Positions 1-64,000 of a DNA stretch of 64,000 nucleotides are shown here, in pieces. Source of the stretch: a virus; the IMG/VR virus record IMGVR_UViG_3300006175_000002, positions 1 through 64,000 of that record; one strand, given 5' to 3'. The position numbers and the translations under genes are program-made. Within the stretch, counting starts at the first letter, position 1; each line of letters begins with the position of its first letter. The notes beneath the pieces were generated by a model that did not search any database, was not told the DNA's origin, and saw nothing but the letters and a program-made list of their open reading frames with translations.

Positions 1-1772
1 ACGCATAAGCGGACGGGCCCCCCGGCGGATGCCGACGGGGGCTCGTATTCACCAGCTTCGCTCGATGGTGACTCAGAGTGATTGTTACGGGGGTTTGTGA
101 CAACAGATTGTATACCTGTCACATCGTCACTTCCGTCACAACTGTCACAACGCTCGGTCTTCTCACTAACCCCTCTGTCACAAGAGAGAGTTTGTGACAG
201 CGTTGTGACAGGGGTGATAGTGGGGCTGACCTGCGGTTGTGACAGTTGTGACGATTGTAGGGGGATACGCGCGCGCGCGCGCGAGGCTGGTGACACCACG
301 TAGTTGCCCCTTGTGGGCGTTTCGAGTACTTTGCGGTCGACGAGGCGTCTGAGGGTTTGGCGGATGGTGGCTGGTTTGATGTCGTCGGCGAAGTGGTCGC
401 TGATCTGGCCGGCGCTGAGCGGGTGTCCGTATTCGGTGAGGTATTCGACGATCTGTTCGGCGATGTCTGACATTGGCTGTTCGACTTGGTGGGTACGGTT
501 GAGTATATTTTCGGCGGTTTGGTCGGTTTCTCCGGTCCAGCGGAGCCGGCCGACGTGGGCGTCGCCGTCGGCGGTTTCCAACGTGACCGAGTCGATCGTG
601 TAGGTGAGGTTCGGGAGGTCGCTGCGGCCGAGGTTGTTTTTGCCTTGGGACACGACGCAGGTGTAGTCGTCGGCGGTTTTGTCGTGGGCGATCGCGATGA
701 CGGCGCGGGCGACTTCTCCCCACGCCCGCGATCCGGAGATCATCGACAGGACGTCGGTGCCGGTGGACTTGTTGAAGTGGACGAGGGCGACGACGGCCAG
801 CTCCGCGACTTCGGCGGCGCGGCGCAACGGTTCGAGAGCATGCCGCAGGTCGTTCGCTTTGAACGTGTTGATCTCTTCGTCGATGAGGGACAGGATCGGG
901 TCGCACATCAGCACCGCGGCGTCGACTTTCGCGGCGACGTCGGGGAGGTGGCGGCAGTCGCGGGGCAGGTTCAGGGAGACGGGGTCGGTGCCGGCGGGTT
1001 CAACGTCGATGCGGTACACGAGGTCGAGGTTCGCGCCGGCGGCGAGCATGCGCGGGGCGATCGTGTAGTGCCAGGAGTCTTCGGAGGCGGCGTAGAGGAC
1101 GGCTTTGGGGTGGCCGTGGTGGAGGCCGGGGAGGTTGCCGTTGGTGATCGCGGCGGCCATCCAGGCGAGGTACGTCGACTTGCCGGTCCCTTCCCGCCCG
1201 GGGATGAGGGTGATTTCTCCCCTTGGGATGCGTTGGTCCCAGACCCATTTCACGGGGCGGATGTCGAATGAGCTGGCCCGGGTGAGGCGAATGTTGCCGG
1301 GGGTGCTGTGCCCGTTGCTCGACGGCGGTGTGAGGGCGTCGTGGGCGGCCTGTAGCGCCTCCTGGGCCAGTTTCGAGCGCTGGTCCGTGTCGGACAGCCC
1401 GGCGGCGTTGCGGAGCCTCTCAGCGGCGGCGTGGAGGGTGCGGGTTTGGTGGGCGTCGGTGACGATTCGGGCGTAGTGGGGTGCGTGGCTGGGGTCGGGG
1501 CATGCCTGCGCGCAGGTGTGCAGGTACGCGGCGCCGCCGGGCAGTCTTGCGAGCATGCCGGTTTGGGTGAGGTCGTGGGCGATGAGGATGTCGGATACGG
1601 GTTCGTGTTCGTCGACGCGGGCGCTGATCAGGGTCCAGATGTGGGCGTGGCGGGCGTCGGCGAACTGGTCGGGGGTGAGGAGGAGGGTGGTGAGGGGGGT
1701 TTGGAGGGCGGCGCCGATGAGTGCCTGCTCAGCGGCGGTGACGGTCGGATCCCCCACGACGGGTTGGGTCAC
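1..1772 (-). CDS. Replication protein: DnaB-like N-terminal domain + AAA (RepA/AAA_25-like) ATPase + C-terminal wHTH; 3' end runs off the window
   Basis: Not in the ORF track because it has no stop in the window. Manual translation from GTG 1772 gives AAEQALIGAAL...F.DARHAHIW (DnaB-N like), Walker A GREGTGKS, Walker B VLMCDP, and VHFNK...SGSRAW. Confidence 0.8.
   Translation of the reverse strand, partial: MTQPVVGDPTVTAAEQALIGAALQTPLTTLLLTPDQFADARHAHIWTLISARVDEHEPVSDILIAHDLTQTGMLARLPGGAAYLHTCAQACPDPSHAPHYARIVTDAHQTRTLHAAAERLRNAAGLSDTDQRSKLAQEALQAAHDALTPPSSNGHSTPGNIRLTRASSFDIRPVKWVWDQRIPRGEITLIPGREGTGKSTYLAWMAAAITNGNLPGLHHGHPKAVLYAASEDSWHYTIAPRMLAAGANLDLVYRIDVEPAGTDPVSLNLPRDCRHLPDVAAKVDAAVLMCDPILSLIDEEINTFKANDLRHALEPLRRAAEVAELAVVALVHFNKSTGTDVLSMISGSRAWGEVARAVIAIAHDKTADDYTCVVSQGKNNLGRSDLPNLTYTIDSVTLETADGDAHVGRLRWTGETDQTAENILNRTHQVEQPMSDIAEQIVEYLTEYGHPLSAGQISDHFADDIKPATIRQTLRRLVDRKVLETPTRGNYVVSPASRARARIPLQSSQLSQPQVSPTITPVTTLSQTLSCDRGVSEKTERCDSCDGSDDVTGIQSVVTNPRNNHSESPSSEAGEYEPPSASAGGPVRLC
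95..296. repeat. Iteron-like repeats (TGTCACA/TGTGACA core), putative replication origin inside the rep gene
   Basis: About ten GTCAC/GTGAC cores in both orientations in a locally AT-richer stretch, plus a (CG)n run at ~268-282. Confidence 0.6.
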
Positions 1773-2227
1773 GATGCCTCCCACAGCATGCGGGGGATGC
1801 CGTCCACGCCCCGGTCGGCGCGTGGCCGGCTCGGGGTGTCCCATCCGGTGCGGGCGGCTCGTTGGGCCACGACACGCCATCCTGCGGCCCGCAGCGACGC
1901 CCCGGACTCGCCGGTTTGGGTGTAGGTGATGAGGCGGGTGTAGCCGAGGGCTGTAGTGGCGCGCCAGCAGGCGCCGTACAGCATCGACGAGGTGTTCGGG
2001 GTGCCGTCGGTGGCGACGCGGGTGACTTCGAGGGTGGTGCCGTCGTCGAAGTGCCGGCCGACGGGTCGGCCGACGATCGCGACGCCGCGGAGCACGCGCG
2101 CTTCGTCGGCGACGCCGACGCTGAATTTGCAGCCTACGGGCGGTGCGTGGTGGCGGTGCCAGAGGGTGACGAACCCGCAGGCGTCGCGGAACGACACGGG
2201 GACGAGGGCAAGTTTGGGTTGGGTCAT
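1769..2227 (-). CDS. XF1762-family protein (Mom/GNAT-like fold suspected)
   Basis: WHRHHAPPVGCKF...GVAIVGRPV...LEVTRVATDGTPN...LITYTQ.GESGASLRAAGW; GTGA overlap with the rep gene. Confidence 0.7.
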   Translation of the reverse strand: MTQPKLALVPVSFRDACGFVTLWHRHHAPPVGCKFSVGVADEARVLRGVAIVGRPVGRHFDDGTTLEVTRVATDGTPNTSSMLYGACWRATTALGYTRLITYTQTGESGASLRAAGWRVVAQRAARTGWDTPSRPRADRGVDGIPRMLWEAS

Positions 2228-3117
2228 GTGTCCCCCTCGTCGGTGGTGGGGGCACCGGACCGGCAACCGTATGGGGAGCACCCGTCCGGGTCGCCGTCCT
2301 CATCAGGGTCGAACAGGGCCGGCTGGCCCCGGCTGAGGTCCAGGGCGGCTTGGCTGCGCCAGTCGATCGGGGCGATCGACAGCGGTACCCGCGACCGGTG
2401 CAGGTACGCGGTACCGCGCATCGCGTCGCCGCGGGCACCGCCGTGGCGGATCGCTTCGTCGAACTCAACCGCGTCAGCCCACTCGTCGGGGTGGTCGTCG
2501 CGGAGGGCACGCCAGCGGGCGTTGCCGTTGTAGGGGCAGCCGATGCACGCCGATTTCGCGACCCCGTGCCAGCCGTGATTGGTGAGCCACCGGGCGCAGT
2601 CGTCGCGGGTCATGCCCATGTCGATCAGCGGGTATGTGGGCTGCGCGTAGGCGGGTGCCCGGTCTGATACGCGTCCGATTTCGTCGGTGGTGAACCCGAT
2701 CCACTGCCGGGCGACGTGGCCTTTCGGTACTCGTTTGTAGTCGGGTGCGGCGGCGCCGAGGAGTTCCCGGACTTTCCGGTTGATGGGGGTGATTTTGTAT
2801 TCGTGGGTGCATTGGCGGCGGCCCATGCCGTCGCTGCCGTTGGGGTTCGCGACGTACCAGGGGATCGACGCGTAACGGTGGGTGGGGTTGAGGGTGTCGT
2901 GGCGCAGGTTGCCGGAGCTGACCCGGTAGAGGGGGATCCCGGCGCGGGTGAGGACGGCTTCGATACGGTCGAGGTGGGCGTACACGGCGGCGGGTTCCCA
3001 CCCGGTGTCAGCGAAGATGGCCCCGTCGAGGCCGGGGAGGGTGCCGTCGCAGGCCATGAGGGCGAGGGTGGTGGATTGGACACCGGCGCCGAGGCTGAGC
3101 AGGGTCAGACGCGTCAT
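2224..3117 (-). CDS. PAPS-reductase-like / PP-loop adenine nucleotide alpha-hydrolase
   Basis: LSLGAGVQST, IFADTGWE, RQCT.EYKI.PI, WIGFTTDE, YPLIDMG, KSACIGCPY. Confidence 0.75.
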   Translation of the reverse strand: MTRLTLLSLGAGVQSTTLALMACDGTLPGLDGAIFADTGWEPAAVYAHLDRIEAVLTRAGIPLYRVSSGNLRHDTLNPTHRYASIPWYVANPNGSDGMGRRQCTHEYKITPINRKVRELLGAAAPDYKRVPKGHVARQWIGFTTDEIGRVSDRAPAYAQPTYPLIDMGMTRDDCARWLTNHGWHGVAKSACIGCPYNGNARWRALRDDHPDEWADAVEFDEAIRHGGARGDAMRGTAYLHRSRVPLSIAPIDWRSQAALDLSRGQPALFDPDEDGDPDGCSPYGCRSGAPTTDEGDT

Positions 3118-4142
3118 GGGGTGGCCTCCTCGACGTTCGGGTACTGGTCCCAAGTGCGTCCGTCGAGGAGCCGGCCGGCGGCTTTTTTGCCAACACGGGA
3201 GATGATCGTGGCGCTTGCGGTGCCGGGTTCGTTGCGGAGCCGGGCCCGGGTTAGGTCCGTGGCTGGTGTTCCGCCGTGGAAGTGGGCGGTTACCGGTTCG
3301 TGGCGGCCGTCGATGACGATCACGTGGTCGGTGTCGTGGCGGCCGGCGGGGAGTCGGGAGCCGTCCTGCCACTCGCCCCACTGCTTGAACAGGAACGGCA
3401 CGCTAGCGGTCACGCACTGGTCGCGGAGGGAGCGGAACCAGTCCGGGTGTGCGGGGCGGGCGCCGGGCCCGGACTCGCCGCCGGTGACGACCCAGTCGAG
3501 GCGTCGGGTCGCGGTGAGCCACGGGTTCAGGAGGTGGACCGGGCCGAGGAGCGGTTCAGCGCTGATCCAGCGGACCACGGCGGGCGTGTTCAGCAGCGCG
3601 GGTACCCGGATGTCGGCCCACTGCTGGTTTTCGACAGACACACCCAACCAGCAATTGGGCAGCGGCCACCGGTCGCCGAGGATGTCGCCCTGGTCCAGGT
3701 TGTTGGCGAGGAACACCGATTCGCGAAACGTGTCGTTGGTCAGCAGCGACCGCATCCGGGCGTGCCGCTTCGTCAAGATCTGAAACGTGTGCTGCGGGGC
3801 GGCGGCCATGACCGCGAACACCTGGGCGATGTAGTCGTCCGGTACGCCGTCATGGAACAGGTCGCTCATCGAGTTGACGAAGATGCGGCGGGGCTTCCGG
3901 ATTCGCAGCGGGATCGTCAGTGCATCGTTGTGGACGGCCACCCCGAAGCCGGGGCCGCTGGTACGCGGGTCGCCGTCGGTCTGGTACTTCGCCGAGCCCA
4001 TGCCCTTGAGGCGCTTCGCCATCGTCATGGCGTAGCAGTGGTCGCAGCCTGATGACACTCGGTCACAGCCCGTGGTAGGGTTCCACACCATACCCGGCGA
4101 ACCGTCTGCGCCCCTCGTCCACTCAATTGATGTCGTGGCCAT
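3114..4142 (-). CDS. DUF5131 (phage Gp37/Gp68) radical-SAM-like protein
   Basis: TSIEWT, WNPTTGCDRVSSGCDHCYA, IFVNSMSDLFH, QILTKR, WLGVSVE, SAEPLLG, GGESG, FLFKQWG. Confidence 0.9.
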   Translation of the reverse strand: MATTSIEWTRGADGSPGMVWNPTTGCDRVSSGCDHCYAMTMAKRLKGMGSAKYQTDGDPRTSGPGFGVAVHNDALTIPLRIRKPRRIFVNSMSDLFHDGVPDDYIAQVFAVMAAAPQHTFQILTKRHARMRSLLTNDTFRESVFLANNLDQGDILGDRWPLPNCWLGVSVENQQWADIRVPALLNTPAVVRWISAEPLLGPVHLLNPWLTATRRLDWVVTGGESGPGARPAHPDWFRSLRDQCVTASVPFLFKQWGEWQDGSRLPAGRHDTDHVIVIDGRHEPVTAHFHGGTPATDLTRARLRNEPGTASATIISRVGKKAAGRLLDGRTWDQYPNVEEATP

Positions 4143-4636
4143 TACTCGGCTCTCCTTCGTTCGTGCTCTCGCCGGTGATGACAGGCCGAGCAGACCGCCT
4201 CGACGTCCTCGTGGTGGTCCGCGGCGTAGCCACGATGGTGGTCATATTCGTGTCGGATCTGACCTGGACCGGTTTCGTGCCCGCAGTCCATGCAAGCCAC
4301 ATCGTTGGGGGGCGGGATCTGGCCGATTTCGATCAGGTAGTTGACTCGTCGGCGGGCCTGGTGGCCGTCCCCGTCCCGCGCCGGAACGGTCCGCCTACCG
4401 GAGGGGACACGTTGCCGGGGTATGTACGCCGCCCTGCACTGTGCGTTTCGGAAGTCACGGCAGGTGGGGACCAGGCCGTCGCCTCGGCTGCGGTCTGTTG
4501 CGAACCGGTCGGCTGGATGCCAGGCCCTACAGCCCATGCACCACTTCTCGCCGGCCGCGCGTCGTCGGGTGTACTCCTCGGGGGTCACACCGATGCGGGC
4601 TGCCGCCGTTTTCAACGCTCCGGAGCCGCTACCCAC
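4142..4636 (-). CDS. Zn-binding HNH-like endonuclease
   Basis: WCMGC...C; CMDCG...HEYDHH.GY...DVEAVCSACH. Confidence 0.65.
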   Translation of the reverse strand: MGSGSGALKTAAARIGVTPEEYTRRRAAGEKWCMGCRAWHPADRFATDRSRGDGLVPTCRDFRNAQCRAAYIPRQRVPSGRRTVPARDGDGHQARRRVNYLIEIGQIPPPNDVACMDCGHETGPGQIRHEYDHHRGYAADHHEDVEAVCSACHHRREHERRRAE

Positions 4637-4978
4637 GGTCGCCTCCGACCGTGTGACGCCTGTCGATGCGACTAGGGTCGGGTTGCGGTGGTGACCCCCA
4701 CATGTTGTGGTCTACAGTGGTGGGTGTGCGGGAATGAGTCATGGAGCCGTTCCTCCTTGATGCCAGGTCGAGGAGACCGGTTGGTGGTGTTCCACGGTGT
4801 TTGGGGTGTTGCGGCCCTGCGGGAGTGTCTCAGGCTCCCGTGGGGCCGTTTCGTTTGTTCAAGGGGCGGGGCCTTTCCGGGGGGTGGTGGAAGTGTGCCA
4901 TCGACGTTGGCGGCGACGCACCCCCCGGCAGGTGCGGGTGATGCGTCGCCGCAGGGGGTGATGCGGGCCCGGCCGGGC

Positions 4979-5176
4979 TTACCGTTTCGTGGCGGTGACA
5001 AGTCCGGTGACCGCGGCGGCGACAGCGGCGGTGAGGGCCAGGGCGGCGGCGAGGCGCCGGTTGTCGCGGCGGGTGGGTCGGCTGATCCGCCAGAGCCACG
5101 CCCCGACCAGGACGGTAAGGACGGCGGCGGCGCCGATCATGTCGCGGTGGGTCCAGCCCATGTCATGCCAACGCAT
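4979..5176 (-). CDS. Small membrane protein
   Basis: Two hydrophobic segments; GGAGGAG SD. Confidence 0.6.
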   Translation of the reverse strand: MRWHDMGWTHRDMIGAAAVLTVLVGAWLWRISRPTRRDNRRLAAALALTAAVAAAVTGLVTATKR

Positions 5177-5237
5177 GTGTTTTCTCCTCCAGAAACGGTG
5201 CGGGGCGGGCAGGGTCGCTGCCCGCCCCGCGGGTGGT

Positions 5238-5888
5238 TCAGCCCAGCAGTGCCGCGTCGGTGACGGTGTAGGAGCCGTGCGACACCCACACGTACCCGGT
5301 CTTCTTGGCGTACTCGACCTGGAACATTGTTGATTTCGCGACCTCGGAGCTGAATCCGTTGATCGTGCCCGCGAACGCCATGATGGGGTTGTTCCACTGG
5401 TCGCAGACTTGCGCTACTCCGGCGGTGCCGACGAATCGGTTCCGGACGGATCGCCACGCGAAGTTGACGAGGGGGATGCTGCGGTCGTTGTTGTGGATGC
5501 GCAGGTTCGCGAACTGTTGCGAGTCGGCGAACAGTGCTCCTTGGGCGTCGTCGGATACGTAGACGGTGGTGAATCCGACGGTGCGGATCTGGCTGTCGCC
5601 GCAGGTGATGAGCACCACGGATGAGTCGCCGGTCTTGTCGCCGTGGGCGTTGTAGACGTCGAATTGGTGGTCGGGGGCGAAGTCCATGCTGGCGCAGTGC
5701 GCGGAGTAGACGAGTTGCCCGTCCGGGCCGTAGTTGTAGACGGTGCCGGATGTGTGGCCGAGGGCGCGCATCGCGTCGGCGATCCAGTTCTTGGTGGATG
5801 AGCAGCCGCTCATGCTGGCCAGGAGTGCGACGGCCACGCCGACGCTGGCGATGGTGGTGGCGATTCGACGGTTCACGGTGATGTTCAT
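5238..5888 (-). CDS. Lipoprotein, DUF5052-like
   Basis: Signal peptide with lipobox MSGC; SSVVLIT, KST, SYTVTDAALL ending; strong SD. Confidence 0.6.
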   Translation of the reverse strand: MNITVNRRIATTIASVGVAVALLASMSGCSSTKNWIADAMRALGHTSGTVYNYGPDGQLVYSAHCASMDFAPDHQFDVYNAHGDKTGDSSVVLITCGDSQIRTVGFTTVYVSDDAQGALFADSQQFANLRIHNNDRSIPLVNFAWRSVRNRFVGTAGVAQVCDQWNNPIMAFAGTINGFSSEVAKSTMFQVEYAKKTGYVWVSHGSYTVTDAALLG

Positions 5889-5948
5889 GGGGTGTGTGTT
5901 TTCTCCTCCTACGGATGCCCGGCGGCGGAATGGTCGCCGGGCCCTTTT

Positions 5949-6155
5949 TCAGTGTGTTGGGCGTCGGTCAACGTGGCTGAGGGCCCAGCCGTACAACGCA
6001 CCAGCGACCACGCCGACAGCCCAGGTGACCAGTTGGCTATCAGGGTCTTTCTGCGCCCACGTGATCGGCGTGACCGTCACCAGGCCCGCGGCGGCGCCGA
6101 CGGTGATGCACCACAGCCGGCGACCGTGACCAACGGGGATGGGGGTGGCGGTCAT
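5949..6155 (-). CDS. Small membrane protein
   Basis: Two hydrophobic helices; stop/start overlap with the upstream gene. Confidence 0.55.
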   Translation of the reverse strand: MTATPIPVGHGRRLWCITVGAAAGLVTVTPITWAQKDPDSQLVTWAVGVVAGALYGWALSHVDRRPTH

Positions 6156-6970
6156 GCTAGTGGGGTGCCGAGCAGGACCGGCCGCCCGATGTGCTCGGTG
6201 ACCTCACCCACAACGGCGGCGAATGCCCCGTCGATGACGTCGGCGAGCTGGACCAGCTTGTACGACAGGGTGAGTTTGTCGCCACGAACCCGGAACCGCA
6301 GCAGCGCGGTCAGGTCGACGGTGGTGGGCATGTTCCGCCACACCGGCAACCGGACCTCGATGGTGCGGGGGACCGCGATCGTTCCGGTGGACATGGACGC
6401 GTCGACCTGTTCCACGTACTGGAGCATGCGTTGCCCGGACTGCATCTTGACCGCCGACTTGAACGATGCGGTGGTCGTCGCCTCGAAGTGTTGAACCATT
6501 TCGACAAGGTCCGCAGCTTCGGGGGCAACGATGAAGGGCATCTGCTCGTCGAGGAACTCCCCGAACTGTTCCTGCGTCATGCCCTGATCGTTGAACTGCT
6601 TCCACGCCTTCATGGGGTCGGAGAGGGTGAGGGTGCACACGGCGCGGTGCTGCTGCCAGTCCGGGCCCATGCCGCCGGTGGCGTCGTGGGCGTCGAGGAC
6701 GGCCTCGAACCGGTGCCGGGTCGGGTCGGCGAACATGTCGCTGATCGGGTCGGCGTGCTTGTCCCAGTAAGTGAACAGAGACGCGATGTCGGTGACGTTG
6801 GTGGTGCCCCGGATCCGTTTGGGCGCGTCGGCCCACTGCTCGCCGGTGAGGTCGATTTCGACGATGCCGCCGGCAGGGTTGGGGATGGCGTAGTACTTGC
6901 CGGGCTCGAGGACCTGCGGTTCGTAGGCGGTGGCGGCGAGGTCGATGATGGTCTGAATGTCGTCGCTCAT
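6152..6970 (-). CDS. DUF2303 (YfdQ-like) protein
   Basis: W..HRAV..L..S...KAW, Q.QFGEFLDE, F.SAV.MQSG, LRFRV...L.L.YKL. Confidence 0.8.
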   Translation of the reverse strand: MSDDIQTIIDLAATAYEPQVLEPGKYYAIPNPAGGIVEIDLTGEQWADAPKRIRGTTNVTDIASLFTYWDKHADPISDMFADPTRHRFEAVLDAHDATGGMGPDWQQHRAVCTLTLSDPMKAWKQFNDQGMTQEQFGEFLDEQMPFIVAPEAADLVEMVQHFEATTTASFKSAVKMQSGQRMLQYVEQVDASMSTGTIAVPRTIEVRLPVWRNMPTTVDLTALLRFRVRGDKLTLSYKLVQLADVIDGAFAAVVGEVTEHIGRPVLLGTPLA

Positions 6971-7332
6971 GTTTGGCTCCCTACTGCGTGGAGCGCACTC
7001 CGGCCGGCGACACCGGGTATCTCCAGTTGCCGCGGGTCGGTGCGGGACAGGCCACCCTCTTCGGTGCCGTAGAACACCCCGGTTGAGTCGTCTTTGGGTG
7101 TCCTCGACGCGATTACGGCGGTGATGTTCAGGGCGCCGTCTTGGCTGCCACCCTTGACCGTCGGTTCGACCTTGAACGTCAACGTCATTGTGCCGGGTTT
7201 GCCGGTGGTGATGACGGCGGCGACGAGGTCGGCGAGGGCTTCGGAGGCGCGGGCGGCGGCGGTGCCCCTTTGGATCTGTTGCAGGACTGTGCCGAACGGG
7301 ACAATTTCCCGATCAGCGTTCTTGTCGGCCAT
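6967..7332 (-). CDS. Conserved partner of DUF2303 (YfdP-like)
   Basis: L..LV.AV.TTGK.GT.TL...V.P; FY...G.LSRTDPRQ. Confidence 0.7.
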   Translation of the reverse strand: MADKNADREIVPFGTVLQQIQRGTAAARASEALADLVAAVITTGKPGTMTLTFKVEPTVKGGSQDGALNITAVIASRTPKDDSTGVFYGTEEGGLSRTDPRQLEIPGVAGRSALHAVGSQT

Positions 7333-7366
7333 GTGGGGTTTCCTTTCGGTGAGGTGTGTCAGTGTC

Positions 7367-7882
7367 TCACAGGTGCGTGTCCACGCGCGAGGATGCATTG
7401 TCGGACACGTCGGTAATGGTGACCGTGACCCTGCCGTAGCCTTTCTTCCGCCCGATCGGTGGGCCGAATGTGAGGTGCGGCCCGTCGAGGTGGTCGGGGT
7501 CGTCGTCGGGAATGAGTCCGTATCCCAACTCGGTGACGATGCCCCCGGCGGCGGAGCGGCTGCGGTACTGCCGGCCGGGGCCGAGCGCGTCGACGAGGGC
7601 TTTGACGGAGTACGGCTGGTAGTTGGGTGTGTCGCGGCGGCCGGCGGTCGGGAACTGCAACACGACGTCGATGCGTGCCCGGGTCAGTCCTTGGGGTAGG
7701 TGGGCGTGTTGGGCGTAGGCGTACATCGCCTCGCGCCAGGTCTTTTTGTTCGGGGCGGTGACGCGCCAGTGTTTCGCGGTGTTGATGGACAAGATCTTGT
7801 CGGGGGCGGGGAAGGTGAGTACCCACCGGCCGGGGGTGTTCGTGTCGAGGGTGAGGAAGTCGACCAGGGGTGGTTGGGTCAT
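7367..7882 (-). CDS. RusA-like Holliday junction resolvase
   Basis: LSIN...HW, RRDTPNY...KALVDAL, GLIPDDD. Confidence 0.7.
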   Translation of the reverse strand: MTQPPLVDFLTLDTNTPGRWVLTFPAPDKILSINTAKHWRVTAPNKKTWREAMYAYAQHAHLPQGLTRARIDVVLQFPTAGRRDTPNYQPYSVKALVDALGPGRQYRSRSAAGGIVTELGYGLIPDDDPDHLDGPHLTFGPPIGRKKGYGRVTVTITDVSDNASSRVDTHL

Positions 7883-8073
7883 GGCCATACCGCCCGGATG
7901 ACGACGCCGTCGCCGGCGGCGTGGCGGCCCGTGTGGTTGTCCAGTCGGGTACAGAACCAGGCGGCCCACTCCGCGCGACAACGATTGTGGAACGTCATGA
8001 GGGGGGTGTAGTCCGGTGGCAGTGTTGACAGGTCGTTCAGGTTTGTTGAGTCCCATGCCATCGCCGGGATCAT
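7879..8073 (-). CDS. Hypothetical small Cys/His protein
   Basis: ATGA overlap; C..CTR...H.G.H motif. Confidence 0.5.
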   Translation of the reverse strand: MIPAMAWDSTNLNDLSTLPPDYTPLMTFHNRCRAEWAAWFCTRLDNHTGRHAAGDGVVIRAVWP

Positions 8074-8159
8074 CGGGGCTTCCTTCCGGGTGGTGGCCCC
8101 CGGGGCGGGTTGGTCCCTTCGCAGCGACAGCAGCGCCCAACCCGCCCCGGGGAGTTTTC

Positions 8160-8492
8160 TCAGTGTGTAAACAGATAGACGATTTCGGTGGCGGCGCCGA
8201 AGAACCCGAGCGCCATCACGGTTGTCGCAAATGACTGGGGCCACGTCGTGGCCCGGTCGGTGCGGGCGAGCATCTCGACCTCGTGCCATTTGCAGTCGTG
8301 GACTTGGAACGCCAACCGGTTTTCCTCCTGGTTGTCGCCGCAGGCCCGGAACCCGCACGGGCACTGGACGTAGGGCAACTCCGGCGTGGTCGGTGGGTCG
8401 GCGACCGCGTCGGCGCGGTCCAAGCCAGCGACTAGGGCGGCGCGGCCCAACTCGTCCAGCGACGGCCGCGGATCATGCTGTGTGGTGGTCAT
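8160..8492 (-). CDS. Hypothetical protein with C-terminal TM segment
   Basis: ATGA overlap; CPCG motif; hydrophobic tail. Confidence 0.55.
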   Translation of the reverse strand: MTTTQHDPRPSLDELGRAALVAGLDRADAVADPPTTPELPYVQCPCGFRACGDNQEENRLAFQVHDCKWHEVEMLARTDRATTWPQSFATTVMALGFFGAATEIVYLFTH

Positions 8493-8860
8493 ACTTTCTC
8501 CGTTTTCATGATGTCGGCGAATAGGAACAGTTCGCCGGGCTCGGTGGGCAGGTTCGAGATCCCTATCACCCGCTGGCCGGTTCCACTGCCCTCGATGAGG
8601 GCGAACACGGTCCGGCCGCGGACCTCCTCCCATGACCTGACACCGCAGGCCCGGACGACGCGCATCACGAACTCCATGCCCCGCGCCGTCCCGACCCGCG
8701 GCCGGCCACGTTCGACGTGTTCGTCCAGCTCGTAGTTGCCTGCGCTCTGGCCGGCGCTACCGTAGTCGAGGGTCAGTGACGCGGTGAAATGGCCGTGGTC
8801 CTCGACGCCGAGGAACGTGCTGGTGATGCGGGCAATCTCCCGCCGGTAAATCTCAATCAC
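8489..8860 (-). CDS. Conserved phage hypothetical protein
   Basis: ARITSTFLGVEDHG...LTLDY...GV.SWEE. Confidence 0.65.
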   Translation of the reverse strand: MIEIYRREIARITSTFLGVEDHGHFTASLTLDYGSAGQSAGNYELDEHVERGRPRVGTARGMEFVMRVVRACGVRSWEEVRGRTVFALIEGSGTGQRVIGISNLPTEPGELFLFADIMKTEKV

Positions 8861-9188
8861 GATTCTCCTCCCGCCACCCGCGGCTGAAGAGAACGTCCAA
8901 CTTCGCCGCGATCGCCTTCGGCAGATCCACGCCCAACGTGACCGCCGAAACGAACGCGGTGATGACCACATCCGCCAACTCAGCCTCCACGTCGGAGAAC
9001 GGCCCCGACCGGCGGGCCAGACCTGACCAGCGGCGTACCGCACCAACGAACTCGCCGACTTCCTCGGCCAGCGCCAGAGTCTGGCGGGTGGCGGGCGCCT
9101 CGGTGTACCCGGCGCCCTTGATTTGCTGCTCGATCTCGTCGGCGATGAGCATCATGTCGCCAAGCGTGGCACGCTCGTTCGTCACCAT
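8853..9188 (-). CDS. MazG-like nucleotide pyrophosphohydrolase
   Basis: LAEEVGE...EAELADV motif. Confidence 0.85.
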   Translation of the reverse strand: MVTNERATLGDMMLIADEIEQQIKGAGYTEAPATRQTLALAEEVGEFVGAVRRWSGLARRSGPFSDVEAELADVVITAFVSAVTLGVDLPKAIAAKLDVLFSRGWREENRD

Positions 9189-10012
9189 CAGTTCTCCTCC
9201 TTCAGTGGCAGCATCGGCCACGCTTCGTGAATGTCGCTAACCGCCTTGCCCTGCTTCTCGAAGTAGGCGCGTAACCCAACCGCCTGCTCCGCCTTCCACT
9301 TAACCTGCGCGGCGTGCAGCTGCTCCGGGGTGGACAGGGCGAGGTCTTTGAACCGGTCGGCGATCTCCTCCGGCTTGAACAGGTACCCCTTCGTGTGCCT
9401 CGGCGAATCATGGTAGAACTGCACCAACCGCCCGTGCGGCCACTGCGTCATGGCGGCGATCCGCCACGCCACCCGGGCGGCGGCGAGAGCATCGAACGTC
9501 GAGTCGTGGGCGCCGTCCATTTTGACGCCGTACCACTCCACGAGCCCGCCCTCCTGGGGGTCGGACAGGCGGCGGGTGCCCTTCCGAAACGGGTCAACGT
9601 GCTTGTCCAGGACGGAAGGGTCAACGACGGGGGCGATACTGTCGACACGCTCGGCGAGCGGCTGAACCTGGTGGCGACGCGCCTCCCTGTCGAGCATGGT
9701 CAGGTCATACGCGGCGTTCATGACAATGATGGGCGTGCCGTTGATCACTGCCCACGCGAGGGACTCGCAGATCTGGTCGAGGGCACCGGGTGGTTCGACA
9801 CCTTCAGCCACAGCCCGTTCTGTGGTGACCCCATGCACCGCTTGGGCTTCCGCGGGGATCTCCACGCCGGGGTTGATGAGCCACGTTTCGACTGTGGACT
9901 GTTTGCCGGGCTCAACCCAGACGATGGACGCGGTGACGATCCGGTCGTTGACCGCTGATACGCCGGTCGACTCGACATCGAAGGTGCACATCGAATCCAT
10001 GACCCACTTCAA
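9188..10012 (-). CDS. DEDDh 3'-5' exonuclease (DnaQ-like)
   Basis: FDVESTG, AVHG, MNAAYD, GAHDSTFDA. Confidence 0.9.
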   Translation of the reverse strand: MKWVMDSMCTFDVESTGVSAVNDRIVTASIVWVEPGKQSTVETWLINPGVEIPAEAQAVHGVTTERAVAEGVEPPGALDQICESLAWAVINGTPIIVMNAAYDLTMLDREARRHQVQPLAERVDSIAPVVDPSVLDKHVDPFRKGTRRLSDPQEGGLVEWYGVKMDGAHDSTFDALAAARVAWRIAAMTQWPHGRLVQFYHDSPRHTKGYLFKPEEIADRFKDLALSTPEQLHAAQVKWKAEQAVGLRAYFEKQGKAVSDIHEAWPMLPLKEEN

Positions 10013-10554
10013 TGGAATCGCACCAGCCCTCCGTCGGCGGCCAACTCGAACGCGCGCAACCAGTCGTCGTACTTCAACGGGCGCCCACCGGCACCCTCGC
10101 CGACCGCCGTACAGGGCACGTACACGGCCCTGTGGACGCGGAAGTCGTCGAGCAGGTGAAATGCGGCTTCGGGGCCGATGCAGCCCTCGTTGTCGGCGAA
10201 CCAGATCAGCTCGTAGAACGGCAACTCGGGATCAGGCTCACCGTGGACGTCGCCGTCGCGCCACGGGTTGAACTGGTGGGCGAGATTGTCCCGCCACAAG
10301 GTGTACCCGGAAGACGAGCCGGCGTGGAAGTCGTACACCTGCGTCTTGTCGGTGCAGGTGTAGCAGCCACCGTCGAGAAATTCCCCGCTCAGCTTGCCGA
10401 CAATGGGGATCCCGGCGAACGAGGCGGGAAAACAGTCGTAGGCGAACGCCTTGATATGCGCGAGGTCGCCGTGCTCATCTTCGAGGGTGCACCAGCCGCA
10501 GGTGTGCGTCTCGACCGGGGCGAGGTGGCTGTAGGCGGTGACGTCAAGACCCAT
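10009..10554 (-). CDS. Conserved phage hypothetical protein
   Basis: MGLD start; AGS.SGY..WR; PFYELIWFADNEGCIG. Confidence 0.65.
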   Translation of the reverse strand: MGLDVTAYSHLAPVETHTCGWCTLEDEHGDLAHIKAFAYDCFPASFAGIPIVGKLSGEFLDGGCYTCTDKTQVYDFHAGSSSGYTLWRDNLAHQFNPWRDGDVHGEPDPELPFYELIWFADNEGCIGPEAAFHLLDDFRVHRAVYVPCTAVGEGAGGRPLKYDDWLRAFELAADGGLVRFH

Positions 10555-10912
10555 GGGGTGCCTCGACCTTGACCGCTTTACGGTCGTGGATCTCCAGCCG
10601 CCACACGTCGCCGCTGTCGTCGCCTTCGCAGTCGAGGCGGCCGGTGAACTCGTGGTCGGGGTAGGCGTCGATGGCCTCCTGGACGTGTTCGATGATGCTG
10701 TAGCCCTTGTATGGGCCCTCCATGATCGGCACGAGGGCAACGGCCTGCCGAACGGTCAGGGTGCCCTCGTCGGTGTCGCGGTACTGCACGTTGAGGTTGA
10801 ACATGACGTCCCGGTCAACGTTGACGGGATAGAACGGGGAGTCCTTTGCCTTGCCGAACGGGATCGGTGGGGTGATGGTGATCTCGCCGATGAAACTGGT
10901 CAGATAGCCCAC
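10544..10912 (-). CDS. Hypothetical protein (DUF6205-like)
   Basis: MGY.TSF.GEITI.PP; F.G...CEG...GD.WRL. Confidence 0.55.
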   Translation of the reverse strand: MGYLTSFIGEITITPPIPFGKAKDSPFYPVNVDRDVMFNLNVQYRDTDEGTLTVRQAVALVPIMEGPYKGYSIIEHVQEAIDAYPDHEFTGRLDCEGDDSGDVWRLEIHDRKAVKVEAPHGS

Positions 10913-10918
10913 AGTTGG

Positions 10919-11233
10919 TCACTCCTCCATGTCTAGGGCTTTACGGATGTCCGCCGTCGGCAGCCACGTGCGCCCAGCGGCGTGACAGGCATCAAGAAGG
11001 GCAACCACGCGGACCCGAACACCATCGGAGCGTTCGGTGAGCATCCGGTTCAGGTACACGTTGTCCTTGGTCAGCCGGGTAATGGTGGCGCCTTGGCGCT
11101 CCCAGTCGGCGCTGACCCGGTCGACCTGCGCGGCAAGCCGGTCAATCTCGGCGTGGAGCAGATCGACCGCACCCGCATCTCCGGCTTTCGCCGCGTCAAC
11201 CCACGCGGTCAGACGCTTCTCCAACGGAGTCAC
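10919..11233 (-). CDS. Hypothetical coiled-coil protein
   Basis: GTGA overlap; helical composition. Confidence 0.55.
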   Translation of the reverse strand: MTPLEKRLTAWVDAAKAGDAGAVDLLHAEIDRLAAQVDRVSADWERQGATITRLTKDNVYLNRMLTERSDGVRVRVVALLDACHAAGRTWLPTADIRKALDMEE

Positions 11234-11703
11234 GACTTTCCCCCCGGCATCAGCGCCGGCATGGTGTTGTTCTGATACGCGGCTTCGATCTGCGGCAACG
11301 CCCATTCCCCGACCGTGGACCCGTTCGGCATGACGGTGGAAGACAAAAACTCCTCCTCCACTGTGGTGATTTTCGCGGCGACCGCCTCGAGCTTGGCCTT
11401 GATGACCAGGGCGAGCGCCCGCCACGACTGGCGTACCGCCTGCTCATATGCGGCATCCCGGGCCGGCTGGCTACGGGGCAGCCCACGCGCCTCGGTGTGC
11501 GTGAACCGCCGTTCGTACGGGTCGGGCATCGGTAGCCGGTACCGGACGCGTCGCCCGGCAATCTCGAACATGATCGTGGCGGCGCCGGTGTCCCACCCGT
11601 ACCCGAACGCGGTCGCGTTGTAGCGGCGTAGGGTGGCTTCGATCTCGGCGCGGCTGCGGTCGCTGGGGACTTCGGTGTCCTGCGCGTAGCGGCTACTGGC
11701 CAT
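11230..11703 (-). CDS. Conserved phage hypothetical protein
   Basis: YA..T.V...RSRAEIE..L..Y; WRAL.LVIKAKLEAV...EEEFL. Confidence 0.7.
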   Translation of the reverse strand: MASSRYAQDTEVPSDRSRAEIEATLRRYNATAFGYGWDTGAATIMFEIAGRRVRYRLPMPDPYERRFTHTEARGLPRSQPARDAAYEQAVRQSWRALALVIKAKLEAVAAKITTVEEEFLSSTVMPNGSTVGEWALPQIEAAYQNNTMPALMPGGKS

Positions 11704-12097
11704 GACGTACCGCCTCAGCTGCTTCGTCGTTCCTATGGGTCCGGTGCGGACAGGCAAACGTCGTCGCTGGCCCACCGATCGGGCCGGTTTCTATCGCAAC
11801 CCGACCTTCGGGGCATGGCGAAGAGTGGTTGAACACAGGAATCATCGTTTTCCCGTCACTGGTCCAACCGTCCGCCCCTTGATGCTCCTCACATGTCCAC
11901 GAAAGGTAAGGGATAGTGCCCGTCGTCCCGGAATAGACCCGTGCTGCCGTCGCCGGGGCGCCACACTTGCAACCGCGCCGCCGGCCCTCCCCGTTGGACC
12001 GGCTCCACCGCCACTCGGCTTCGGCTTCGTCGCGGGTTACCTGTACCGACAGGTCAGCCTCCGGTGGGCGCGTCACCTTGGTGCGCCATAGCCTCAT
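11693..12097 (-). CDS. Hypothetical Cys-rich protein
   Basis: CKCG...C.EH; overlaps its neighbours. Confidence 0.5.
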   Translation of the reverse strand: MRLWRTKVTRPPEADLSVQVTRDEAEAEWRWSRSNGEGRRRGCKCGAPATAARVYSGTTGTIPYLSWTCEEHQGADGWTSDGKTMIPVFNHSSPCPEGRVAIETGPIGGPATTFACPHRTHRNDEAAEAVRHGQ

Positions 12098-13365
12098 CAC
12101 TTGATCAGCCCTCCCTGGATGGCCTCGACGAACTGTTGATGGGTGAACCCATCGGCGGCGACCGGATCCTTGCCCATCTCCTCCCGGAACCGACGCGACG
12201 TGGTCCCCGTGTCCCAGCCGAGCTTGCCGGCCAGGCTGAGCGCCTGCATCCACATCGCGTTCTTGTCCGGCTCCGCCTCACCCTCCACCGGCTCCTCGGG
12301 CGCCGGTTCGACGTGGGCGCCGCCGGACTCGATGGCACGCTTCCGCGCCCACCAAGCGTCCTTGAGTGTGCTGTCTTTCGTCTTAGCGACGTCGTTCCAG
12401 ATCGGACGGAGCGCCTCGACCGTGGTGGCGTCGGCGATCAGTTTCTCAAGACTGCCTGTGTCACCACCCGCTGCGGCCGGTGGCCGGGCCGGGCTGGTCG
12501 GGCGGGCCGCAGGTACCGGCGAGCGCGGCTGATCTGCGGAAACAGTGGGTCGGTTCCTATTTTCGGCCCCCGTTTGAGGCGCCTCGGTACGCGCCGGGCC
12601 GGCCGGCAGGGCGGGCACCTCGTCCTCTTCGTCGCCAACCTCGATCGCCAGCCGTGGCGCCACCCCCGACAAGATCTGCCGGGCCACCTGTCCCCGCAGC
12701 TCCATCACCACCACCTGAAACTGCTTGCCCGGCTTGGCCCGCTGCTCGATCCGCAACCGGATCGGCACCACCGGGTTCAGCCCGATGTACCCCTTGATCA
12801 GATCGACATAGCCGGCCATCTCCACCGCAGCGTTCACGGAATGCATGTCCAGCCGCCAGTACCCGAAGTCGTCCAGGTCAAGGAACACGTTCAGCCTCGT
12901 CGTGGCCTTACACGCGTCGCGCTGCTGCTCCTTGGTGAGATCTTCGCGCTCCCACCACGCCTCACCGAGGTCCTTGATGCACACGCATTCCTGCGGCTTC
13001 AGCATCTCCGTTTCCCCGTCACAGCGGCGGATGCACGTCGGGCCCTGCCACGCCTCGTAGTACGACGTAAGCGGATCCCCCGGCGGCAGCAACGCCTCGA
13101 TCGTGTCGGCTTCGGTGACCAGCCGCCACGTTTCCGGGCTGGCACCCTGCGGCTTCCACCGCTCGATCGTGCCGCCCCACCGGTCCGCGGCGATCTCCAG
13201 GTAGTTGCGCTGCGCGCTGGTGAGGATGAACGTCTTCGACTTCACCGGCCGGCGGTACGTCTTGCCGGGTACCTCCTCCGACCAGCCCGTACGGATCCGG
13301 CCCAACTCGCGCAGCCGGCGTTGCATGGTGACGATGCGGCGGGGGCCCGCAGGGACAACGGACAT
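12097..13365 (-). CDS. Gp3-like / recombination-directionality-factor-like protein, probable strand-annealing recombinase
   Basis: RLRELGRIRTG, RRCDG, CK.TTRLNV, G.WRL..HS.NA..E; adjacent to an exonuclease. Confidence 0.65.
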   Translation of the reverse strand: MSVVPAGPRRIVTMQRRLRELGRIRTGWSEEVPGKTYRRPVKSKTFILTSAQRNYLEIAADRWGGTIERWKPQGASPETWRLVTEADTIEALLPPGDPLTSYYEAWQGPTCIRRCDGETEMLKPQECVCIKDLGEAWWEREDLTKEQQRDACKATTRLNVFLDLDDFGYWRLDMHSVNAAVEMAGYVDLIKGYIGLNPVVPIRLRIEQRAKPGKQFQVVVMELRGQVARQILSGVAPRLAIEVGDEEDEVPALPAGPARTEAPQTGAENRNRPTVSADQPRSPVPAARPTSPARPPAAAGGDTGSLEKLIADATTVEALRPIWNDVAKTKDSTLKDAWWARKRAIESGGAHVEPAPEEPVEGEAEPDKNAMWMQALSLAGKLGWDTGTTSRRFREEMGKDPVAADGFTHQQFVEAIQGGLIK

Positions 13366-13381
13366 CAGATATCAAGACCTC

Positions 13382-14617
13382 TCAGAACGGAATATCGTCG
13401 TCGGGGAAGCTGCGCTGAATCCCCCGCATGGAGTCGAGCGTGGCGTTACTCAGCGCCGCCCGCCGTGGTGGTGGTACGTCGTCGACCGGCAGCGGCACAT
13501 CGACCGCGTCGAACACGTCACCACTCGGCACAGCCGGCGCCACCTTCCGCGCCGCGCGCTTCTTCGGCGGCGCCGGCTCGACGCCGGGCAGCGGCTGCCG
13601 CGGATGCGCCCGCACCAGCGTTGCCTCGTTGCCCTGCTCAATCAGCCAGTACGCGGCCGTGAGGATGCCCAGGAACGCCTGGTACGTTGCGTCGTTGGTG
13701 ACCATGAGCCGCCACCCGTACCCGTCCGGGCGGACCTGCACCACCAACGCCCCATCGTCGGGACGCAGCGGCTCCTCCGTCCCGTCCGGCAGCAACACTG
13801 CCTCGCCGCGGCGGTACGCGCCGAGCTGGAGCGCGTTGTCGGGCCAGAATGTGGCGTCTTCCTTCTCCCGCGTCTTCGTGTCCAGGGACAGCACCGGCGA
13901 CGGGTGCCCGACCCGCTCACACAACTCCCGCGCCTTTTTCGACGCCTTGTAGGAGAACTGGATCCGCGCGTCGAGGGTGCCACCCCACCGGTGGGTGCGG
14001 TTGATGACGGTCGCCTCTGCCATGAGCCACGATTCGACGGTCAACCCGAAGTCGGCAACGAATTGGAGGAACGAGTCCACGTACGGACTGGTCGCGGCCT
14101 CCCATGCTCGGACGTCGTCCTCCGACTGTCGGCCGCACTTGGTGCGCCAGAGTTGCCACGCCAGCGTTTCGTTGCCGTCGGCGAGGACCCACTCCTCCAC
14201 CCAGTGGTGGAACGCCGACCCGCGGTCGGTGGCCCGTGCCGACTCCCGGTAGTGCTCGTACGTCAGCGACTTGACCAGGCAGGGTACGCACTTGTCGCAG
14301 GCGCAGTTGTCGCACTTCACCCGCCAGTCGTGCTGGCGGGTGTCGGACCGGGAGCATGGTCCGTTTGTCTGTCCACAGTCGGGGGTCAGGGTGGCGGCGA
14401 CGAGTTCGGGAAGCCGGTTCACCGCGGCGCGGGCGGTCAGGCCCGGCCGCCACCGGTAGTCCAGGTCTTCCTTTCCGAGCCGTTCCAACGCGGTGGTGAC
14501 GGACAGGAACCGTTCGCCGGTGATGGGGTGGATGTACCAGAGGTTGTCTTTCTCGCGGACGCGGTGGGGTGGGCCGGGGTACGGGTCGTCGCGCGGCTGG
14601 TCGGGGTCACGCGCCAT
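13382..14617 (-). CDS. PD-(D/E)XK (Cas4/RecB-like) exonuclease
   Basis: SVTT, RGSAFH, E.TV..., GGTLD, LDTKT, LQLGAY. Confidence 0.8.
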   Translation of the reverse strand: MARDPDQPRDDPYPGPPHRVREKDNLWYIHPITGERFLSVTTALERLGKEDLDYRWRPGLTARAAVNRLPELVAATLTPDCGQTNGPCSRSDTRQHDWRVKCDNCACDKCVPCLVKSLTYEHYRESARATDRGSAFHHWVEEWVLADGNETLAWQLWRTKCGRQSEDDVRAWEAATSPYVDSFLQFVADFGLTVESWLMAEATVINRTHRWGGTLDARIQFSYKASKKARELCERVGHPSPVLSLDTKTREKEDATFWPDNALQLGAYRRGEAVLLPDGTEEPLRPDDGALVVQVRPDGYGWRLMVTNDATYQAFLGILTAAYWLIEQGNEATLVRAHPRQPLPGVEPAPPKKRAARKVAPAVPSGDVFDAVDVPLPVDDVPPPRRAALSNATLDSMRGIQRSFPDDDIPF

Positions 14618-15506
14618 CGGACACCTCCGCAGGCAGGAGGGCGGCGTCGAGCCGGGCCGCATAGTCGGGTGCGTGAAGGTCGAACACGGTCAGCTGGTGG
14701 TAGAACCGGAACCCAGCCCAGTTGTCAGGCGTGAGTTCCAACCCACCCACGTTGGCACGCAACTCCGTCAGGGCTATCGACCACCGTTCGTCGTCGGACA
14801 GGTCCCACCACTGCTCGCGTTCCGCCTCATGCCGTTCAGATGCTTTACTGTCCTCCTCCACCTCCGCCCACTCGGCAAGCCCTTCCTCGCTGGTGGCCCA
14901 CGACGGCACCCAATCGGCGGGCAACGGGGGCGCCACCCAGCCGTTGGAGTTCGGGAACTGGTCGCACACCGAGTACGACGTCACGACCGGTTCGTCATCG
15001 CGCGAGCGCAGGAGTGCAATAACCTCAGCCCACCCCTGGCTGAACTCGGGGTTACCCGGATGCTGGTGGCGGTAGATGCCGCAATCGAGTCCGGTCTGCA
15101 TGATGTCGGCCAGCCACGCCCGGTGGGGACCTTCGACGTAGGCATGGATTTCGCACTGACCGTGCAACCGGGCCGCCAACTTGATCTGGTCGTTGCCGAC
15201 AGCGGCAGCCGTGTTCAGGATCAACTCCCACGAGCCGATCGGCTGACCCTTCCATGACAGCACGGGCTCATCGCCCACGCGAAGCGCGGTGCCCATCTGT
15301 TGCACCCACCGGGCGTGGTTCATGTTCGGCGTGGCCGTCATGTAGTGGCCCGGGGTGATGAGTTCCTTGATCCGGTCGAGGTAAAACGATCCATCGAGGT
15401 GAAACAGTCCGATGGCGATGTCGTTGCACAGCCCGCCGAGGTACGCACGCTCGGAGCCGTGGAGTTCGGCCTGGCCGTGGCGGGAGTGGAAGTAGACGCG
15501 ACTCAC
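14607..15506 (-). CDS. Hypothetical protein
   Basis: 299-aa ORF with GTGA overlap and typical codon usage. Confidence 0.65.
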   Translation of the reverse strand: MSRVYFHSRHGQAELHGSERAYLGGLCNDIAIGLFHLDGSFYLDRIKELITPGHYMTATPNMNHARWVQQMGTALRVGDEPVLSWKGQPIGSWELILNTAAAVGNDQIKLAARLHGQCEIHAYVEGPHRAWLADIMQTGLDCGIYRHQHPGNPEFSQGWAEVIALLRSRDDEPVVTSYSVCDQFPNSNGWVAPPLPADWVPSWATSEEGLAEWAEVEEDSKASERHEAEREQWWDLSDDERWSIALTELRANVGGLELTPDNWAGFRFYHQLTVFDLHAPDYAARLDAALLPAEVSDGA

Positions 15507-15835
15507 TCGCCAGCCTCCAGCAGCGCCTTCGCGCGCTCGTGCGGGCACGGCCGCCCGTGCAAACTGTGGGCTTGGCAGTAGCCGTTGTGGTCGTACTCGC
15601 ACGGGTCAGGATCAACGAAGTCGGCGACCAACCCGCGCAGCATGGCGGCCTCGTCGGGGTCCGGTTCGTCGTCCATCATGCACGCGCCGACCATGCCCAG
15701 AATCGCCGACGCGTACGTCATGCTCATCACCACGTCGACTCGTTCGTAGTTACCCCCACGAACCGAGTCACGCGTCTGGTCCAATTTCAGCACAGCATGC
15801 CGAACCAGACGCAGCATTTCCTCAGTACTCGCCAA
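15503..15835 (-). CDS. Hypothetical protein
   Basis: C-terminal DPC.YDH.GYCQAH...CP motif. Confidence 0.55.
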   Translation of the reverse strand: MASTEEMLRLVRHAVLKLDQTRDSVRGGNYERVDVVMSMTYASAILGMVGACMMDDEPDPDEAAMLRGLVADFVDPDPCEYDHNGYCQAHSLHGRPCPHERAKALLEAGE

Positions 15836-16094
15836 CAGAACGCACCCCCGCCAGGAACTCCATCGTCTGCTCTGCCGCCGCGTCAGCCAACAGCATCACA
15901 ATTGCTCGCTGCAATTGGGGCACCGTCAACTCGTCCAGCACCGAATACATGGCGTCCTGACACGCCGACGGGTCAACGTCCATGATCTCAGCCAACCGGT
16001 ACGAGACGAACGTTTCCGTTACCTCGTCGAGTGCCTCGGCGATGACCGCCTCGTCGAACCGGTCGTCCACATCCTCAGCCGTCAGATTGCACAC
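15822..16094 (-). CDS. Hypothetical acidic protein
   Basis: SD GAGGAGGAG upstream of GTG. Confidence 0.5.
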   Translation of the reverse strand: MCNLTAEDVDDRFDEAVIAEALDEVTETFVSYRLAEIMDVDPSACQDAMYSVLDELTVPQLQRAIVMLLADAAAEQTMEFLAGVRSVGEY

Positions 16095-16488
16095 GATGCT
16101 CCTCCTCGTCGATGACCAACCTGATCCCCGGGCCCAGCACACGAACACCGCGGGCCACCCTGTGCGCGGCGTCGACCGTCAACCCGCCCGCGACGAGGCG
16201 ACCCATCATCGCCGCGACCGCCAACTCCGGCTCTGACCATTCGCGTTTCCACCCGGACCGGCCCGGACTCGGGTTGTCCGGGCGCAGCAGACCACGGCGG
16301 GCCCAGTCGTCGAGCTGCCGGTAGCTGACACCCTCGACCGGTGAGGGTGGGCGGCGCCGGGTCGAGGGGTGCAGGGTGTCGAGAGTGCCGGCGGCTTTGA
16401 GCCGGTCGAAGCAGACCACGCAGAGGCGGCGCCGCGACTTCGCGCGGGGCCGGGCGTGACACTCGTCGCAGAGTCTGGGGGTGGTCAC
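16075..16488 (-). CDS. Zn-finger + MerR-like HTH DNA-binding protein
   Basis: CDEC...CVVC; VSYRQLDDWARRGLL.P...G..R.W. Confidence 0.7.
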   Translation of the reverse strand: MTTPRLCDECHARPRAKSRRRLCVVCFDRLKAAGTLDTLHPSTRRRPPSPVEGVSYRQLDDWARRGLLRPDNPSPGRSGWKREWSEPELAVAAMMGRLVAGGLTVDAAHRVARGVRVLGPGIRLVIDEEEHRVQSDG

Positions 16489-17051
16489 CGGTGTCCGCCC
16501 TTGACCAGCAGCCCGTCCACCGATGCGATGTGCAGGCCCTGCCGGATGGCGTACAGCAGACAATGCAGGGTGCCGGACTTGCCGGGGGTGGCGTCCCGGT
16601 CCGGGAACGCGACCACAACGTCCGGACGGGGCAGCGTATCCACCATGGCCTTATTGCGGCGCTGGCCGGCGAGTGGGCAGTACGCGGATCCGCTAGCGGA
16701 CACCTTCCGGTGCGGTCGGCGTGGGCACCAGTCCTTGTCGCAGTGCGCCCATTCGGCCGGGTACGGGTCGAGATCCCATCCCATGGTCCTCGCCGCATAG
16801 GCGGCGAGGGTGTCGGTACCGCCGGCCGCACCATGACGGAGCACCACGCGGCGGGTGTCGCCGGAGGCAGGTTGCACCCGACGAAGCCGGTCGGTGATCA
16901 ACGGTAGGTGCGTGTCGTTGGCGTACCGGCTGCCGGTGACCAGGACAACGAATGAGGCGGCGGCCCCGTCCGGGAGGTGGGACGGGGCCGCCTCATCCAC
17001 CCGCCCGGGGGGCCGGACCCCGGCAAGCGAGGGGTAACCCAGCAACGTCAT
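16485..17051 (-). CDS. SLOG-family (DUF2493/YspA-like) protein
   Basis: VLVTGSR, HGAAGGTDTLA, PAEW, AG.RRN..MV, VAFP, GT. Confidence 0.8.
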   Translation of the reverse strand: MTLLGYPSLAGVRPPGRVDEAAPSHLPDGAAASFVVLVTGSRYANDTHLPLITDRLRRVQPASGDTRRVVLRHGAAGGTDTLAAYAARTMGWDLDPYPAEWAHCDKDWCPRRPHRKVSASGSAYCPLAGQRRNKAMVDTLPRPDVVVAFPDRDATPGKSGTLHCLLYAIRQGLHIASVDGLLVKGGHR

Positions 17052-17266
17052 CACGACCACAGCTTTTCTGACGCGACGATCTTCAGTAACGCCTCCACTG
17101 ACGACCGCGGGATCCGCCACTGACCATTCAGCAGCTGCGTCGCCCCGGGCACGAGGCGTTTCCGGCACCACCGCTGCACGCTTTCCTGACTTACCCGCGC
17201 ACCCCGGCGGTTCAATTCGTCGCGCACCTCAGCCGTCGTCAGCGTGGTGGTGGTGTCTTCGCCCAT
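17051..17266 (-). CDS. Excisionase-like HTH protein
   Basis: LTTAEV...VS.ESVQRWC...G.WRIP. Confidence 0.75.
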   Translation of the reverse strand: MGEDTTTTLTTAEVRDELNRRGARVSQESVQRWCRKRLVPGATQLLNGQWRIPRSSVEALLKIVASEKLWS

Positions 17267-17326
17267 GCCACCCAGCGTACGGTGTCTGCGGCTACTGCGG
17301 CAAGTGTCGCCTCTGCGGCTACTGCT
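17267..17326 (-). promoter_or_regulatory. Leaderless promoter with a direct-repeat operator
   Basis: Minus strand TTGCCG-N18-TACGCT-N7-ATG; TCTGCGGCTACTGC repeated at 17285-17298 and 17312-17325. Confidence 0.55.
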
Positions 17327-17336
17327 GGTGTTGCGG

Positions 17337-18011
17337 TTAGTGGCTGTGCAGGTACTCCATCGTCTGCTCGAACGTCACCTCAGCCACCGGCTTGCCCGTA
17401 GCACGCGTCAACCACTCCCGGGTCAACTGCTCCACATTGCCGGCGGCAAGCGCCTCCGCCTCCCTAGCCAGCCGGGACGCGCGGGTCTTGATCGCCGCAG
17501 TGATCTGCTCCCGCCGTTCCCGCTCCAACGCCTCGGCCCGTTCAGCCCGGACCGCGACCGCCAGCATGCTCAGCCCGGCCTTGACCCGCTCCGCGCATCG
17601 GCGGGTGTCAGCGACCTCGCTGAGGTCCCCGTCGCGGATCAGGGCAACGATGTCGCCGCCGGTGAGGTTGTCGAACTCGGAATGGTCAGCGACGTCATGG
17701 TCGGGAATGGGAAACACCGACTCCGGCACCGTCTTCTTCGCCGCTGGTTTCTCAGCCACGGCTGTTCCGTTCACTGTCACAGGCTCCTCCTCCTGAGGAT
17801 TGTTCTTGTACCACTCCACAGCCTGTCTCACCCCGGTCGGGTCGCCGCCCCATTCGTCGATCGTGTCCTCAACGAACTTGACGTCGACTCCCTGAACGGC
17901 GGCGATCGCGTGCAGCTTCGTTCCCGGCCTAGTCGCGTACGCCTCCAACACCCGCATCTGTTCCGCGGTGGGACGCTGCGGTCCCCGCAGTACTGCTACC
18001 GAATCCGTCAC
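17337..18011 (-). CDS. Hypothetical protein
   Basis: Long ORF; start chosen by GTGA overlap and uncertain. Confidence 0.55.
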   Translation of the reverse strand: MTDSVAVLRGPQRPTAEQMRVLEAYATRPGTKLHAIAAVQGVDVKFVEDTIDEWGGDPTGVRQAVEWYKNNPQEEEPVTVNGTAVAEKPAAKKTVPESVFPIPDHDVADHSEFDNLTGGDIVALIRDGDLSEVADTRRCAERVKAGLSMLAVAVRAERAEALERERREQITAAIKTRASRLAREAEALAAGNVEQLTREWLTRATGKPVAEVTFEQTMEYLHSH

Positions 18012-18247
18012 GGCCGGCACCCCTGAAGCCCGACCCGGCCTCGCAGCCATCGAAACGCGTCCCCCCTCCGAGTAAACGTGTGGATCAGATGCGGCTCCGG
18101 TGACGTGTACCAAACACCGCGACGGTTCTGCGCCACCCACCCCAACAGGCGGCGGGTAGCGGATGTGTAGACGCGGGCGTACCGGTCGCTGGTTTCCCAT
18201 ACCACCGGTTCGCCGAAAACGCGCCTGTTCTGGCGTCGGGTGCTCAC
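18008..18247 (-). CDS. Hypothetical protein
   Basis: GTGA overlaps at both ends. Confidence 0.5.
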   Translation of the reverse strand: MSTRRQNRRVFGEPVVWETSDRYARVYTSATRRLLGWVAQNRRGVWYTSPEPHLIHTFTRRGDAFRWLRGRVGLQGCRP

Positions 18248-18777
18248 GAGGCCACCCGGTTGGCGAGTACCACGGCGATCGGTTCCCGCGGTACCGCTGG
18301 TGGTACCGCTGTCAATGCCTTCGCCACGGGGGCCCAGGGCTGCTCGGGGGTGGTCTGCGCCCACCAATCCCGCGCCTGGGCGGTGATCTGCGCTCGCCGC
18401 CAGCCGACCGCGGTGCGCTGACCGGCCCACCACCACGTCCAGCCCCGGCCGAGTTGGTCGGCGAGGACGCTGCGACGCGTCGGTGCCCGGTGGCTGCGGA
18501 TCCCGCACCGCTTGTCACCGTCGGCAACGGCGGCGATCATGGCGACCTGCGCATCGTGGAGGATCCTGGGTTGAATGTAGTGCTCCGTCGGGACGGTGGT
18601 CGGGTACACGTCGTCGTCGGGTCGGCGTAGCTGTCGCACCATGTTCAGGCAGAGGGCCACGGCGACGAGAGACAGGGCGGCGACCACACCGGGGTGCGGG
18701 TCGGCGGTGAAGGTGTGGGCGATGCGGTCGGGCAGGGCGGTCAGGAACGCAATGACGGCACGGGCGATAGGCATCAT
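18244..18777 (-). CDS. Hypothetical membrane protein
   Basis: TM segment VVAALSLVAVALCL; ATGA overlap. Confidence 0.55.
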   Translation of the reverse strand: MMPIARAVIAFLTALPDRIAHTFTADPHPGVVAALSLVAVALCLNMVRQLRRPDDDVYPTTVPTEHYIQPRILHDAQVAMIAAVADGDKRCGIRSHRAPTRRSVLADQLGRGWTWWWAGQRTAVGWRRAQITAQARDWWAQTTPEQPWAPVAKALTAVPPAVPREPIAVVLANRVAS

Positions 18778-18959
18778 GTCTGTCCTTCGGGGTTGTTGAG
18801 GATGTCGTGTACCTGGTGTTTCAGATATCGGAGTCGGCCGCCGGGGAGTCGGATCACGGCCAGGCGGGGGTCGTTCCACCGTCGAACGGTCTTCGCGTCG
18901 ACACGGAACAGTTTGGCGACCTCCCTGGCGGTGAGTAGTTCAGGCGCGTCGTCGGTCAT
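18774..18959 (-). CDS. BldC-like MerR-type HTH protein
   Basis: ELLTAREVAKLFRVDAKTVRRW...IRLPGGRLRY closely resembles BldC (LLTPAEVATMFRVDPKTVTRW...IRTLGGHRRY). Confidence 0.75.
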   Translation of the reverse strand: MTDDAPELLTAREVAKLFRVDAKTVRRWNDPRLAVIRLPGGRLRYLKHQVHDILNNPEGQT

Positions 18960-19008
18960 GGTGTCCGAGAGTAGCGGTGATGGGTCACACCACGCTACCG
19001 TGACCGGT
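18960..19008. promoter_or_regulatory. Divergent back-to-back leaderless promoters
   Basis: TACTCT 8 nt before ATG 18959 (-) and TACCGT 7 nt before ATG 19009 (+); inverted repeat GTAGCG...CGCTAC. Confidence 0.5.
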
Positions 19009-19152
19009 ATGAGTGATTCGGACCGTCCGTCGCCTCTGTTCACCCGACTGGTGTGGATTGGGGTGGTCCTTTTGGCGCTGTTGGTGTCGGCGGCGCTGGT
19101 GACGCCGACGAGCGCGCACCCGGCCCCGGCGTCGTGCGAGCGGGAAAAGTAG
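19009..19152 (+). CDS. Small membrane peptide
   Basis: 47 aa with one TM segment. Confidence 0.5.
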   Translation: MSDSDRPSPLFTRLVWIGVVLLALLVSAALVTPTSAHPAPASCEREK

Positions 19153-19193
19153 GGACTTGCCGGCAGGTTCGCCCTTGTGCGACCCTTGTGGGT

Positions 19194-19487
19194 ATGACGA
19201 CATACGCCGAGCTGCTGCACGCGCTGGCCGATGAGTTGCACGCGCTGGCCGACCGGCCGCCGATTGAGGTGGTGGGCCGGGCGGCGGAGCTGGCCAACCC
19301 GCGACACGAGGGCAGTCTGAGCCGGCGCATGGTGACGATCCGGCAGTCGGCGGCGCGGGCTGCGGTGGATGCTGCGGAGTCGCAGTACGCGGTGGCGAAG
19401 GTGTTGGGCATCGGTGAGCAGACGTTGTCGCGTCTGTTGACGGGAAACCGGAGGTCCCGGGCGAAGGTGGACACAACGACGGCCTGA
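19194..19487 (+). CDS. HTH transcriptional regulator
   Basis: SQYAVAKVLGIGEQTLSRLL helix-turn-helix. Confidence 0.7.
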   Translation: MTTYAELLHALADELHALADRPPIEVVGRAAELANPRHEGSLSRRMVTIRQSAARAAVDAAESQYAVAKVLGIGEQTLSRLLTGNRRSRAKVDTTTA

Positions 19488-19518
19488 TCTGTCAGGTACT
19501 TGACAGTTCTGGGCCCTG

Positions 19519-19556
19519 TTCGCCCTTGCGCCGACCTTCGCCCTTGGGCTAAGTTA
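19519..19556 (+). promoter_or_regulatory. Promoter of the small-ORF operon with repeated TTCGCCCTTG sites
   Basis: TTGCGC-N18-TAAGTT; TTCGCCCTTG at 19519 and 19537, and a third copy at 19168 upstream of the HTH gene. Confidence 0.55.
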
Positions 19557-19730
19557 GTGGAGTAAGGCAAGCACGGAACACAACTCCAGAGGCACCGAGC
19601 CACTCCGAACCGGAAGTCACGGCAGGGGAAGACGGGAGCGAATGCTCCTATCGAAATCCACTGACCGCCGGGACCGAGAAACCTAGATCGGGCCGAAGGA
19701 ACACACACAGCACCACCCGCGCCGCCCCGG

Positions 19731-19791
19731 GAGCACGATGGGCGGTCGGGCCAGCCGGCTCAACACCGGCTGGGCTCACGAGAAAGGAGGT
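19731..19791 (+). ncRNA. Degenerate tRNA-like / T-arm hairpin element abutting an SD
   Basis: CCAGCCGG-CTCAACA-CCGGCTGG (7-nt loop), then GAGAAAGGAGGT. Confidence 0.45.
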
Positions 19792-19797
19792 GCATCC

Positions 19798-19890
19798 ATG
19801 TCTAAGCACCTTTTGCTTTTCGCCGCGATCGGATTCGCGGCGCTTGGAGTCGTTCTTGCCGTCCTGGCCTACCGCTCGGCGGTGGGCTAA
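19798..19890 (+). CDS. 30-aa membrane peptide
   Basis: MSKHLLLFAAIGFAALGVVLAVLAYRSAVG; perfect SD. Confidence 0.6.
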   Translation: MSKHLLLFAAIGFAALGVVLAVLAYRSAVG

Positions 19891-19948
19891 GACAATCTCG
19901 GCTGGTACATCGTTGCAGGCCAGCCGGGAGCGAAAGGAGGTATCCACT

Positions 19949-20149
19949 ATGGATATCACTGTTGTTCTCAAGGTCAAGGTCGATCTCGACGCATGGCAAC
20001 TGGAGTACGGACACGCCAACACGGCTGCCGCACTCAAGGAAGCACTCGACGACATACGGCACCCCGACTGGTACCTCCAGGGCCAGAAGTGGGACGGCCT
20101 CGGCAAGGTTGAGAGCGTCAAAGCCATGGTCGACCTCGGCCAGATCTGA
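19949..20149 (+). CDS. Small hypothetical protein
   Basis: SD CGAAAGGAGGT after the hairpin at 19897-19929. Confidence 0.65.
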   Translation: MDITVVLKVKVDLDAWQLEYGHANTAAALKEALDDIRHPDWYLQGQKWDGLGKVESVKAMVDLGQI

Positions 20150-20157
20150 GACAAAGA

Positions 20158-20214
20158 CGAGCGGTGTTGGCGCACCTGCGGGGTTCAAATCCCCGGCCGC
20201 TCGCGAAAGGAGGT
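20158..20214 (+). ncRNA. tRNA-like element (acceptor stem + T-arm, no anticodon arm) + SD
   Basis: CGAGCGGT/GCCGCTCG stem; CGGGG-TTCAAAT-CCCCG canonical T-arm; GG-containing mini D-like hairpin. Confidence 0.7.
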
Positions 20215-20218
20215 GGTC

Positions 20219-20554
20219 ATGTTGACCACTACCAGCATCGTTGGTGACTTCGCTTTCCGTACCATCTGCGAACGGCACGGCTTCCGAGTGTTCGTCGGCA
20301 AGGACGTTCAGTTCGCGCTGGACTACTACGAATGCCCCGGCTGCGTTGCTGAGCAGGACGCAGAGTATGCGCGTAGCTGGCAGCCGTGCTGCTCACACGC
20401 GAACACTGACTGCTGCGGGCACGACGAGGAAATGGACACGCCGCACATGCGGACGATCACGCTGGTCAGTCCGAACTACTGCGACCACCAAGCGGGCCGG
20501 GTGTGCTACTACGGTCCGTGTCGTCACCGCGAGTGTGGCGAACCGCCGTTCTGA
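20219..20554 (+). CDS. Cys/His-rich small protein
   Basis: Many C/H residues (CERHG, CPGC, CC, CDH, CRHREC); SD. Confidence 0.65.
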   Translation: MLTTTSIVGDFAFRTICERHGFRVFVGKDVQFALDYYECPGCVAEQDAEYARSWQPCCSHANTDCCGHDEEMDTPHMRTITLVSPNYCDHQAGRVCYYGPCRHRECGEPPF

Positions 20555-20561
20555 AACGGCG

Positions 20562-20617
20562 GCTTCCGGTCAGGCGACCCAGCCGGTTCGAGTCCGGCGC
20601 CGGAAGCGAAAGGAGGT
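20562..20617 (+). ncRNA. tRNA-like element + SD
   Basis: GCTTCCGGT/GCCGGAAGC stem; GCCGG-TTCGAGT-CCGGC T-arm; GGTC-AGGC-GACC mini hairpin. Confidence 0.72.
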
Positions 20618-20626
20618 ACCCAACTT

Positions 20627-20782
20627 ATGGATATCAACTGCCAGTGGGGTGCGTGTGAAGACCACGAGGTTGAGGCCATTGCCACTGTGTACGGCCCGGA
20701 CGAGGAGGTTCTTGCCCGGGTGTGCGCCGAGGGCGCGCGACAGGCCAGGGCCAAGGGCTTCATCGTGAAGCGCGACATCTGA
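20627..20782 (+). CDS. 51-aa hypothetical protein
   Basis: MDINCQWGACEDHEVEAIATVYGPDEEVLARVCAEGARQARAKGFIVKRDI; SD. Confidence 0.6.
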   Translation: MDINCQWGACEDHEVEAIATVYGPDEEVLARVCAEGARQARAKGFIVKRDI

Positions 20783-20846
20783 GTGACCGGCCCGCAAGGG
20801 TGGCGGCGCCGAGGGTTCAAACGCCTCGGCACTCGCGAAAGGAGGT
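20780..20846 (+). ncRNA. tRNA-like element + SD
   Basis: TGAGTG/CACTCG stem, CCC-GCAA-GGG GNRA hairpin, CCGAGG-GTTCAAACG-CCTCGG T-like arm. Confidence 0.6.
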
Positions 20847-20852
20847 CAACAC

Positions 20853-21038
20853 ATGGCCACCAGCAAGACAACAACCTACCGGGTCCAGACCTCTCCCAAG
20901 CCCGGTGAATGGCAAGACTGCGGCGAGGAGTTCAGCACGCCAGACGCGGCACGCATGCACAGCTACGAACTGATCCGCACCGGCGTCACCGAAGCCTCCC
21001 GCGTTGTGGAGCGCGTCGAGCGCGTATTGCCTCGTTAG
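20853..21038 (+). CDS. Small hypothetical protein
   Basis: 61 aa; SD CGAAAGGAGGT. Confidence 0.65.
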   Translation: MATSKTTTYRVQTSPKPGEWQDCGEEFSTPDAARMHSYELIRTGVTEASRVVERVERVLPR

Positions 21039-21073
21039 ATCCCGAACCGGCCCGGCGGTGAATCCGGGGCACC

Positions 21074-21167
21074 TACCTCCGAGCACGGGTGTGCACGACC
21101 GGTACCGGCCCACGGGTCGGCCGGGAGAGGGCGAGTTCGAGTCTCGCCGGGGGTACGAAAGGAGGTA
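21074..21167 (+). ncRNA. Cloverleaf tRNA-like element + SD
   Basis: TACCTCCG/CGGGGGTA stem; GCAC-GGGT-GTGC; long middle stem with a tiny loop; GCGAG-TTCGAGT-CTCGC T-arm. Confidence 0.68.
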
Positions 21168-21171
21168 CCGC

Positions 21172-21324
21172 ATGAGTACCGTGAATGACGACGAGTTCGA
21201 GAGCCTGGACTACGCCGACGAAGACGCAGACCACCTCTGCGACGACTGTGGTCACTTCCATAGCGGCGGGGAATGCCCCGACCCGAACGAACCGTGCGGC
21301 GACTACCGCTGCTGCATCAACTAG
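21172..21324 (+). CDS. Acidic Cys-rich 50-aa protein
   Basis: MSTVNDDEFESLDYADEDADHLCDDCGHFHSGGECPDPNEPCGDYRCCIN. Confidence 0.62.
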   Translation: MSTVNDDEFESLDYADEDADHLCDDCGHFHSGGECPDPNEPCGDYRCCIN

Positions 21325-21335
21325 GGGGGCGTCAC

Positions 21336-21503
21336 ATGGTCGAGTTTTTCCGGTCGGCACCTGCGTGGCTGATCTACCAGGTGGCCCACCACCCGCAGCA
21401 GACCGTGGGCGTGATCGCGATTGTGGTGGAAGCAGCCGCCGCCCTCGCGGTCATCCGTTGCGTGGCAGCGTTGCTGGCCAAGCGGCGCCGAGAACGACTC
21501 TGA
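21336..21503 (+). CDS. Small membrane protein
   Basis: TM segment followed by a basic tail. Confidence 0.5.
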   Translation: MVEFFRSAPAWLIYQVAHHPQQTVGVIAIVVEAAAALAVIRCVAALLAKRRRERL

Positions 21504-21581
21504 ATCAAGGCGGTGGCCCGACGTGAGCCGGGCCGCGCGCCTTGACCGCCGGACAGGTTGCCGGCGGCAGGAGGAGGCAAG

Positions 21582-22088
21582 ATGTTTGACGAGGATGTGG
21601 AAGGCATCGACATCTTCCGGTCCAGTTCCATGGGTCAGGTCATCGCCGGGGCGCTCGGCTCCGACAACCCGTTCAACCGGCCCCGCCGGCGAACGGTCGA
21701 CCCGGTCGACGCCCGGGCCGCGCAGATCCTGCGCGAGCGGGCCGACGCCGACGAGGCGGCCCGCGTCGAAGTCGAAGCCCAGCGGAAGATCGCCGAGGTT
21801 GAGGCGCTCGGCGCCGACCAGTTGCCCGACGGGGCGGTTGTCGCGTTCACCAAGCAGCACACCGTACGGGGCCACGCGTTTTCGTACGCCGCGATCTACA
21901 TTGCCGGCCACTGGTACCTCACCGGCGGCAAGCATGGCGGGGCGAAGAAGACGAACGAGGAGTTCTGCCTGTGGTTGTTGTCTGGGCAGGGCTTCAACGA
22001 CTGGCAGGTGCTGCGCGGCGCACCCGAGGCGCCGCACGACGTTGTACCAGCTTCGTACCACGACAACGACGACGAGGAGCCGTTCTGA
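21582..22088 (+). CDS. Hypothetical phage protein
   Basis: SD GGAGGAGG; YAAI...G.WY.TG motif. Confidence 0.65.
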   Translation: MFDEDVEGIDIFRSSSMGQVIAGALGSDNPFNRPRRRTVDPVDARAAQILRERADADEAARVEVEAQRKIAEVEALGADQLPDGAVVAFTKQHTVRGHAFSYAAIYIAGHWYLTGGKHGGAKKTNEEFCLWLLSGQGFNDWQVLRGAPEAPHDVVPASYHDNDDEEPF

Positions 22089-22117
22089 CCTGACCGGCCT
22101 GGGGAGGCTCCGGTCAA

Positions 22118-22187
22118 TCCGGCGAGCACACGGAGCGCGTACGGCGTCCATGGCGTCGTACGGTCGGGGTCAGGACCCGACGCCGGA
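22118..22187 (+). ncRNA. Degenerate cloverleaf tRNA-like element
   Basis: TCCGGCG/CGCCGGA 7-bp stem; 9-bp arm with TCCATGG loop; TCGGG-GTCAGGA-CCCGA T-like arm. Confidence 0.5.
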
Positions 22188-22217
22188 GCGCACACAACAA
22201 CAGAAAGAGGGTGATGC

Positions 22218-22364
22218 ATGGCTGGCAAGGGGCCACGTAACACGGTCGGCGACAGTCGACCTCCGGGCCGGGACCGAACCGGTCAGGACATGGGCCAACC
22301 GGGAACACCCACCACGGGCAACCCGACCGGGCGCTACCCATTCCCGGGCACGTCGAGTAGGTAA
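22218..22364 (+). CDS. 48-aa Gly/Pro/Thr-rich peptide
   Basis: SD-like AGAGGG; manual translation. Confidence 0.4.
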   Translation: MAGKGPRNTVGDSRPPGRDRTGQDMGQPGTPTTGNPTGRYPFPGTSSR

Positions 22365-22435
22365 GCCGTCGAACGGCTTCCATGACCCGCCACGGGGGGG
22401 CGGGTTGTGGTCCCCGTTTGAAGGAGGAACGGCAC

Positions 22436-22771
22436 ATGGCTCAGGAACTTCGTTTCACCGGCGACCAGCTTGAGTACCGGGTCGGTCGGATCACCATCAC
22501 CCTCCAGTGGGTTCGGGAGGGTGCGTACAACGTCACCGGCTACCAGGGCACGCTCCGGCTGGAGAGGCTTTGCAAGTCGTGGCCCACTGAGGATGAGGCG
22601 CGCGGGTGGGCACGGATGTGTGTCGCGGACGCCCGGTTCGAGCAGAACATGCCGGCACTGTGCGGCTGCCGGGGGGTCGGTTGGATTCCCCTGGACCGCA
22701 CGTGGGCACCGTGCATGGTCTGCAACAGTCGGGGCGGGCGCATTCCGGCACCGCCGGTTGCGGCTGGCTAG
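22436..22771 (+). CDS. Hypothetical protein with C-terminal Zn finger
   Basis: AAGGAGG SD; CGC.G.G...C..C. Confidence 0.62.
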   Translation: MAQELRFTGDQLEYRVGRITITLQWVREGAYNVTGYQGTLRLERLCKSWPTEDEARGWARMCVADARFEQNMPALCGCRGVGWIPLDRTWAPCMVCNSRGGRIPAPPVAAG

Positions 22772-22864
22772 TTCGCAGCGGGCCACGAACACGCCTTCAC
22801 GGGTGGTCGTGGCCGGCTGGATCTCAGCCAGAGAGTTGGGACCGAAGCAGGAGGAGAAACACGC

Positions 22865-23191
22865 ATGGGAATGATCAAAAAGGTGCAGGACCTGGCGGAA
22901 GGCGACCAGTTCGCTCAGAACCAGACGCTTTATCGGGTGATGGAGATTGCCGTCGGCGAAACGATAGTCGGCGTGACAACCACGTACCGCGCCGAGGCGG
23001 CACAGCAATTTTACACCGTCCATGCGACGTACGAGGTTGACACAGAGGTGTACCTGCCGAACGTCGACGCGCACAACGCTCCGCCGCAGCCGCCCGTTTC
23101 GACCGCCCGGGTGGATGACTTCCTCCGGGAGCACACGGGGCAGGCCATCCGGCGCGAGCCGGGGCACATCCCGACCCAGTTCCCTCAGTAG
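22865..23191 (+). CDS. Hypothetical protein
   Basis: SD GGAGGAG. Confidence 0.6.
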   Translation: MGMIKKVQDLAEGDQFAQNQTLYRVMEIAVGETIVGVTTTYRAEAAQQFYTVHATYEVDTEVYLPNVDAHNAPPQPPVSTARVDDFLREHTGQAIRREPGHIPTQFPQ

Positions 23192-23269
23192 TTCCGCACC
23201 GCACACAGCGGGGCCCCGTCCCGTACGGGCCCACGCCGTGGCAGTCCGGCCAACCGAAGGGAGCACCAC

Positions 23270-23359
23270 ATGAGCAACCAGCAGGACCAGCAGCAGCCCG
23301 CCACAACCCAGCCGGAGCCGCAACGCCCCGACGGGTACAAGGGCAAGCACCGCCGCTGA
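23270..23359 (+). CDS. 29-aa peptide
   Basis: MSNQQDQQQPATTQPEPQRPDGYKGKHRR; SD AAGGGAG. Confidence 0.45.
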   Translation: MSNQQDQQQPATTQPEPQRPDGYKGKHRR

Positions 23360-23411
23360 ACGGTTCCCGCCCCGCCGGTACCTGCATTACCTGCCCACCG
23401 GGTTACAGTGG

Positions 23412-23460
23412 GCGCTCAGTCGAGGCGAAACACAGCCGGTTCGAGTCCGGCGCTGAGCGC
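23412..23460 (+). ncRNA. tRNA-like element (acceptor stem + T-arm)
   Basis: GCGCTCAGT/GCTGAGCGC stem; GCCGG-TTCGAGT-CCGGC; 20-nt core identical to the element at 20581-20600. Confidence 0.72.
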
Positions 23461-23462
23461 GA

Positions 23463-23529
23463 GGGAAACGCGCTTGTAGGCGTAAGCGCCGCGACGGCGG
23501 AAGCCGGGATCGACACCCGGGCGTTTCCC
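23463..23529 (+). ncRNA. tRNA-like cloverleaf with collapsed anticodon arm
   Basis: GGGAAACGC/GCGTTTCCC; D-like GCTT-GTAGGCGT-AAGC; GCCG-CGA-CGGC; CCGGG-ATCGACA-CCCGG. Confidence 0.65.
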
Positions 23530-23608
23530 CCCTCACCTCTCCTTCTCCGAAATCGTCAAGCCACGTCCGCGGGGGACGTTACTCGACGTCCACGAGAGGA
23601 GAACCACA

Positions 23609-23785
23609 ATGGGTGACGTAGTGACGATGTCGACGGTGAACACGCTTTCCCCGATGTCCCCGTTCGACCACGCACCAATCATCCTTACCGGAATCCACCT
23701 GCGCAACGACGCGGTCATCGAGCCGCACGAGCGGTGCGAGTTCCTCAACACCCCGTGCGACCAGCCGGAGTGCCCGGCGCTCTGA
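23609..23785 (+). CDS. 58-aa hypothetical protein
   Basis: SD GAGAGGAG; C-terminal C..C...C. Confidence 0.5.
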   Translation: MGDVVTMSTVNTLSPMSPFDHAPIILTGIHLRNDAVIEPHERCEFLNTPCDQPECPAL

Positions 23786-23874
23786 GCACCGCCCATGGCC
23801 GACCGTCCCCCACCCCGGGGCCGGTCGACCGTGGGCCCCGCTCAGGGGAACCTACTAGCTCCGAGGAGGAGCCC

Positions 23875-24867
23875 ATGTACCAGCACCGTTTCACCAGGAT
23901 GCGCGTCAACGCGGCACCGGCGAACGTCATCGGTGCCGTGTTCTACGCAACAGTCGCGGTCATCGCCCTGGCTGGCCAGACCACATCCGCCACCGAATGG
24001 CTCCGGTGGCCCGTCCTGTTCGCAGCGCCCGCCGTGGCGGCGCTCGAACTCGGCGGTATCGCCTTGACCGCCCACGCCGACGTACGCCGCCGGATGGGTG
24101 AACGCGCCGTCGCCGCCCGGATCATGTCCGCCGCGGTGGCCGCGTTCGCGGTTGTCTTCAACTGGGTCGGTCACGCCGACCACCGCCAGGGCGTGTTCTT
24201 CGCCGGCATGTCAGCCCTCGGCTACGGGGTCTGGCTCATCAACGCCGGTGCCCGCCGCCGGGACCAGATGCGTTCCGACGGCACGCTTTCCCCCGTCGCC
24301 CCGGTCTACGGCTGGGTGCGGTGGGTGCGTCACCCGCTGCACACGTGGCAGGCCCGCGCGCTCGCGCTGGCCACCCCGCAGCTGGGGTTGTACGGCTCGC
24401 TGACGCAGGCCACCGCGGACACGCGGCGGGCGCGTCGTGAGGCAACGATCGCCGCGATCCTTCACCGGAAGCTGAAGGCGGCGAAGGACCCGCTGACCGC
24501 TGAGCTGGCGGTGACCGTGTTCGATCTCGACGAGATCGCGGCGCGGTTGACTGCGGGGGCTGACTACGCCGGGCTGACCGCGATGATCGCGGCTGACCTG
24601 ACGCCGACGGCCCTGGTCCAGCGGGAGGAGGAGGTGGCGCCGGTCGTGGTGCGGCCGGTGGCGGTGTCTGCGCCGGTGACCCGGCCGGAGACGCTGCCGG
24701 TGATGCCGACGCCGGTGCACCCGGTCGCGGCGATCCAGGCCACCACCGCTCCGGCTCCGGTGAGCCCCGCCCCGGTGCATGTGTCGCGTGCCCCGATGGC
24801 GCGGCGGCCGGTGAAGTCGTTGCAGCCGTTCAAGTCGCCGCTGACGGGTAACCAGATCGGCGGGTAA
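23875..24867 (+). CDS. Multi-pass membrane protein (DUF2637/Spd-like, as in actinomycete mobile elements)
   Basis: Four N-terminal TM helices, W.RHP..TW motif, Pro-rich tail. Confidence 0.55.
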   Translation: MYQHRFTRMRVNAAPANVIGAVFYATVAVIALAGQTTSATEWLRWPVLFAAPAVAALELGGIALTAHADVRRRMGERAVAARIMSAAVAAFAVVFNWVGHADHRQGVFFAGMSALGYGVWLINAGARRRDQMRSDGTLSPVAPVYGWVRWVRHPLHTWQARALALATPQLGLYGSLTQATADTRRARREATIAAILHRKLKAAKDPLTAELAVTVFDLDEIAARLTAGADYAGLTAMIAADLTPTALVQREEEVAPVVVRPVAVSAPVTRPETLPVMPTPVHPVAAIQATTAPAPVSPAPVHVSRAPMARRPVKSLQPFKSPLTGNQIGG

Positions 24868-24868
24868 G

Positions 24869-24927
24869 ACGCAGAGAGAGGCCCGACGGCCCGGAGTGAT
24901 CCGGTGCCGTCGGGCCTTTCTGCGTTT
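24869..24927. terminator. Bidirectional hairpin terminator between convergent operons
   Basis: Long inverted repeat ACGCAGA..AGGCCCGACGGC / GCCGTCGGGCCT..TCTGCGT. Confidence 0.7.
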
Positions 24928-24957
24928 CTAGGGTGGTGCGCGAACTATGCCGGCGTG

Positions 24958-26244
24958 TTAGCTCCCTGAACGGGTCGGTAGAAGCGGTGTCCCGTCATCC
25001 CAGATGTTGCCTGACCACACGCTGCCCGGCTGGCTCGGATCCCAGTCGGCGACCGCACCCCAATAGGCGCAGGCCCGGATACTGCCGTTACCCGGGTCGC
25101 CGATGGCGGTGCCGTGTTGCATCACGTTGCCCGTGAACACGAGGTGATCGCCTGGGCCGCCCGGCTTTCCCGCCGTTGACCCGCCGTAGATGCAGTACGA
25201 CTCGGCGTCCTGCGGCCTGCCGGCGGCGTCCAGGTAGGTTGCCGACACCACAAGGTTGTTGTTGAAGGTGTAGTACCGCACCGGGCCGAAGTCGCCGAAC
25301 AGGTTGATCGCCCCGGAGCAGGACGACTCGCCGCCGCCGACGCTGGTCGGTACCAGGTCGCAGACGATGGTGTTGTGCTGGATCAGGCTCGGCGTGGTGG
25401 ACGACCCGCCCCCGTTGGACAGGAACCCGCCGAAGTGCTGGTCGGCCTTGTTCGGGTCGTGGACCTGGCCGTGCAGCCAGGAGTCCTTGACCACGCACAG
25501 GTCCACGCAGCCGACGGCGGTCTGTCCACCGTGGATGTTGCTGCGGAGCACCGTGAAGTTGGTGTGCCAGACGGCCGGGTTCTGCTCGGCGCCGGCGCTG
25601 ACCTCGGAGTCGGTCAGGGTGAACGAGTGCGCGTCCGTCTCGTCGTCGCCGATCGACCCGAGGATCAGCGACCGGGAGATCTTCACGCCGCTGGTGGTGA
25701 TGTGCAGGTCGCAGTTGACCGTCTTCGCGTCGATGACGGTACCGGCCACCGTGATCGTGCACGGCCCGGTGTATGCGGTGAGCTGCGTACCCGCCGGGAC
25801 GCCGGTGTTCGACGCGTCCGGGAACCCGCCGCTGGTTGGCGACGGACTCGGGCTCGGTGTCGGGCTGGGCCCGATCGTGGTCGGCGCAGGCGTGGGGCTC
25901 GGGCTGGCCGAGGTGGGCACCACCGTCGGGGTCGGCGCCCCGGTCGGTGACGCCGACGGCGACGGTGTTGGGCCGGGTGTGCGGGACAGGTCCGCGATTG
26001 CCCGCTGCGCGTCGGTGATGCAGTTCTGCGCCCGCTGCCGGGCTCCGGCGTCGAACGCGTCGTGCAACTCGACCTGACAGAGAGCGAGCTGGTTACGGGC
26101 GAAGGCGAGGATATCGCTGGTACTGACCGCCGCCGCGACGGGTGCGGATGTGGGCTTGACGGTGGCCGCTGCTGCCCCTGTCGCAACGAGCAGGGCTGCT
26201 GCCGCCAGCGCGGCCACTGCTCTACCAGACTTGATGATCGACAT
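24958..26244 (-). CDS. Secreted protein with Pro/Thr linker and right-handed beta-helix (pectin-lyase-like) domain
   Basis: Signal peptide, PSPT linker, FPDASNTGVPAG, repeated beta-helix coils, W.GN.W.DG ending. Confidence 0.7.
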   Translation of the reverse strand: MSIIKSGRAVAALAAAALLVATGAAAATVKPTSAPVAAAVSTSDILAFARNQLALCQVELHDAFDAGARQRAQNCITDAQRAIADLSRTPGPTPSPSASPTGAPTPTVVPTSASPSPTPAPTTIGPSPTPSPSPSPTSGGFPDASNTGVPAGTQLTAYTGPCTITVAGTVIDAKTVNCDLHITTSGVKISRSLILGSIGDDETDAHSFTLTDSEVSAGAEQNPAVWHTNFTVLRSNIHGGQTAVGCVDLCVVKDSWLHGQVHDPNKADQHFGGFLSNGGGSSTTPSLIQHNTIVCDLVPTSVGGGESSCSGAINLFGDFGPVRYYTFNNNLVVSATYLDAAGRPQDAESYCIYGGSTAGKPGGPGDHLVFTGNVMQHGTAIGDPGNGSIRACAYWGAVADWDPSQPGSVWSGNIWDDGTPLLPTRSGS

Positions 26245-26408
26245 TATGCCTCCTTCGAGGGCTGTGTTGCCGACCCGACAACGAATGTGCTCGTGACCGT
26301 GGTGGTCACCTGCGCCGTGGTCGTTGTGGTTGTTGCTGCCGTGCCCCCGTTGATGATCCACGTTGCCGCACGCTCAGGCGGCTCCGCTGCTGCTACTAGT
26401 GTCTTCAC
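26244..26408 (-). CDS. 54-aa Thr-rich peptide
   Basis: Manual translation; GTGA and TAATG overlaps with both neighbours. Confidence 0.4.
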   Translation of the reverse strand: MKTLVAAAEPPERAATWIINGGTAATTTTTTAQVTTTVTSTFVVGSATQPSKEA

Positions 26409-26734
26409 TCGACCGGCGCCTCCGGCACTCTCGGCTGTACCTGGGTGATCGTGTTCGCCGCTGAGTGCGCCGGCCCGGCGGCCGGCCGCGGGTACCGTTG
26501 CGCCGACTCGACCAGCACTGTTGTTGTCGGTGGTACCGGCAGCGGCGGCAGCGGGTCACTGCTGTTCGGGGTGGCGTAGGTGTGCAGGAACGCCGCCGCC
26601 CCGAACCCGATGAGGTACAGCCACTCCCACGACCGTGGCGCCCGCTGCCCCGCCAGGACGATGGTGAGCATCACTCCGATCGCCGCGTACACCCCGGCGA
26701 CCACAGCCTTATTGATTCTGTCGATGGAGCCCAT
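26405..26734 (-). CDS. Holin-like membrane protein
   Basis: NKAVVA, two TM segments, TYATPN; lies in the lysis cassette. Confidence 0.7.
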   Translation of the reverse strand: MGSIDRINKAVVAGVYAAIGVMLTIVLAGQRAPRSWEWLYLIGFGAAAFLHTYATPNSSDPLPPLPVPPTTTVLVESAQRYPRPAAGPAHSAANTITQVQPRVPEAPVE

Positions 26735-27056
26735 TCACGTTCTCACTTTCCGGTGGTGCCGGTGGTGGGGAGTATTGCAGGAGTAGCGCGAACCGCCACC
26801 AGATGACACTGTCCATGGCCCCGAACACCAGGGCGTAGACCGGCAGCGGTAGCTTCACGTTGAACCCGAGCAGGAGAAGCGAAAGCATCTCTACGCCGGT
26901 GAAGAGGCTGAACAGCCACAGGTGCCAGGCCATCACCCGGTCCCGGTGGTCCTTGACCCGATTCGGGTTACCGAACCCGGCGAGGAAAAACGCGATACCC
27001 AGGACCGATGTGACGATCTCGCCGAGGATCAACGCGGTGACCAACCGGTCCGTCAT
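26709..27056 (-). CDS. Three-TM membrane protein (putative lysis accessory)
   Basis: Three hydrophobic helices. Confidence 0.6.
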   Translation of the reverse strand: MTDRLVTALILGEIVTSVLGIAFFLAGFGNPNRVKDHRDRVMAWHLWLFSLFTGVEMLSLLLLGFNVKLPLPVYALVFGAMDSVIWWRFALLLQYSPPPAPPESENVNGLHRQNQ

Positions 27057-27256
27057 GCGTGCCTCCCCCGTAGCGCCTGCTCTGCTGCCCTGGTAAACGC
27101 GTCGGTGCGTCTCATGGCTTCCTGGCCGGCGAGCGTGATGTCTTCCACCCGCTTCTGTCGGTCGCGGGCGTCGTCGAGTTGCTGCTGTGCCACCTGGGCC
27201 GCTTCGTCGGCGCTTCCGTTGGGGGGACGACGCCAGATCCGCAGCCACGACCACAT
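27053..27256 (-). CDS. Small coiled-coil lysis-cassette protein
   Basis: Overlaps neighbours; helical. Confidence 0.6.
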   Translation of the reverse strand: MWSWLRIWRRPPNGSADEAAQVAQQQLDDARDRQKRVEDITLAGQEAMRRTDAFTRAAEQALRGRHA

Positions 27257-27618
27257 CAGACGTTCTCCCTACGTGCAGATGTCGAGGTGGACGCGATCAG
27301 TGTGCGTACGAGCTGTTCCGTATCGCGTTGCGCCTCGATCAGTTTGTCGACGGTCGCTGCGAGCCGGTCAGTCTGCTCGGCGTTGATCTTGTTTGCGGCG
27401 ATCGCCGTTTCAGCGGTGTCTTTCCACCCGAGGAGATCCTTACGCATCTGTAGGTAGAGGTAGCGGGGCACGAGCAGCCCCGTCATCACCGCTATGACCA
27501 GCAAAGTTCCGAGGCCGCCTTGGAGTAGCCATGTGGGTACCGGTGATCCGTCGAAGACGTCCGCCGCCCAGTCCATAGCCCCCCGCGTGGCCAGTCCAGA
27601 GACGAGGAACAGGATCAC
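27256..27618 (-). CDS. Membrane protein with TM + coiled coil
   Basis: GGLGTLLVIAVMTGLLVPR followed by a coiled coil. Confidence 0.65.
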   Translation of the reverse strand: MILFLVSGLATRGAMDWAADVFDGSPVPTWLLQGGLGTLLVIAVMTGLLVPRYLYLQMRKDLLGWKDTAETAIAANKINAEQTDRLAATVDKLIEAQRDTEQLVRTLIASTSTSARRENV

Positions 27619-28433
27619 GTCCCGAGACGGGCACGCTCCCGCGCGTCCGCCTCATCGCAGACCGCCTTAGCGATGTCAGGCAGCGTCGGAATCGCGGCCA
27701 GCACGGCAGTCGTGAACGCGGCCATCTGCGCGTCGGTGGGCGTCAACGTACCGACCGCGGCGATCGCCGCCGCGAGGTGGTTCACCTCTCCCCTGTTCGG
27801 GCCGCCGGCCACGTCGTGGTTGAACAGCAACGCCTCAACGCGCCACGCCTGCACCAAGGCGTCATTGTCGCTTAGTGCCATGTTGTCCCCTCCATTGATG
27901 ATGTTGGCGGCTTTCGTGATGATGAGTGTTTTCTGCGCCACGATCGCCGGGCCAGGGCAGTCGGAGTGCCCCCACGTCGGCCCGGTCCACGTGTCGGTCG
28001 GCACACTATGCCCGTTGGTGCCCATCGAGTGGTGCCCCAACCCCTTACCGAGCGGGCTCGTGGCCACCTGAAGTGGTGTGCCGTACAACTGGTGTGCCCG
28101 AGCCAGCAGCCGCGCGTTCGCGTCGACCTGCGCGTCGGTAAGCGCGTGCGGGGTGAACCCTTCGTTCTCGACGCTGATCCAATGCCCGTTCCCGTTCTGC
28201 TGCGTCCACGCCGTGTGGCTGTTAGCCGGCACGACCTGGGCGATACGACCGTCCTTGGCCACCACGAAGTGGCTGGACACCTCAGCAGCCGGGTTGTGCT
28301 GCCACTCGATCGTGCCCTCGTAGGAGCCCTCGGCGATGTGAAGCACCACGCCGCGGTGCTCATCCATCGGACCACCCTCGTTGACGGTCGGGCCGCGCCA
28401 CACCGCAAGGTCGGTCCAGATGTCGGCACTCAC
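27615..28433 (-). CDS. Endolysin, N-acetylmuramoyl-L-alanine amidase
   Basis: VVLH, SSHFVV..DG.I.Q.V, AW, ISVENEG, GHH, CPG. Confidence 0.9.
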   Translation of the reverse strand: MSADIWTDLAVWRGPTVNEGGPMDEHRGVVLHIAEGSYEGTIEWQHNPAAEVSSHFVVAKDGRIAQVVPANSHTAWTQQNGNGHWISVENEGFTPHALTDAQVDANARLLARAHQLYGTPLQVATSPLGKGLGHHSMGTNGHSVPTDTWTGPTWGHSDCPGPAIVAQKTLIITKAANIINGGDNMALSDNDALVQAWRVEALLFNHDVAGGPNRGEVNHLAAAIAAVGTLTPTDAQMAAFTTAVLAAIPTLPDIAKAVCDEADARERARLGT

Positions 28434-28792
28434 GGCGTGTATCCGGGAATCGGCGGTAACGTTGCCGTGTCCTGGTTGACTCGACGCGCCATCAGCGACG
28501 GGTGCGGCTCACCCGGGCTCGACGACACATCCCACCCGGCCGTGTCCACCCAGTCCTCGGGGAACGACAGGCTCGCCTCGAGCGCGTCCAGGACCGTCCC
28601 CAACGCCATCGCGTTCGCCGTCGACGTCGCCGACGCGGTCGCTTCGGTGACGTTCCGGTTCGGGTCCTCCGCCAACATCGCGTCGATCAGCGGTTGCACC
28701 AGCGGCGGCGCCAACTGGTCAATCGCCGGCTGGACCTGGTACAGGTACGGGCCGTCCGGGGTCACCAGGATCGCCCACAGTGGATCTGCCAT
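28430..28792 (-). CDS. Hypothetical protein
   Basis: SD AGGAGGAG. Confidence 0.6.
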   Translation of the reverse strand: MADPLWAILVTPDGPYLYQVQPAIDQLAPPLVQPLIDAMLAEDPNRNVTEATASATSTANAMALGTVLDALEASLSFPEDWVDTAGWDVSSSPGEPHPSLMARRVNQDTATLPPIPGYTP

Positions 28793-28805
28793 GCTTCTCC
28801 TCCTA

Positions 28806-29342
28806 CTAGTTCGACTGCCACACCCCGTCGCAGGATGGTTGCTGCTCAGCGGTCACAGACAGGTTCAGCGTGCCGCCGCCCTCGAAGAACGCTTGAATCT
28901 CGACGTAGTCGTTGACGTTGAGGAACAGCAGCGTGTTGCGGCCCGTCAGGGCGCCTGAGCTGGTCGACGACGATTGGAACTGGTTCGCGGTGCCGTTGAG
29001 TACGGTGCCGTTGACGGAGAACCGGACACCACGCCGCCCGGCCGGGGTAGCGAGGCTACTGAACCCGACACCACCACCGAACATGTACCAACCCGGGTAC
29101 ACGGCGGTGAACCGGGTCGCGTTCGTCACGGTCGAATGCATGCCGGTCGAGTCGACGTCCTCAGTGTCGAACGTGACCGCCTGGTACGACGCCGACGTAA
29201 GGGACTGCGCCGACGTTTGCCGGCACCGCACAATCGCTCGGGCGAGTAACCACCCGATCGGGCCGTTGATGTTCGTGTTGAAGTAGGAGGCTAAGACCAC
29301 CTCACCCGCGACAAACGAACGGGTTACGGGAACTGCCGTCAA
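28806..29342 (-). CDS. Minor tail / tail-tip protein (C1q-like beta-sandwich)
   Basis: VP.TRSFVAGEVV.A...N; V.FDTE..D; RFT...PG.Y; L...DYVE. Confidence 0.7.
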   Translation of the reverse strand: MTAVPVTRSFVAGEVVLASYFNTNINGPIGWLLARAIVRCRQTSAQSLTSASYQAVTFDTEDVDSTGMHSTVTNATRFTAVYPGWYMFGGGVGFSSLATPAGRRGVRFSVNGTVLNGTANQFQSSSTSSGALTGRNTLLFLNVNDYVEIQAFFEGGGTLNLSVTAEQQPSCDGVWQSN

Positions 29343-29386
29343 TGCGGCTCACCTCCTTCGGACGCGTGTGTGATAACCTCGCCTGC

Positions 29387-30055
29387 GTGGCAACGGATGC
29401 AGCGCGACAGAGGGCATACCGCAAACGGCGGTACGCCGAAATCGACCAACTACCAAAGATCCCCTGCGGTTGTGGGTGTGGCTCCTTGATCGCCCCGGTC
29501 AGCCGTAAACTTCGACCTCAGATGTACGCTCACGGGCACAACCCGGGCGGCGAGGCGACACGTTTCAAGGTGGGCGACAAGGAGACACCGCGGCGAGGGC
29601 AGGCTGCTTTGCGGGCCAGCGGGCGAGGGTCACGTGAAGGTCACCATAGGTGGGGCGGCGGTGACTGGCGTGTCGGTGGCGGCTACGTGCGATCAACTAT
29701 CACGGCCGCCCAAGCCGCCCTCTGGCCGACGGCGCGAACCTATGTGTACCGGGATGGTGTATCTGTTTCTCGAAGCATCCAACGATCACATAAGGTTTGG
29801 AACGAGGTTCACCCGAACGATTTGGTCCAGCCAGGGGAACAGGTTCATCATCGGAACCGGATACGGGACGATGACAGGATCGAGAACCTCCAAAAACTTA
29901 CACCGGCAATACACCGTGCGATTCATCGCGCCGAACGTTTCGGTGCTCATCTCCCCACCGGTACCGGTCGCGCCAGTCCATCGGGAGCCACCCCGCCGAC
30001 CTGTGTAGCCGCGCCTCGCGGGTCATCACGTGCGAAGCCTGACCGTCTACTTTGA
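29387..30055 (+). CDS. HNH homing endonuclease, opposite orientation to the tail genes
   Basis: C.CGCG; H.VW...VHHRN..R.DDR.ENL..L...H...H; TG-n-TAACCT leaderless promoter. Confidence 0.8.
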   Translation: MATDAARQRAYRKRRYAEIDQLPKIPCGCGCGSLIAPVSRKLRPQMYAHGHNPGGEATRFKVGDKETPRRGQAALRASGRGSREGHHRWGGGDWRVGGGYVRSTITAAQAALWPTARTYVYRDGVSVSRSIQRSHKVWNEVHPNDLVQPGEQVHHRNRIRDDDRIENLQKLTPAIHRAIHRAERFGAHLPTGTGRASPSGATPPTCVAAPRGSSRAKPDRLL

Positions 30056-30353
30056 GCAGCAGCGTCGGCCACGCGTCGGGGTGCGGGTCCAGGACCATGT
30101 TCCCCTCGTTGTCGTAGATCGGGGTGGCGGTGTTCGGGTTGGTGCGGACTCGCCAGCAGTTCCAGTCGATGCCGTCAGGGTCTTCGTGGGACACCTCGAG
30201 TACGCGGGCGGCGACGACGGGGCCGTTGTCGACTGCGCGGTAGAACACGCTGTCCCCGACGGCGGGGATCGGGGTGCGGTGTTCCTCGGGACGCCACCGG
30301 GCCCAGGTGATGGCTTCGGGGGGGTGGCGGTGCTCGGGGCCGGTGGCGCTCAT
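29898..30353 (-). CDS. Hypothetical tail-region protein
   Basis: TGATG overlap with the upstream tail gene. Confidence 0.55.
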   Translation of the reverse strand: MSATGPEHRHPPEAITWARWRPEEHRTPIPAVGDSVFYRAVDNGPVVAARVLEVSHEDPDGIDWNCWRVRTNPNTATPIYDNEGNMVLDPHPDAWPTLLLKVDGQASHVMTREARLHRSAGWLPMDWRDRYRWGDEHRNVRRDESHGVLPV

Positions 30354-33300
30354 CAGTACCCCAAGATCGTTGTTGAGTCGAGTACCCCGTACGTGGTGTT
30401 CTCCAGAATCCACACCTGCGAAATGTCCACAGGGGACAGTTGTAGGGTTGTTTTCCACGTCGACGCGGCCATGTCAACCCCGTCGTGGCTGACTTTCTCG
30501 ACGAAGTAGTCCGCGCTCATCGTGAGCCCGACCCCGCTGTTACCGGCCTTCGCGCGCCGCTTCACCGTGACCCGCGTACCGATCTCGATCGTGAGCACCA
30601 GCGGCCACAGCGTCGGGTACGACACCGGGTTCAGCTCAATTTTGTCGACCCGCTGCGTTGGCTGCTTATGCTGATTCAGCAGATAGTTCGCCGCGTCGAC
30701 CGCTTCGTTATCGTCGAGAACGTTGATCGTGCGCGTGTACCCACGGTTGAAGAACCGCCGCGCGTACGCCGGGGAGGTGGGGGTGGCGACAGCGATGATG
30801 CCGTCGGAGTTGGTGACCTGCACCGTTTCGTAGACTAACGTCGGGTCGAAGTCGAACAGGATCTCCGGCTGGTACGGGAACTCCCCACCCGCGACGTTCT
30901 CCCCGAACGTGTACGACGACGACGTTTCGAGGTAACGGATTTCGCGGCCCGCGAACGTTGCCGCCCCGGTCGGACCAACCCAGAACACACCGTTCTCGGT
31001 GGTGGCCACGTTCTGGCAGGCGGTGAGGACATCCGTGCCGGCGGTGAGATCATCGGGGCCCATGACCGACAGGGCGAACGGGTCGATATTCGTCGGCCCC
31101 GGGTAGGTCGGTGCGACGGAGAACGACGCGTTCATTGTGGCACCGGTGAGGTAACGGGTGATCCGTTGCCCGGACGTTTCCCCCGACCAGCCCGTACCGG
31201 CCTGGTACAGGTTACTCACCTCGGTGGCGGTAAGCACCCGCAACCAGATCGCCATGTGGGCGTACGTGGCGTTGACGCCGTCGCCGATGTCGCCGCCGAA
31301 GTTCCCTCCGGCGATCTCGGCAACGTTGAGGTTGAACGCGGGGGTGGAGGTGCCGAACACGACCGATGCGGTGGAGGTGTTGGACACGTTGAGGGTGCCG
31401 TCGATGTAAAGGTTCGTGACGAAGGAGTCAGCGGCCAGCGAGTTCGTGACCACGAACAGGTGAGGCAGCCCGTCGGTGTAGGTACCCGACGCGTCCGCTG
31501 TGGAGGATCCGCCCGCCGCCGGTGTGTAGACCGTGCCGGAGAACGGGTGCAGATCACCGAACGCGGTCCGTAGCAGCGAGGTCATGTTGCCGGTGGTGAT
31601 GTTCGCCAGGTCGACGAACCCGAACGTGTTCGTGGTGTCGGTGGTTACCACCCATATCGCGAAGGACACCGCCCACGTGGCACCCACCGATGGGATCGCC
31701 AAGGGCTGCGTGGGGGTGGACTGCAACGTGACCCCGTGGTTCGTGGACGTCCCCCCGGCCGTGGTGACACCCGAACCGTTCGGGTCGCCGAGGATCCCCG
31801 TCGCGTCGCCGGCGGTTGCCGTCCCTCCCGCGGTTGTTGAGGCGGACACCACCACCATGGGTGGTCCGTTGTTCCCGGAGATCTCCCCGAACGTTTGAGT
31901 CCCCTGAGGTTCCCACAGCGGCCAGTAGTAGGCCGGGTCGGTGGCCAGGACAGCGGTCATGTACGCCGTGGCCAGGGGCGTCATGTTGAGCGGGCCGAAC
32001 GCGTCGACGCAGGTGATCCCCGCTAGGCCCTCGAAGCCCTGCGAGTTCGTCTGCCACGCCGAGGGCCACCGTTCGACGTAGTCGCGCAGCACCGGGTACA
32101 GCACGGTGCCCGTGGTCGTGAACGTGCTCGCCGACCCGGCTTCCTCGTGCTGAATGTCGTCGACGAAGATCGTGCCGTCCAGGCCAGCGGAGTTCGTTGC
32201 CGGCACATACAGGGCGAAGTTGTGGAACGGTTGCGTGGCGGTGTACGTCACCGACAAGCGCACATACGCGCCGGTGGTGGTCGTGGAGCTTCCGACCACC
32301 GACCCGACCGCGGTGTAGCTCGAGAACGTCAACGCGACCGGCAGGGTGTTGGTGTTGGACGCGTTGAGGACCGACCGGCAGCCCAGACCGCCGGCGGTGA
32401 GGAGGTTCGCGTCGAACACGCCGATAGTCCAGTCGCTGGGTTCGACCGTGCCGAGGATCCACGCCTTCGCCCGGAGCAGTGTGCCGTCGGTCTTGAACCG
32501 CATCTGCACCGACGTACCGGCGATGTAGGTGAACGGCAGCGTAGCGGTGGCAACGGACGTGGTGGTACCTGTGACGCGTCGCTGGACCCGCAACCCGACG
32601 GTGCCGTCGGTGTTGAACCGGACCTCAGCGAAGTAGTAGTTCGACGCGTCCACGAACCGGCTCACGATACCGGCGTCGATCTCGGCGCCCGCCGCGACGA
32701 CGGGCACGGTGACTGTGACCCGCTGGTCGGAGTCGAGGATGCTCGACGACGCGGTCGACAGGTGGACGGTGTTGACGGCCGCGTTGGACTGGGCGGCCGC
32801 CCCGAGCCACGGAATCGTCAGCGACGTGCCGGCGGTGGTGGAGTAGTCCGCCGCGGTACCGGACACGGTCCACGCGCCGCCGTAGTCGGCGGTGCCCCAC
32901 CCGGACGCGGTGGTCCGGTTGAACGCGTCGATGACTAGGTTTTGGTCGATGATGGCGCAGGTTTGCGTGTTCGCCGACGACTGGCGAATGTAGCCGCTGG
33001 TGGTGTACTGCACGCCGGGGGTGCACGGTACCGGGAACGACATGCCCTGGTTTTCGGCGGACAGGCCACCGGAACTGACGGTATAGGTGACGTCTTTCGT
33101 GCCGGTCCGGGGTGTGGTCGTGGACACCACCGGGTCAGGGGACAGGTCCGGGTCGCCGACGATCGAGATCCATGGCACCGTTGCCCCGGTGGTTTGGTTC
33201 TCGAACGACGGGTCGTAGGCGACTCCGGCGGGTGTGCCGGTCACCTGCGCCCGCGCGTTGGTGTTGATCAGGTTGCCGCTGCCGGGGTTGGCCCACATCG

Positions 33301-33571
33301 CCTGTAGCAGGCACTGCCGGTACGGGGCCACGTTCGGGTAGTACGGGCTGCTGGTGTTGGCGGGGTTGAGGTACTCGTTGACGTCCTGAACGATCATCGT
33401 CGGGGCGCCGGCCTGCGTCTGGTTCAGCTCGTACTGCCGGCCACGGGTGGCCTGGTTCAACACGCGCAGGTAGGTGGTCTGGTCCACCCAGATCGGTACC
33501 GCGCCTGGGTCGCCGGGGTCGCAGTTGAACGTGAACAAGTACCGCAGGTCGGGGCGCCAGTTCGCTGTCAC
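30353..33571 (-). CDS. Minor tail protein with LamG/carbohydrate-binding inserts
   Basis: Follows the tape measure gene; RGRQYEL, P..YWPL.E, LamG-like region. Confidence 0.8.
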   Translation of the reverse strand: MTANWRPDLRYLFTFNCDPGDPGAVPIWVDQTTYLRVLNQATRGRQYELNQTQAGAPTMIVQDVNEYLNPANTSSPYYPNVAPYRQCLLQAMWANPGSGNLINTNARAQVTGTPAGVAYDPSFENQTTGATVPWISIVGDPDLSPDPVVSTTTPRTGTKDVTYTVSSGGLSAENQGMSFPVPCTPGVQYTTSGYIRQSSANTQTCAIIDQNLVIDAFNRTTASGWGTADYGGAWTVSGTAADYSTTAGTSLTIPWLGAAAQSNAAVNTVHLSTASSSILDSDQRVTVTVPVVAAGAEIDAGIVSRFVDASNYYFAEVRFNTDGTVGLRVQRRVTGTTTSVATATLPFTYIAGTSVQMRFKTDGTLLRAKAWILGTVEPSDWTIGVFDANLLTAGGLGCRSVLNASNTNTLPVALTFSSYTAVGSVVGSSTTTTGAYVRLSVTYTATQPFHNFALYVPATNSAGLDGTIFVDDIQHEEAGSASTFTTTGTVLYPVLRDYVERWPSAWQTNSQGFEGLAGITCVDAFGPLNMTPLATAYMTAVLATDPAYYWPLWEPQGTQTFGEISGNNGPPMVVVSASTTAGGTATAGDATGILGDPNGSGVTTAGGTSTNHGVTLQSTPTQPLAIPSVGATWAVSFAIWVVTTDTTNTFGFVDLANITTGNMTSLLRTAFGDLHPFSGTVYTPAAGGSSTADASGTYTDGLPHLFVVTNSLAADSFVTNLYIDGTLNVSNTSTASVVFGTSTPAFNLNVAEIAGGNFGGDIGDGVNATYAHMAIWLRVLTATEVSNLYQAGTGWSGETSGQRITRYLTGATMNASFSVAPTYPGPTNIDPFALSVMGPDDLTAGTDVLTACQNVATTENGVFWVGPTGAATFAGREIRYLETSSSYTFGENVAGGEFPYQPEILFDFDPTLVYETVQVTNSDGIIAVATPTSPAYARRFFNRGYTRTINVLDDNEAVDAANYLLNQHKQPTQRVDKIELNPVSYPTLWPLVLTIEIGTRVTVKRRAKAGNSGVGLTMSADYFVEKVSHDGVDMAASTWKTTLQLSPVDISQVWILENTTYGVLDSTTILGY

Positions 33572-36315
33572 TTGCGCACCCCGCCGGCGGTGCGTGGCGT
33601 TTCCAGACCGGTCGTGCCGGTACGGGCCAGGTACCGCTGCGCCGGCTCGATCAGCCCGGCGTGCAGCTCCTTCCCGTCGAGGTAGTTATGGGTGTGGACG
33701 TGCAGCACGATCGCGCCACCACCCCCGCCGCCGCCGTGGGAGCTGCCCAGGGCGTTACCGAACGCGAACGCCGGACCCTGCAACCCGCGGGCACCGGTGA
33801 ACCCGATGAGGCTGGCCACGGCTGAGGTGGCGTCGGCGGCGTTGTCGAGGATCCCCTTGACTAGGCCGCTGACGATGGATTCGCCGCCTTTCATGAACAG
33901 CCTCGAGGGGCTCTTGCCCTGGATGCCGTCCATGAAGCCGTGGAACAGGCTCGCCGCGAAGTCCCGGATCGTGTTCCACGCAGCGCTGAACATCGACTTC
34001 GCGCCATTGATCAACCCGGTGATCATGTCCCGGCCGGCGTTGTAGAGCCAGTGGGCGGCGTCAACCGCCGCGTTCTTGGCCATCGGGCCGAGGCCCTTGA
34101 GGAAGTCCCAGACGTTCTTTCCGAAGCCTTTCAGTGCCCCCCATGCCTTACTGATCCCATCGGTGAACAACCACTTGATGCCGTCCCAGGTGGCCACCAG
34201 CGCAACCCAGATGGCGTGACGGATCGCGTCGAAGGCTGCGGCCACGTCGTGGCGCATCTCGTCCCAGAAGACCCGGATCCGGTGGGGTAGCTGACTCGCG
34301 AAGTCGACGATCGCGTCGAGTCCTTCCAACCAGAGTCGCTTACCCACAGCCCACAATTCGGTGATCATGTGCCAGACCTGGCCGGGGAGCAGGAGGAACT
34401 CCCGGATCGTGGCGCCGATCCCGTAGCCCACGTTGTAGATGAATTGCTTCATGATGTCGTAGATGATGCCGGGGAGCCTTTGAAGGTAATCGGCGACCTT
34501 CCCGGGGATGGCCCCGATCCAGTCGAGAGCGGCAGAGATCGCCCCGGTGACGTCGTCCCAGATCCGGACGAAGAAGTCGGCGACAGCCTTCGCGGCATCT
34601 TTGATGTGACCCCACACGTCATCAAACGTGCGTTGCATCCAGTGCCAGATCCCGACGAAGAACCCGGCAACATCACCCGCGATCTTCTTGACAAACGCCC
34701 ACACGGTGTTCCAGTGCTTGACCAACTCGTAAATGCCGTAGGCGAGCGCGGCCACAGCGGCGAGGACGAGCAGGATCTCCCACGTCGCGGCGGCGTTCGC
34801 GATCGCGGCCGCAGTGGCGGCGTCGGCGTCGGCGATGAACGCGGGTACCAGGAACGCGTAAATCGCCCGGCCGAGCCCCATGACGTCCTTGACTAGGCCA
34901 GCGCCGGTGACGATGCCCCACCGGATCATGGCGGGGATGAGGAGTGCCGTCAGTATCTGGGCCAGCGTCTGGACGATAGGCGCCAACCCCTCCAGCTTCA
35001 TCAGGAGAGGAGTGATCCAGGTGACGATGACAGTAATCGCTTTGGCTATATCCAGCAGCGCCGGTTCGAGCGCGAGAATCAAAGCGACCAGTGTCGGGCC
35101 GAGAGCAACGAGGAGCTGCGCCAACGCGGGCAGCAGCTCAGCCAACACGTCGCCGAGGACCCCGAACAGCGTGTTCAGGACGTTGATGACGGTGGCGATC
35201 AGTTCCATGCCGGTGGCGGAGTTCAGGAACTCCGCCAACGCGTGCAGAAGTGTGCCGAGGATGCCAAGGCCACCCCCACCGGACTCCTGCAACGCCCGAA
35301 GGATGGGGTGGAGGATGTTCCACACATCCTTTAACAGCGGCACCAGCAGCTTCAGGGTGTCGAGCCCGGCCTGGATGAACGCCTCCAGCGATCCGTTACT
35401 CGCGACCTCCGCCATGAAGGCGCTGAACTTGTCCCCAAGCGCGGCGAACCCGGCACCCAGGCCGGGCAGGAACTTCGACCCGACCTCGACGAGATCGTTC
35501 AGGCCGGACAGGAAAGGCAGAAACGCGTGGCTGGCGTTCTCCCATCCCCGCCGCATGTTGTCAAGGCTGCTGGTAATCGACTTCACGGTGTCCGGGACGC
35601 GCAGCCACGCGGCGATCTCGTGGACGGTGCCCCCGAGTGCGGTGGCGATCCCCCCCAATTCGTGACGCAGGATCGGCAGGTACGTGTCCCCGACCACCTT
35701 GATGTCGTGAGCCCACTGCGAAAAGAAGCCCTGCTGAATCGTCCTATGCATCGCGTCGATTGCTGGCCGGAGCGCCAACATCTGTTTGACGGCCTCTTGG
35801 GCGGCGGGGGCGAGTTTCTTCATCGCTTCGGCGTACTTCTGCATGTCGCCGGACGCACCGGCTTTCAGCGCGTCTCCTACACCATGGAACGCCATCTTGA
35901 GAGTGATAAGCCCAGCGGCGGCAGTCGACGCCGCCGCCGGTAGCGCACCGAGGATACCCACCATGGGTGCCAGCGCCACCGCGGCCTGCGACGCCCCGTA
36001 GATCAGGGTCGTCCACATTGCTGGCATGAAAATCTTCCCAAGGCCACCGAGGATGCCGCCGCCGATGTTGCCGAAAACACCACCCAGCTTGGCCAGGGCA
36101 CCGTCAAGGGAGTGGATGAACCCGCGTTTAGCGACCTCCTCTTCCATACCATCAGAGAACTTCTTACCACTTTCCTTACCGGCGTCGTGCATCTTGTGTT
36201 CAGCGACCTCAGCGAACGTTTCGATCGCCGCGACGGCCTCAGTCAGGGCGAACGTGAGCCCGTCCAGGGAGCCGTCGATACGGAGGAGAATGTCGCCGAG
36301 TTCTTCAAACGACAC
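33568..36315 (-). CDS. Tape measure protein
   Basis: 915 aa, amphipathic repeats with periodic W/F, GI..SPSR motif. Confidence 0.9.
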   Translation of the reverse strand: MSFEELGDILLRIDGSLDGLTFALTEAVAAIETFAEVAEHKMHDAGKESGKKFSDGMEEEVAKRGFIHSLDGALAKLGGVFGNIGGGILGGLGKIFMPAMWTTLIYGASQAAVALAPMVGILGALPAAASTAAAGLITLKMAFHGVGDALKAGASGDMQKYAEAMKKLAPAAQEAVKQMLALRPAIDAMHRTIQQGFFSQWAHDIKVVGDTYLPILRHELGGIATALGGTVHEIAAWLRVPDTVKSITSSLDNMRRGWENASHAFLPFLSGLNDLVEVGSKFLPGLGAGFAALGDKFSAFMAEVASNGSLEAFIQAGLDTLKLLVPLLKDVWNILHPILRALQESGGGGLGILGTLLHALAEFLNSATGMELIATVINVLNTLFGVLGDVLAELLPALAQLLVALGPTLVALILALEPALLDIAKAITVIVTWITPLLMKLEGLAPIVQTLAQILTALLIPAMIRWGIVTGAGLVKDVMGLGRAIYAFLVPAFIADADAATAAAIANAAATWEILLVLAAVAALAYGIYELVKHWNTVWAFVKKIAGDVAGFFVGIWHWMQRTFDDVWGHIKDAAKAVADFFVRIWDDVTGAISAALDWIGAIPGKVADYLQRLPGIIYDIMKQFIYNVGYGIGATIREFLLLPGQVWHMITELWAVGKRLWLEGLDAIVDFASQLPHRIRVFWDEMRHDVAAAFDAIRHAIWVALVATWDGIKWLFTDGISKAWGALKGFGKNVWDFLKGLGPMAKNAAVDAAHWLYNAGRDMITGLINGAKSMFSAAWNTIRDFAASLFHGFMDGIQGKSPSRLFMKGGESIVSGLVKGILDNAADATSAVASLIGFTGARGLQGPAFAFGNALGSSHGGGGGGGAIVLHVHTHNYLDGKELHAGLIEPAQRYLARTGTTGLETPRTAGGVRK

Positions 36316-36330
36316 GACGACACCCCCCGC

Positions 36331-36798
36331 TCATCGAAGTAGTGCTTCCTGGACCGCGCGGCGTAGCTCGTGCAGGTACACCGCCCGGGCGGTTGGGCGG
36401 ACGATGTTCCACGCCGGTTTCAGGTGCGGTCGGGGCGGCAGGTACGTCTGATGGTTCCTGCCGGCCCAGCCGCCCAGCTCCTGGATCCGGGCGTACACCG
36501 CTGTCGACCCGACCGCCCCTTTCCAATGGGGGTGCCAGAACCCGCCGTACAGGTTCGGACCGAAGACCTTCACCGCGTCCGACAGGTGACCACTGATCCG
36601 CCACGGTGGTTCACCGGGCCGGGATCCGGTCGGCGTGTTCCTCGGGTGGACGCCGAGGTTGAGCAGGATCTGTTCCTGCCGGCCCACCCGGTCCAGGACC
36701 CGTCTCGTGGCCTGCCCCGCCGCTTCCACCGTCTTACGATTGATCAGGAACAGTCGCCGCTTGACCTGCTCCACGCCCTGGACGTACACGCCAGCCAT
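36331..36798 (-). CDS. HK97 gp10-like tail completion protein
   Basis: S.PGEPP..ISG.L; YARIQELGG; P.RP.L.PA. Confidence 0.75.
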   Translation of the reverse strand: MAGVYVQGVEQVKRRLFLINRKTVEAAGQATRRVLDRVGRQEQILLNLGVHPRNTPTGSRPGEPPWRISGHLSDAVKVFGPNLYGGFWHPHWKGAVGSTAVYARIQELGGWAGRNHQTYLPPRPHLKPAWNIVRPTARAVYLHELRRAVQEALLR

Positions 36799-37080
36799 TC
36801 AGCGCCTCCGCCCCTGCGCGCCCGCCTCGGCCATCAACGCCTCCACCGACTGGTTACCGGAGCGTTGGCTTTTCAGTTCCTGCACCACATCGTCAATGAG
36901 AACGACCGCCCACACCTTCAACCGTGACTCGGCGTCGACCTGCGACGGTGTCCACCCGAACCGGTCGGCGCACACCCAGTACGGCAACGCCGTATCCAAC
37001 AGCTCCTCGAGCGGTCCGACCGGTGCCCGGATACCCCTGCGCCCCGCCAGCTGCGCTTTCAGCCGCCAGCGGGCCTGGTA
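36799..37080 (-). CDS. Tail assembly chaperone C-terminal frame (reached by -1 frameshift)
   Basis: ADRFGWTPSQVD motif; overlaps the chaperone 3' end in the -1 frame. Confidence 0.6.
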   Translation of the reverse strand, partial: YQARWRLKAQLAGRRGIRAPVGPLEELLDTALPYWVCADRFGWTPSQVDAESRLKVWAVVLIDDVVQELKSQRSGNQSVEALMAEAGAQGRRR

Positions 37081-37463
37081 GGGGTTCCGGGCTTGCCCGC
37101 GTCGTCGACGCTGACCTTCCCGTTGATCAACGCCATGATCGGGGTGACGGCGCCGATGATGACGGCGTAGTCGGGCATCCGGAGCTTCTCCAGCACGCCC
37201 GGCGCGTTCTCGGGGATCGGTACATCGTCGGCGAAGTACTCCGTCCCCCGCGGCCCGTACGGGATGCTCCACTTCTTCACCATCAGTTCGGCCATGGTGT
37301 ACACCATGTCCATGGCCATGCCGACCCGCGGGGCGCTGGGGTCACCGTTGACGCCCGCCATGACGCGGCGGTGGTCGGCGCCGGTCAGGTCTTCCGGGTC
37401 GTGGAATTCGACCCACCCGCCAGAGGGCAGGTCGATGCGTTCGGGAATGATGCGTGTTGCCAT
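37059..37463 (-). CDS. Tail assembly chaperone
   Basis: Between major tail and tape measure genes; LPSGGWV, WS..Y, ends ...PT. Confidence 0.75.
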   Translation of the reverse strand: MATRIIPERIDLPSGGWVEFHDPEDLTGADHRRVMAGVNGDPSAPRVGMAMDMVYTMAELMVKKWSIPYGPRGTEYFADDVPIPENAPGVLEKLRMPDYAVIIGAVTPIMALINGKVSVDDAGKPGTPTRPAGG

Positions 37464-37489
37464 AGTGCTGTCTCCTCCTGCGGTGGTGC

Positions 37490-38728
37490 TTAGTAGAACG
37501 GGTAGGTATTTGGAGCAGTCGCGTTCTGGATGGTGACGACCATCGGCCCGAACCCGGCCGACACGCCGGTGTTGGTGGTGTTAGCGATCGCCGCCCAGTT
37601 CGCGGCGTATTCCACGGCTGCCTTACCGCGCTGGATTTTCGAGTCGGTGAACGCGGCCAGCAGAACGTCGACCTGCATCGACAGTAGGCTGGAGCCGGCG
37701 AGCCCGTTGGAGATGATGAGCTGCAACTGTGGTTGCGTGTTGCTGTTGAGGTAGGTCAGGAACGTTTCGTTGTTCACGACCGCGTTCAGGGAGCCGCCGG
37801 CGGTGAGCCTGCCCCGCTGGATGAAGTACGGCGACTGGCTGTTCTGCGCCGTGTAGATCATTTCGAGTTCGCGGGTGAGGGTGAACGCGAAGTCGTTGAT
37901 CGTCAGGATCGGTGCGCCGGACACAGTGCCGGCCAAGCCGACCTGTGTCTCCCACGCCGGTTGCGCTTTGATCGCCGACGGGGACGACGCGAACGCCGCC
38001 GCCGACGCGGACGGCCAGCCCATGCCCTTCGCGGTGTAGTCGATCGACGATGACTCGACGGTGCCCTTGAACGCCAACTCCGAGAGGCACACACCCGGGT
38101 AGGCGCGGGTACCGGTCGATGAGGTCGGGCCCTGGTAATCGGTGAACGTGTGGCTCTTGGGCTGCGCGGAGCCGGTGTTGAGGACACTGAAAACAGTGGT
38201 GTACGGGGCGGTGATCGGCTTGACGACCACGCTGGACGAGTGGGCGTTGACGAGGGCGGTCGCGAACGTCACCGCGAACGGGCCGGCACCAGATACGCCG
38301 GTGGTGAGCCGAACCTCGCTGGCGGTACCGGTGTCGATCTGGATGAGAGTTCCGTTGGAGATCGACGCAACCGTGTTGATCGTGGTGGCGCCAATAGCGG
38401 AGGAGGAGCTAAGCGTGGTCGTTCCCGACCCCGTGTACGTTCCACTGTAGACAACATCGCCGAAGATGTTGGACAGGAAGTACGGGATCGTGTCGAAGAA
38501 CGCCGGGCCGCCGAAGTCGACTTCGGTGTGTTTGACGCCCTGGACCCGGTTGAACGGTTCCGTCATGGCACCGCGCAGCGCCTTGTCGTCGATCCAGACG
38601 GGCTGGTCGAACGGGTCGAACTTGTCGACGGGAACGGTGACGGTAGGGACGACCGCGGTGCCCTGTGTGGACTCGATGGCCACGCCTACGTGTTGGAGCG
38701 GTGAGGCATAGGTGGTGGGGTCAGCCAC
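37490..38728 (-). CDS. Major tail tube protein
   Basis: GVAIES.QGT.V.P; position in module; S/T/G-rich insertion. Confidence 0.8.
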   Translation of the reverse strand: MADPTTYASPLQHVGVAIESTQGTAVVPTVTVPVDKFDPFDQPVWIDDKALRGAMTEPFNRVQGVKHTEVDFGGPAFFDTIPYFLSNIFGDVVYSGTYTGSGTTTLSSSSAIGATTINTVASISNGTLIQIDTGTASEVRLTTGVSGAGPFAVTFATALVNAHSSSVVVKPITAPYTTVFSVLNTGSAQPKSHTFTDYQGPTSSTGTRAYPGVCLSELAFKGTVESSSIDYTAKGMGWPSASAAAFASSPSAIKAQPAWETQVGLAGTVSGAPILTINDFAFTLTRELEMIYTAQNSQSPYFIQRGRLTAGGSLNAVVNNETFLTYLNSNTQPQLQLIISNGLAGSSLLSMQVDVLLAAFTDSKIQRGKAAVEYAANWAAIANTTNTGVSAGFGPMVVTIQNATAPNTYPFY

Positions 38729-38731
38729 GGG

Positions 38732-39100
38732 TCAGCCCTCCTTCGGGTGCTCGTCGACGTCGCCGCGGGCCTTGGCGGCCTCGGCTTCGGTCGGTTCGGG
38801 GCGGTAGTTGTCCGGCAGGGTGTTCACCGGTTCGTCGGTGGTGGTCCAGCAGCCGTCGCCCATGCCGGGGTCCGACGGCCAGGAGATGATCGTGCCGGTC
38901 GTGGCGGTGACGGGTACCTGGCTGTAGATGCGGTCCGGGCCGGTGTAGGCCCAGTGGGGCCAGGTGCCGTCGGCGCCCCACCCGTTGGAGTCGGGCTCCG
39001 GCTGGTCGGGCGTGGCCGGCGTTGGGGTGGGTTCGGTGGTGGGTGGGGTGCCCTCGGGCTCGACCTCGGGCGGGGGTGTAGCGGCCGGCTGGGTCGGCAT
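38732..39100 (-). CDS. Acidic Pro/Thr-rich hypothetical protein
   Basis: SD AAAGGAG; YTG..R.Y motif. Confidence 0.6.
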   Translation of the reverse strand: MPTQPAATPPPEVEPEGTPPTTEPTPTPATPDQPEPDSNGWGADGTWPHWAYTGPDRIYSQVPVTATTGTIISWPSDPGMGDGCWTTTDEPVNTLPDNYRPEPTEAEAAKARGDVDEHPKEG

Positions 39101-39148
39101 CGGGCAACTCTCCTTTGGGCGTGTTCGACATGCGGTACGGTGGGCGGC

Positions 39149-39520
39149 ATGGAGGAGTCAACGAAAGAGTTCGAGCAACTACATGCCAAAGTCGATTTCC
39201 TGCGCGCCGCGCTGACCCACGAGGCCAGCCAGGTTGATGCGGACGACAAGGCTTTTGTGTTGCTCGCGTTGGTTAACCAGATCGTCACCGATTGCCAGTT
39301 GCTGGCGGTCGCGGCCGGCCGGGTCGGACCGTGGGCGCCGATCTTCGATCGGATCGGGTCTGTGTTCGCGTGTGAGGACCCGCGCCCGCACTACCACTCC
39401 GATGGGCTGCGCGGCCCGTATCGGATTTGTGTGGAGCCGTCGCAGGGTTGCTACCAGGGCAACGGGTTCATGGTTCACAACTCGGCCACGTGCCAGTGCG
39501 TTCGGAGGCGATCGCGGTGA
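39149..39520 (+). CDS. Hypothetical protein (inverted insert)
   Basis: Leaderless TACGGT-N7-ATG; C/H-rich C-terminus. Confidence 0.55.
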   Translation: MEESTKEFEQLHAKVDFLRAALTHEASQVDADDKAFVLLALVNQIVTDCQLLAVAAGRVGPWAPIFDRIGSVFACEDPRPHYHSDGLRGPYRICVEPSQGCYQGNGFMVHNSATCQCVRRRSR

Positions 39521-39789
39521 GCCAGGATCGGGAGATTCGTAACGTCTCAGTGTCGATCTTCGTGCAGGCTCGGGACGGTTGGTACCGGTGGACCTGCAAC
39601 CGGTGCGGCTACCGGTCAGACCCGGAGCCCGGCGACGGCAGTTCGGCCACGCAGGCGGTCATGGCGCACTACGAACCGCCCGGCTGCCCGGGGCCGCTGC
39701 CATTCGCGCCGCCCTCCGTAAAGCCGTGGCGCGCCTGGCTGAATCGGCTGTTCGACCGCCTCGACCACTGGTTGGGGCTGCCGTCATGA
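39517..39789 (+). CDS. Zn-ribbon hypothetical protein
   Basis: W.C.RCG...A..H; GTGA overlap. Confidence 0.55.
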   Translation: MSQDREIRNVSVSIFVQARDGWYRWTCNRCGYRSDPEPGDGSSATQAVMAHYEPPGCPGPLPFAPPSVKPWRAWLNRLFDRLDHWLGLPS

Positions 39790-40088
39790 CCGCCGTCGTT
39801 CAGGTCAACGTCCCAGCCCTGTACGCCGCCCTCGACCAGACGCGGGAGCAACGCGGCCTCACCTGGCGGCAAGTCGCGATCCAATTACAAATCAGCCCGT
39901 CCACGTTCAGCCGCATGTCCGAGGGCGGCAAACCCTCAGCGGACATCTTCGTGTCATTGACATCATGGCTGCGTCAGCCGGCGGAAACGTTCACGATCGG
40001 CTCAGTCGACCCGAGTGCTACCAGTAGTGTCGGCGCCCACCGACCGGGCGACCGACCGAACCCAACACGAACAGTACCCCGCCGATGA
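39786..40088 (+). CDS. XRE-type HTH protein
   Basis: LYAALD..R..RGLTWRQVA..LQISPSTFSRM..G.KPS. Confidence 0.75.
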   Translation: MTAVVQVNVPALYAALDQTREQRGLTWRQVAIQLQISPSTFSRMSEGGKPSADIFVSLTSWLRQPAETFTIGSVDPSATSSVGAHRPGDRPNPTRTVPRR

Positions 40089-40173
40089 TCAGCAGGATCA
40101 CCCCGATAGTCCAGAAGATCGGAATCCCGAGCAGGAACCCGATCACCATGAGGATGATACCGAGAGTGATCAC
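40018..40173 (-). CDS. Small two-TM protein (DUF6131-like)
   Basis: Manual translation MITLGIILMVIGFLLGIPIFWTIGVILLIIGGVLFVLGSVGRPVGGRRHYW. Confidence 0.7.
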   Translation of the reverse strand: MITLGIILMVIGFLLGIPIFWTIGVILLIIGGVLFVLGSVGRPVGGRRHYW

Positions 40174-40194
40174 AACTGGCCTTCCCCTTGCGTC

Positions 40195-40551
40195 TTACTT
40201 GCCCAGCGTGCGGATACCGATAGCTATAGCCAGAAGCGCAGCCAACCCCGCTATCACCGCCAGCAGCTTCTGCACCGGCGACCACGTCCGTTCCACCTGC
40301 GCCCGACGGGCCTCGTCGGCGTCCTTCAACGCCTTCGCGGTCGCGATCACCGTCGCCGCGTTCGCCTCAGCCTGATCCGCGAGGCGTTGCACCGCCAACG
40401 TCAACTCATGCATCTCGCGGGCAATATCGGCCAACGAACCGTTGATGGCTGCGAAGTGCTCGTCGTGGCCGGCGAGACGAGTCGCGATCTCGCCGGCCAC
40501 CACTCCCGCTTCATGGCCCCGACCGTAGGCGTCCTCGTCGCTGGCTGTCAC
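40195..40551 (-). CDS. Coiled-coil protein with C-terminal TM segment
   Basis: GTGA overlap; hydrophobic C-terminus. Confidence 0.6.
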   Translation of the reverse strand: MTASDEDAYGRGHEAGVVAGEIATRLAGHDEHFAAINGSLADIAREMHELTLAVQRLADQAEANAATVIATAKALKDADEARRAQVERTWSPVQKLLAVIAGLAALLAIAIGIRTLGK

Positions 40552-41057
40552 GCCTGGATCTCCTCGACGATTTCGCACGTGATCGCCGCGTCGTACCGCC
40601 ACAACGCCTGATCCGCGACAGCCCGCGGCGGCGGCATCGTCGACGACAACCGCTCACCGACGGCCAGCAGTTGCGACAGTTGCCCGGTCACCGGATCCAT
40701 CGCATGGTCCGCGGCCTGGACCAGCGGCGCGTTCCGCAGCACCGCACACACAAAATCCACAATGGACGGGAACTGAAGGTCGACGTTGGGTTCGTCGAAC
40801 TGCCCGAACCACAACAACCACACGTCGATCTGCCACGTCAACTCTTTCAACCCGCCGGAGGACAGGACACCCGGCCGGGCCCGCGGGACCGCCTTACGCA
40901 CCTCGTCGTGGTGGGAGCCGTAAATGTAGGCACCAGCGTTCGCGGAGTCGTTGGCCGGCAACGGCATGATGAACGCCTCCAGCTGGCCGAGGCCGAGCGG
41001 AAGGTTCAAGCCGTTCAGTTGCGTGTACAGGTACTGCTGGCAGGTGTTGAGCGGCAT
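40548..41057 (-). CDS. Putative tail terminator / neck protein
   Basis: Position and size in the head-tail region. Confidence 0.5.
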   Translation of the reverse strand: MPLNTCQQYLYTQLNGLNLPLGLGQLEAFIMPLPANDSANAGAYIYGSHHDEVRKAVPRARPGVLSSGGLKELTWQIDVWLLWFGQFDEPNVDLQFPSIVDFVCAVLRNAPLVQAADHAMDPVTGQLSQLLAVGERLSSTMPPPRAVADQALWRYDAAITCEIVEEIQA

Positions 41058-41065
41058 GGGTGGGC

Positions 41066-41260
41066 TACCCCCTTCGGCTCCTGGGCTTCCACCCGGTACG
41101 AGCTATCCAATCTCTCGTTGCCTTACGCGCGCACGTTCGACATGAACGGCCACCTCTTGGAAGAATGTAAGTATTCTCCGTGTCGTAGGGGTGGCCTTGG
41201 GGGCAGTGAGTCTTCCGACTGTTGTTGCCCCACGGGGAAACTCCGCGGTCGGTGTTTCAT
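41066..41260 (-). pseudogene. Remnant of an HNH endonuclease C-terminal Zn domain
   Basis: N..RG...KTHCPQGHPY..ENTY...R.CR.C reading frame with an upstream in-frame TGA and no start. Confidence 0.65.
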
Positions 41261-41280
41261 GGGCCCTTGCGACAGGTTCT

Positions 41281-42234
41281 CTACAAAAACCTGCCGTAGC
41301 TGTGTATGAGTTCGTACGCGAGCTTCATCAACTGCTCCGCGGTCTGCGGGCCCCCGCCGGCCGCGCCACCCGACGTGGACTGCACCACTGTTGCCGTCGA
41401 CCCCCGCTGCAACGCCTGCGCCACCGCGATGTAGATCGCCGCCTGCATCAGGCCCTCAGGCATCGTCGTCACCAGAACGCCCGGGTCGTGGGGGAACGCG
41501 GTCGCGGTCGCCAGCGTCAGCGTCCCCGGACCAGATGAGGCGCCCGTGGTCGTCGGTGTCACCGCCGACACGGTTACGAACTCCTGGGACCCGCCCACGT
41601 CGTAGATGTTTGCCCCGGCCCCGGCTGCCCATCCGACGATGTCCGAGACAGTCAGCGACGTTGCCCCGACAGCCGCCGCCGCGGTCAGGGAGGTGTGCGG
41701 CCATCCGGACGTGTACGTGACCTCGATCGTGATGCCCTGCCGGCCACCCCACCACCACGACAGCCAGCCCGGTGCGACGAGGATCGCTTGCCCGCCGTCA
41801 CCAGCCGCCGACGGGGCTACCCCGCTGATCGGCTGCTCGGGGCGGAACTGGTCGGCGGGGATCGTCTGCCACTGCGGCGGGAACGCCCCGGTGGGGGTCG
41901 ACCGGCCGCTGACGATGCCGGTGACCGGGGTGGCGGAGGTGAGGAGCCGCCCAACCCCCGTGTTGACGTTGACGTTGCAGCGGAACGAGCCGGGCCCGAC
42001 GAACGTTTCCACGTTCAGCGCCGCCCGCAGCACCTGGTTCGCGTTCGACTCGAGGATCGCGCTGGCGCGGGCGCAGATGTTCATCTGCTCGTTCAGTTGC
42101 TGCTCTGTGGTGGCGCCGCGGTTGGGGATCGTGGCCCAACTGATCCCGGTCACCGACGCGCGGAGCACCGCTGGTGTGATGTAGGGGGTGCTGGGGCCGA
42201 TGATCGCTACCCCGGCGGGGTTGTCCGTGCCCAC
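41281..42234 (-). CDS. Head-to-tail adaptor
   Basis: PYIT...L; RAS..; V.Y..GW; P..L.QA; L...Y.R. Confidence 0.7.
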   Translation of the reverse strand: MGTDNPAGVAIIGPSTPYITPAVLRASVTGISWATIPNRGATTEQQLNEQMNICARASAILESNANQVLRAALNVETFVGPGSFRCNVNVNTGVGRLLTSATPVTGIVSGRSTPTGAFPPQWQTIPADQFRPEQPISGVAPSAAGDGGQAILVAPGWLSWWWGGRQGITIEVTYTSGWPHTSLTAAAAVGATSLTVSDIVGWAAGAGANIYDVGGSQEFVTVSAVTPTTTGASSGPGTLTLATATAFPHDPGVLVTTMPEGLMQAAIYIAVAQALQRGSTATVVQSTSGGAAGGGPQTAEQLMKLAYELIHSYGRFL

Positions 42235-42264
42235 AGCACACCTCCCTCGTTGGCTCGTTGCAGG

Positions 42265-42762
42265 TCAGGGCCGGGTACGTGGCCGGCCTGGGCCGCGCTT
42301 CTCCGGCACGCTGTCCGCAGGTACGTCGGACCCGTCGTCGCCGACCGGCTGCGTGGCTGTATCCGCCTGGCTGGCCAGCAGCATCCCGGTCAGCGCTGCC
42401 CGTTCCTCTGACGACAGGGCCGCGATCTGGGCCAGCAGCGACGGCGCCTCAGCCGGCGCCTGCGAGCCGGTGATCTTCGCGAACTCGGCGGCGAGGGAGC
42501 TGGGGTCGCCCCACGTGCGGTTGCGGCGCCGGTCCGCGTCCCGCTCCGCCCGCTCCGTCTCCGCGATCTCGTCCGGGGTGAGGGCCACCCCTTCCGGGGT
42601 CACCGCGGCGCCGGTCTTCATCGCCAGGATGATCGGCTCACACTTCTCGCACACGACTTCGCCGCGCTCGCCGGCGGGTCCGCCGTCGTGGGGTTCGCCG
42701 CAGCCGCCCCGCTCGACGGGGACGGTGATGCTCAGGTGATCGGTGGGTAGGAAGACGCTCAC
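42265..42762 (-). CDS. Hypothetical head-region protein
   Basis: CG..H...C..CE; ends in AT-hook-like KRGPGRPR. Confidence 0.6.
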   Translation of the reverse strand: MSVFLPTDHLSITVPVERGGCGEPHDGGPAGERGEVVCEKCEPIILAMKTGAAVTPEGVALTPDEIAETERAERDADRRRNRTWGDPSSLAAEFAKITGSQAPAEAPSLLAQIAALSSEERAALTGMLLASQADTATQPVGDDGSDVPADSVPEKRGPGRPRTRP

Positions 42763-43043
42763 GTCGACTCCTCCAGTGTTGTGGCGGCGCCGCAGCGTCC
42801 GCAGATCTTCGTCCATACGTTCCATAGCCGCGCCGGTTGGCACGACCGGCACCACCGGCCCCGGCGGGTACCGAGGTGGTGCTGTTCCCTCGCCACGATC
42901 ACCCCGGAGCCCTGGTACCAGGACTTCTGGATCGTGTCCACGTGCCGGTCGGCGACCTGCACAGTGCCACGCCGGTCAGCGTCGTAGCGGCGCCCGTCCG
43001 GGAAGTCGATACCGGTGCAACCCGGCGGCAACGCCACCCGCAT
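42759..43043 (-). CDS. Zn-ribbon hypothetical protein
   Basis: LPPGC; C..C...C.RCG. Confidence 0.6.
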   Translation of the reverse strand: MRVALPPGCTGIDFPDGRRYDADRRGTVQVADRHVDTIQKSWYQGSGVIVAREQHHLGTRRGRWCRSCQPARLWNVWTKICGRCGAATTLEEST

Positions 43044-43068
43044 AGTTCTCTCCTCCTCTGAGAAGCGG

Positions 43069-43338
43069 TCAGGTCTGGAGCACGCTGACTGTGGATGTAC
43101 TCGACGCCGTGATGGCGTACAACGCGTCGCCCGGGTAGAGGGGAATGTTGACGCTGGACGAGGTGGCCAGCGAATAGCCGGTCCCCGACGCGACGTGCGC
43201 GCCGCCGAGGAGAACAGCGGTGCCGGAGCCGTTGGCGACGAGGACGTTGCCGACCGGCCCAGGCGCCGAAGAGTTCGGCACCTGGGCCAGCAGCACGGCT
43301 GTCGTGCCCACGGTGTACTGCTGCGACCCGACAGCCAT
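43069..43338 (-). CDS. Small beta-rich virion protein
   Basis: Follows the capsid genes; LGG..V...G..L...LYAI. Confidence 0.55.
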   Translation of the reverse strand: MAVGSQQYTVGTTAVLLAQVPNSSAPGPVGNVLVANGSGTAVLLGGAHVASGTGYSLATSSSVNIPLYPGDALYAITASSTSTVSVLQT

Positions 43339-43343
43339 CGACG

Positions 43344-43880
43344 TCAGCCGACCAGTCGGCCGATGAGCTGCGCGGCGTACACGGAGCTGGCGGTGGCGTT
43401 ACCGACCGCGTTCACCGTCACCGACGTGGACCCGTCCAGCACCGCAATGACTGGCCCGAACGGCACCGACCCGACCGCGCCGGTGGTGCTGATCAGACCG
43501 AACGGGATGTTCGTCAGAAGGGTCGTGGAACCCTTCTTGAGGTTGAAGTTGTGAGAGTCGGCGGCGACGACGGTGGTACCTGAGATTGCCAGGGTGCCGC
43601 TGATCTCGTACGTGCCCGCCGCCGGTGTGGTCAGCGTGGCAATGGCGGTACCGGCGGTCGGTGCCGCCGCGGTCGCGCTGTTCTGGACGGTGGCGGCCTG
43701 GTCGCGGTACTGGCCGACCCCGGCGTAGAACACGCCACCGCTGGCGCCGATCGACTTGACCGCGTTCCCGGACGTGTCCGACTCCGCGACCAGTGCGGCG
43801 GTGATCCCCGCCGCCGGCTGAATGAAGCCACCTGTGACTGGGCTGTCTGAGCCCTGTGCGATGAAATTGGTGTTGGCCAT
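43344..43880 (-). CDS. Putative capsid decoration protein
   Basis: A/T/G-rich beta-sandwich composition. Confidence 0.5.
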   Translation of the reverse strand: MANTNFIAQGSDSPVTGGFIQPAAGITAALVAESDTSGNAVKSIGASGGVFYAGVGQYRDQAATVQNSATAAAPTAGTAIATLTTPAAGTYEISGTLAISGTTVVAADSHNFNLKKGSTTLLTNIPFGLISTTGAVGSVPFGPVIAVLDGSTSVTVNAVGNATASSVYAAQLIGRLVG

Positions 43881-43881
43881 G

Positions 43882-44181
43882 TTACGCCGCCAACACTGCG
43901 GTCGTCGCGACCGTGATCGAGATCGGTGCCGTCAGCGACGTGTCCGCCCTGATGACATCCGTCACGATCGACTGCGTGAGCTGGTTCGCCGCACGGATCG
44001 TTGTCTGCGGCCAGTAGATCGTGACCGTGCCCGACGCGTTCGTTGCCGTCGCGTTCGTGTCCGATACCGACAGGATCGGTAGTCCGTTGAACTTCGCGGC
44101 GATCGTGTCCCCGTCACCGCTGGACGCGGCCACGACTGTGACGACTGTGCGCCACGTGGCCGTCCCCGAAATCAAACTCAT
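43882..44181 (-). CDS. Hypothetical virion protein
   Basis: Directly after the major capsid gene. Confidence 0.55.
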   Translation of the reverse strand: MSLISGTATWRTVVTVVAASSGDGDTIAAKFNGLPILSVSDTNATATNASGTVTIYWPQTTIRAANQLTQSIVTDVIRADTSLTAPISITVATTAVLAA

Positions 44182-44275
44182 GGTTCCTCACTTCGCATTT
44201 TGCCCGCCCACACCGGCACGGCCCGCTTTCCAGACGGGCCGCGCCGGCAATGGCTGTTTGGTGTGTGGGGACGGT

Positions 44276-46150
44276 TCAGGACCAGGTGCCGGTCGACCCG
44301 GAACGGTCGCTGGCCTGGATGCCCTGAAGGATCGCCGAGTACTGCGGCGCGTTCGCAACGACCGCGCCGTAGGTGAACATCGAGTACCGGAACGTCGCGT
44401 CGATGACCGGCCACGAGATCGACAGGTAGTCCTGGACCAGGTTCACCTCGAACGCGTTGCCCACGTTCGACCAGCCGAACGGCAGGTTGTACGACATCAG
44501 CAGAACGGTGCCCTGCGGGAACCACGGGTGGACCAGGATCCGCACAATGCTGCGCGTAACCGGGTTGACGAACTCGCTGACCGCCGCACCAGCCCGGACG
44601 CCGGGGGTGTCGGTCGGCTGAATGAACAGCCGGTAGTTCGTCGCGTTGCCCGACTGCACGATGTCGTCGGAGAGACGCATGATGTCGCCGCCCTCACCGA
44701 CCAACTCGGCCGGGTCGGCGCGGAACGCGCCGGAGCCGTCGTAGACACCCTTCAACGCGTTGTTGATGACCGAAATGCCGAGGGTGTCGCCCACGGACTG
44801 GTTGATGTAGCCGCCCTGCCAACCGGTCGGGTAGATGTTCCCCGCCGAGTGACCGGAAATGACCGACACCAAGCCCTCCTGGCTGTACGCCGAAGAGGTA
44901 CCTGTGTCCGACGACGGGGCCAGCGTGCCGGTGGTTGGTACCGCACCCTGCAAGGTGTAGTTCAAACCGCCGACCTTGGACACCATGATGTGGTAGGTGC
45001 TTGCCGCCGGGGCCGAACCCACCGACACGTAGATGTTGTACCAAAGCGCCCCGGCGACCGGTGCGATCTGCACATCCACCACGCTCGTGCCGGACGTCAC
45101 GGACGACGCGGCAGCAGCAGTCGACACCGCAGTCTCGCCGAACCATGTGGCGGCCGACACCTTGACGTCGAGGATGTTGCTCGTGATCGTGCCCGACAGC
45201 GCCGTCTCACCGGAGTTCGCGGCGCGGGTTGTCACGGTCGGGGCCGAAGGAGTGGTCAGCGCGGTGGAGGTACCCGCGATGTCCATGTACTCCTCGCCGA
45301 GCATGAACTCCTGCAAGAGGATGAGGTTCGCCAGGCCGGCGACGTCCTCGAAGCCCTGACCGGCGAACTGGGCCAGCCACGACACGTTCTCAGACAGACC
45401 GCTGAACCGGTACGGGACGAGGATGTTCACGGAGTCCTGCACACCCGATGGGGGCAGGTTCAACGGCCAGTTGTTCATGTTCGGTGAGCCGGACACCAGC
45501 TCGGGGATACCGAGGTTGACGACCTGACCACCGCTGGATCCGGTCTGGCTGCCGGAGATCCCGGTAACGACCTTCTCTTGGTACGAGGTGCCCTGACCCT
45601 GGGTGCGGGGCAGCTTGTTCCGGAACGGCGTGTACACCGGGTAGATCAGCCGGGTCGGTGCGACCAGGTTGTACGGCACGAGGCCGGTCGCGTTCGGGGC
45701 GGTGAGGGTGAAGTTCTTGCCGGTGAACTGCGTCAGTTGCTGCTGCAACTGGGCGGTCCACGCGTCCATCATGGCCTGCTGCGGCGTGTTCCCGAGGAAC
45801 GACCCGAAGCCCTTCCGGAATTCGGGGGTGAGGGTCTTGTAGACCTCACCGGGCGCGGCGAGGCTGCTGCGGACCGCGGCCTTCCACGCCTTCTCGGCCC
45901 GCATCGCCCGGGAGAACACCTTCTCCGGGTCGGTGAGTGGCTGGTTCGCGCCGGGGTTGATACCGCCGACGTACGCCTTGTCGGTGACGGCGTACCCGGC
46001 ACCCTTGACGAGGGTTGTCATGGCCTCGGTGAGGCGCTGCGCGGCGCGGCTGGGGGTGCCCGGGTCCTCACCGAACCCGCCGGTGATGGCGTAGTCGGGG
46101 TCCAGGCCGGTGGCCGCGGGCGCGACCACCGTTGCGACGTCTGTACTCAT
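44276..46150 (-). CDS. Major capsid protein with N-terminal delta region and FN3-like insertion
   Basis: Follows the protease; YNL.AP...YPV.TPFRN.LPR, M..EE...G.., I..HPW.PQG. Confidence 0.85.
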   Translation of the reverse strand: MSTDVATVVAPAATGLDPDYAITGGFGEDPGTPSRAAQRLTEAMTTLVKGAGYAVTDKAYVGGINPGANQPLTDPEKVFSRAMRAEKAWKAAVRSSLAAPGEVYKTLTPEFRKGFGSFLGNTPQQAMMDAWTAQLQQQLTQFTGKNFTLTAPNATGLVPYNLVAPTRLIYPVYTPFRNKLPRTQGQGTSYQEKVVTGISGSQTGSSGGQVVNLGIPELVSGSPNMNNWPLNLPPSGVQDSVNILVPYRFSGLSENVSWLAQFAGQGFEDVAGLANLILLQEFMLGEEYMDIAGTSTALTTPSAPTVTTRAANSGETALSGTITSNILDVKVSAATWFGETAVSTAAAASSVTSGTSVVDVQIAPVAGALWYNIYVSVGSAPAASTYHIMVSKVGGLNYTLQGAVPTTGTLAPSSDTGTSSAYSQEGLVSVISGHSAGNIYPTGWQGGYINQSVGDTLGISVINNALKGVYDGSGAFRADPAELVGEGGDIMRLSDDIVQSGNATNYRLFIQPTDTPGVRAGAAVSEFVNPVTRSIVRILVHPWFPQGTVLLMSYNLPFGWSNVGNAFEVNLVQDYLSISWPVIDATFRYSMFTYGAVVANAPQYSAILQGIQASDRSGSTGTWS

Positions 46151-46176
46151 GAAGTGCCCTTTCGGGTGCGCGTTCG

Positions 46177-49100
46177 CTAGCTGATTTTCGTGAGCAGTCG
46201 ACCCAACTGGTCTTCTGCCTGCTCGCGGATGGTCGGGTTGTCGGACCCGGCCATCTTTTGCAGGTAAGTGACGTAGTCGGCGTCGGCTGCCGCTTTTTGC
46301 AGTTGTGCCTGTTCGACCAGCGAAACGCGTTCCACGGGAACGATGGCGGGTGCTGTCGTCTGGGCTTTCGCGACGGTGACCGCGCCCCGGATCGGGGCCT
46401 GGGTCGGGTCGGGTGCTGCTCCCAACTCGTCGATTTCGGCGCGCAACGCGTCGATCTCGCGGCGGTGACTCTTGGTGGCCTTGACCACGGCGGACTTGAC
46501 GGCGCCCTTGATGAGCTGGGCGAGGGCGTACTCGTTGAGTCCGGCCGCCACGGGCGGCTGCTCGTCGTAGTCGTCGTCGCTGTAGCTCTTGGTGGCGTAG
46601 GCGATCGCGGCCGGGTCGGTGGGGTGGGGTCGGCTGGTGGCCTGCATGTCGGCGGGCATCACGGGCCGCGACTCGGCCATGGGGCACATGCCGGGAATCG
46701 TGGCCACCAAGTGGTCGTGCAACGCCTTCATTGTGGTCGCGACCGCGGCGCGGCTCGCGGTGGTGTAGAAGTCGCGGGCGGCGCCGGACGCGGTCGATGT
46801 GGTGGGCAGGTTATCGCCCCGGTCCGACGGTGACTGCGCCTGGTGCCCTTCGGTGATCAAGCCGCGGTGGAAGTCGTCGGGGTGGATGGTGTGCGCCACG
46901 GGCGGCACCATCGGGATCCGGGTCGCGGGGGCCGTCATGGTGGCGTGGCCGGCGGCGATGTAGCCGCGCCGGTAGTCCTCAGGCTGCGGCGGTGGCCCGA
47001 AACTCTTCGCGACCATGTCGGCGCGGGCGTCGGCGAGCATCGCCGGCTCGAGGTGTTGGACGATGATGTCGGCGTTGTCGTGGAGGACACCGGCGTACAC
47101 AACCTCGGTGGTGTTGCCCGTTTCGGCGGCCTTGAGGACGAGGGTGTCGAACACGGACGGGTCAACGGCGTCGGCGACGCTGCTGAGCGCCGGGTAGGCC
47201 TGGGTGACGGCGCCCCATTCGTAGGCGGGGCACAGCGCGTCGTGCATGCGTTGGGTGGCGTAGGTCTTCATCACGCTCGCCGAGACGTGGTCGTGTTCGA
47301 TGTCGGGTGTGGTGGTCATGCCTGCGTCGGCCTCCAGTGCTTCGACGGCGTCGCCGTCCGGCTCGCGGTGCGGCCCGGCGGGTAGGACGTCGGGCGGCAG
47401 GAGCCGCTTCTTGTCGGATGGGGGGGCGGTGCTCTTAGCCATGTCGACTCCTGCTGCCTTGATTCTGTGAATGCCGCGTAGTTTCGCGTTCCGGCCGTAC
47501 GCTCCGGCGAGTTCGTCAACGAGCATGGGTTTAGTGAAGGGCTTGCCGTTGCTGCGTTTCGTGTCAACGTTCCACCGGTCGGCGAGCGCCCGAAGTTCGG
47601 CCGCCTTCATGCCGCCCATGATTGAGGCGGCCGCATCGCGGTTGGATGCTCCGGCGAGTTTGCGCCACGCGGCGTCGCCCGGGTGCTCGCCCTGACTGAC
47701 CGATGCTCGGGCTGCTTCGTCGCGCGCCGCCTGCGATCCGGGCATCGCCCGGACCGGTCCGTGGCCGAGCGGAGTAGATCCGGACAGTGTTCGGACGGGA
47801 GGCGCGTCGATCATGCCGCCGCCGCGTCGCATCCGCGCCTCATGCGCCGCCTGGTTGCCTTGGACGGTGGGGTAGATGCCCATGCCGGTCGAGTCGCCGA
47901 GCCGCCCCACCTTCGCGTCGTGCTCAGCGCGGAACCGGGCCACCGCCTGCTCCACGGCCGCCGCCTGCTCCTCGCGGGTTAGTTTCCGGGGCCCGGACGC
48001 GTCGTGAATCTGGTTGCTGCCGTGCCCGTACGGGTTGATCGCGAACGAGTTCTCGAGCGCGCGGCGGTGTCGGTGTTCCCCGACCTGCCCGGCGATCTCG
48101 TGGGCCGGTGCGCCGCGGCGGGGCTTCACACCCTCCCGACGGGCCTCGGCCTGCCACGCGGGGCGGGACCGGCCGTCGAACGAGTCGTGACCGGGCCCCT
48201 TCGCCGGCTTCGCCCCACCCAACAGTTCGGTGTGGCGCTGCTCCCGCGCCTCCGCGAAGTGTCGGGCCGCGATCTCCCCGGCACGGGCCGCGGTCGTCGG
48301 CACCCGCTTCTGCGGCTTCTTGCCGTCGGCTTCCGCCCGTGCCCACTCCGCGCGTACCTCCTGCTCGATGCGGTGTTGCCTCTCAGTAAGGGCACGGTCG
48401 GCGTCATGCGTAGCCGGCACGTTACTGTCGTCCTCCGGTACCGGCCGTGCGTTGCCATGCGTGGACGGCACATTCCCGATGAACGAACCCGCCTTCGGCT
48501 CCGTTTCCTTACCGTGCCGCCGCTCCAACCGCTTCCGCTGCTCGTTCGCCTGCATCACGTGATGCATCGCCTGATCGTGCTGGCCGTGGGCGGCCTCGTC
48601 GTGCGCCATCGCCAAATGCTGATGCAGGTTCCGTTCCGCGACGGTCATCTTCCCCGACGTCGACGGCGCGCCGCTGGTGATCCTCCCGGCGTGCTCCATC
48701 AACCGGTCCGCCAACGCCTTATCCTTGTCGGAGTTGGCAACCATCGACGCCGCGTGCAGGTGGTTCGTCGCCTCAGCCCACTTGCCCTTAGCCATCGCCT
48801 CATGGTGGGCCTTCATGTGCCCATGCAGCCGCGGGTTCGGACCGGGCCCCACCCAGATCCAACCGTGTTTCCACTCGTGGACACCGGCCTTCGTCAGCAA
48901 CGCCTGCGCAGCCTTGCCGAGCATCTTCGGCAGCTTCTTCCCACAATCAGCGCAGCGCCGCGCGCCCGGCTCGTTGCTGGCACCGCACTTGAAACACTTC
49001 AACCCGCCGGCCTTCGTCACCATCGTGGCCTTCGGGAGTTTCTTGCCGCACCCCTCACACTTGCGGGTCTTCGCGTCCGCGTCATACGCCCGGCCGCACC

Positions 49101-50409
49101 CCTTGCACGACTTGCCGCCCTTGGTGAGGTCGGCCTCCATCATGTCCGTCTTCTCGTCCTCATCGTCGTCGATGGGGTCGTGGCGGAACGGGCGCTGCTG
49201 GCCTTGCAGGTTGTACGGCGCCAACCCGGTCGGATTCGGTGACGTTGTGGTGAAGTTCTTCCCCGTCCACGACTCCGGCAATGCCGCCTCGAACTCCGGA
49301 CCCTTCCGGCGAGCGATCGCGCGGAGCCGGGCCTTGAACTTACGCATCGGAATCAGCGGCTTCGCCCGGCCGTAGCTGGATACCGCGTCGGACACGTCAC
49401 CGGGGGAGTGGATCGGGAACCGGCGCCCGTCCGGGTCGATGAAGTCCTGCGCGTCCATCGCGTCCCGGTCGACGCCGCCACCCACGTTCGGGTCGACGTT
49501 GCGTTTCGCCAACCATGTCTGGTAGCCCTGCGCGGTACCGTCCAACCCCAACTCGTGGCCCTCAGCGTCCCACGCCTCCCACTGGCTCATCGCGGCCATC
49601 TTCGCCAGGAACGCGGTACCGGGGCCGATGTCGCTGGCGGGGGCCTTCGGTTCCCGGGCCAACCAGTCGGCGCGGGCCGTAGCGTACGACTTCTGCGTGT
49701 CCTCGGGCTCGCCGTCGTCTTTCTTGCCGTCGCCGTTGTCGCCGCCGTCGGTGTCGTCTTCCTGCTCCTGCACGTCCTCGTCCTGAGCGTCGTCAGCTTC
49801 CGCCTTGCCGCCCTTCGCGTCGCCCTCGTCGGGCTTGCCGCCCTTGGTCACCAGCGCCGCCGCCTCGGCCTTCACGAGCAGGTCAACAAGGTCACCGTGA
49901 GTCCACGCCGCGTCGTCGCCGGCGGATTTGACCAGCGTGATCCCGCACCCGTCGTTCGCGGGCCGGTCCACGAGGCTGATCTCCGCTACTTCCCCGCCGG
50001 TCACGATCCCACCACGCGCCTTACCGGTGAGGTCCCGTTTGATCGTGGGCCGGGCGATCCCGACGGAGTAGGCGCGGAGCACACCGGCGCGGACCAGTTT
50101 CATCGCGGTCGGTTCCACGATCAGCGACTTCACCCAGTGCCCGCCGTCGCCGTCGCGGTCAACCTCGACGGAAACACCGCGGCCGGCTGGATAGAGCTGT
50201 GGATTATGGGAGACGCGTACGTTTCCGCCCGTCTCGAGCCATTTCTGGATCGCCGATCCGGACCACTCCGGCGAGACAACTTGATCATCGGCATCGACAC
50301 GACCATCGCTCGCCTTGCCATAGACCATGATGCCGTCGTCGACCTCCTCCATCTTGGCGATGGGGATGCTCATGTAGAGCTTGTGGTCTGCTGCCAAGGT
50401 GGCGGCCAT
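46177..50409 (-). CDS. HK97-type prohead protease fused to a long scaffold/mosaic extension (DUF6582-like domain, double Zn ribbon, HGW module)
   Basis: VYG.AS...D.D.Q, SH, YSVG, EISLVDRPAN; 1410 aa. Confidence 0.85.
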   Translation of the reverse strand: MAATLAADHKLYMSIPIAKMEEVDDGIMVYGKASDGRVDADDQVVSPEWSGSAIQKWLETGGNVRVSHNPQLYPAGRGVSVEVDRDGDGGHWVKSLIVEPTAMKLVRAGVLRAYSVGIARPTIKRDLTGKARGGIVTGGEVAEISLVDRPANDGCGITLVKSAGDDAAWTHGDLVDLLVKAEAAALVTKGGKPDEGDAKGGKAEADDAQDEDVQEQEDDTDGGDNGDGKKDDGEPEDTQKSYATARADWLAREPKAPASDIGPGTAFLAKMAAMSQWEAWDAEGHELGLDGTAQGYQTWLAKRNVDPNVGGGVDRDAMDAQDFIDPDGRRFPIHSPGDVSDAVSSYGRAKPLIPMRKFKARLRAIARRKGPEFEAALPESWTGKNFTTTSPNPTGLAPYNLQGQQRPFRHDPIDDDEDEKTDMMEADLTKGGKSCKGCGRAYDADAKTRKCEGCGKKLPKATMVTKAGGLKCFKCGASNEPGARRCADCGKKLPKMLGKAAQALLTKAGVHEWKHGWIWVGPGPNPRLHGHMKAHHEAMAKGKWAEATNHLHAASMVANSDKDKALADRLMEHAGRITSGAPSTSGKMTVAERNLHQHLAMAHDEAAHGQHDQAMHHVMQANEQRKRLERRHGKETEPKAGSFIGNVPSTHGNARPVPEDDSNVPATHDADRALTERQHRIEQEVRAEWARAEADGKKPQKRVPTTAARAGEIAARHFAEAREQRHTELLGGAKPAKGPGHDSFDGRSRPAWQAEARREGVKPRRGAPAHEIAGQVGEHRHRRALENSFAINPYGHGSNQIHDASGPRKLTREEQAAAVEQAVARFRAEHDAKVGRLGDSTGMGIYPTVQGNQAAHEARMRRGGGMIDAPPVRTLSGSTPLGHGPVRAMPGSQAARDEAARASVSQGEHPGDAAWRKLAGASNRDAAASIMGGMKAAELRALADRWNVDTKRSNGKPFTKPMLVDELAGAYGRNAKLRGIHRIKAAGVDMAKSTAPPSDKKRLLPPDVLPAGPHREPDGDAVEALEADAGMTTTPDIEHDHVSASVMKTYATQRMHDALCPAYEWGAVTQAYPALSSVADAVDPSVFDTLVLKAAETGNTTEVVYAGVLHDNADIIVQHLEPAMLADARADMVAKSFGPPPQPEDYRRGYIAAGHATMTAPATRIPMVPPVAHTIHPDDFHRGLITEGHQAQSPSDRGDNLPTTSTASGAARDFYTTASRAAVATTMKALHDHLVATIPGMCPMAESRPVMPADMQATSRPHPTDPAAIAYATKSYSDDDYDEQPPVAAGLNEYALAQLIKGAVKSAVVKATKSHRREIDALRAEIDELGAAPDPTQAPIRGAVTVAKAQTTAPAIVPVERVSLVEQAQLQKAAADADYVTYLQKMAGSDNPTIREQAEDQLGRLLTKIS

Positions 50410-50486
50410 CGCGACTCCTTACTTCGACATTGGTGCGCAAGAGATCTGCGCACCCGACAGGGCGCGCTGATGGAGGGGGTGGCGGG

Positions 50487-53400
50487 TCAGGCGGCGAGGA
50501 GTACGGTGCGGGCTTTCCACACGTACTCGGCGGCGCGGAGGATCATGCTGTATTCGTCGGCGGTCAACGCGGCCTTGTTCGCGGAGCCTTGCGCCTGGGC
50601 GCGGCGTACCCGCTCCTCCCAGTCGGCTTCGATCCGGTTCGCGACTTCGGTGTAGAGCTTGGCCATGTCCTGCCACGTCTTGTACCGGTTGTCGTAGCGG
50701 CCGAGGTCGCTGGCGTCGGCGTCGGCGATGTTGCGTTGCCGTAGCTCGGCGGCTTCCCGCAACCGCTGCACGGCTTCGGTGGGGGACAGCCGGTTCGCGA
50801 CGGAGGTGTTGCGGTGGAAGCCTTGCAGGATCTGTTGCAGCGTCGAGTCTGCCGCCTGGGTGGTGCCGTACTGGTTGGTCAGGCCGGATGGTACGCCGAG
50901 CCCGTCGGCGGCTTCTGTGATGTGCTGGGCAACGTTGGCCGGGGTGAACGGCATGGGTTTGGGTCCGTACCGGTGGACGTGGGCTTGTTCCGCGGCGGCG
51001 TGGGCGAGGCTGCCGGTGGTGTGGTTGGTGGAGTCGTGCGAGACGAGTTTGGTACTGCCGCGCCGTTCAGGTTCGACAACGATCGCCGAGTACGGATCTG
51101 AGGGTTTGCGCTCATCAGGTACGACCCATGCCCGGTTCGTGCCGGGTGCGGCGTCCCAGACCCGTCCGGTGCGTTGACTGGTGGTGCCGTCTTCGTGGTG
51201 GTGGGTCCAGGCAACCTTGGCGCCGGGGTCCAGGCCGGTCGGTTCAACGTAGTTGACCTCGGCGGGGGCTTTCGGAGCGAGGCCATGGGTACCACGGCGG
51301 GCCGGCTTCGGGATCAGCGACGGCAGCGGCTTCACCTTGACCGGTGGGGCGTCCTTCACGTGGGGTTGCAGGACGGCCTTGATTTCCTCCAGCGACCCGA
51401 ACGGCTTCCCCTCGTTGTCGGACGCCTGGGGCCGGTCGGGGTGCCACCGGTTCGCGCGGGCAGCGGCGATGGCTGGACCCTCGTCGATCGTGCCGGTCGG
51501 GAGGACATGGAACTTGTCGCGGTTGAAGCCGGCAGGGACCTTGACGGGGCTGCTGGTCGGGTGGTCGCCGAGGTCGCCGTACCGCAGCGGATGGTACGTC
51601 TTGACTTCACCGTCCTTGCTGGCGCTGGCCACGCGAACCAACTCGAACTGCTTGCCCTCCTGCCGGCCGCCGCCCTGGTGGTACGTGGTGGACGTGGTTT
51701 CGCGGATGGCGAGGTCACCATGCTTGGCGCGGGCGCCGGTGACTACCGGCCGGCTGGCGGCGAGCGCCTGCCGGGCCGCTGCGGCGCGGGTCGCTTGCTC
51801 GGCTGCGGCGGCTTCCGCCCGGACTCGTTCGGCGGCGGCCTGCGCCTGCATCTCCTTGACCTTGGCGGCTTCGCCTGCGAGGACCTTTGCGTCTTCGTCG
51901 GTGGGCTTGACGTGGATCTGGTTCAGCGGTACCCAGTTCGGGTACTTCCGCTCGCCTTCGGTGGAAACCACGGCGCCGTCGATGCCGTGGTTTCGTTCGA
52001 GTCGTACGACGTGGCCGGTGCTGAACCCACCGTGCTTGACTCGGTCGCCGGCCTGGACCGGGCGGGATGAGCGGGTGGCGGGCATCGTGAACTCGTGCGC
52101 GTCGTTCGGCCGGGCCGGCTCGCCGAGCGAGGCAGGCAGGTCGGTCTGCGACACCCGTGGCATCTCGGTGCCGGTACGCCCGAACACGCTGCCCGGCTTG
52201 CGTAGCTGCCCGGTCCGCTCCTTGTAGCCGACGGATTGGTTAACCAACTGTTCGATCAAGTCGGCTTTCTTCGTCTTCCTGGGGCCGAATGATCGGTAAT
52301 TGTGCTGACGCCGGTAGGAGTCGTTGATGTCGCGCAACTCGGTCATGCTGCGACCTTGGAGCATCGCCCTAGCCTGGTCCTTGCTGGTGGCCTCGTGGAG
52401 TCGCCTGGATACCTGCCACGATTCTTCTTTGGGCGGCTCGGGCGGCTTGACAATGCTCTCCGGCACCGCGACGGCAACGGCTGGCGCCTCCGCCTTCGGT
52501 GTCGCCGGCCGGTGGTCGGTGACCCGCGCCCACGGGTATTTGACGTCCATGCCGCGACCGGCGTCGATCTGGACGGTCTTCTCGTTGGCTTTCTGGACCC
52601 GCCACCACGTTCCGTCGACCTTGATAGCGTCCCCGGCCGACACGGTGTGCTTGCTGTACTTGCCGGCGGCGTCCCGCCGGGCGGTCAACTCCTTGAGTTG
52701 CGCCTCGGCGCGGATGTGCTGCGACTGGGCTGCGTCCCGCGCTTTGCGCGCCTCGACGTAGCGGCTCAGTTGCGCATCAGTGCTGCCCCGCCGGCCACCG
52801 CCGCTGCCGCCGGTACCGAGGGGGAAGTGTTCCCCGAGTGCTTCGGCTTTCGGGTCACGGGATGCCGCCTGAAATGCTGCCTCGGCCCGGTCGAGGCGTT
52901 CCCGGGTGACCTTGACGCGGGCCTCAGCATCGGCGATCTTACGGTCACCACCCGATGGCGCCGCCGCCGGCAGGTCGGCCTTTTGGCGCTCGATCTCGCT
53001 CCGGATCTGGTCGTACAGGCTCCGCGGCGGGGGGTTGGCCGTGTTCGCGAACACGGCGTCCAGGTTCTCGTCGGTGGGTTCATCCGTGCGCCCCTCGCGC
53101 ACCACGTCCGCGATCCACTTGCCGGCGAACGACGAGGCGCGGCTCTGGTCCTTGGCCTCTTGCGACCCCCGCGCAGGTACCGCCGCTGCCGGAGTTGGCG
53201 CAACGGGCGCCGGCGGCTTGACTACCGCCGCCGGGCCCATGCGGTCCGTCTGCACCTGCGCATCCGCCGCCAGCCGATGCTCCGACTCGGACAGTGGGCG
53301 CTTCTTCGACGCGTTGTGCGCCACCCGGGACACGAAACTCATCCGCTCCGGCCCGGTAGCGGAATGCTCGAACGCCGCCTTGTGACCCGAGGAGAAGTGA

Positions 53401-53633
53401 ACCTCGCTGGTCTTCTTCCCCGCCCGTACCACCCTGCCGTGCCCGTGCGTCGGGTGGTGCACCAGCGAACCGACACCGGGTGCCCCGACGAAGATCCAGC
53501 CGTGTTCGTAGCCCTTCGGGCCGACCTTCAGCAGCTCCGCCCGTGCCTGCTCGCAGACCATCGGATCCGCCGACTTCGTCAGCCCAACTAGGTACGCCAC
53601 GTACTCCTCGTCGACCAGTACGGCAGTGTCCAC
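50487..53633 (-). CDS. Large mosaic head-associated protein (putative internal cargo)
   Basis: Scaffold-like N-terminal tag, LLKVGPKGYEHGW, several SH3/Tudor-like and HEH-like modules. Confidence 0.7.
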   Translation of the reverse strand: MDTAVLVDEEYVAYLVGLTKSADPMVCEQARAELLKVGPKGYEHGWIFVGAPGVGSLVHHPTHGHGRVVRAGKKTSEVHFSSGHKAAFEHSATGPERMSFVSRVAHNASKKRPLSESEHRLAADAQVQTDRMGPAAVVKPPAPVAPTPAAAVPARGSQEAKDQSRASSFAGKWIADVVREGRTDEPTDENLDAVFANTANPPPRSLYDQIRSEIERQKADLPAAAPSGGDRKIADAEARVKVTRERLDRAEAAFQAASRDPKAEALGEHFPLGTGGSGGGRRGSTDAQLSRYVEARKARDAAQSQHIRAEAQLKELTARRDAAGKYSKHTVSAGDAIKVDGTWWRVQKANEKTVQIDAGRGMDVKYPWARVTDHRPATPKAEAPAVAVAVPESIVKPPEPPKEESWQVSRRLHEATSKDQARAMLQGRSMTELRDINDSYRRQHNYRSFGPRKTKKADLIEQLVNQSVGYKERTGQLRKPGSVFGRTGTEMPRVSQTDLPASLGEPARPNDAHEFTMPATRSSRPVQAGDRVKHGGFSTGHVVRLERNHGIDGAVVSTEGERKYPNWVPLNQIHVKPTDEDAKVLAGEAAKVKEMQAQAAAERVRAEAAAAEQATRAAAARQALAASRPVVTGARAKHGDLAIRETTSTTYHQGGGRQEGKQFELVRVASASKDGEVKTYHPLRYGDLGDHPTSSPVKVPAGFNRDKFHVLPTGTIDEGPAIAAARANRWHPDRPQASDNEGKPFGSLEEIKAVLQPHVKDAPPVKVKPLPSLIPKPARRGTHGLAPKAPAEVNYVEPTGLDPGAKVAWTHHHEDGTTSQRTGRVWDAAPGTNRAWVVPDERKPSDPYSAIVVEPERRGSTKLVSHDSTNHTTGSLAHAAAEQAHVHRYGPKPMPFTPANVAQHITEAADGLGVPSGLTNQYGTTQAADSTLQQILQGFHRNTSVANRLSPTEAVQRLREAAELRQRNIADADASDLGRYDNRYKTWQDMAKLYTEVANRIEADWEERVRRAQAQGSANKAALTADEYSMILRAAEYVWKARTVLLAA

Positions 53634-53636
53634 CGG

Positions 53637-55088
53637 TCATGCCCCCTTCGGCGGTTTCGGCAACGCGTTCGCGTACTGGTCAAGCTTCTCCGCCAACTCG
53701 CGGGCCTGAGCAGGCGTCAGGGACGACATCCACCCCTGCTCCCGCTCGTCCTGTGACATCGGATCCCACGGCTTATCGCCGCGCTCATGGGCGGTGACAC
53801 GAATGATCGGCTGGTCGCCGGTGGTGTCGAGGTGCATGTGCAGATCAGTCGGGTCCATGTCTAGGTCCCGCTTTTCCTTCACGACCCGGCGGAGCCGTTT
53901 CTCATCCACGCTCGATGCTGGGATATGCGGGGCGAGGAGGGCGAGGAGGTCCTTGTAGGTGATCGGTAGTTCCTCGCCGTCGATATCCATCTTGTCGCCG
54001 AGTTCGATCCGGTTCCGTTCGGCGTAGTTCTGGATCAGTTCGGCAGCGCGGGAGTGTTTCGTCGGCTTCGTGATGGTGGGTTTCTCACCCGACTCAGCAA
54101 TCGTGGCAAGGTCGCGGAGGTGGTCGGCGGCCTGGCGGGCGCCTTTCGCGTCGAGGTTGGCCGTCGATGGCGTCGTTGATCCGCTGGTGGTTTCGACACC
54201 GATTTCGGGGGCATCGTCGTCGTAGTTGAAGATGTGCAGATCAACGGGGGTGTTGCCGGTTTCGATGCGGTGGCTGGCGTGGTAGGTGATACCGGAATGA
54301 TTCGCCCGACCGCTGGTGTATCCGAGCGCATCATGCACACCCGCGTCGACGGGGATCCATCCGTGCCAGTACTTCTGGCCCGGCTTCGGGATCCGGTCCC
54401 CTTCCGCCTTGATTAGGGTGGCCGCCGCGTTCTTCTTCTTGACCTTGTGGCCCTTACCCCACGCCGCCGTGGCCGCCGACAGGGCTGTCTGCTCGGCAGA
54501 GATTCGGCTCTCGACGGCCTTCAGCGCGGCAACGGCCCCGACCCGGCGGCGAGCCATTGTGGCCTGCGTGTGGGCGGTCGCGTTGGCTTTGCCCGCTTCG
54601 GCGTCGAGCGCGGCGACCCGGGCGGCGAGTTTCGCCTGTCGGGCTTTGAGGTGGGCCATGGTGACGGCGATACGCAGGATCGCGGCGGCGGCAGCCCGTT
54701 TCGCCGGCGACATGTGCCGCATGCTGTTCGGGATGCCGTACTGTTTGCGGGCGGCTTCCCGGGCGGCGTGGGAGTCGGCGTAGCCGCTGTGTGCGGCATC
54801 GTCGCGGGCGAGCCGGTCAGCGACCTCGCCGCCCTGGACGGCGTCGTCGTAGCGGGACTGGGCATCGTGCTGGCGGCGTTCCCGCCCGCGGCGCTGCGAC
54901 GTTTCGGACGTGGTGGTAGTGGTACCACCAGTGGTCCACCGGCCGGCGGCGCGGGGTTCGGCGAGGTTGAACCCGTACTTGAGGAGCGTGTCACGGGCCT
55001 GCTCCGCGGTGGTGCGGTCAGCGGATTTGGTGAGCACTGTGAGGTAGGCGATGTACTCGTCGGGGTCGACGTTGGTTAGGACAGCCAC
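53637..55088 (-). CDS. Mosaic head-associated protein (putative internal cargo)
   Basis: Same N-terminal tag; LLKYGFN...PR..GRW; LIK...YWHGWIP. Confidence 0.7.
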   Translation of the reverse strand: MAVLTNVDPDEYIAYLTVLTKSADRTTAEQARDTLLKYGFNLAEPRAAGRWTTGGTTTTTSETSQRRGRERRQHDAQSRYDDAVQGGEVADRLARDDAAHSGYADSHAAREAARKQYGIPNSMRHMSPAKRAAAAAILRIAVTMAHLKARQAKLAARVAALDAEAGKANATAHTQATMARRRVGAVAALKAVESRISAEQTALSAATAAWGKGHKVKKKNAAATLIKAEGDRIPKPGQKYWHGWIPVDAGVHDALGYTSGRANHSGITYHASHRIETGNTPVDLHIFNYDDDAPEIGVETTSGSTTPSTANLDAKGARQAADHLRDLATIAESGEKPTITKPTKHSRAAELIQNYAERNRIELGDKMDIDGEELPITYKDLLALLAPHIPASSVDEKRLRRVVKEKRDLDMDPTDLHMHLDTTGDQPIIRVTAHERGDKPWDPMSQDEREQGWMSSLTPAQARELAEKLDQYANALPKPPKGA

Positions 55089-58000
55089 GGTGTCATCTCC
55101 CTAACCAGGTCGGGCTTCTTCATACGTTTCACCTCGTCGCGCCCGCCGAGCGTGCCGACGATGCCGTGCAGGCGGGCCAGCTCGCGGAGCGCGGCGACGG
55201 GGAGCGCCTTGAGGGTGGTTTCGGTGTCGCCGCCGGCCCGCAGGTGCTGGAGGGCTTCCTGGGCGGCTTCGGTCGGACCCAACTTCGTCGGCTTCGGGGC
55301 GGTAATCGGGTCCAGGCGCTGCCCCTGGCCCGGTACGCGTTCCTCGATCTTGATGTCGTGGGCTGCGTCCACGATCGGCATGCGGCGCTCGCGGCGCCGC
55401 TGGTTCTCGGGGCCGCCGTTGATCCGGTCAATGTGGTGCTGGCGCAGCGCCAGGGCTTCCTCTTCGCTGCCGGCGTGGCCGAGGACAGCGGTCGTCTGGC
55501 CACGGTTGTTGACCTGCACCACCTGGTACTGCACCGGCCCGGCCGGGCTCGGCGGGGTTTCAGCGGCGCGTACCGCGGCCGGACGGCGCCCACGGGGCGC
55601 GATCGCGACCCGGGCCGGCACGTCCGGGGTACCCGCCGGCTGGACCGTAGCCCGTGACACCGGCACCCGCTCCCCGCCGGGCAGGGTCGCCACGTGCCCA
55701 GGCCGGACGATCTCCACCTGGCTGCCTTCACGCAACGGCTGCCCGAACGGATCGTGCGCGCCCCGATTGAACGGCACAACCTCGCCGGCGGAGCCGACCC
55801 GCTCGAGGCCGGCCTGGGTCGCCATATGGTCGGCGGCGGCGAGGAGGGTGGGCGGGTCGTCGGCGAGGGTGGCGAGGTGGGTGGTGTCGACCCCGACGCG
55901 GTTGCCGTGGGCGGTGATGCGGGCCCGTAGGGCCTGCGGTGAGGCGCCGTGGTTGACCAGTTCGTGGGCTTCGGCGACGACACCACCGACGGCGCGGGCC
56001 CGGTCGATGTGGGCCTGCCGGGTCCGGGCGGCGTCCTCCGCCGAAACGGTTGGCGTTCGCCGTTCCCGGATGGCTGCCGCTGTTTCCCGGATGTGCGTGG
56101 GCGCGCCGGGCCGGTCCATGGCGAGGATGCGATCCTCCGCCGCCCGAGTTACTTCCGACGCCACCGCAGGCGTGGCCGCCAACTGGTCGGCCCGGGCCCG
56201 CATCTCGTCGACCTGCTGTTGCTGCTCGAGTCGCCGCTGCCATTCGGCGGTCGTGGCGCCCTGGCCGGTACCGACCGGGCCGGCGGGTGTGTGGTGGCGG
56301 CGGCTGGTGGATCCGGCGGCGGGTAGCCCAGCGTCCAGGGCGCGCTGCCGAGCTGCGGCGTGGACGCGCAGCGCCTCGGCCTCCATACGCGGCGACACCA
56401 CCGGTGCGGCGGGTGCGGGTGTTGGCATGACCCGGTCGAGCAGTTCCGGGGATGCGTTCCCGCGTCGCAGCAACTCCACCTCAGTCGCCGCCGCGCTCAG
56501 CCGGTCGCCGAGCGGGGTGCCGCGATGCCGGCGCGCCTCCTGCTGCAACACCGCCGCCTCATACCCCCGGCCGCGCTGCGCGCCCGCCAGCGTGCGGAGC
56601 ACCTCCGACGTGGCCGGCTTGCCCCGCAGGGGCTGCGTAAACCGCGGGTCGGCCTCCATCTCGCGGCTGAGGTTCGCCAGGTAGGCGGACTCAACTGACC
56701 GGGCCCGGACCACGTTGCCGGGCAACACCTGCTCCGTGGTGCCATCGGCGAACCGGACCGTGGCGAGATGATGGCCGCCGACGCGGGCGGTGCCGATGTC
56801 GAGGACGGTGGCCTGCTGGTCGGTGCGGTTGTGAAGGGTGGTGGCGATGGTGACGGTGTCGCCGGGGACGAGAGCCGTTCCGTGGGCGTCGGTTTCCGGT
56901 TCCACCCCGGAGCGTGTCAGCGGCTGAATGCCTGGTGTCGGCGCGGTGTTACCTCGCCCCATCGCAATCATGTGGCGGTCGCTGTCACCGAGCCGGACCG
57001 CTGCCGCCCGGTCCCGCGAACGCAACGCCCTAGTGTTGTCGACCGGGGCCACGCGTACGCCGGGCTCCCGGGCCAACTCGCCAAGGGCCGCATCCACCTC
57101 GCCCCGGTTCAGGTCGCCGAGGTCGTCACGTAGATCGGCCAAACCAACCCAGCCGCCGGGAGCCTTGGGTCGCGCGTCGTAGGCAGCCCGAACGCGATCT
57201 TTTACCTCAGCCGTCGACCTAGTCGCCGACAAGGGTGTGACGTGGGTGCCGGGCGCCACGTACGCCACTCCCCGCCATCCGTTCGCACCACCAGGCGTTT
57301 CCGTGACCTGTACCGCGACCGCGTCACGCTTCTTACGCCCGCGGGCCCCGATGCGTACCCCGGTCGGCTGGGACACGTAGCCGCGCAGGGTGATCGGTTT
57401 CCCGTACTGGTCCTCGCCGACCACCTCGGCGTAGTTGCCGTGCTTCAACTGCTCCACCGGGACCGTTGTGGCCGGCGGGGGTAGGCGCTCGAGCCAGTTT
57501 CCGCCGCGCATAGCCGCCGAGTCGAGACGCGCCCCGACGGTGGCGTGGACGATTCCCTCCCGGCGCTGCCCCACCGGCCCCCGACTGACTGACAGGTGAT
57601 CGGCGAGGGCTTGCAGCTCTTTGCCCTTGATGCCGGCCACGTACTGGCGGGCCTCGTCCCGCGACGACATGGCGTGCAACCGGTCGTAGTGCTCGGCCGG
57701 GGTGGGTGTGCGGGGCACCGTATGCGTCAACTCGCGGGGCAGCCCTGGCGGGAAAACGTCGGGCGTGATGTCCTCTGGCCCTTTGCCGAGGCCGAGCCAC
57801 CGGTTGCGTTCCTCTGGGGGCATGGCGTCCCAGATTCGCAGCTTCTGGGCGTTCGTGTACTTCCGGGGCCGCGCCATCGGCGTCTCGGGCTTCTTCGGCG
57901 CGGCGCCCGGTGGGACGTAGCCGGACAGCATGTCTGCGGACACCATGCCACCGCTACCGTCGTCGAACTCCACATGGTGGGCGCTGCCGCCGCCAGCGCG

Positions 58001-58861
58001 GCCGGTGGAGTCCATGTCGTCGGGTCCGCCGTAGATGACCGGGCCACGGTTCCGGTGGATGAGTCGGTCCCCGACCTTCCACCCCGACCGGATCTGCGTA
58101 TCCCGGGCAGCATGCCCCGTCAGCTCGGGCGTTGCCGGCTTGGCTGCTGCTTCCAGCCGCGCGGCGAGCGCCCCGGCCCGGGTGTGGATCTCGTCGCCCG
58201 GCTGGCTCCGACGCGGCCCCTGCAACCGGGCCAACGCCTCCCGAACCGCAGTCCTGTCCTCGTCGGACATCGCCCGCCAGTCCGGGCCGGTCAACGCCTC
58301 CATGGGCCGTATCGCGCTGTACGGGTTGCCGCTCCACGAATGGGTCGCCGCTTCCCTCGCCCGCTCGATCCGGGCCGACTGGCCACCAGCAGCGACCGCG
58401 GCGCGGGACGCGTCCCGCGCCGCCCGCTCCTCCGGGCCGGTCCCCGAGCCGTGCCCGGGTCGGCCGATGAAGTGCGACCCGCCTACGCCCGGCGCTTCCG
58501 GCTTGTGCTCGAACGCGTGGTACCCCGAGTCGAACTGGATCCCGACCGTTTTCGATCCCCGGCGGGTCATCACGCCGCGGCCCAGTTCGGGGTGATGCAC
58601 CTCGAACGGGTGCGTCAGCTTCGCCGGCCCGACGTAGATCCACCCGTGGATGTAGCCCTTCGGACCGACTTTGATCAGATCAGCGGTGACCGTCTTCACC
58701 CACGTCGGGTACGGCAACTCCAACCCGAACGCGTCGCCCTCACCAGCCCACTCCGACCACGCCGCCCGGCCCAGCCCACCCATCTTCGACAGGGCAGGCT
58801 CCCGCGCCGACCAGTCAGCGCGCAACTCCTGGTACACGGCCAGCAGCGACGTGTCAGTCAC
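55076..58861 (-). CDS. Large mosaic head-associated protein (putative internal cargo)
   Basis: N-terminus resembles an internal protease segment; LIKVGPKGYIHGW; Tudor-like, wHTH, GrpE-like and HEH-like modules. Confidence 0.7.
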   Translation of the reverse strand: MTDTSLLAVYQELRADWSAREPALSKMGGLGRAAWSEWAGEGDAFGLELPYPTWVKTVTADLIKVGPKGYIHGWIYVGPAKLTHPFEVHHPELGRGVMTRRGSKTVGIQFDSGYHAFEHKPEAPGVGGSHFIGRPGHGSGTGPEERAARDASRAAVAAGGQSARIERAREAATHSWSGNPYSAIRPMEALTGPDWRAMSDEDRTAVREALARLQGPRRSQPGDEIHTRAGALAARLEAAAKPATPELTGHAARDTQIRSGWKVGDRLIHRNRGPVIYGGPDDMDSTGRAGGGSAHHVEFDDGSGGMVSADMLSGYVPPGAAPKKPETPMARPRKYTNAQKLRIWDAMPPEERNRWLGLGKGPEDITPDVFPPGLPRELTHTVPRTPTPAEHYDRLHAMSSRDEARQYVAGIKGKELQALADHLSVSRGPVGQRREGIVHATVGARLDSAAMRGGNWLERLPPPATTVPVEQLKHGNYAEVVGEDQYGKPITLRGYVSQPTGVRIGARGRKKRDAVAVQVTETPGGANGWRGVAYVAPGTHVTPLSATRSTAEVKDRVRAAYDARPKAPGGWVGLADLRDDLGDLNRGEVDAALGELAREPGVRVAPVDNTRALRSRDRAAAVRLGDSDRHMIAMGRGNTAPTPGIQPLTRSGVEPETDAHGTALVPGDTVTIATTLHNRTDQQATVLDIGTARVGGHHLATVRFADGTTEQVLPGNVVRARSVESAYLANLSREMEADPRFTQPLRGKPATSEVLRTLAGAQRGRGYEAAVLQQEARRHRGTPLGDRLSAAATEVELLRRGNASPELLDRVMPTPAPAAPVVSPRMEAEALRVHAAARQRALDAGLPAAGSTSRRHHTPAGPVGTGQGATTAEWQRRLEQQQQVDEMRARADQLAATPAVASEVTRAAEDRILAMDRPGAPTHIRETAAAIRERRTPTVSAEDAARTRQAHIDRARAVGGVVAEAHELVNHGASPQALRARITAHGNRVGVDTTHLATLADDPPTLLAAADHMATQAGLERVGSAGEVVPFNRGAHDPFGQPLREGSQVEIVRPGHVATLPGGERVPVSRATVQPAGTPDVPARVAIAPRGRRPAAVRAAETPPSPAGPVQYQVVQVNNRGQTTAVLGHAGSEEEALALRQHHIDRINGGPENQRRRERRMPIVDAAHDIKIEERVPGQGQRLDPITAPKPTKLGPTEAAQEALQHLRAGGDTETTLKALPVAALRELARLHGIVGTLGGRDEVKRMKKPDLVREMTPWLS

Positions 58862-58903
58862 CAGCGCACCCTCCGGCCGTGATGGAAAGATTCGATCATT
58901 GCG

Positions 58904-60100
58904 TTACTTATGGCCGCGTTCCATTGCGGCGTGTGTGGCCGGGTAGAACCCGAGGGCCCCCTTGTGGCGCAGGTTGCAGAACCCCTTGGCCTGGTCCGGG
59001 CGCATGTGCTCCGCCGCGATCGCCACGCACCGGTCGAAGTCGCCGTCCGTGCCCCACCCGATTCGGGCTGCGCCTTCGCCGTGCTCGTACCAGCGGATCA
59101 GATGCCGGGCCCGGTACTCGCCCACGTCACCCTCGTGGTCTTTGGTGAGCAGGGCGCGGCGGGCCAGCTCCTCCACGAGCTGGATGCCTTTGGGGGTCAG
59201 GAACTGGCCGTCTGCGACCTTGTCGGCGTGCTGCTCGTGGTGCAGGGCGTGTTGTAGGTTCTTCGCGGCTTCCTCGACGGTGATCCCGGCGGCGTCGGCG
59301 GCGGCTTGCAGGTCCTCGATCGTGATGTGCCGGTGGTCGTCGTGTCCGTTGTGCGGCATGTCGCAGCCGCAGGTAAGGCACTTGTTGATCGGCGCCGCGG
59401 GTAGCAATCTAAGGATCTTCCCGAGATCGTCACCAAGCTCCGGGCGCAACGCCGGATTGTCAGCCAAGTGCGCCGGATCCCACCACACGAGGGCTTCGAT
59501 CCGGTCCCGGTCCGGGTCGTCCGGGTTCGTCACGTGATCCCGGTCGCCAAAGATCGGCACGTCCGCCTCATGCGGGATCGTGAGGACGTAACCGTGGTAC
59601 ACGCCGTTATCGCTGACCCACTCCCCGCCCGGCGTGCCCTTCGGCACAGGGCAGCCCGTCTCCTCCGCCCACTCGCGGCGAGCAGCGTCGATCGGCTTCT
59701 CCCCGGGGTCTAGTCGCCCACCGGGGAACTCCCACGTCCCCGCGGCCGGGTCCTCGTCGCCGTCCTCCGGCAGGGCGCGCTGAAGCATCAGAACCCGGCC
59801 CGTGTCGGCGGCGCGCACAGCCAGGCCTGCCGCGTCGGGGGTCTTCCCCGCCTTCGTCGCTGGCTTGTCCGAACCGGCACCACCCATGATTTCCTGTGCC
59901 CGCTGGTGGAACTCGTCGTCGTCGCCGTCGATGTCCACGTAGTGCAGGTTGTAGTCCGACTTCGCCCCCCGCGGGTGGAACGGGCCGTCAAGGTGCCGCT
60001 GCGACCACTGATCCTGCCACGTGGCAAGCGCGGCGAGCCGTTGGCGTACGTCGTCAGGCGGCGGCACAGGGGGTGTGGTGTGGCGTTTCTTCACAGCCAT
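58904..60100 (-). CDS. NUDIX hydrolase-domain head protein with additional Cys/His domains
   Basis: WEFPGGRLDPGE....AARREWAEETG Nudix box; C..CGC; WG..GDF.RC...C..H. Confidence 0.85.
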   Translation of the reverse strand: MAVKKRHTTPPVPPPDDVRQRLAALATWQDQWSQRHLDGPFHPRGAKSDYNLHYVDIDGDDDEFHQRAQEIMGGAGSDKPATKAGKTPDAAGLAVRAADTGRVLMLQRALPEDGDEDPAAGTWEFPGGRLDPGEKPIDAARREWAEETGCPVPKGTPGGEWVSDNGVYHGYVLTIPHEADVPIFGDRDHVTNPDDPDRDRIEALVWWDPAHLADNPALRPELGDDLGKILRLLPAAPINKCLTCGCDMPHNGHDDHRHITIEDLQAAADAAGITVEEAAKNLQHALHHEQHADKVADGQFLTPKGIQLVEELARRALLTKDHEGDVGEYRARHLIRWYEHGEGAARIGWGTDGDFDRCVAIAAEHMRPDQAKGFCNLRHKGALGFYPATHAAMERGHK

Positions 60101-63100
60101 TTCACACCCTCCCAGTCGGAGCCGAGGAGGGCCAGCTTGCCGGGCCACGTGTCGTCGCGGCCGGCGCCGGCGGGTCGGCCCAGTTGGGAAATCTCGAACG
60201 GTGTGACGTGCTCACCCGCGTCGATCCTCGCTAGGAGGGCTTTCGCTTCCCGCCGTTCGGGAGTATCGGGCGACGAGTCGAGCGCATGCATACCGATGGC
60301 TGTATGTGCGTCGTCGTAGAACTCATAGCTTCCCAGGCTTTCGCCGTTGGTCGTGACGGTGTAGTTGCCGTCCTTGTCGAAGTCGACATGGTAGTCGTGC
60401 GAACGGTGAGGAGCGATGGCTTGGACGAGACGATCCCGGATTGAGCTGGGGACCTTGCCGTCGCGCCACGTGTACCCGGCTCTCGACCAGGCGTAGCCTC
60501 CAACATCAATGTCGGCGCGGAGTTCGATCCGCTGGATGCCGGATTCGCGGTACCAGTCTTCGAGCTGCCGGTTGAAGCTCTGCGCGAATCCTTGCCCACG
60601 AGTGTCGGCGCTGACCTTGAGCAGTACGTGGGTGGCGAACAGGTTCCCGTCCTCGTCCCGGCCGATGGTCCGCACGGCGTGGCCGATCTGCTGGCCGGTG
60701 TGGTCGTGAATGGACAGGTCGGCCTCAAAGTACCCATCGTCGGCGGCGAGTTTCTTCAGCTTGACCGACAGTCCACCGTGGACGCCTTCAAACACGTTCT
60801 TCGCGGCGTCGAGTGCGGCGGGGTCGGTGACCTCCTTACCGTTGGCGCTGGACACGTCGTCGAGGAGGTCTTTGGCTAGTTTCTTCTTGCCGTCTTTCGC
60901 GGCTTGCGGTGCCCTGTGCCTGCCCGCACCGTGCGTCTTGTTGGGTGCGATCCCGGCGGCGTGCGGGAATGTGCGTTCCTTCCCGTCCGGGAATATGACC
61001 TTGATGCGGGTTTTCGTGACCCCGGTGACGTGGCCCTTCCCGAATCCCTTGTGGTCGATGGTGGTGCCGACGGCGGTCGGGCCGTGCCATACCCAGCCGT
61101 GCGACCAGGGGTGCTCTTTCCAGTCTCGCGGGCCCGGTGGCAGCCGCCCTTTGTCCAGGTCGGCGCCGGCTATCTTGTTCGCTGGGTCGGCGCCGTGGTG
61201 GAACTGCCACACATGCGTCTCATCCCACGGCCCACCGTCGGCATCGACGGTGCCGACGTAGGCGCGTACCGGCTGCCCGTTTTCGCGGGCGGCGAGGGTG
61301 CGGTGGTGCCCGTCGATGATTTTGATTTTGTCGCCGCCGGGTTCCTGGACCGCAACGACGGGCTTGACGTCGTTGCCCTTGCGGAGTTGCTTCGCGAAGT
61401 GCTTGACCCGCGCCTTGTCGTGGCTGGCAGCCCACCGGTCGATGTCGTCGAAGTCGATGCTGTCCAGCGGCACATCGACCGGGCCGGACCACTGGGCGCC
61501 CTTCATCCAGCCGAGCGCTTTCGGCGGGTAGTTCTCCCGCATCTGCTGCGTCACCGCAGCGCCCGGGTCGGGCTCGTCGTCCTTGGCGGCCTTCGTGACC
61601 AGCCACGTCCGCAGCGCGTTCGCGCCGCGGGTCGCCGCAGTCAGAATGTCCTTCAACAGCCCCATCAGCCAGCTGCGCTGCGCTTCGGCCCGCTCGTCGG
61701 CGAGGTCGGCCAGCACCAGCGCCAGCGCCGCGTTCGGGTCGTCGTCGTTCAGGGCGCGACGGATCGCCTGCGCGTCCTGGGCCCGCTGGTCCGCGGCGGC
61801 GAGCTGCTCAGGTGTGGGAGTGGTGTCGGCGTGACGGAGTTGGATCGCCTCGACCTCGGCGGGGCTGGCCAGCCGATACGCCAGCCGGCACCGGCAGCGC
61901 GGACCGCCCTCGCACACGGTAGCGTCGGCGCCGAACCCGCCCTGGCCGGGCATGCCGGGCAGCGTGTCGGCGGTGTGGAGCATCGTGGACCAGGTGTCGC
62001 ACAGGTCGCACGCGTCGGGTCGGGCGTGCCACTCGATGACGATGTTGTCGGGGTTGTCGTGGGCGCCGATCGTGGCGAGCCCGTACCCCATCTCGTACGC
62101 CTGCGCGACGGTGCCGGCGTACAACCCGAACCGGCCGTCGAGCCCATCAACCCAGCCCGGCCCGTCGCCGGTGGCTTTGGTCGCCCACGCGGTGCGCTGG
62201 GTGGCCCGGCCGGCGTCGACCAGGGCGTGACCGGTACCGAGCCGCAACCCCTCGTGGATGCTCGAGCGGAGCAGCGCCACGGCGGCGTCGATGAACCCGG
62301 GCGTGGACAGCGACCCGTCTCCGACCTGCGCGGCGAGGTCGTGGAGACTGTTGATGACCTGCTGCTGCGTGGCGGCGAGCGCGGTGTCCCGGCGTTGGCG
62401 CTGGCCGGCGTCCTTTACCACCATCCGAGCCTTGGCCACGTCACCGTCGGCGCGGAGCGTGTCGAACACGTCGGCGGGTAGGTGCCGGTTTACCCACCCG
62501 TTCAGGCCAGCACCTTTGGTAAGGCGGTGGCCGATGAGGTCCAGCTCCCGGAGTGCGGCGGGCACGTCGACCGTGGTGACGAGGCGCGGGCCGCGGTCGA
62601 ACGCGGCCTTGACCTGCTCGACCGGCTCGTCGTCTTCGTAGAAGGTGCCGAGGTCGGCGCCCTTGGCCAGCAGCGCCCGCTGCACATACCGGTCGGCCGC
62701 CTTGTTGATCGGCTTACGGTCCAACGGCGAGTCCGGATCCTGATGCGCCAGGACTGGTTTCGGCAACGGCTTCGGATGCGCCGGCAGCATCTGCCCACCC
62801 GCCGCCGCCTGCGCACCGGCGTGCGCCGGTGTCGGCGCGCCCCCGCCGGGACCTTTCGGCCCGTTCGGACCCTTCGGCTTCGGCTTGCCCCCGCCGCCGC
62901 CCGGCTTGCCCGGACCACCCGGGCCGCCACCGAACGCGGGCGGCGCACCCGGCACCACACCCGCAGCGGCCTGCATCGCGTTCGCCGGCGGTGCCCCGAC
63001 CGGCGCACCCGTAGACATGTCGATAGACCCGAGCGGCGTAATGCCCGTCGCGGTGAAGTACACCGGCTCGCTGGTCATCGGAATTCCCCACGGCTGGTGG

Positions 63101-64000
63101 CCGCGGATAACTCGCGCCTCATCAATGCTAACCAGACCGTGCGTCATTTCGTTGACGAGTACCTCCACCGTGGCGGCCTCGTCCTCGCCTTCCTCCAGCC
63201 CTTCCCAATGCCATTGCATGTCGGGTTGGCCCATGTGCTCACGGATCGCGTAGTCGAAAATGTTTGCTTTCAACCACTTCAGCAGCGGCTTCAACGCCTT
63301 CCGCTCGTTGATTTTCTCGCTGGCTTTCGCGATCTGCGACGCCGCACCCATCGCTGACTTCGACCCCGATGTGGAGATCCCCAACTCCATCGGCATCACG
63401 TCGAACGCCATACACACCTGCGTCATGACGATCTCGTCGAACTGGTCAGCCAGCGGTGTCGGCCTGATCGGGTCGATTTTCGACCCACCCGGAATCACGA
63501 TGATCTTATGTTTCCACGCGGGGTCGCCGGCCATCGCGTTCAACGCGTCCTGCAACTCGCGGCACTGGTTCGGCGTGGAGTTCGGATCCCCGGTCGACAG
63601 GAAAATCCCCGGCGTCGACCCCTGCGAGTAGTAGTCGAGCTGCCACTGTTGGCGTTGCAGACCGGACGTGATCGGTACCAGCGCCTGCTCGATCAGCGAC
63701 AACCCGTACGGCGTCCACGAGCGGGGCGTGAACGGCAGGTACATCATCTGGTCGGCGCGGTACTCAGTCGTCAACGCGTCTTTCATGTCCTTGACGTCTT
63801 CGCCCATCCACGACGTCATCAGGTCAACGCGGGGTACCCCGTACTGGTAGATCTGCCATGCCGGGTTCGGTGGCTGCGGGATCCCGCCGCGCAGGTCCAG
63901 CATCGGCCGCACAATGTCGCCGGAGATCAGGCACAGCGCGCCGAGGTTCGACCCGGGAATCCCGCGGGCCTTGCCCCGCTGCCGGGACGGTTGCAGGTAC
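60091..64000 (-). CDS. Portal protein fused to MuF-like, ParB-like, HGW/Tudor-like and GNAT domains (5' end outside window)
   Basis: Frame open to 64000; YGLS.IE, Y..G..P, C.AF.V.P.ELG, ...DEAR...G; C..C...CRC; IIDGHHR; RGQGFA...GGYAW. Confidence 0.85.
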   Translation of the reverse strand, partial: YLQPSRQRGKARGIPGSNLGALCLISGDIVRPMLDLRGGIPQPPNPAWQIYQYGVPRVDLMTSWMGEDVKDMKDALTTEYRADQMMYLPFTPRSWTPYGLSLIEQALVPITSGLQRQQWQLDYYSQGSTPGIFLSTGDPNSTPNQCRELQDALNAMAGDPAWKHKIIVIPGGSKIDPIRPTPLADQFDEIVMTQVCMAFDVMPMELGISTSGSKSAMGAASQIAKASEKINERKALKPLLKWLKANIFDYAIREHMGQPDMQWHWEGLEEGEDEAATVEVLVNEMTHGLVSIDEARVIRGHQPWGIPMTSEPVYFTATGITPLGSIDMSTGAPVGAPPANAMQAAAGVVPGAPPAFGGGPGGPGKPGGGGGKPKPKGPNGPKGPGGGAPTPAHAGAQAAAGGQMLPAHPKPLPKPVLAHQDPDSPLDRKPINKAADRYVQRALLAKGADLGTFYEDDEPVEQVKAAFDRGPRLVTTVDVPAALRELDLIGHRLTKGAGLNGWVNRHLPADVFDTLRADGDVAKARMVVKDAGQRQRRDTALAATQQQVINSLHDLAAQVGDGSLSTPGFIDAAVALLRSSIHEGLRLGTGHALVDAGRATQRTAWATKATGDGPGWVDGLDGRFGLYAGTVAQAYEMGYGLATIGAHDNPDNIVIEWHARPDACDLCDTWSTMLHTADTLPGMPGQGGFGADATVCEGGPRCRCRLAYRLASPAEVEAIQLRHADTTPTPEQLAAADQRAQDAQAIRRALNDDDPNAALALVLADLADERAEAQRSWLMGLLKDILTAATRGANALRTWLVTKAAKDDEPDPGAAVTQQMRENYPPKALGWMKGAQWSGPVDVPLDSIDFDDIDRWAASHDKARVKHFAKQLRKGNDVKPVVAVQEPGGDKIKIIDGHHRTLAARENGQPVRAYVGTVDADGGPWDETHVWQFHHGADPANKIAGADLDKGRLPPGPRDWKEHPWSHGWVWHGPTAVGTTIDHKGFGKGHVTGVTKTRIKVIFPDGKERTFPHAAGIAPNKTHGAGRHRAPQAAKDGKKKLAKDLLDDVSSANGKEVTDPAALDAAKNVFEGVHGGLSVKLKKLAADDGYFEADLSIHDHTGQQIGHAVRTIGRDEDGNLFATHVLLKVSADTRGQGFAQSFNRQLEDWYRESGIQRIELRADIDVGGYAWSRAGYTWRDGKVPSSIRDRLVQAIAPHRSHDYHVDFDKDGNYTVTTNGESLGSYEFYDDAHTAIGMHALDSSPDTPERREAKALLARIDAGEHVTPFEISQLGRPAGAGRDDTWPGKLALLGSDWEGVKWL

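Follow-up and report, generated by a model that had tools for sequence, protein, structure and literature searches.

The C-terminal ends of scaffolding proteins bind the capsid in several viruses, as seen for the helix-turn-helix of P22 gp8, the targeting tail of HK97 gp4 and the ends of herpesvirus UL26/UL26.5. Protease and scaffold are fused in P2 gpO and lambda C/Nu3, the HK97 tail has been reported to bring foreign proteins into proheads, and in herpesviruses cleavage frees the scaffold from the shell. In P22, P2, lambda, HK97 and the herpesviruses we know of no other genes whose N-termini carry a copy of the scaffold end.

The internal proteins IPI-III and Alt of phage T4 carry a capsid-targeting sequence (CTS) that is removed by the prohead protease gp21, according to the part of PMC5694885 that cites Mullaney & Black 1996. 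T4 and SPN3US are precedents of targeting leaders taken off by a protease, and long propeptides are found on the ejection proteins of SPN3US and phiKZ-like phages (PMC5694885). Polyvalent proteins and MuF- or portal-fused effectors, encoded in head modules and predicted to be packaged and injected, are described in the sections of Iyer et al. 2017 devoted to them (PMC5512222). In encapsulins, diverse cargo is loaded inside an HK97-fold shell by short portable tags that are usually C-terminal and uncleaved, and protease, scaffold and DNA are absent.

Here we describe a phage head module in which three neighbouring proteins carry N-terminal tags homologous to segments of the scaffold. We propose, with roughly even confidence and arguing from sequence, that the tags load these proteins into the capsid via scaffold-type docking and that the protease frees them near the junction behind the tag. 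As with the T4 CTS, an N-terminal leader is common to otherwise unrelated head-module proteins, a short site at the leader end recurs in head proteins, leaders are conserved among paralogs whose bodies have diverged, and the order of events would by analogy be loading, clipping and ejection. In contrast to T4, gp21 with its (L/I)xE sites was not found here, the putative protease being HK97/S78-like and the candidate sites ending in Lys; and whereas the T4 leader is a 10-residue peptide joining the gp22 core, the leader here has 30-60 residues, is a predicted helix-turn-helix homologous to the C-terminus of its own scaffold and is followed by a long conserved junction motif. The locus resembles P2, lambda, HK97 and the herpesviruses in having a putative protease fused to a scaffold with a conserved terminal element that presumably binds the shell, and the modelled homologous tag shows the helix-turn-helix that P22 has at its scaffold terminus; however, the coat-binding domain of P22 is basic (it pairs with the acidic coat N-arm) and the element here is acidic. 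No sequence homology was found between the scaffold or tagged proteins and their P22, P2, lambda, HK97 or herpesvirus counterparts, nor between the tags and encapsulin cargo-loading peptides, to which the likeness lies in the proposed loading by a portable tag. The family of the junction motif pairs portal or MuF with ADP-ribosyltransferase, NUDIX, 2H and ParB-like domains, as do the polyvalent proteins in the sections of PMC5512222 that treat them; an N-terminal scaffold-derived tag was not noticed in those sections, and the three proteins here differ in having no recognisable effector domain.

Gene organization of the head-assembly module

The source is a complete, uncultured, high-GC tailed phage of 103 kb, and the window (the whole stretch of 64,000 nucleotides that was analysed) is its head-assembly module. 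The gene positions in a preliminary description of this DNA were all correct, and the genes lie on the minus strand, as do all features given below. The major capsid protein (624 aa; 44276..46150, ATG at 46150) matched phrog_13692 (2.3e-65), and 37 related loci were found. One of its relatives matched Pfam SU10_MCP (8.5e-5), and the Atlas capsid-protein model aligned with an SU10_MCP cluster over residues 149-614 (TM 0.78). The capsid fold begins near residue 149 and is preceded by an additional N-terminal region of ~145 residues.

Immediately upstream of the capsid gene lies the gene of the protease-scaffold fusion protein (1410 aa; 46177..50409), and both this location and its conserved C-terminal end were confirmed. 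Residues 17-210 matched the phrog_80 head maturation protease (1.8e-4), a match to phrog_21715 was obtained at 3.6e-15, and His68 and Ser115 were judged by eye to lie within fitting local motifs. The match to Pfam Peptidase_S78 reached only E 0.085, below the cut-off, which counts against head loading as proposed here. Related scaffolds have 800-1376 aa with protease domains 52-60% identical, and the finding of such a protease in 4/5 other motif-bearing phages counts in favour of the proposal. Compared with related scaffolds, residues ~467-1000 (47410..49011) are an insertion: residues 3-466 and 1001-1410 are contiguous in IMGVR_UViG_3300034957_000013, in which residues 496-621 match a separate leader-bearing ORF of 1295 aa (tblastn). 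A second scaffold, P0012, also carries an inserted module.

The three tagged proteins are A1048 (1048 aa; 50487..53633), whose GTG start overlaps the B483 stop, B483 (483 aa; 53637..55088) and C1261 (1261 aa; 55076..58861). Between these genes and the portal gene is a gene for a NUDIX protein (58904..60148; Pfam NUDIX, 1.4e-18) in which neither tag nor motif is present. The portal protein (60091..63912; Pfam Phage_portal, 1.5e-15; phrog_2662, 3.3e-28) has a long C-terminal extension, and its open frame extends past the end of the window as far as genome position 64626 or thereabouts (stop-to-stop frame 1511 aa).

N-terminal tags related to the scaffold

The scaffold C-terminal element DADYVTYLQKMAGSDNPTIREQAEDQLGRLLTK (residues 1376-1408; 46186..46284) ends two residues before the stop and is also present, conserved, at the scaffold ends in L003-L007, L010 and P0012. 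Its recurrence as the N-terminus of A1048 and B483, which the preliminary description had pointed out, was confirmed by BLASTP (11/27 identical, E 4e-4, and 10/25 identical, E 0.002, respectively) and by reciprocal HMMs searched against the complete set of 1504 six-frame ORFs from the 103-kb genome. The model made from the scaffold C-termini of six other phages matched the scaffold itself (6.5e-20), A1048 residues 9-37 (5.2e-7) and B483 (5.9e-5), with the next match at E 1.8, and the reciprocal HMM of N-terminal tags from seven other phages matched A1048 (5e-16), B483 (1.4e-11) and the scaffold C-terminus (1.2e-6), with the next at E 3. The start of C1261 had been said to match an internal protease segment, and this also held: its counterpart is scaffold residues 242-306 (RADWLAREP...YQTW; 49492..49686), a segment conserved in L004, L006, L007, L010 and P0012, with E 1e-5 in BLASTP and 1.9e-6 with an HMM of the segment from four relatives (next E 0.054). 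The similarity between tags and scaffold, on whose significance in profile comparison the idea had been made to depend beforehand, was significant.

The tag of A1048 comprises residues 1-36 (53526..53633), that of B483 residues 1-37 (54978..55088; ending LLK, after which YGFNLAEPRAAGRW forms a junction of a second type) and that of C1261 residues 1-64 (58670..58861; LRADWSAREP...YPTW...DLIK). AlphaFold2 predicted the A1048 tag as helix 9-18, turn and helix 24-37, with pLDDT ~82 over the helices, and by homology to this model the scaffold C-terminal element is probably a helix-turn-helix as well. The counted net charge of the tags and the scaffold element was about -2 to -3, i.e. acidic. Each tag in the window ends with hydrophobic-hydrophobic-(T)-Lys, and the K at the tag end was invariant in an alignment of tagged proteins. 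The pattern [LIVM][LIVM]T?K occurred 25 times in seven head proteins compared with 10.3 +/- 3.0 times after shuffling (0/500 shuffles reached 25), in a control that takes no account of helical periodicity.

A regular expression for the tag opening, [ED][YF][IV]xYL, found only the tag's three places in the six frames of the genome. The three DNA copies differ at most synonymous sites, which points to an old origin of the tags and to their maintenance as protein sequence. The tags shared ~66% identity with those of other phages and ~41% with their own scaffold, which counts against loading by scaffold-type docking; given that they are closer to the former, they are not recent copies of the latter, and by sequence comparison they form an old lineage of their own. 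Of the suggestion that cargo genes had acquired scaffold-derived tags, the homology to scaffold segments stood in the profiles, whereas the same identities ruled out recent copying.

The HMM search proposed in the preliminary description showed that the tag heads at least 18 further proteins in other phages, with varied downstream parts. The model, built from scaffolds only, matched 20 proteins at the extreme N-terminus, namely A1048, B483 and 18 proteins of other phages (258-1084 aa); its matches were restricted to the extreme C-termini of protease-scaffolds (P0001, P0012, L040, L051) and to residues ~4-40 elsewhere. In A1048, B483, C1261 and the 18 further proteins the tag starts 4-12 residues from the start codon. 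The tagged proteins of alignment A8 have ParB-like, P-loop-like and other downstream parts, the B483 tag is retained in the orthologs P0167, P0168, P0171 and P0173, and a tag of the C1261 type is also found on P0135, P0160 and P0064. Close relatives that share this scaffold end had no tagged genes in the 10 kb upstream, which counts against the proposed loading. On contig IMGVR_UViG_3300034957_000013 the NUDIX gene ends in a relic-like leader copy.

Only the tag is common to A1048 and B483. Beyond its N-terminal module A1048 had no relatives in Pfam, PHROG or PDB, the C-terminal half of B483 is weakly DUF6907-like, and domain and profile searches found no enzymatic or recognisable effector domain in A1048, B483 or C1261.

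A conserved motif at the tag junction

The element with the strongest conservation and the widest occurrence is the junction motif (K/L)VGP(K/H)GYxHGW(I/V), not the tag. The preliminary description did not mention this motif for the tagged proteins, and it is the only element that all five head proteins here have in common. It is present together with a small Tudor-like beta domain in A1048 (VGPKGYEHGWIFVGAPGVG, residues 37-90; 53364..53525) and C1261 (VGPKGYIHGWIYVG; 58487..58669), within the scaffold as ALLTK followed by AGVHEWKHGWIWVGPGP (48841..48909) and, diverged and again with a Tudor-like domain, in the portal extension (PGPRDWKEHPWSHGWVWHG; 60913..61140). B483 has an internal junction, TLIK followed by AEGDRIPKPGQKYWHGWIPV (54339..54425), at which P0169 and P0172, separate genes in other phages, begin. 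According to the AlphaFold2 model the KVGPKGY linker after the A1048 tag is disordered (pLDDT below 50) and HGWIFVG is the first strand of the predicted beta domain.

The motif family comprised 426 clusters at E<=1e-3; it has no Pfam model, and a full-text literature search turned up no paper containing the motif. In 84/139 listed family members the motif was at most 75 residues from the N-terminus, and Pfam domains in the 46 proteins with an internal motif included portal (11), MuF (10), ADP-ribosyltransferase (9), NUDIX (8) and 2H phosphoesterase (6). Fusions of portal or MuF with effectors are found in the family, and within the window the portal extension is the only representative. The motif is nearly invariant over ~15 residues while third codon positions vary freely, which indicates selection on the protein. 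Such a length is far beyond the usual need of a protease site, and in front of the motif L or A sometimes stands in place of K or R; both observations count against release by cleavage after head loading.

Behind the motif there is often a Tudor-like beta domain of ~40 residues, putatively of the UvrD/CarD type, which matched the C-terminal domain of T. thermophilus UvrD (PDB 7egt_B) with a profile E of 1.2e-4. In Foldseek 7egt_B was also the top match, at a non-significant E of 0.22, with nothing at E<=0.001, and weak Pfam matches to the CarD_TRCF_RID, RapA and PcrA/UvrD Tudor models were all below the curated cut-offs. The likeness to the UvrD/PcrA, CarD/TRCF-RID and RapA domains consists of the profile match and the pattern G.xVxHPxxGxGxV; the domain here differs in being located within phage head-module proteins. 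Given that the UvrD/PcrA, CarD/TRCF and RapA domains bind RNA polymerase, the released proteins might, speculatively, act on the host transcription machinery through the Tudor domain after ejection.

Relatives in the motif family use at least five other leader families, some of the leaders having just 3-10 residues, and in some members an enzyme domain precedes the motif. The helix-turn-helix tag thus cannot be a universal or sole loading signal and would be one of several routes into the head. The short leaders and enzyme-first forms indicate that the tag is not generally needed and that loading could be signalled by the motif itself or by the domain behind it.

Possible functions of the tags

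If the tags act in head loading, the C-terminal helix-turn-helix would dock the scaffold inside the assembling shell, by analogy with P22 gp8, P2 gpO, the HK97 protease and the herpesviruses. The helix-turn-helix of A1048 and B483 and the scaffold-segment copy of C1261 would then lead to co-assembly into the procapsid, alongside the scaffold or in competition with it, and the HK97-type head protease would cut near the junction of tag and motif and free the protein from its anchor. Since units fused to portal, MuF or scaffold are set apart by this junction too, entry into the head may occur by two routes, direct fusion to a head component or a short leader.

Alternatively, the junction motif, with or without the Tudor domain, might be the real signal for incorporation or anchoring in the head, docking for instance to the portal, protease or shell, and the helix-turn-helix tags might be accessory and affect copy number or timing or serve as a chaperone-like prosegment. 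We regard this as possible, if unlikely. It would account for the presence of the motif in all head proteins here and in so many clusters, for near invariance with free synonymous sites, for its position behind leaders of a few residues and for its many copies per phage (17 regex matches in locus L055). On the other hand, B483 and its orthologs combine the tag with another junction (YGFNPAEPR..GRW), disorder is predicted for the motif region, and gene fusion or fission has occurred exactly at the junction (scaffold 496-621 and the starts of P0169 and P0172), which is easier to reconcile with a boundary or cut site than with an anchor.

The tagged proteins could also be auxiliary scaffold or internal-core proteins used in building or sizing the head and then degraded or expelled instead of delivered. 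The scaffold segments they share, the homologous module inside the scaffold itself, their long, scaffold-like, low-complexity charged regions and the lack of detected enzymatic domains in A1048, B483 and C1261 are all compatible with such a role, which nevertheless appears decidedly unlikely, given that fusions across the family link it to domains of effector type (ADP-ribosyltransferase, NUDIX, 2H and ParB-like) as well as to portal and MuF, which characterize ejected proteins in the parts of PMC5512222 on such fusions, that the Tudor domain resembles those that bind RNA polymerase, and that the downstream parts differ between phages, unlike those of core structural proteins.

Helix-turn-helix hairpins are generic interaction modules and might serve in the host cell or in regulation, for example as a module for protein-protein or DNA binding that late proteins have in common, instead of in capsid loading. 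The strictly terminal position (C-terminal on scaffolds and N-terminal on the other proteins), the constant K and junction that follow and the confinement of the element to head-module genes make this very unlikely. That the shared segments are functionless recombination relics between neighbouring genes is hardly credible even though phage head modules are mosaic and the NUDIX gene of IMGVR_UViG_3300034957_000013 has a relic-like leader copy, because the protein is conserved while the DNA has diverged, the same tag occurs on at least 18 further clusters of other phages and on the B483 orthologs, and it is always exactly N-terminal and always K-ended.

A candidate maturation site in the capsid protein

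Residues 142-178 of the capsid protein (FTGK followed by NFTLTAPNATGLVPYNL; 45617..45727) span the junction at which the N-terminal region meets the capsid fold, and judging from the sequence K145 may be followed by the maturation site. The pattern GK..TLT.P...GLVP was kept in 16 capsid proteins. The same residues resemble scaffold residues 381-410 (E 2e-7), in which WTGK followed by NFTTTSPNPTGLAPYNL (49180..49269) is a copy of the capsid N-arm junction and a candidate self-cleavage site or pseudo-substrate. An HMM of this segment from the L004 and L010 scaffolds matched the capsid protein at 8.9e-5.

Scaffold-derived tags on three large head proteins

The virus record (103,389 bp with 110-bp direct terminal repeats, G+C content ~67%) is rated complete, and the window is its first 64 kb. 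The head module lies on the minus strand and comprises a portal gene with a long C-terminal extension (60091 to past the window end; Pfam Phage_portal, 1.5e-15; stop-to-stop frame of 1511 aa), three tagged genes named by their length in amino acids, C1261 (55076-58861), B483 (53637-55088) and A1048 (50487-53633), a protease-scaffold fusion of 1410 aa (46177-50409; phrog_80 over residues 17-210, Pfam S78 weak) and a major capsid protein of 624 aa (44276-46150). A NUDIX gene (58904-60148) with neither tag nor junction motif separates the portal gene from the tagged ones.

In the preliminary description the C-terminus of the scaffold was claimed to recur at the N-termini of A1048 and B483, and an internal scaffold segment at the N-terminus of C1261. 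All three similarities were found at the positions claimed, with modest pairwise support: BLASTP E = 4e-4 for A1048 and 0.002 for B483 against the scaffold C-terminus, and 1e-5 for C1261 against scaffold residues 242-306. The question is decided by independent HMMs. One was made only from scaffold C-termini, taken from six other phages; among all 1504 six-frame ORFs of the genome it matched the phage's own scaffold end (6.5e-20), residues 9-37 of A1048 (5.2e-7) and the N-terminus of B483 (5.9e-5), and beyond these three the best E-value was 1.8. The reverse HMM, made from N-terminal tags of proteins from seven other phages, ranked A1048 and B483 ahead of the scaffold C-terminus (1.2e-6); the following match was at E = 3. 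A third HMM, made from the internal segment in the scaffolds of four relatives, retrieved the N-terminus of C1261 (1.9e-6). The similarity, for which lack of significance at the profile level had been named as one point of refutation, is thus significant with independent HMMs in both directions, and the tags resembling scaffold segments are real.

At the DNA level the three tag copies have diverged at most synonymous positions, indicating that the tags are old and have been maintained as protein. On account of this divergence, and of the finding that the tags are closer to tags of other phages than to the phage's own scaffold, recent duplication was rejected. In an AlphaFold2 model (A1048 residues 1-110 and nine homologs) the A1048 tag formed a helix (9-18), a turn and a second helix (24-37) with a pLDDT of about 82.

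Spread of the tag and other leaders

A scaffold-only HMM matched 20 proteins at residues ~4-40, namely A1048, B483 and 18 of 258-1084 aa from other phages, as well as the C-termini of the protease-scaffolds P0001 and P0012 and two related loci, L040 and L051. The bodies behind these tags vary (e.g. ParB-like DGHHR and P-loop-like segments). The related locus L090 carries two consecutive tagged genes, as in the window, on a contig that stops short of the scaffold. In ten related loci, where about 3-10 kb of sequence precedes the capsid gene, N-terminal copies of the respective scaffold end were not found; two further loci covered less than 1 kb of this region. When metagenomes were scanned with the alignment of the A1048 family, relatives were recovered at the motif level only and no tagged orthologs, and the matches from comparing leaders with ORF C-termini across 34 motif loci were mostly frame noise due to high GC.

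The leaders fell into six families: the scaffold-type helix-turn-helix tag, the C1261-type RADWSAREP tag (also in P0135, P0160 and P0064), MIS...SADW...DDDHFW, MPDLTSGWGR, the 13-residue GFIxxVRAxLxK, and leaders of 3-10 residues only. Since some members make do with such very short leaders and others begin with an enzyme domain, the tag cannot be a general requirement. The GFIxxVRAxLxK leader is present in four consecutive genes of contig IMGVR_UViG_3300034957_000013, which comes from a close relative of the phage, and resembles a T4-like leader of short length. On this contig (loci L053/L040/L004) it occurs in head-module genes directly ahead of the junction motif, and a fifth, relic-like copy (AGFIDMVKESS) is located at the end of the NUDIX gene.

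A conserved junction motif behind the leaders

The five large head proteins all share hydrophobic-hydrophobic-(T)-K followed by (V/A)G...(Y/W)xHGW(I/V). A search with A1048 residues 1-130 gave 38 proteins in which KVGPKGY(I/E)HGWIFVGAPGVG is nearly invariant, and a motif profile of 23 sequences, compared with 1.84 billion representatives, matched 426 clusters at E<=1e-3, of which 214 reached E<=1e-10; more than 60 motif-bearing loci were found in IMG/VR. Pfam has no model for the motif, and literature searches with the motif strings found nothing relevant. First and second codon positions are fixed and third positions vary freely, so the motif is a protein-level element, and a DNA-level recombination site is ruled out by the same observation.

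Among the matches listed, 84/139 proteins had a leader and then the motif in their first 75 residues or so close to the start. The proteins with an internal motif (n = 46) contained Pfam domains for portal (11), MuF (10), ADP-ribosyltransferase (9, plus 3 Arr), NUDIX (8) and 2H phosphoesterase (6); NUDIX domains are joined to the motif in relatives, unlike in the NUDIX gene of the window. Iyer et al. (PMC5512222) gave the same domain repertoire for head-packaged, injected polyvalent proteins.

In the A1048 model the KVGPKGY linker had low confidence and was followed by a small beta domain with HGWIFVG as first strand; the motif module modelled alone also yielded this domain, with four strands. 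This domain matched the C-terminal domain of T. thermophilus UvrD (profile E = 1.2e-4; E. coli UvrD weaker), the same UvrD chain was the best Foldseek match, though not a significant one (E = 0.22), and the Pfam models CarD_TRCF_RID, RapA and PcrA/UvrD Tudor matched below their cut-offs. The matched Tudor-like domains are all RNA-polymerase-binding, which for the beta domain may serve as a lead only; if it holds, the attached Tudor domain would suggest that the proteins share a target, the RNA polymerase of the host.

The orthologs of B483 retain the tag with a different junction, LLK/(Y/W)GFNPAEPR..GRW (slash, junction point), and in two other phages separate genes begin exactly at the internal junction of B483. 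This second conserved post-Lys junction, K-x-F-(N/D)-P-x-E-x-R-x-x-x-G-(R/E)-W, was observed at 54960-54980 on the window (B483 residues 37-51), in P0028, P0045 and P0046 and at L090:8237-9628 (e.g. LLKYGFNLAEPRAAGRW, LVKAFDPAEVRDDHGRW and AAKFNPGELRDDHGRW). The L090 variant, KFDPNQLRGPDGRW, runs directly into a Tudor-like domain.

Multiple copies of the first motif were observed in some phages of ~95-132 kb. The regular expression gave 17 matches in L055 (IMGVR_UViG_3300047576_000046; ORFs up to 1918 aa) and 6 in L046/L048, all loci of ~20 kb, with the motifs 150-1000 residues apart across ORFs of up to 2028 aa, a spacing that suggests polyproteins.

Junctions within the protease-scaffold

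Scaffold residues 381-410 (49180-49269, minus strand) copy the N-arm junction of the capsid protein, GK/NFT.T.PN.TGL.PYNL (residues 142-178; 45617-45727, minus strand), with E = 2e-7, and the copy is kept in two related scaffolds (L004 and L010). In the capsid protein the GK/N junction sits where the capsid fold begins; the scaffold copy may act as a pseudo-substrate or self-cleavage site by which protease and scaffold are separated. Scaffold residues ~467-1000 are an insertion, as the 872-aa scaffold of IMGVR_UViG_3300034957_000013 joins 3-466 and 1001-1410 contiguously. Within it, residues 496-621, from LLTK/AGVHEWKHGW, have their homolog in another gene of that contig (1295 aa), which opens with a 13-residue leader and the junction motif.

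A possible route into and out of the procapsid

The interpretation offered in the preliminary description, that the tags bring cargo into the procapsid where they are clipped off, is plausible and partly supported by the comparative evidence. The terminal helix-turn-helix of the scaffold would be its shell-binding end, N-terminal copies of it would draw other proteins into the procapsid, and the head protease would cut near the hydrophobic-hydrophobic-K/VGPKGY junction, freeing the tagged proteins. Portal-, MuF- and scaffold-fused proteins would enter the head through the fusion and be released at the same junction. We consider the chances of this mechanism to be about even. Indirect support for cutting comes from the invariant K at the tag end, the excess of [LIVM][LIVM]T?K in head proteins (25 compared with 10.3 +/- 3.0 expected), the disordered linker after the tag in the model, the fusion and splitting of genes at the junction, a protease 52-60% identical in 4/5 other motif-bearing phages, and the matching GK/N junction of the capsid protein. 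The weak points are that the motif is much longer than a usual cleavage site, that L or A sometimes precedes it, that the tag is acidic and the P22 domain is not, that tags of other phages resemble the tags more than the phage's own scaffold does, and that some members have very short leaders or an N-terminal enzyme domain.

A more far-reaching version, which we regard as rather unlikely, is a portable code of three parts. An address (scaffold-derived helix-turn-helix, other leader, or portal/MuF/scaffold fusion) would lead inside the HK97-fold procapsid, a universal junction (K/L)VGP(K/H)GYxHGW would be read by the head protease for release, and the Tudor adaptor would bring the released protein to host RNA polymerase after ejection; the large ORFs would encode true polyproteins, each of which is cleaved to give several effectors for ejection.

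In its logic the system resembles the P2 and lambda protease-scaffold fusions, the tail of the HK97 protease and herpesvirus scaffolds. With the loading peptides of encapsulins the analogy is one of function only. The tags would work like the capsid-targeting sequence of T4 and the long SPN3US propeptides (PMC5694885). Given that protease type and site differ and that a folded homolog of the scaffold takes the place of the leader, the system of this phage does not belong to the T4 family.

If tag-mediated entry followed by cleavage is true, phages with HK97-type proteases pick capsid cargo by reusing the shell-binding end of the scaffold as a movable label, and the hitherto separate themes of scaffold-coat recognition, T4-style targeting leaders and portal-/MuF-fused "polyvalent" effectors would be joined. 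The 36-residue folded tag and the ~15-residue junction would then offer a direct test of whether foreign proteins can be loaded into capsids. The most useful by-product is the undescribed junction-motif family (426 clusters) as a new handle on packaged, ejected proteins in metagenomic phages.

Relatives, host and additional features

Residues 149-614 of the capsid protein match an SU10-type capsid cluster (Atlas model), and one relative of the protein matched Pfam SU10_MCP. Among cultured phages only Thermoanaerobacterium phage THSA-485A and two Brevundimonas phages were matched by the capsid protein, with 25-26% identity, and cultured relatives are almost absent. No genome or prophage among 185,579 prokaryote species genomes carried the junction motif; an actinobacterial host is a guess from composition.

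Searches of PDB, Pfam, PHROG and Atlas gave no function for A1048, B483 and C1261. Short SAP-like/helix-extended-helix repeats were seen by eye in P0001 (~940-975), A1048 (~425-465) and C1261 (~405-440 and C-terminus), for example KAAELRALADRWNV...KPMLVDEL and LPVAALRELARLHGI...KKPDLVREM; they had no Pfam match and could be DNA-binding. Two zinc-ribbon motifs (CxxC...CxxC, twice) are located in the scaffold at 48928-49107, just ahead of the inserted module, with the second at the insertion start (Pfam DZR 8.5e-5, below cut-off). The last 65 residues of the NUDIX protein match phrog_6439 (4.6e-18), a family of unknown function. The portal extension has weak ParB-like (phrog_1033, 1e-6; Pfam ParBc_2, 0.03) and GNAT (0.021) matches, which precede a diverged HGW/Tudor module. 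Downstream of the head module, two long minus-strand ORFs of 1072 and 915 aa (30353-36315) are presumably tail genes.
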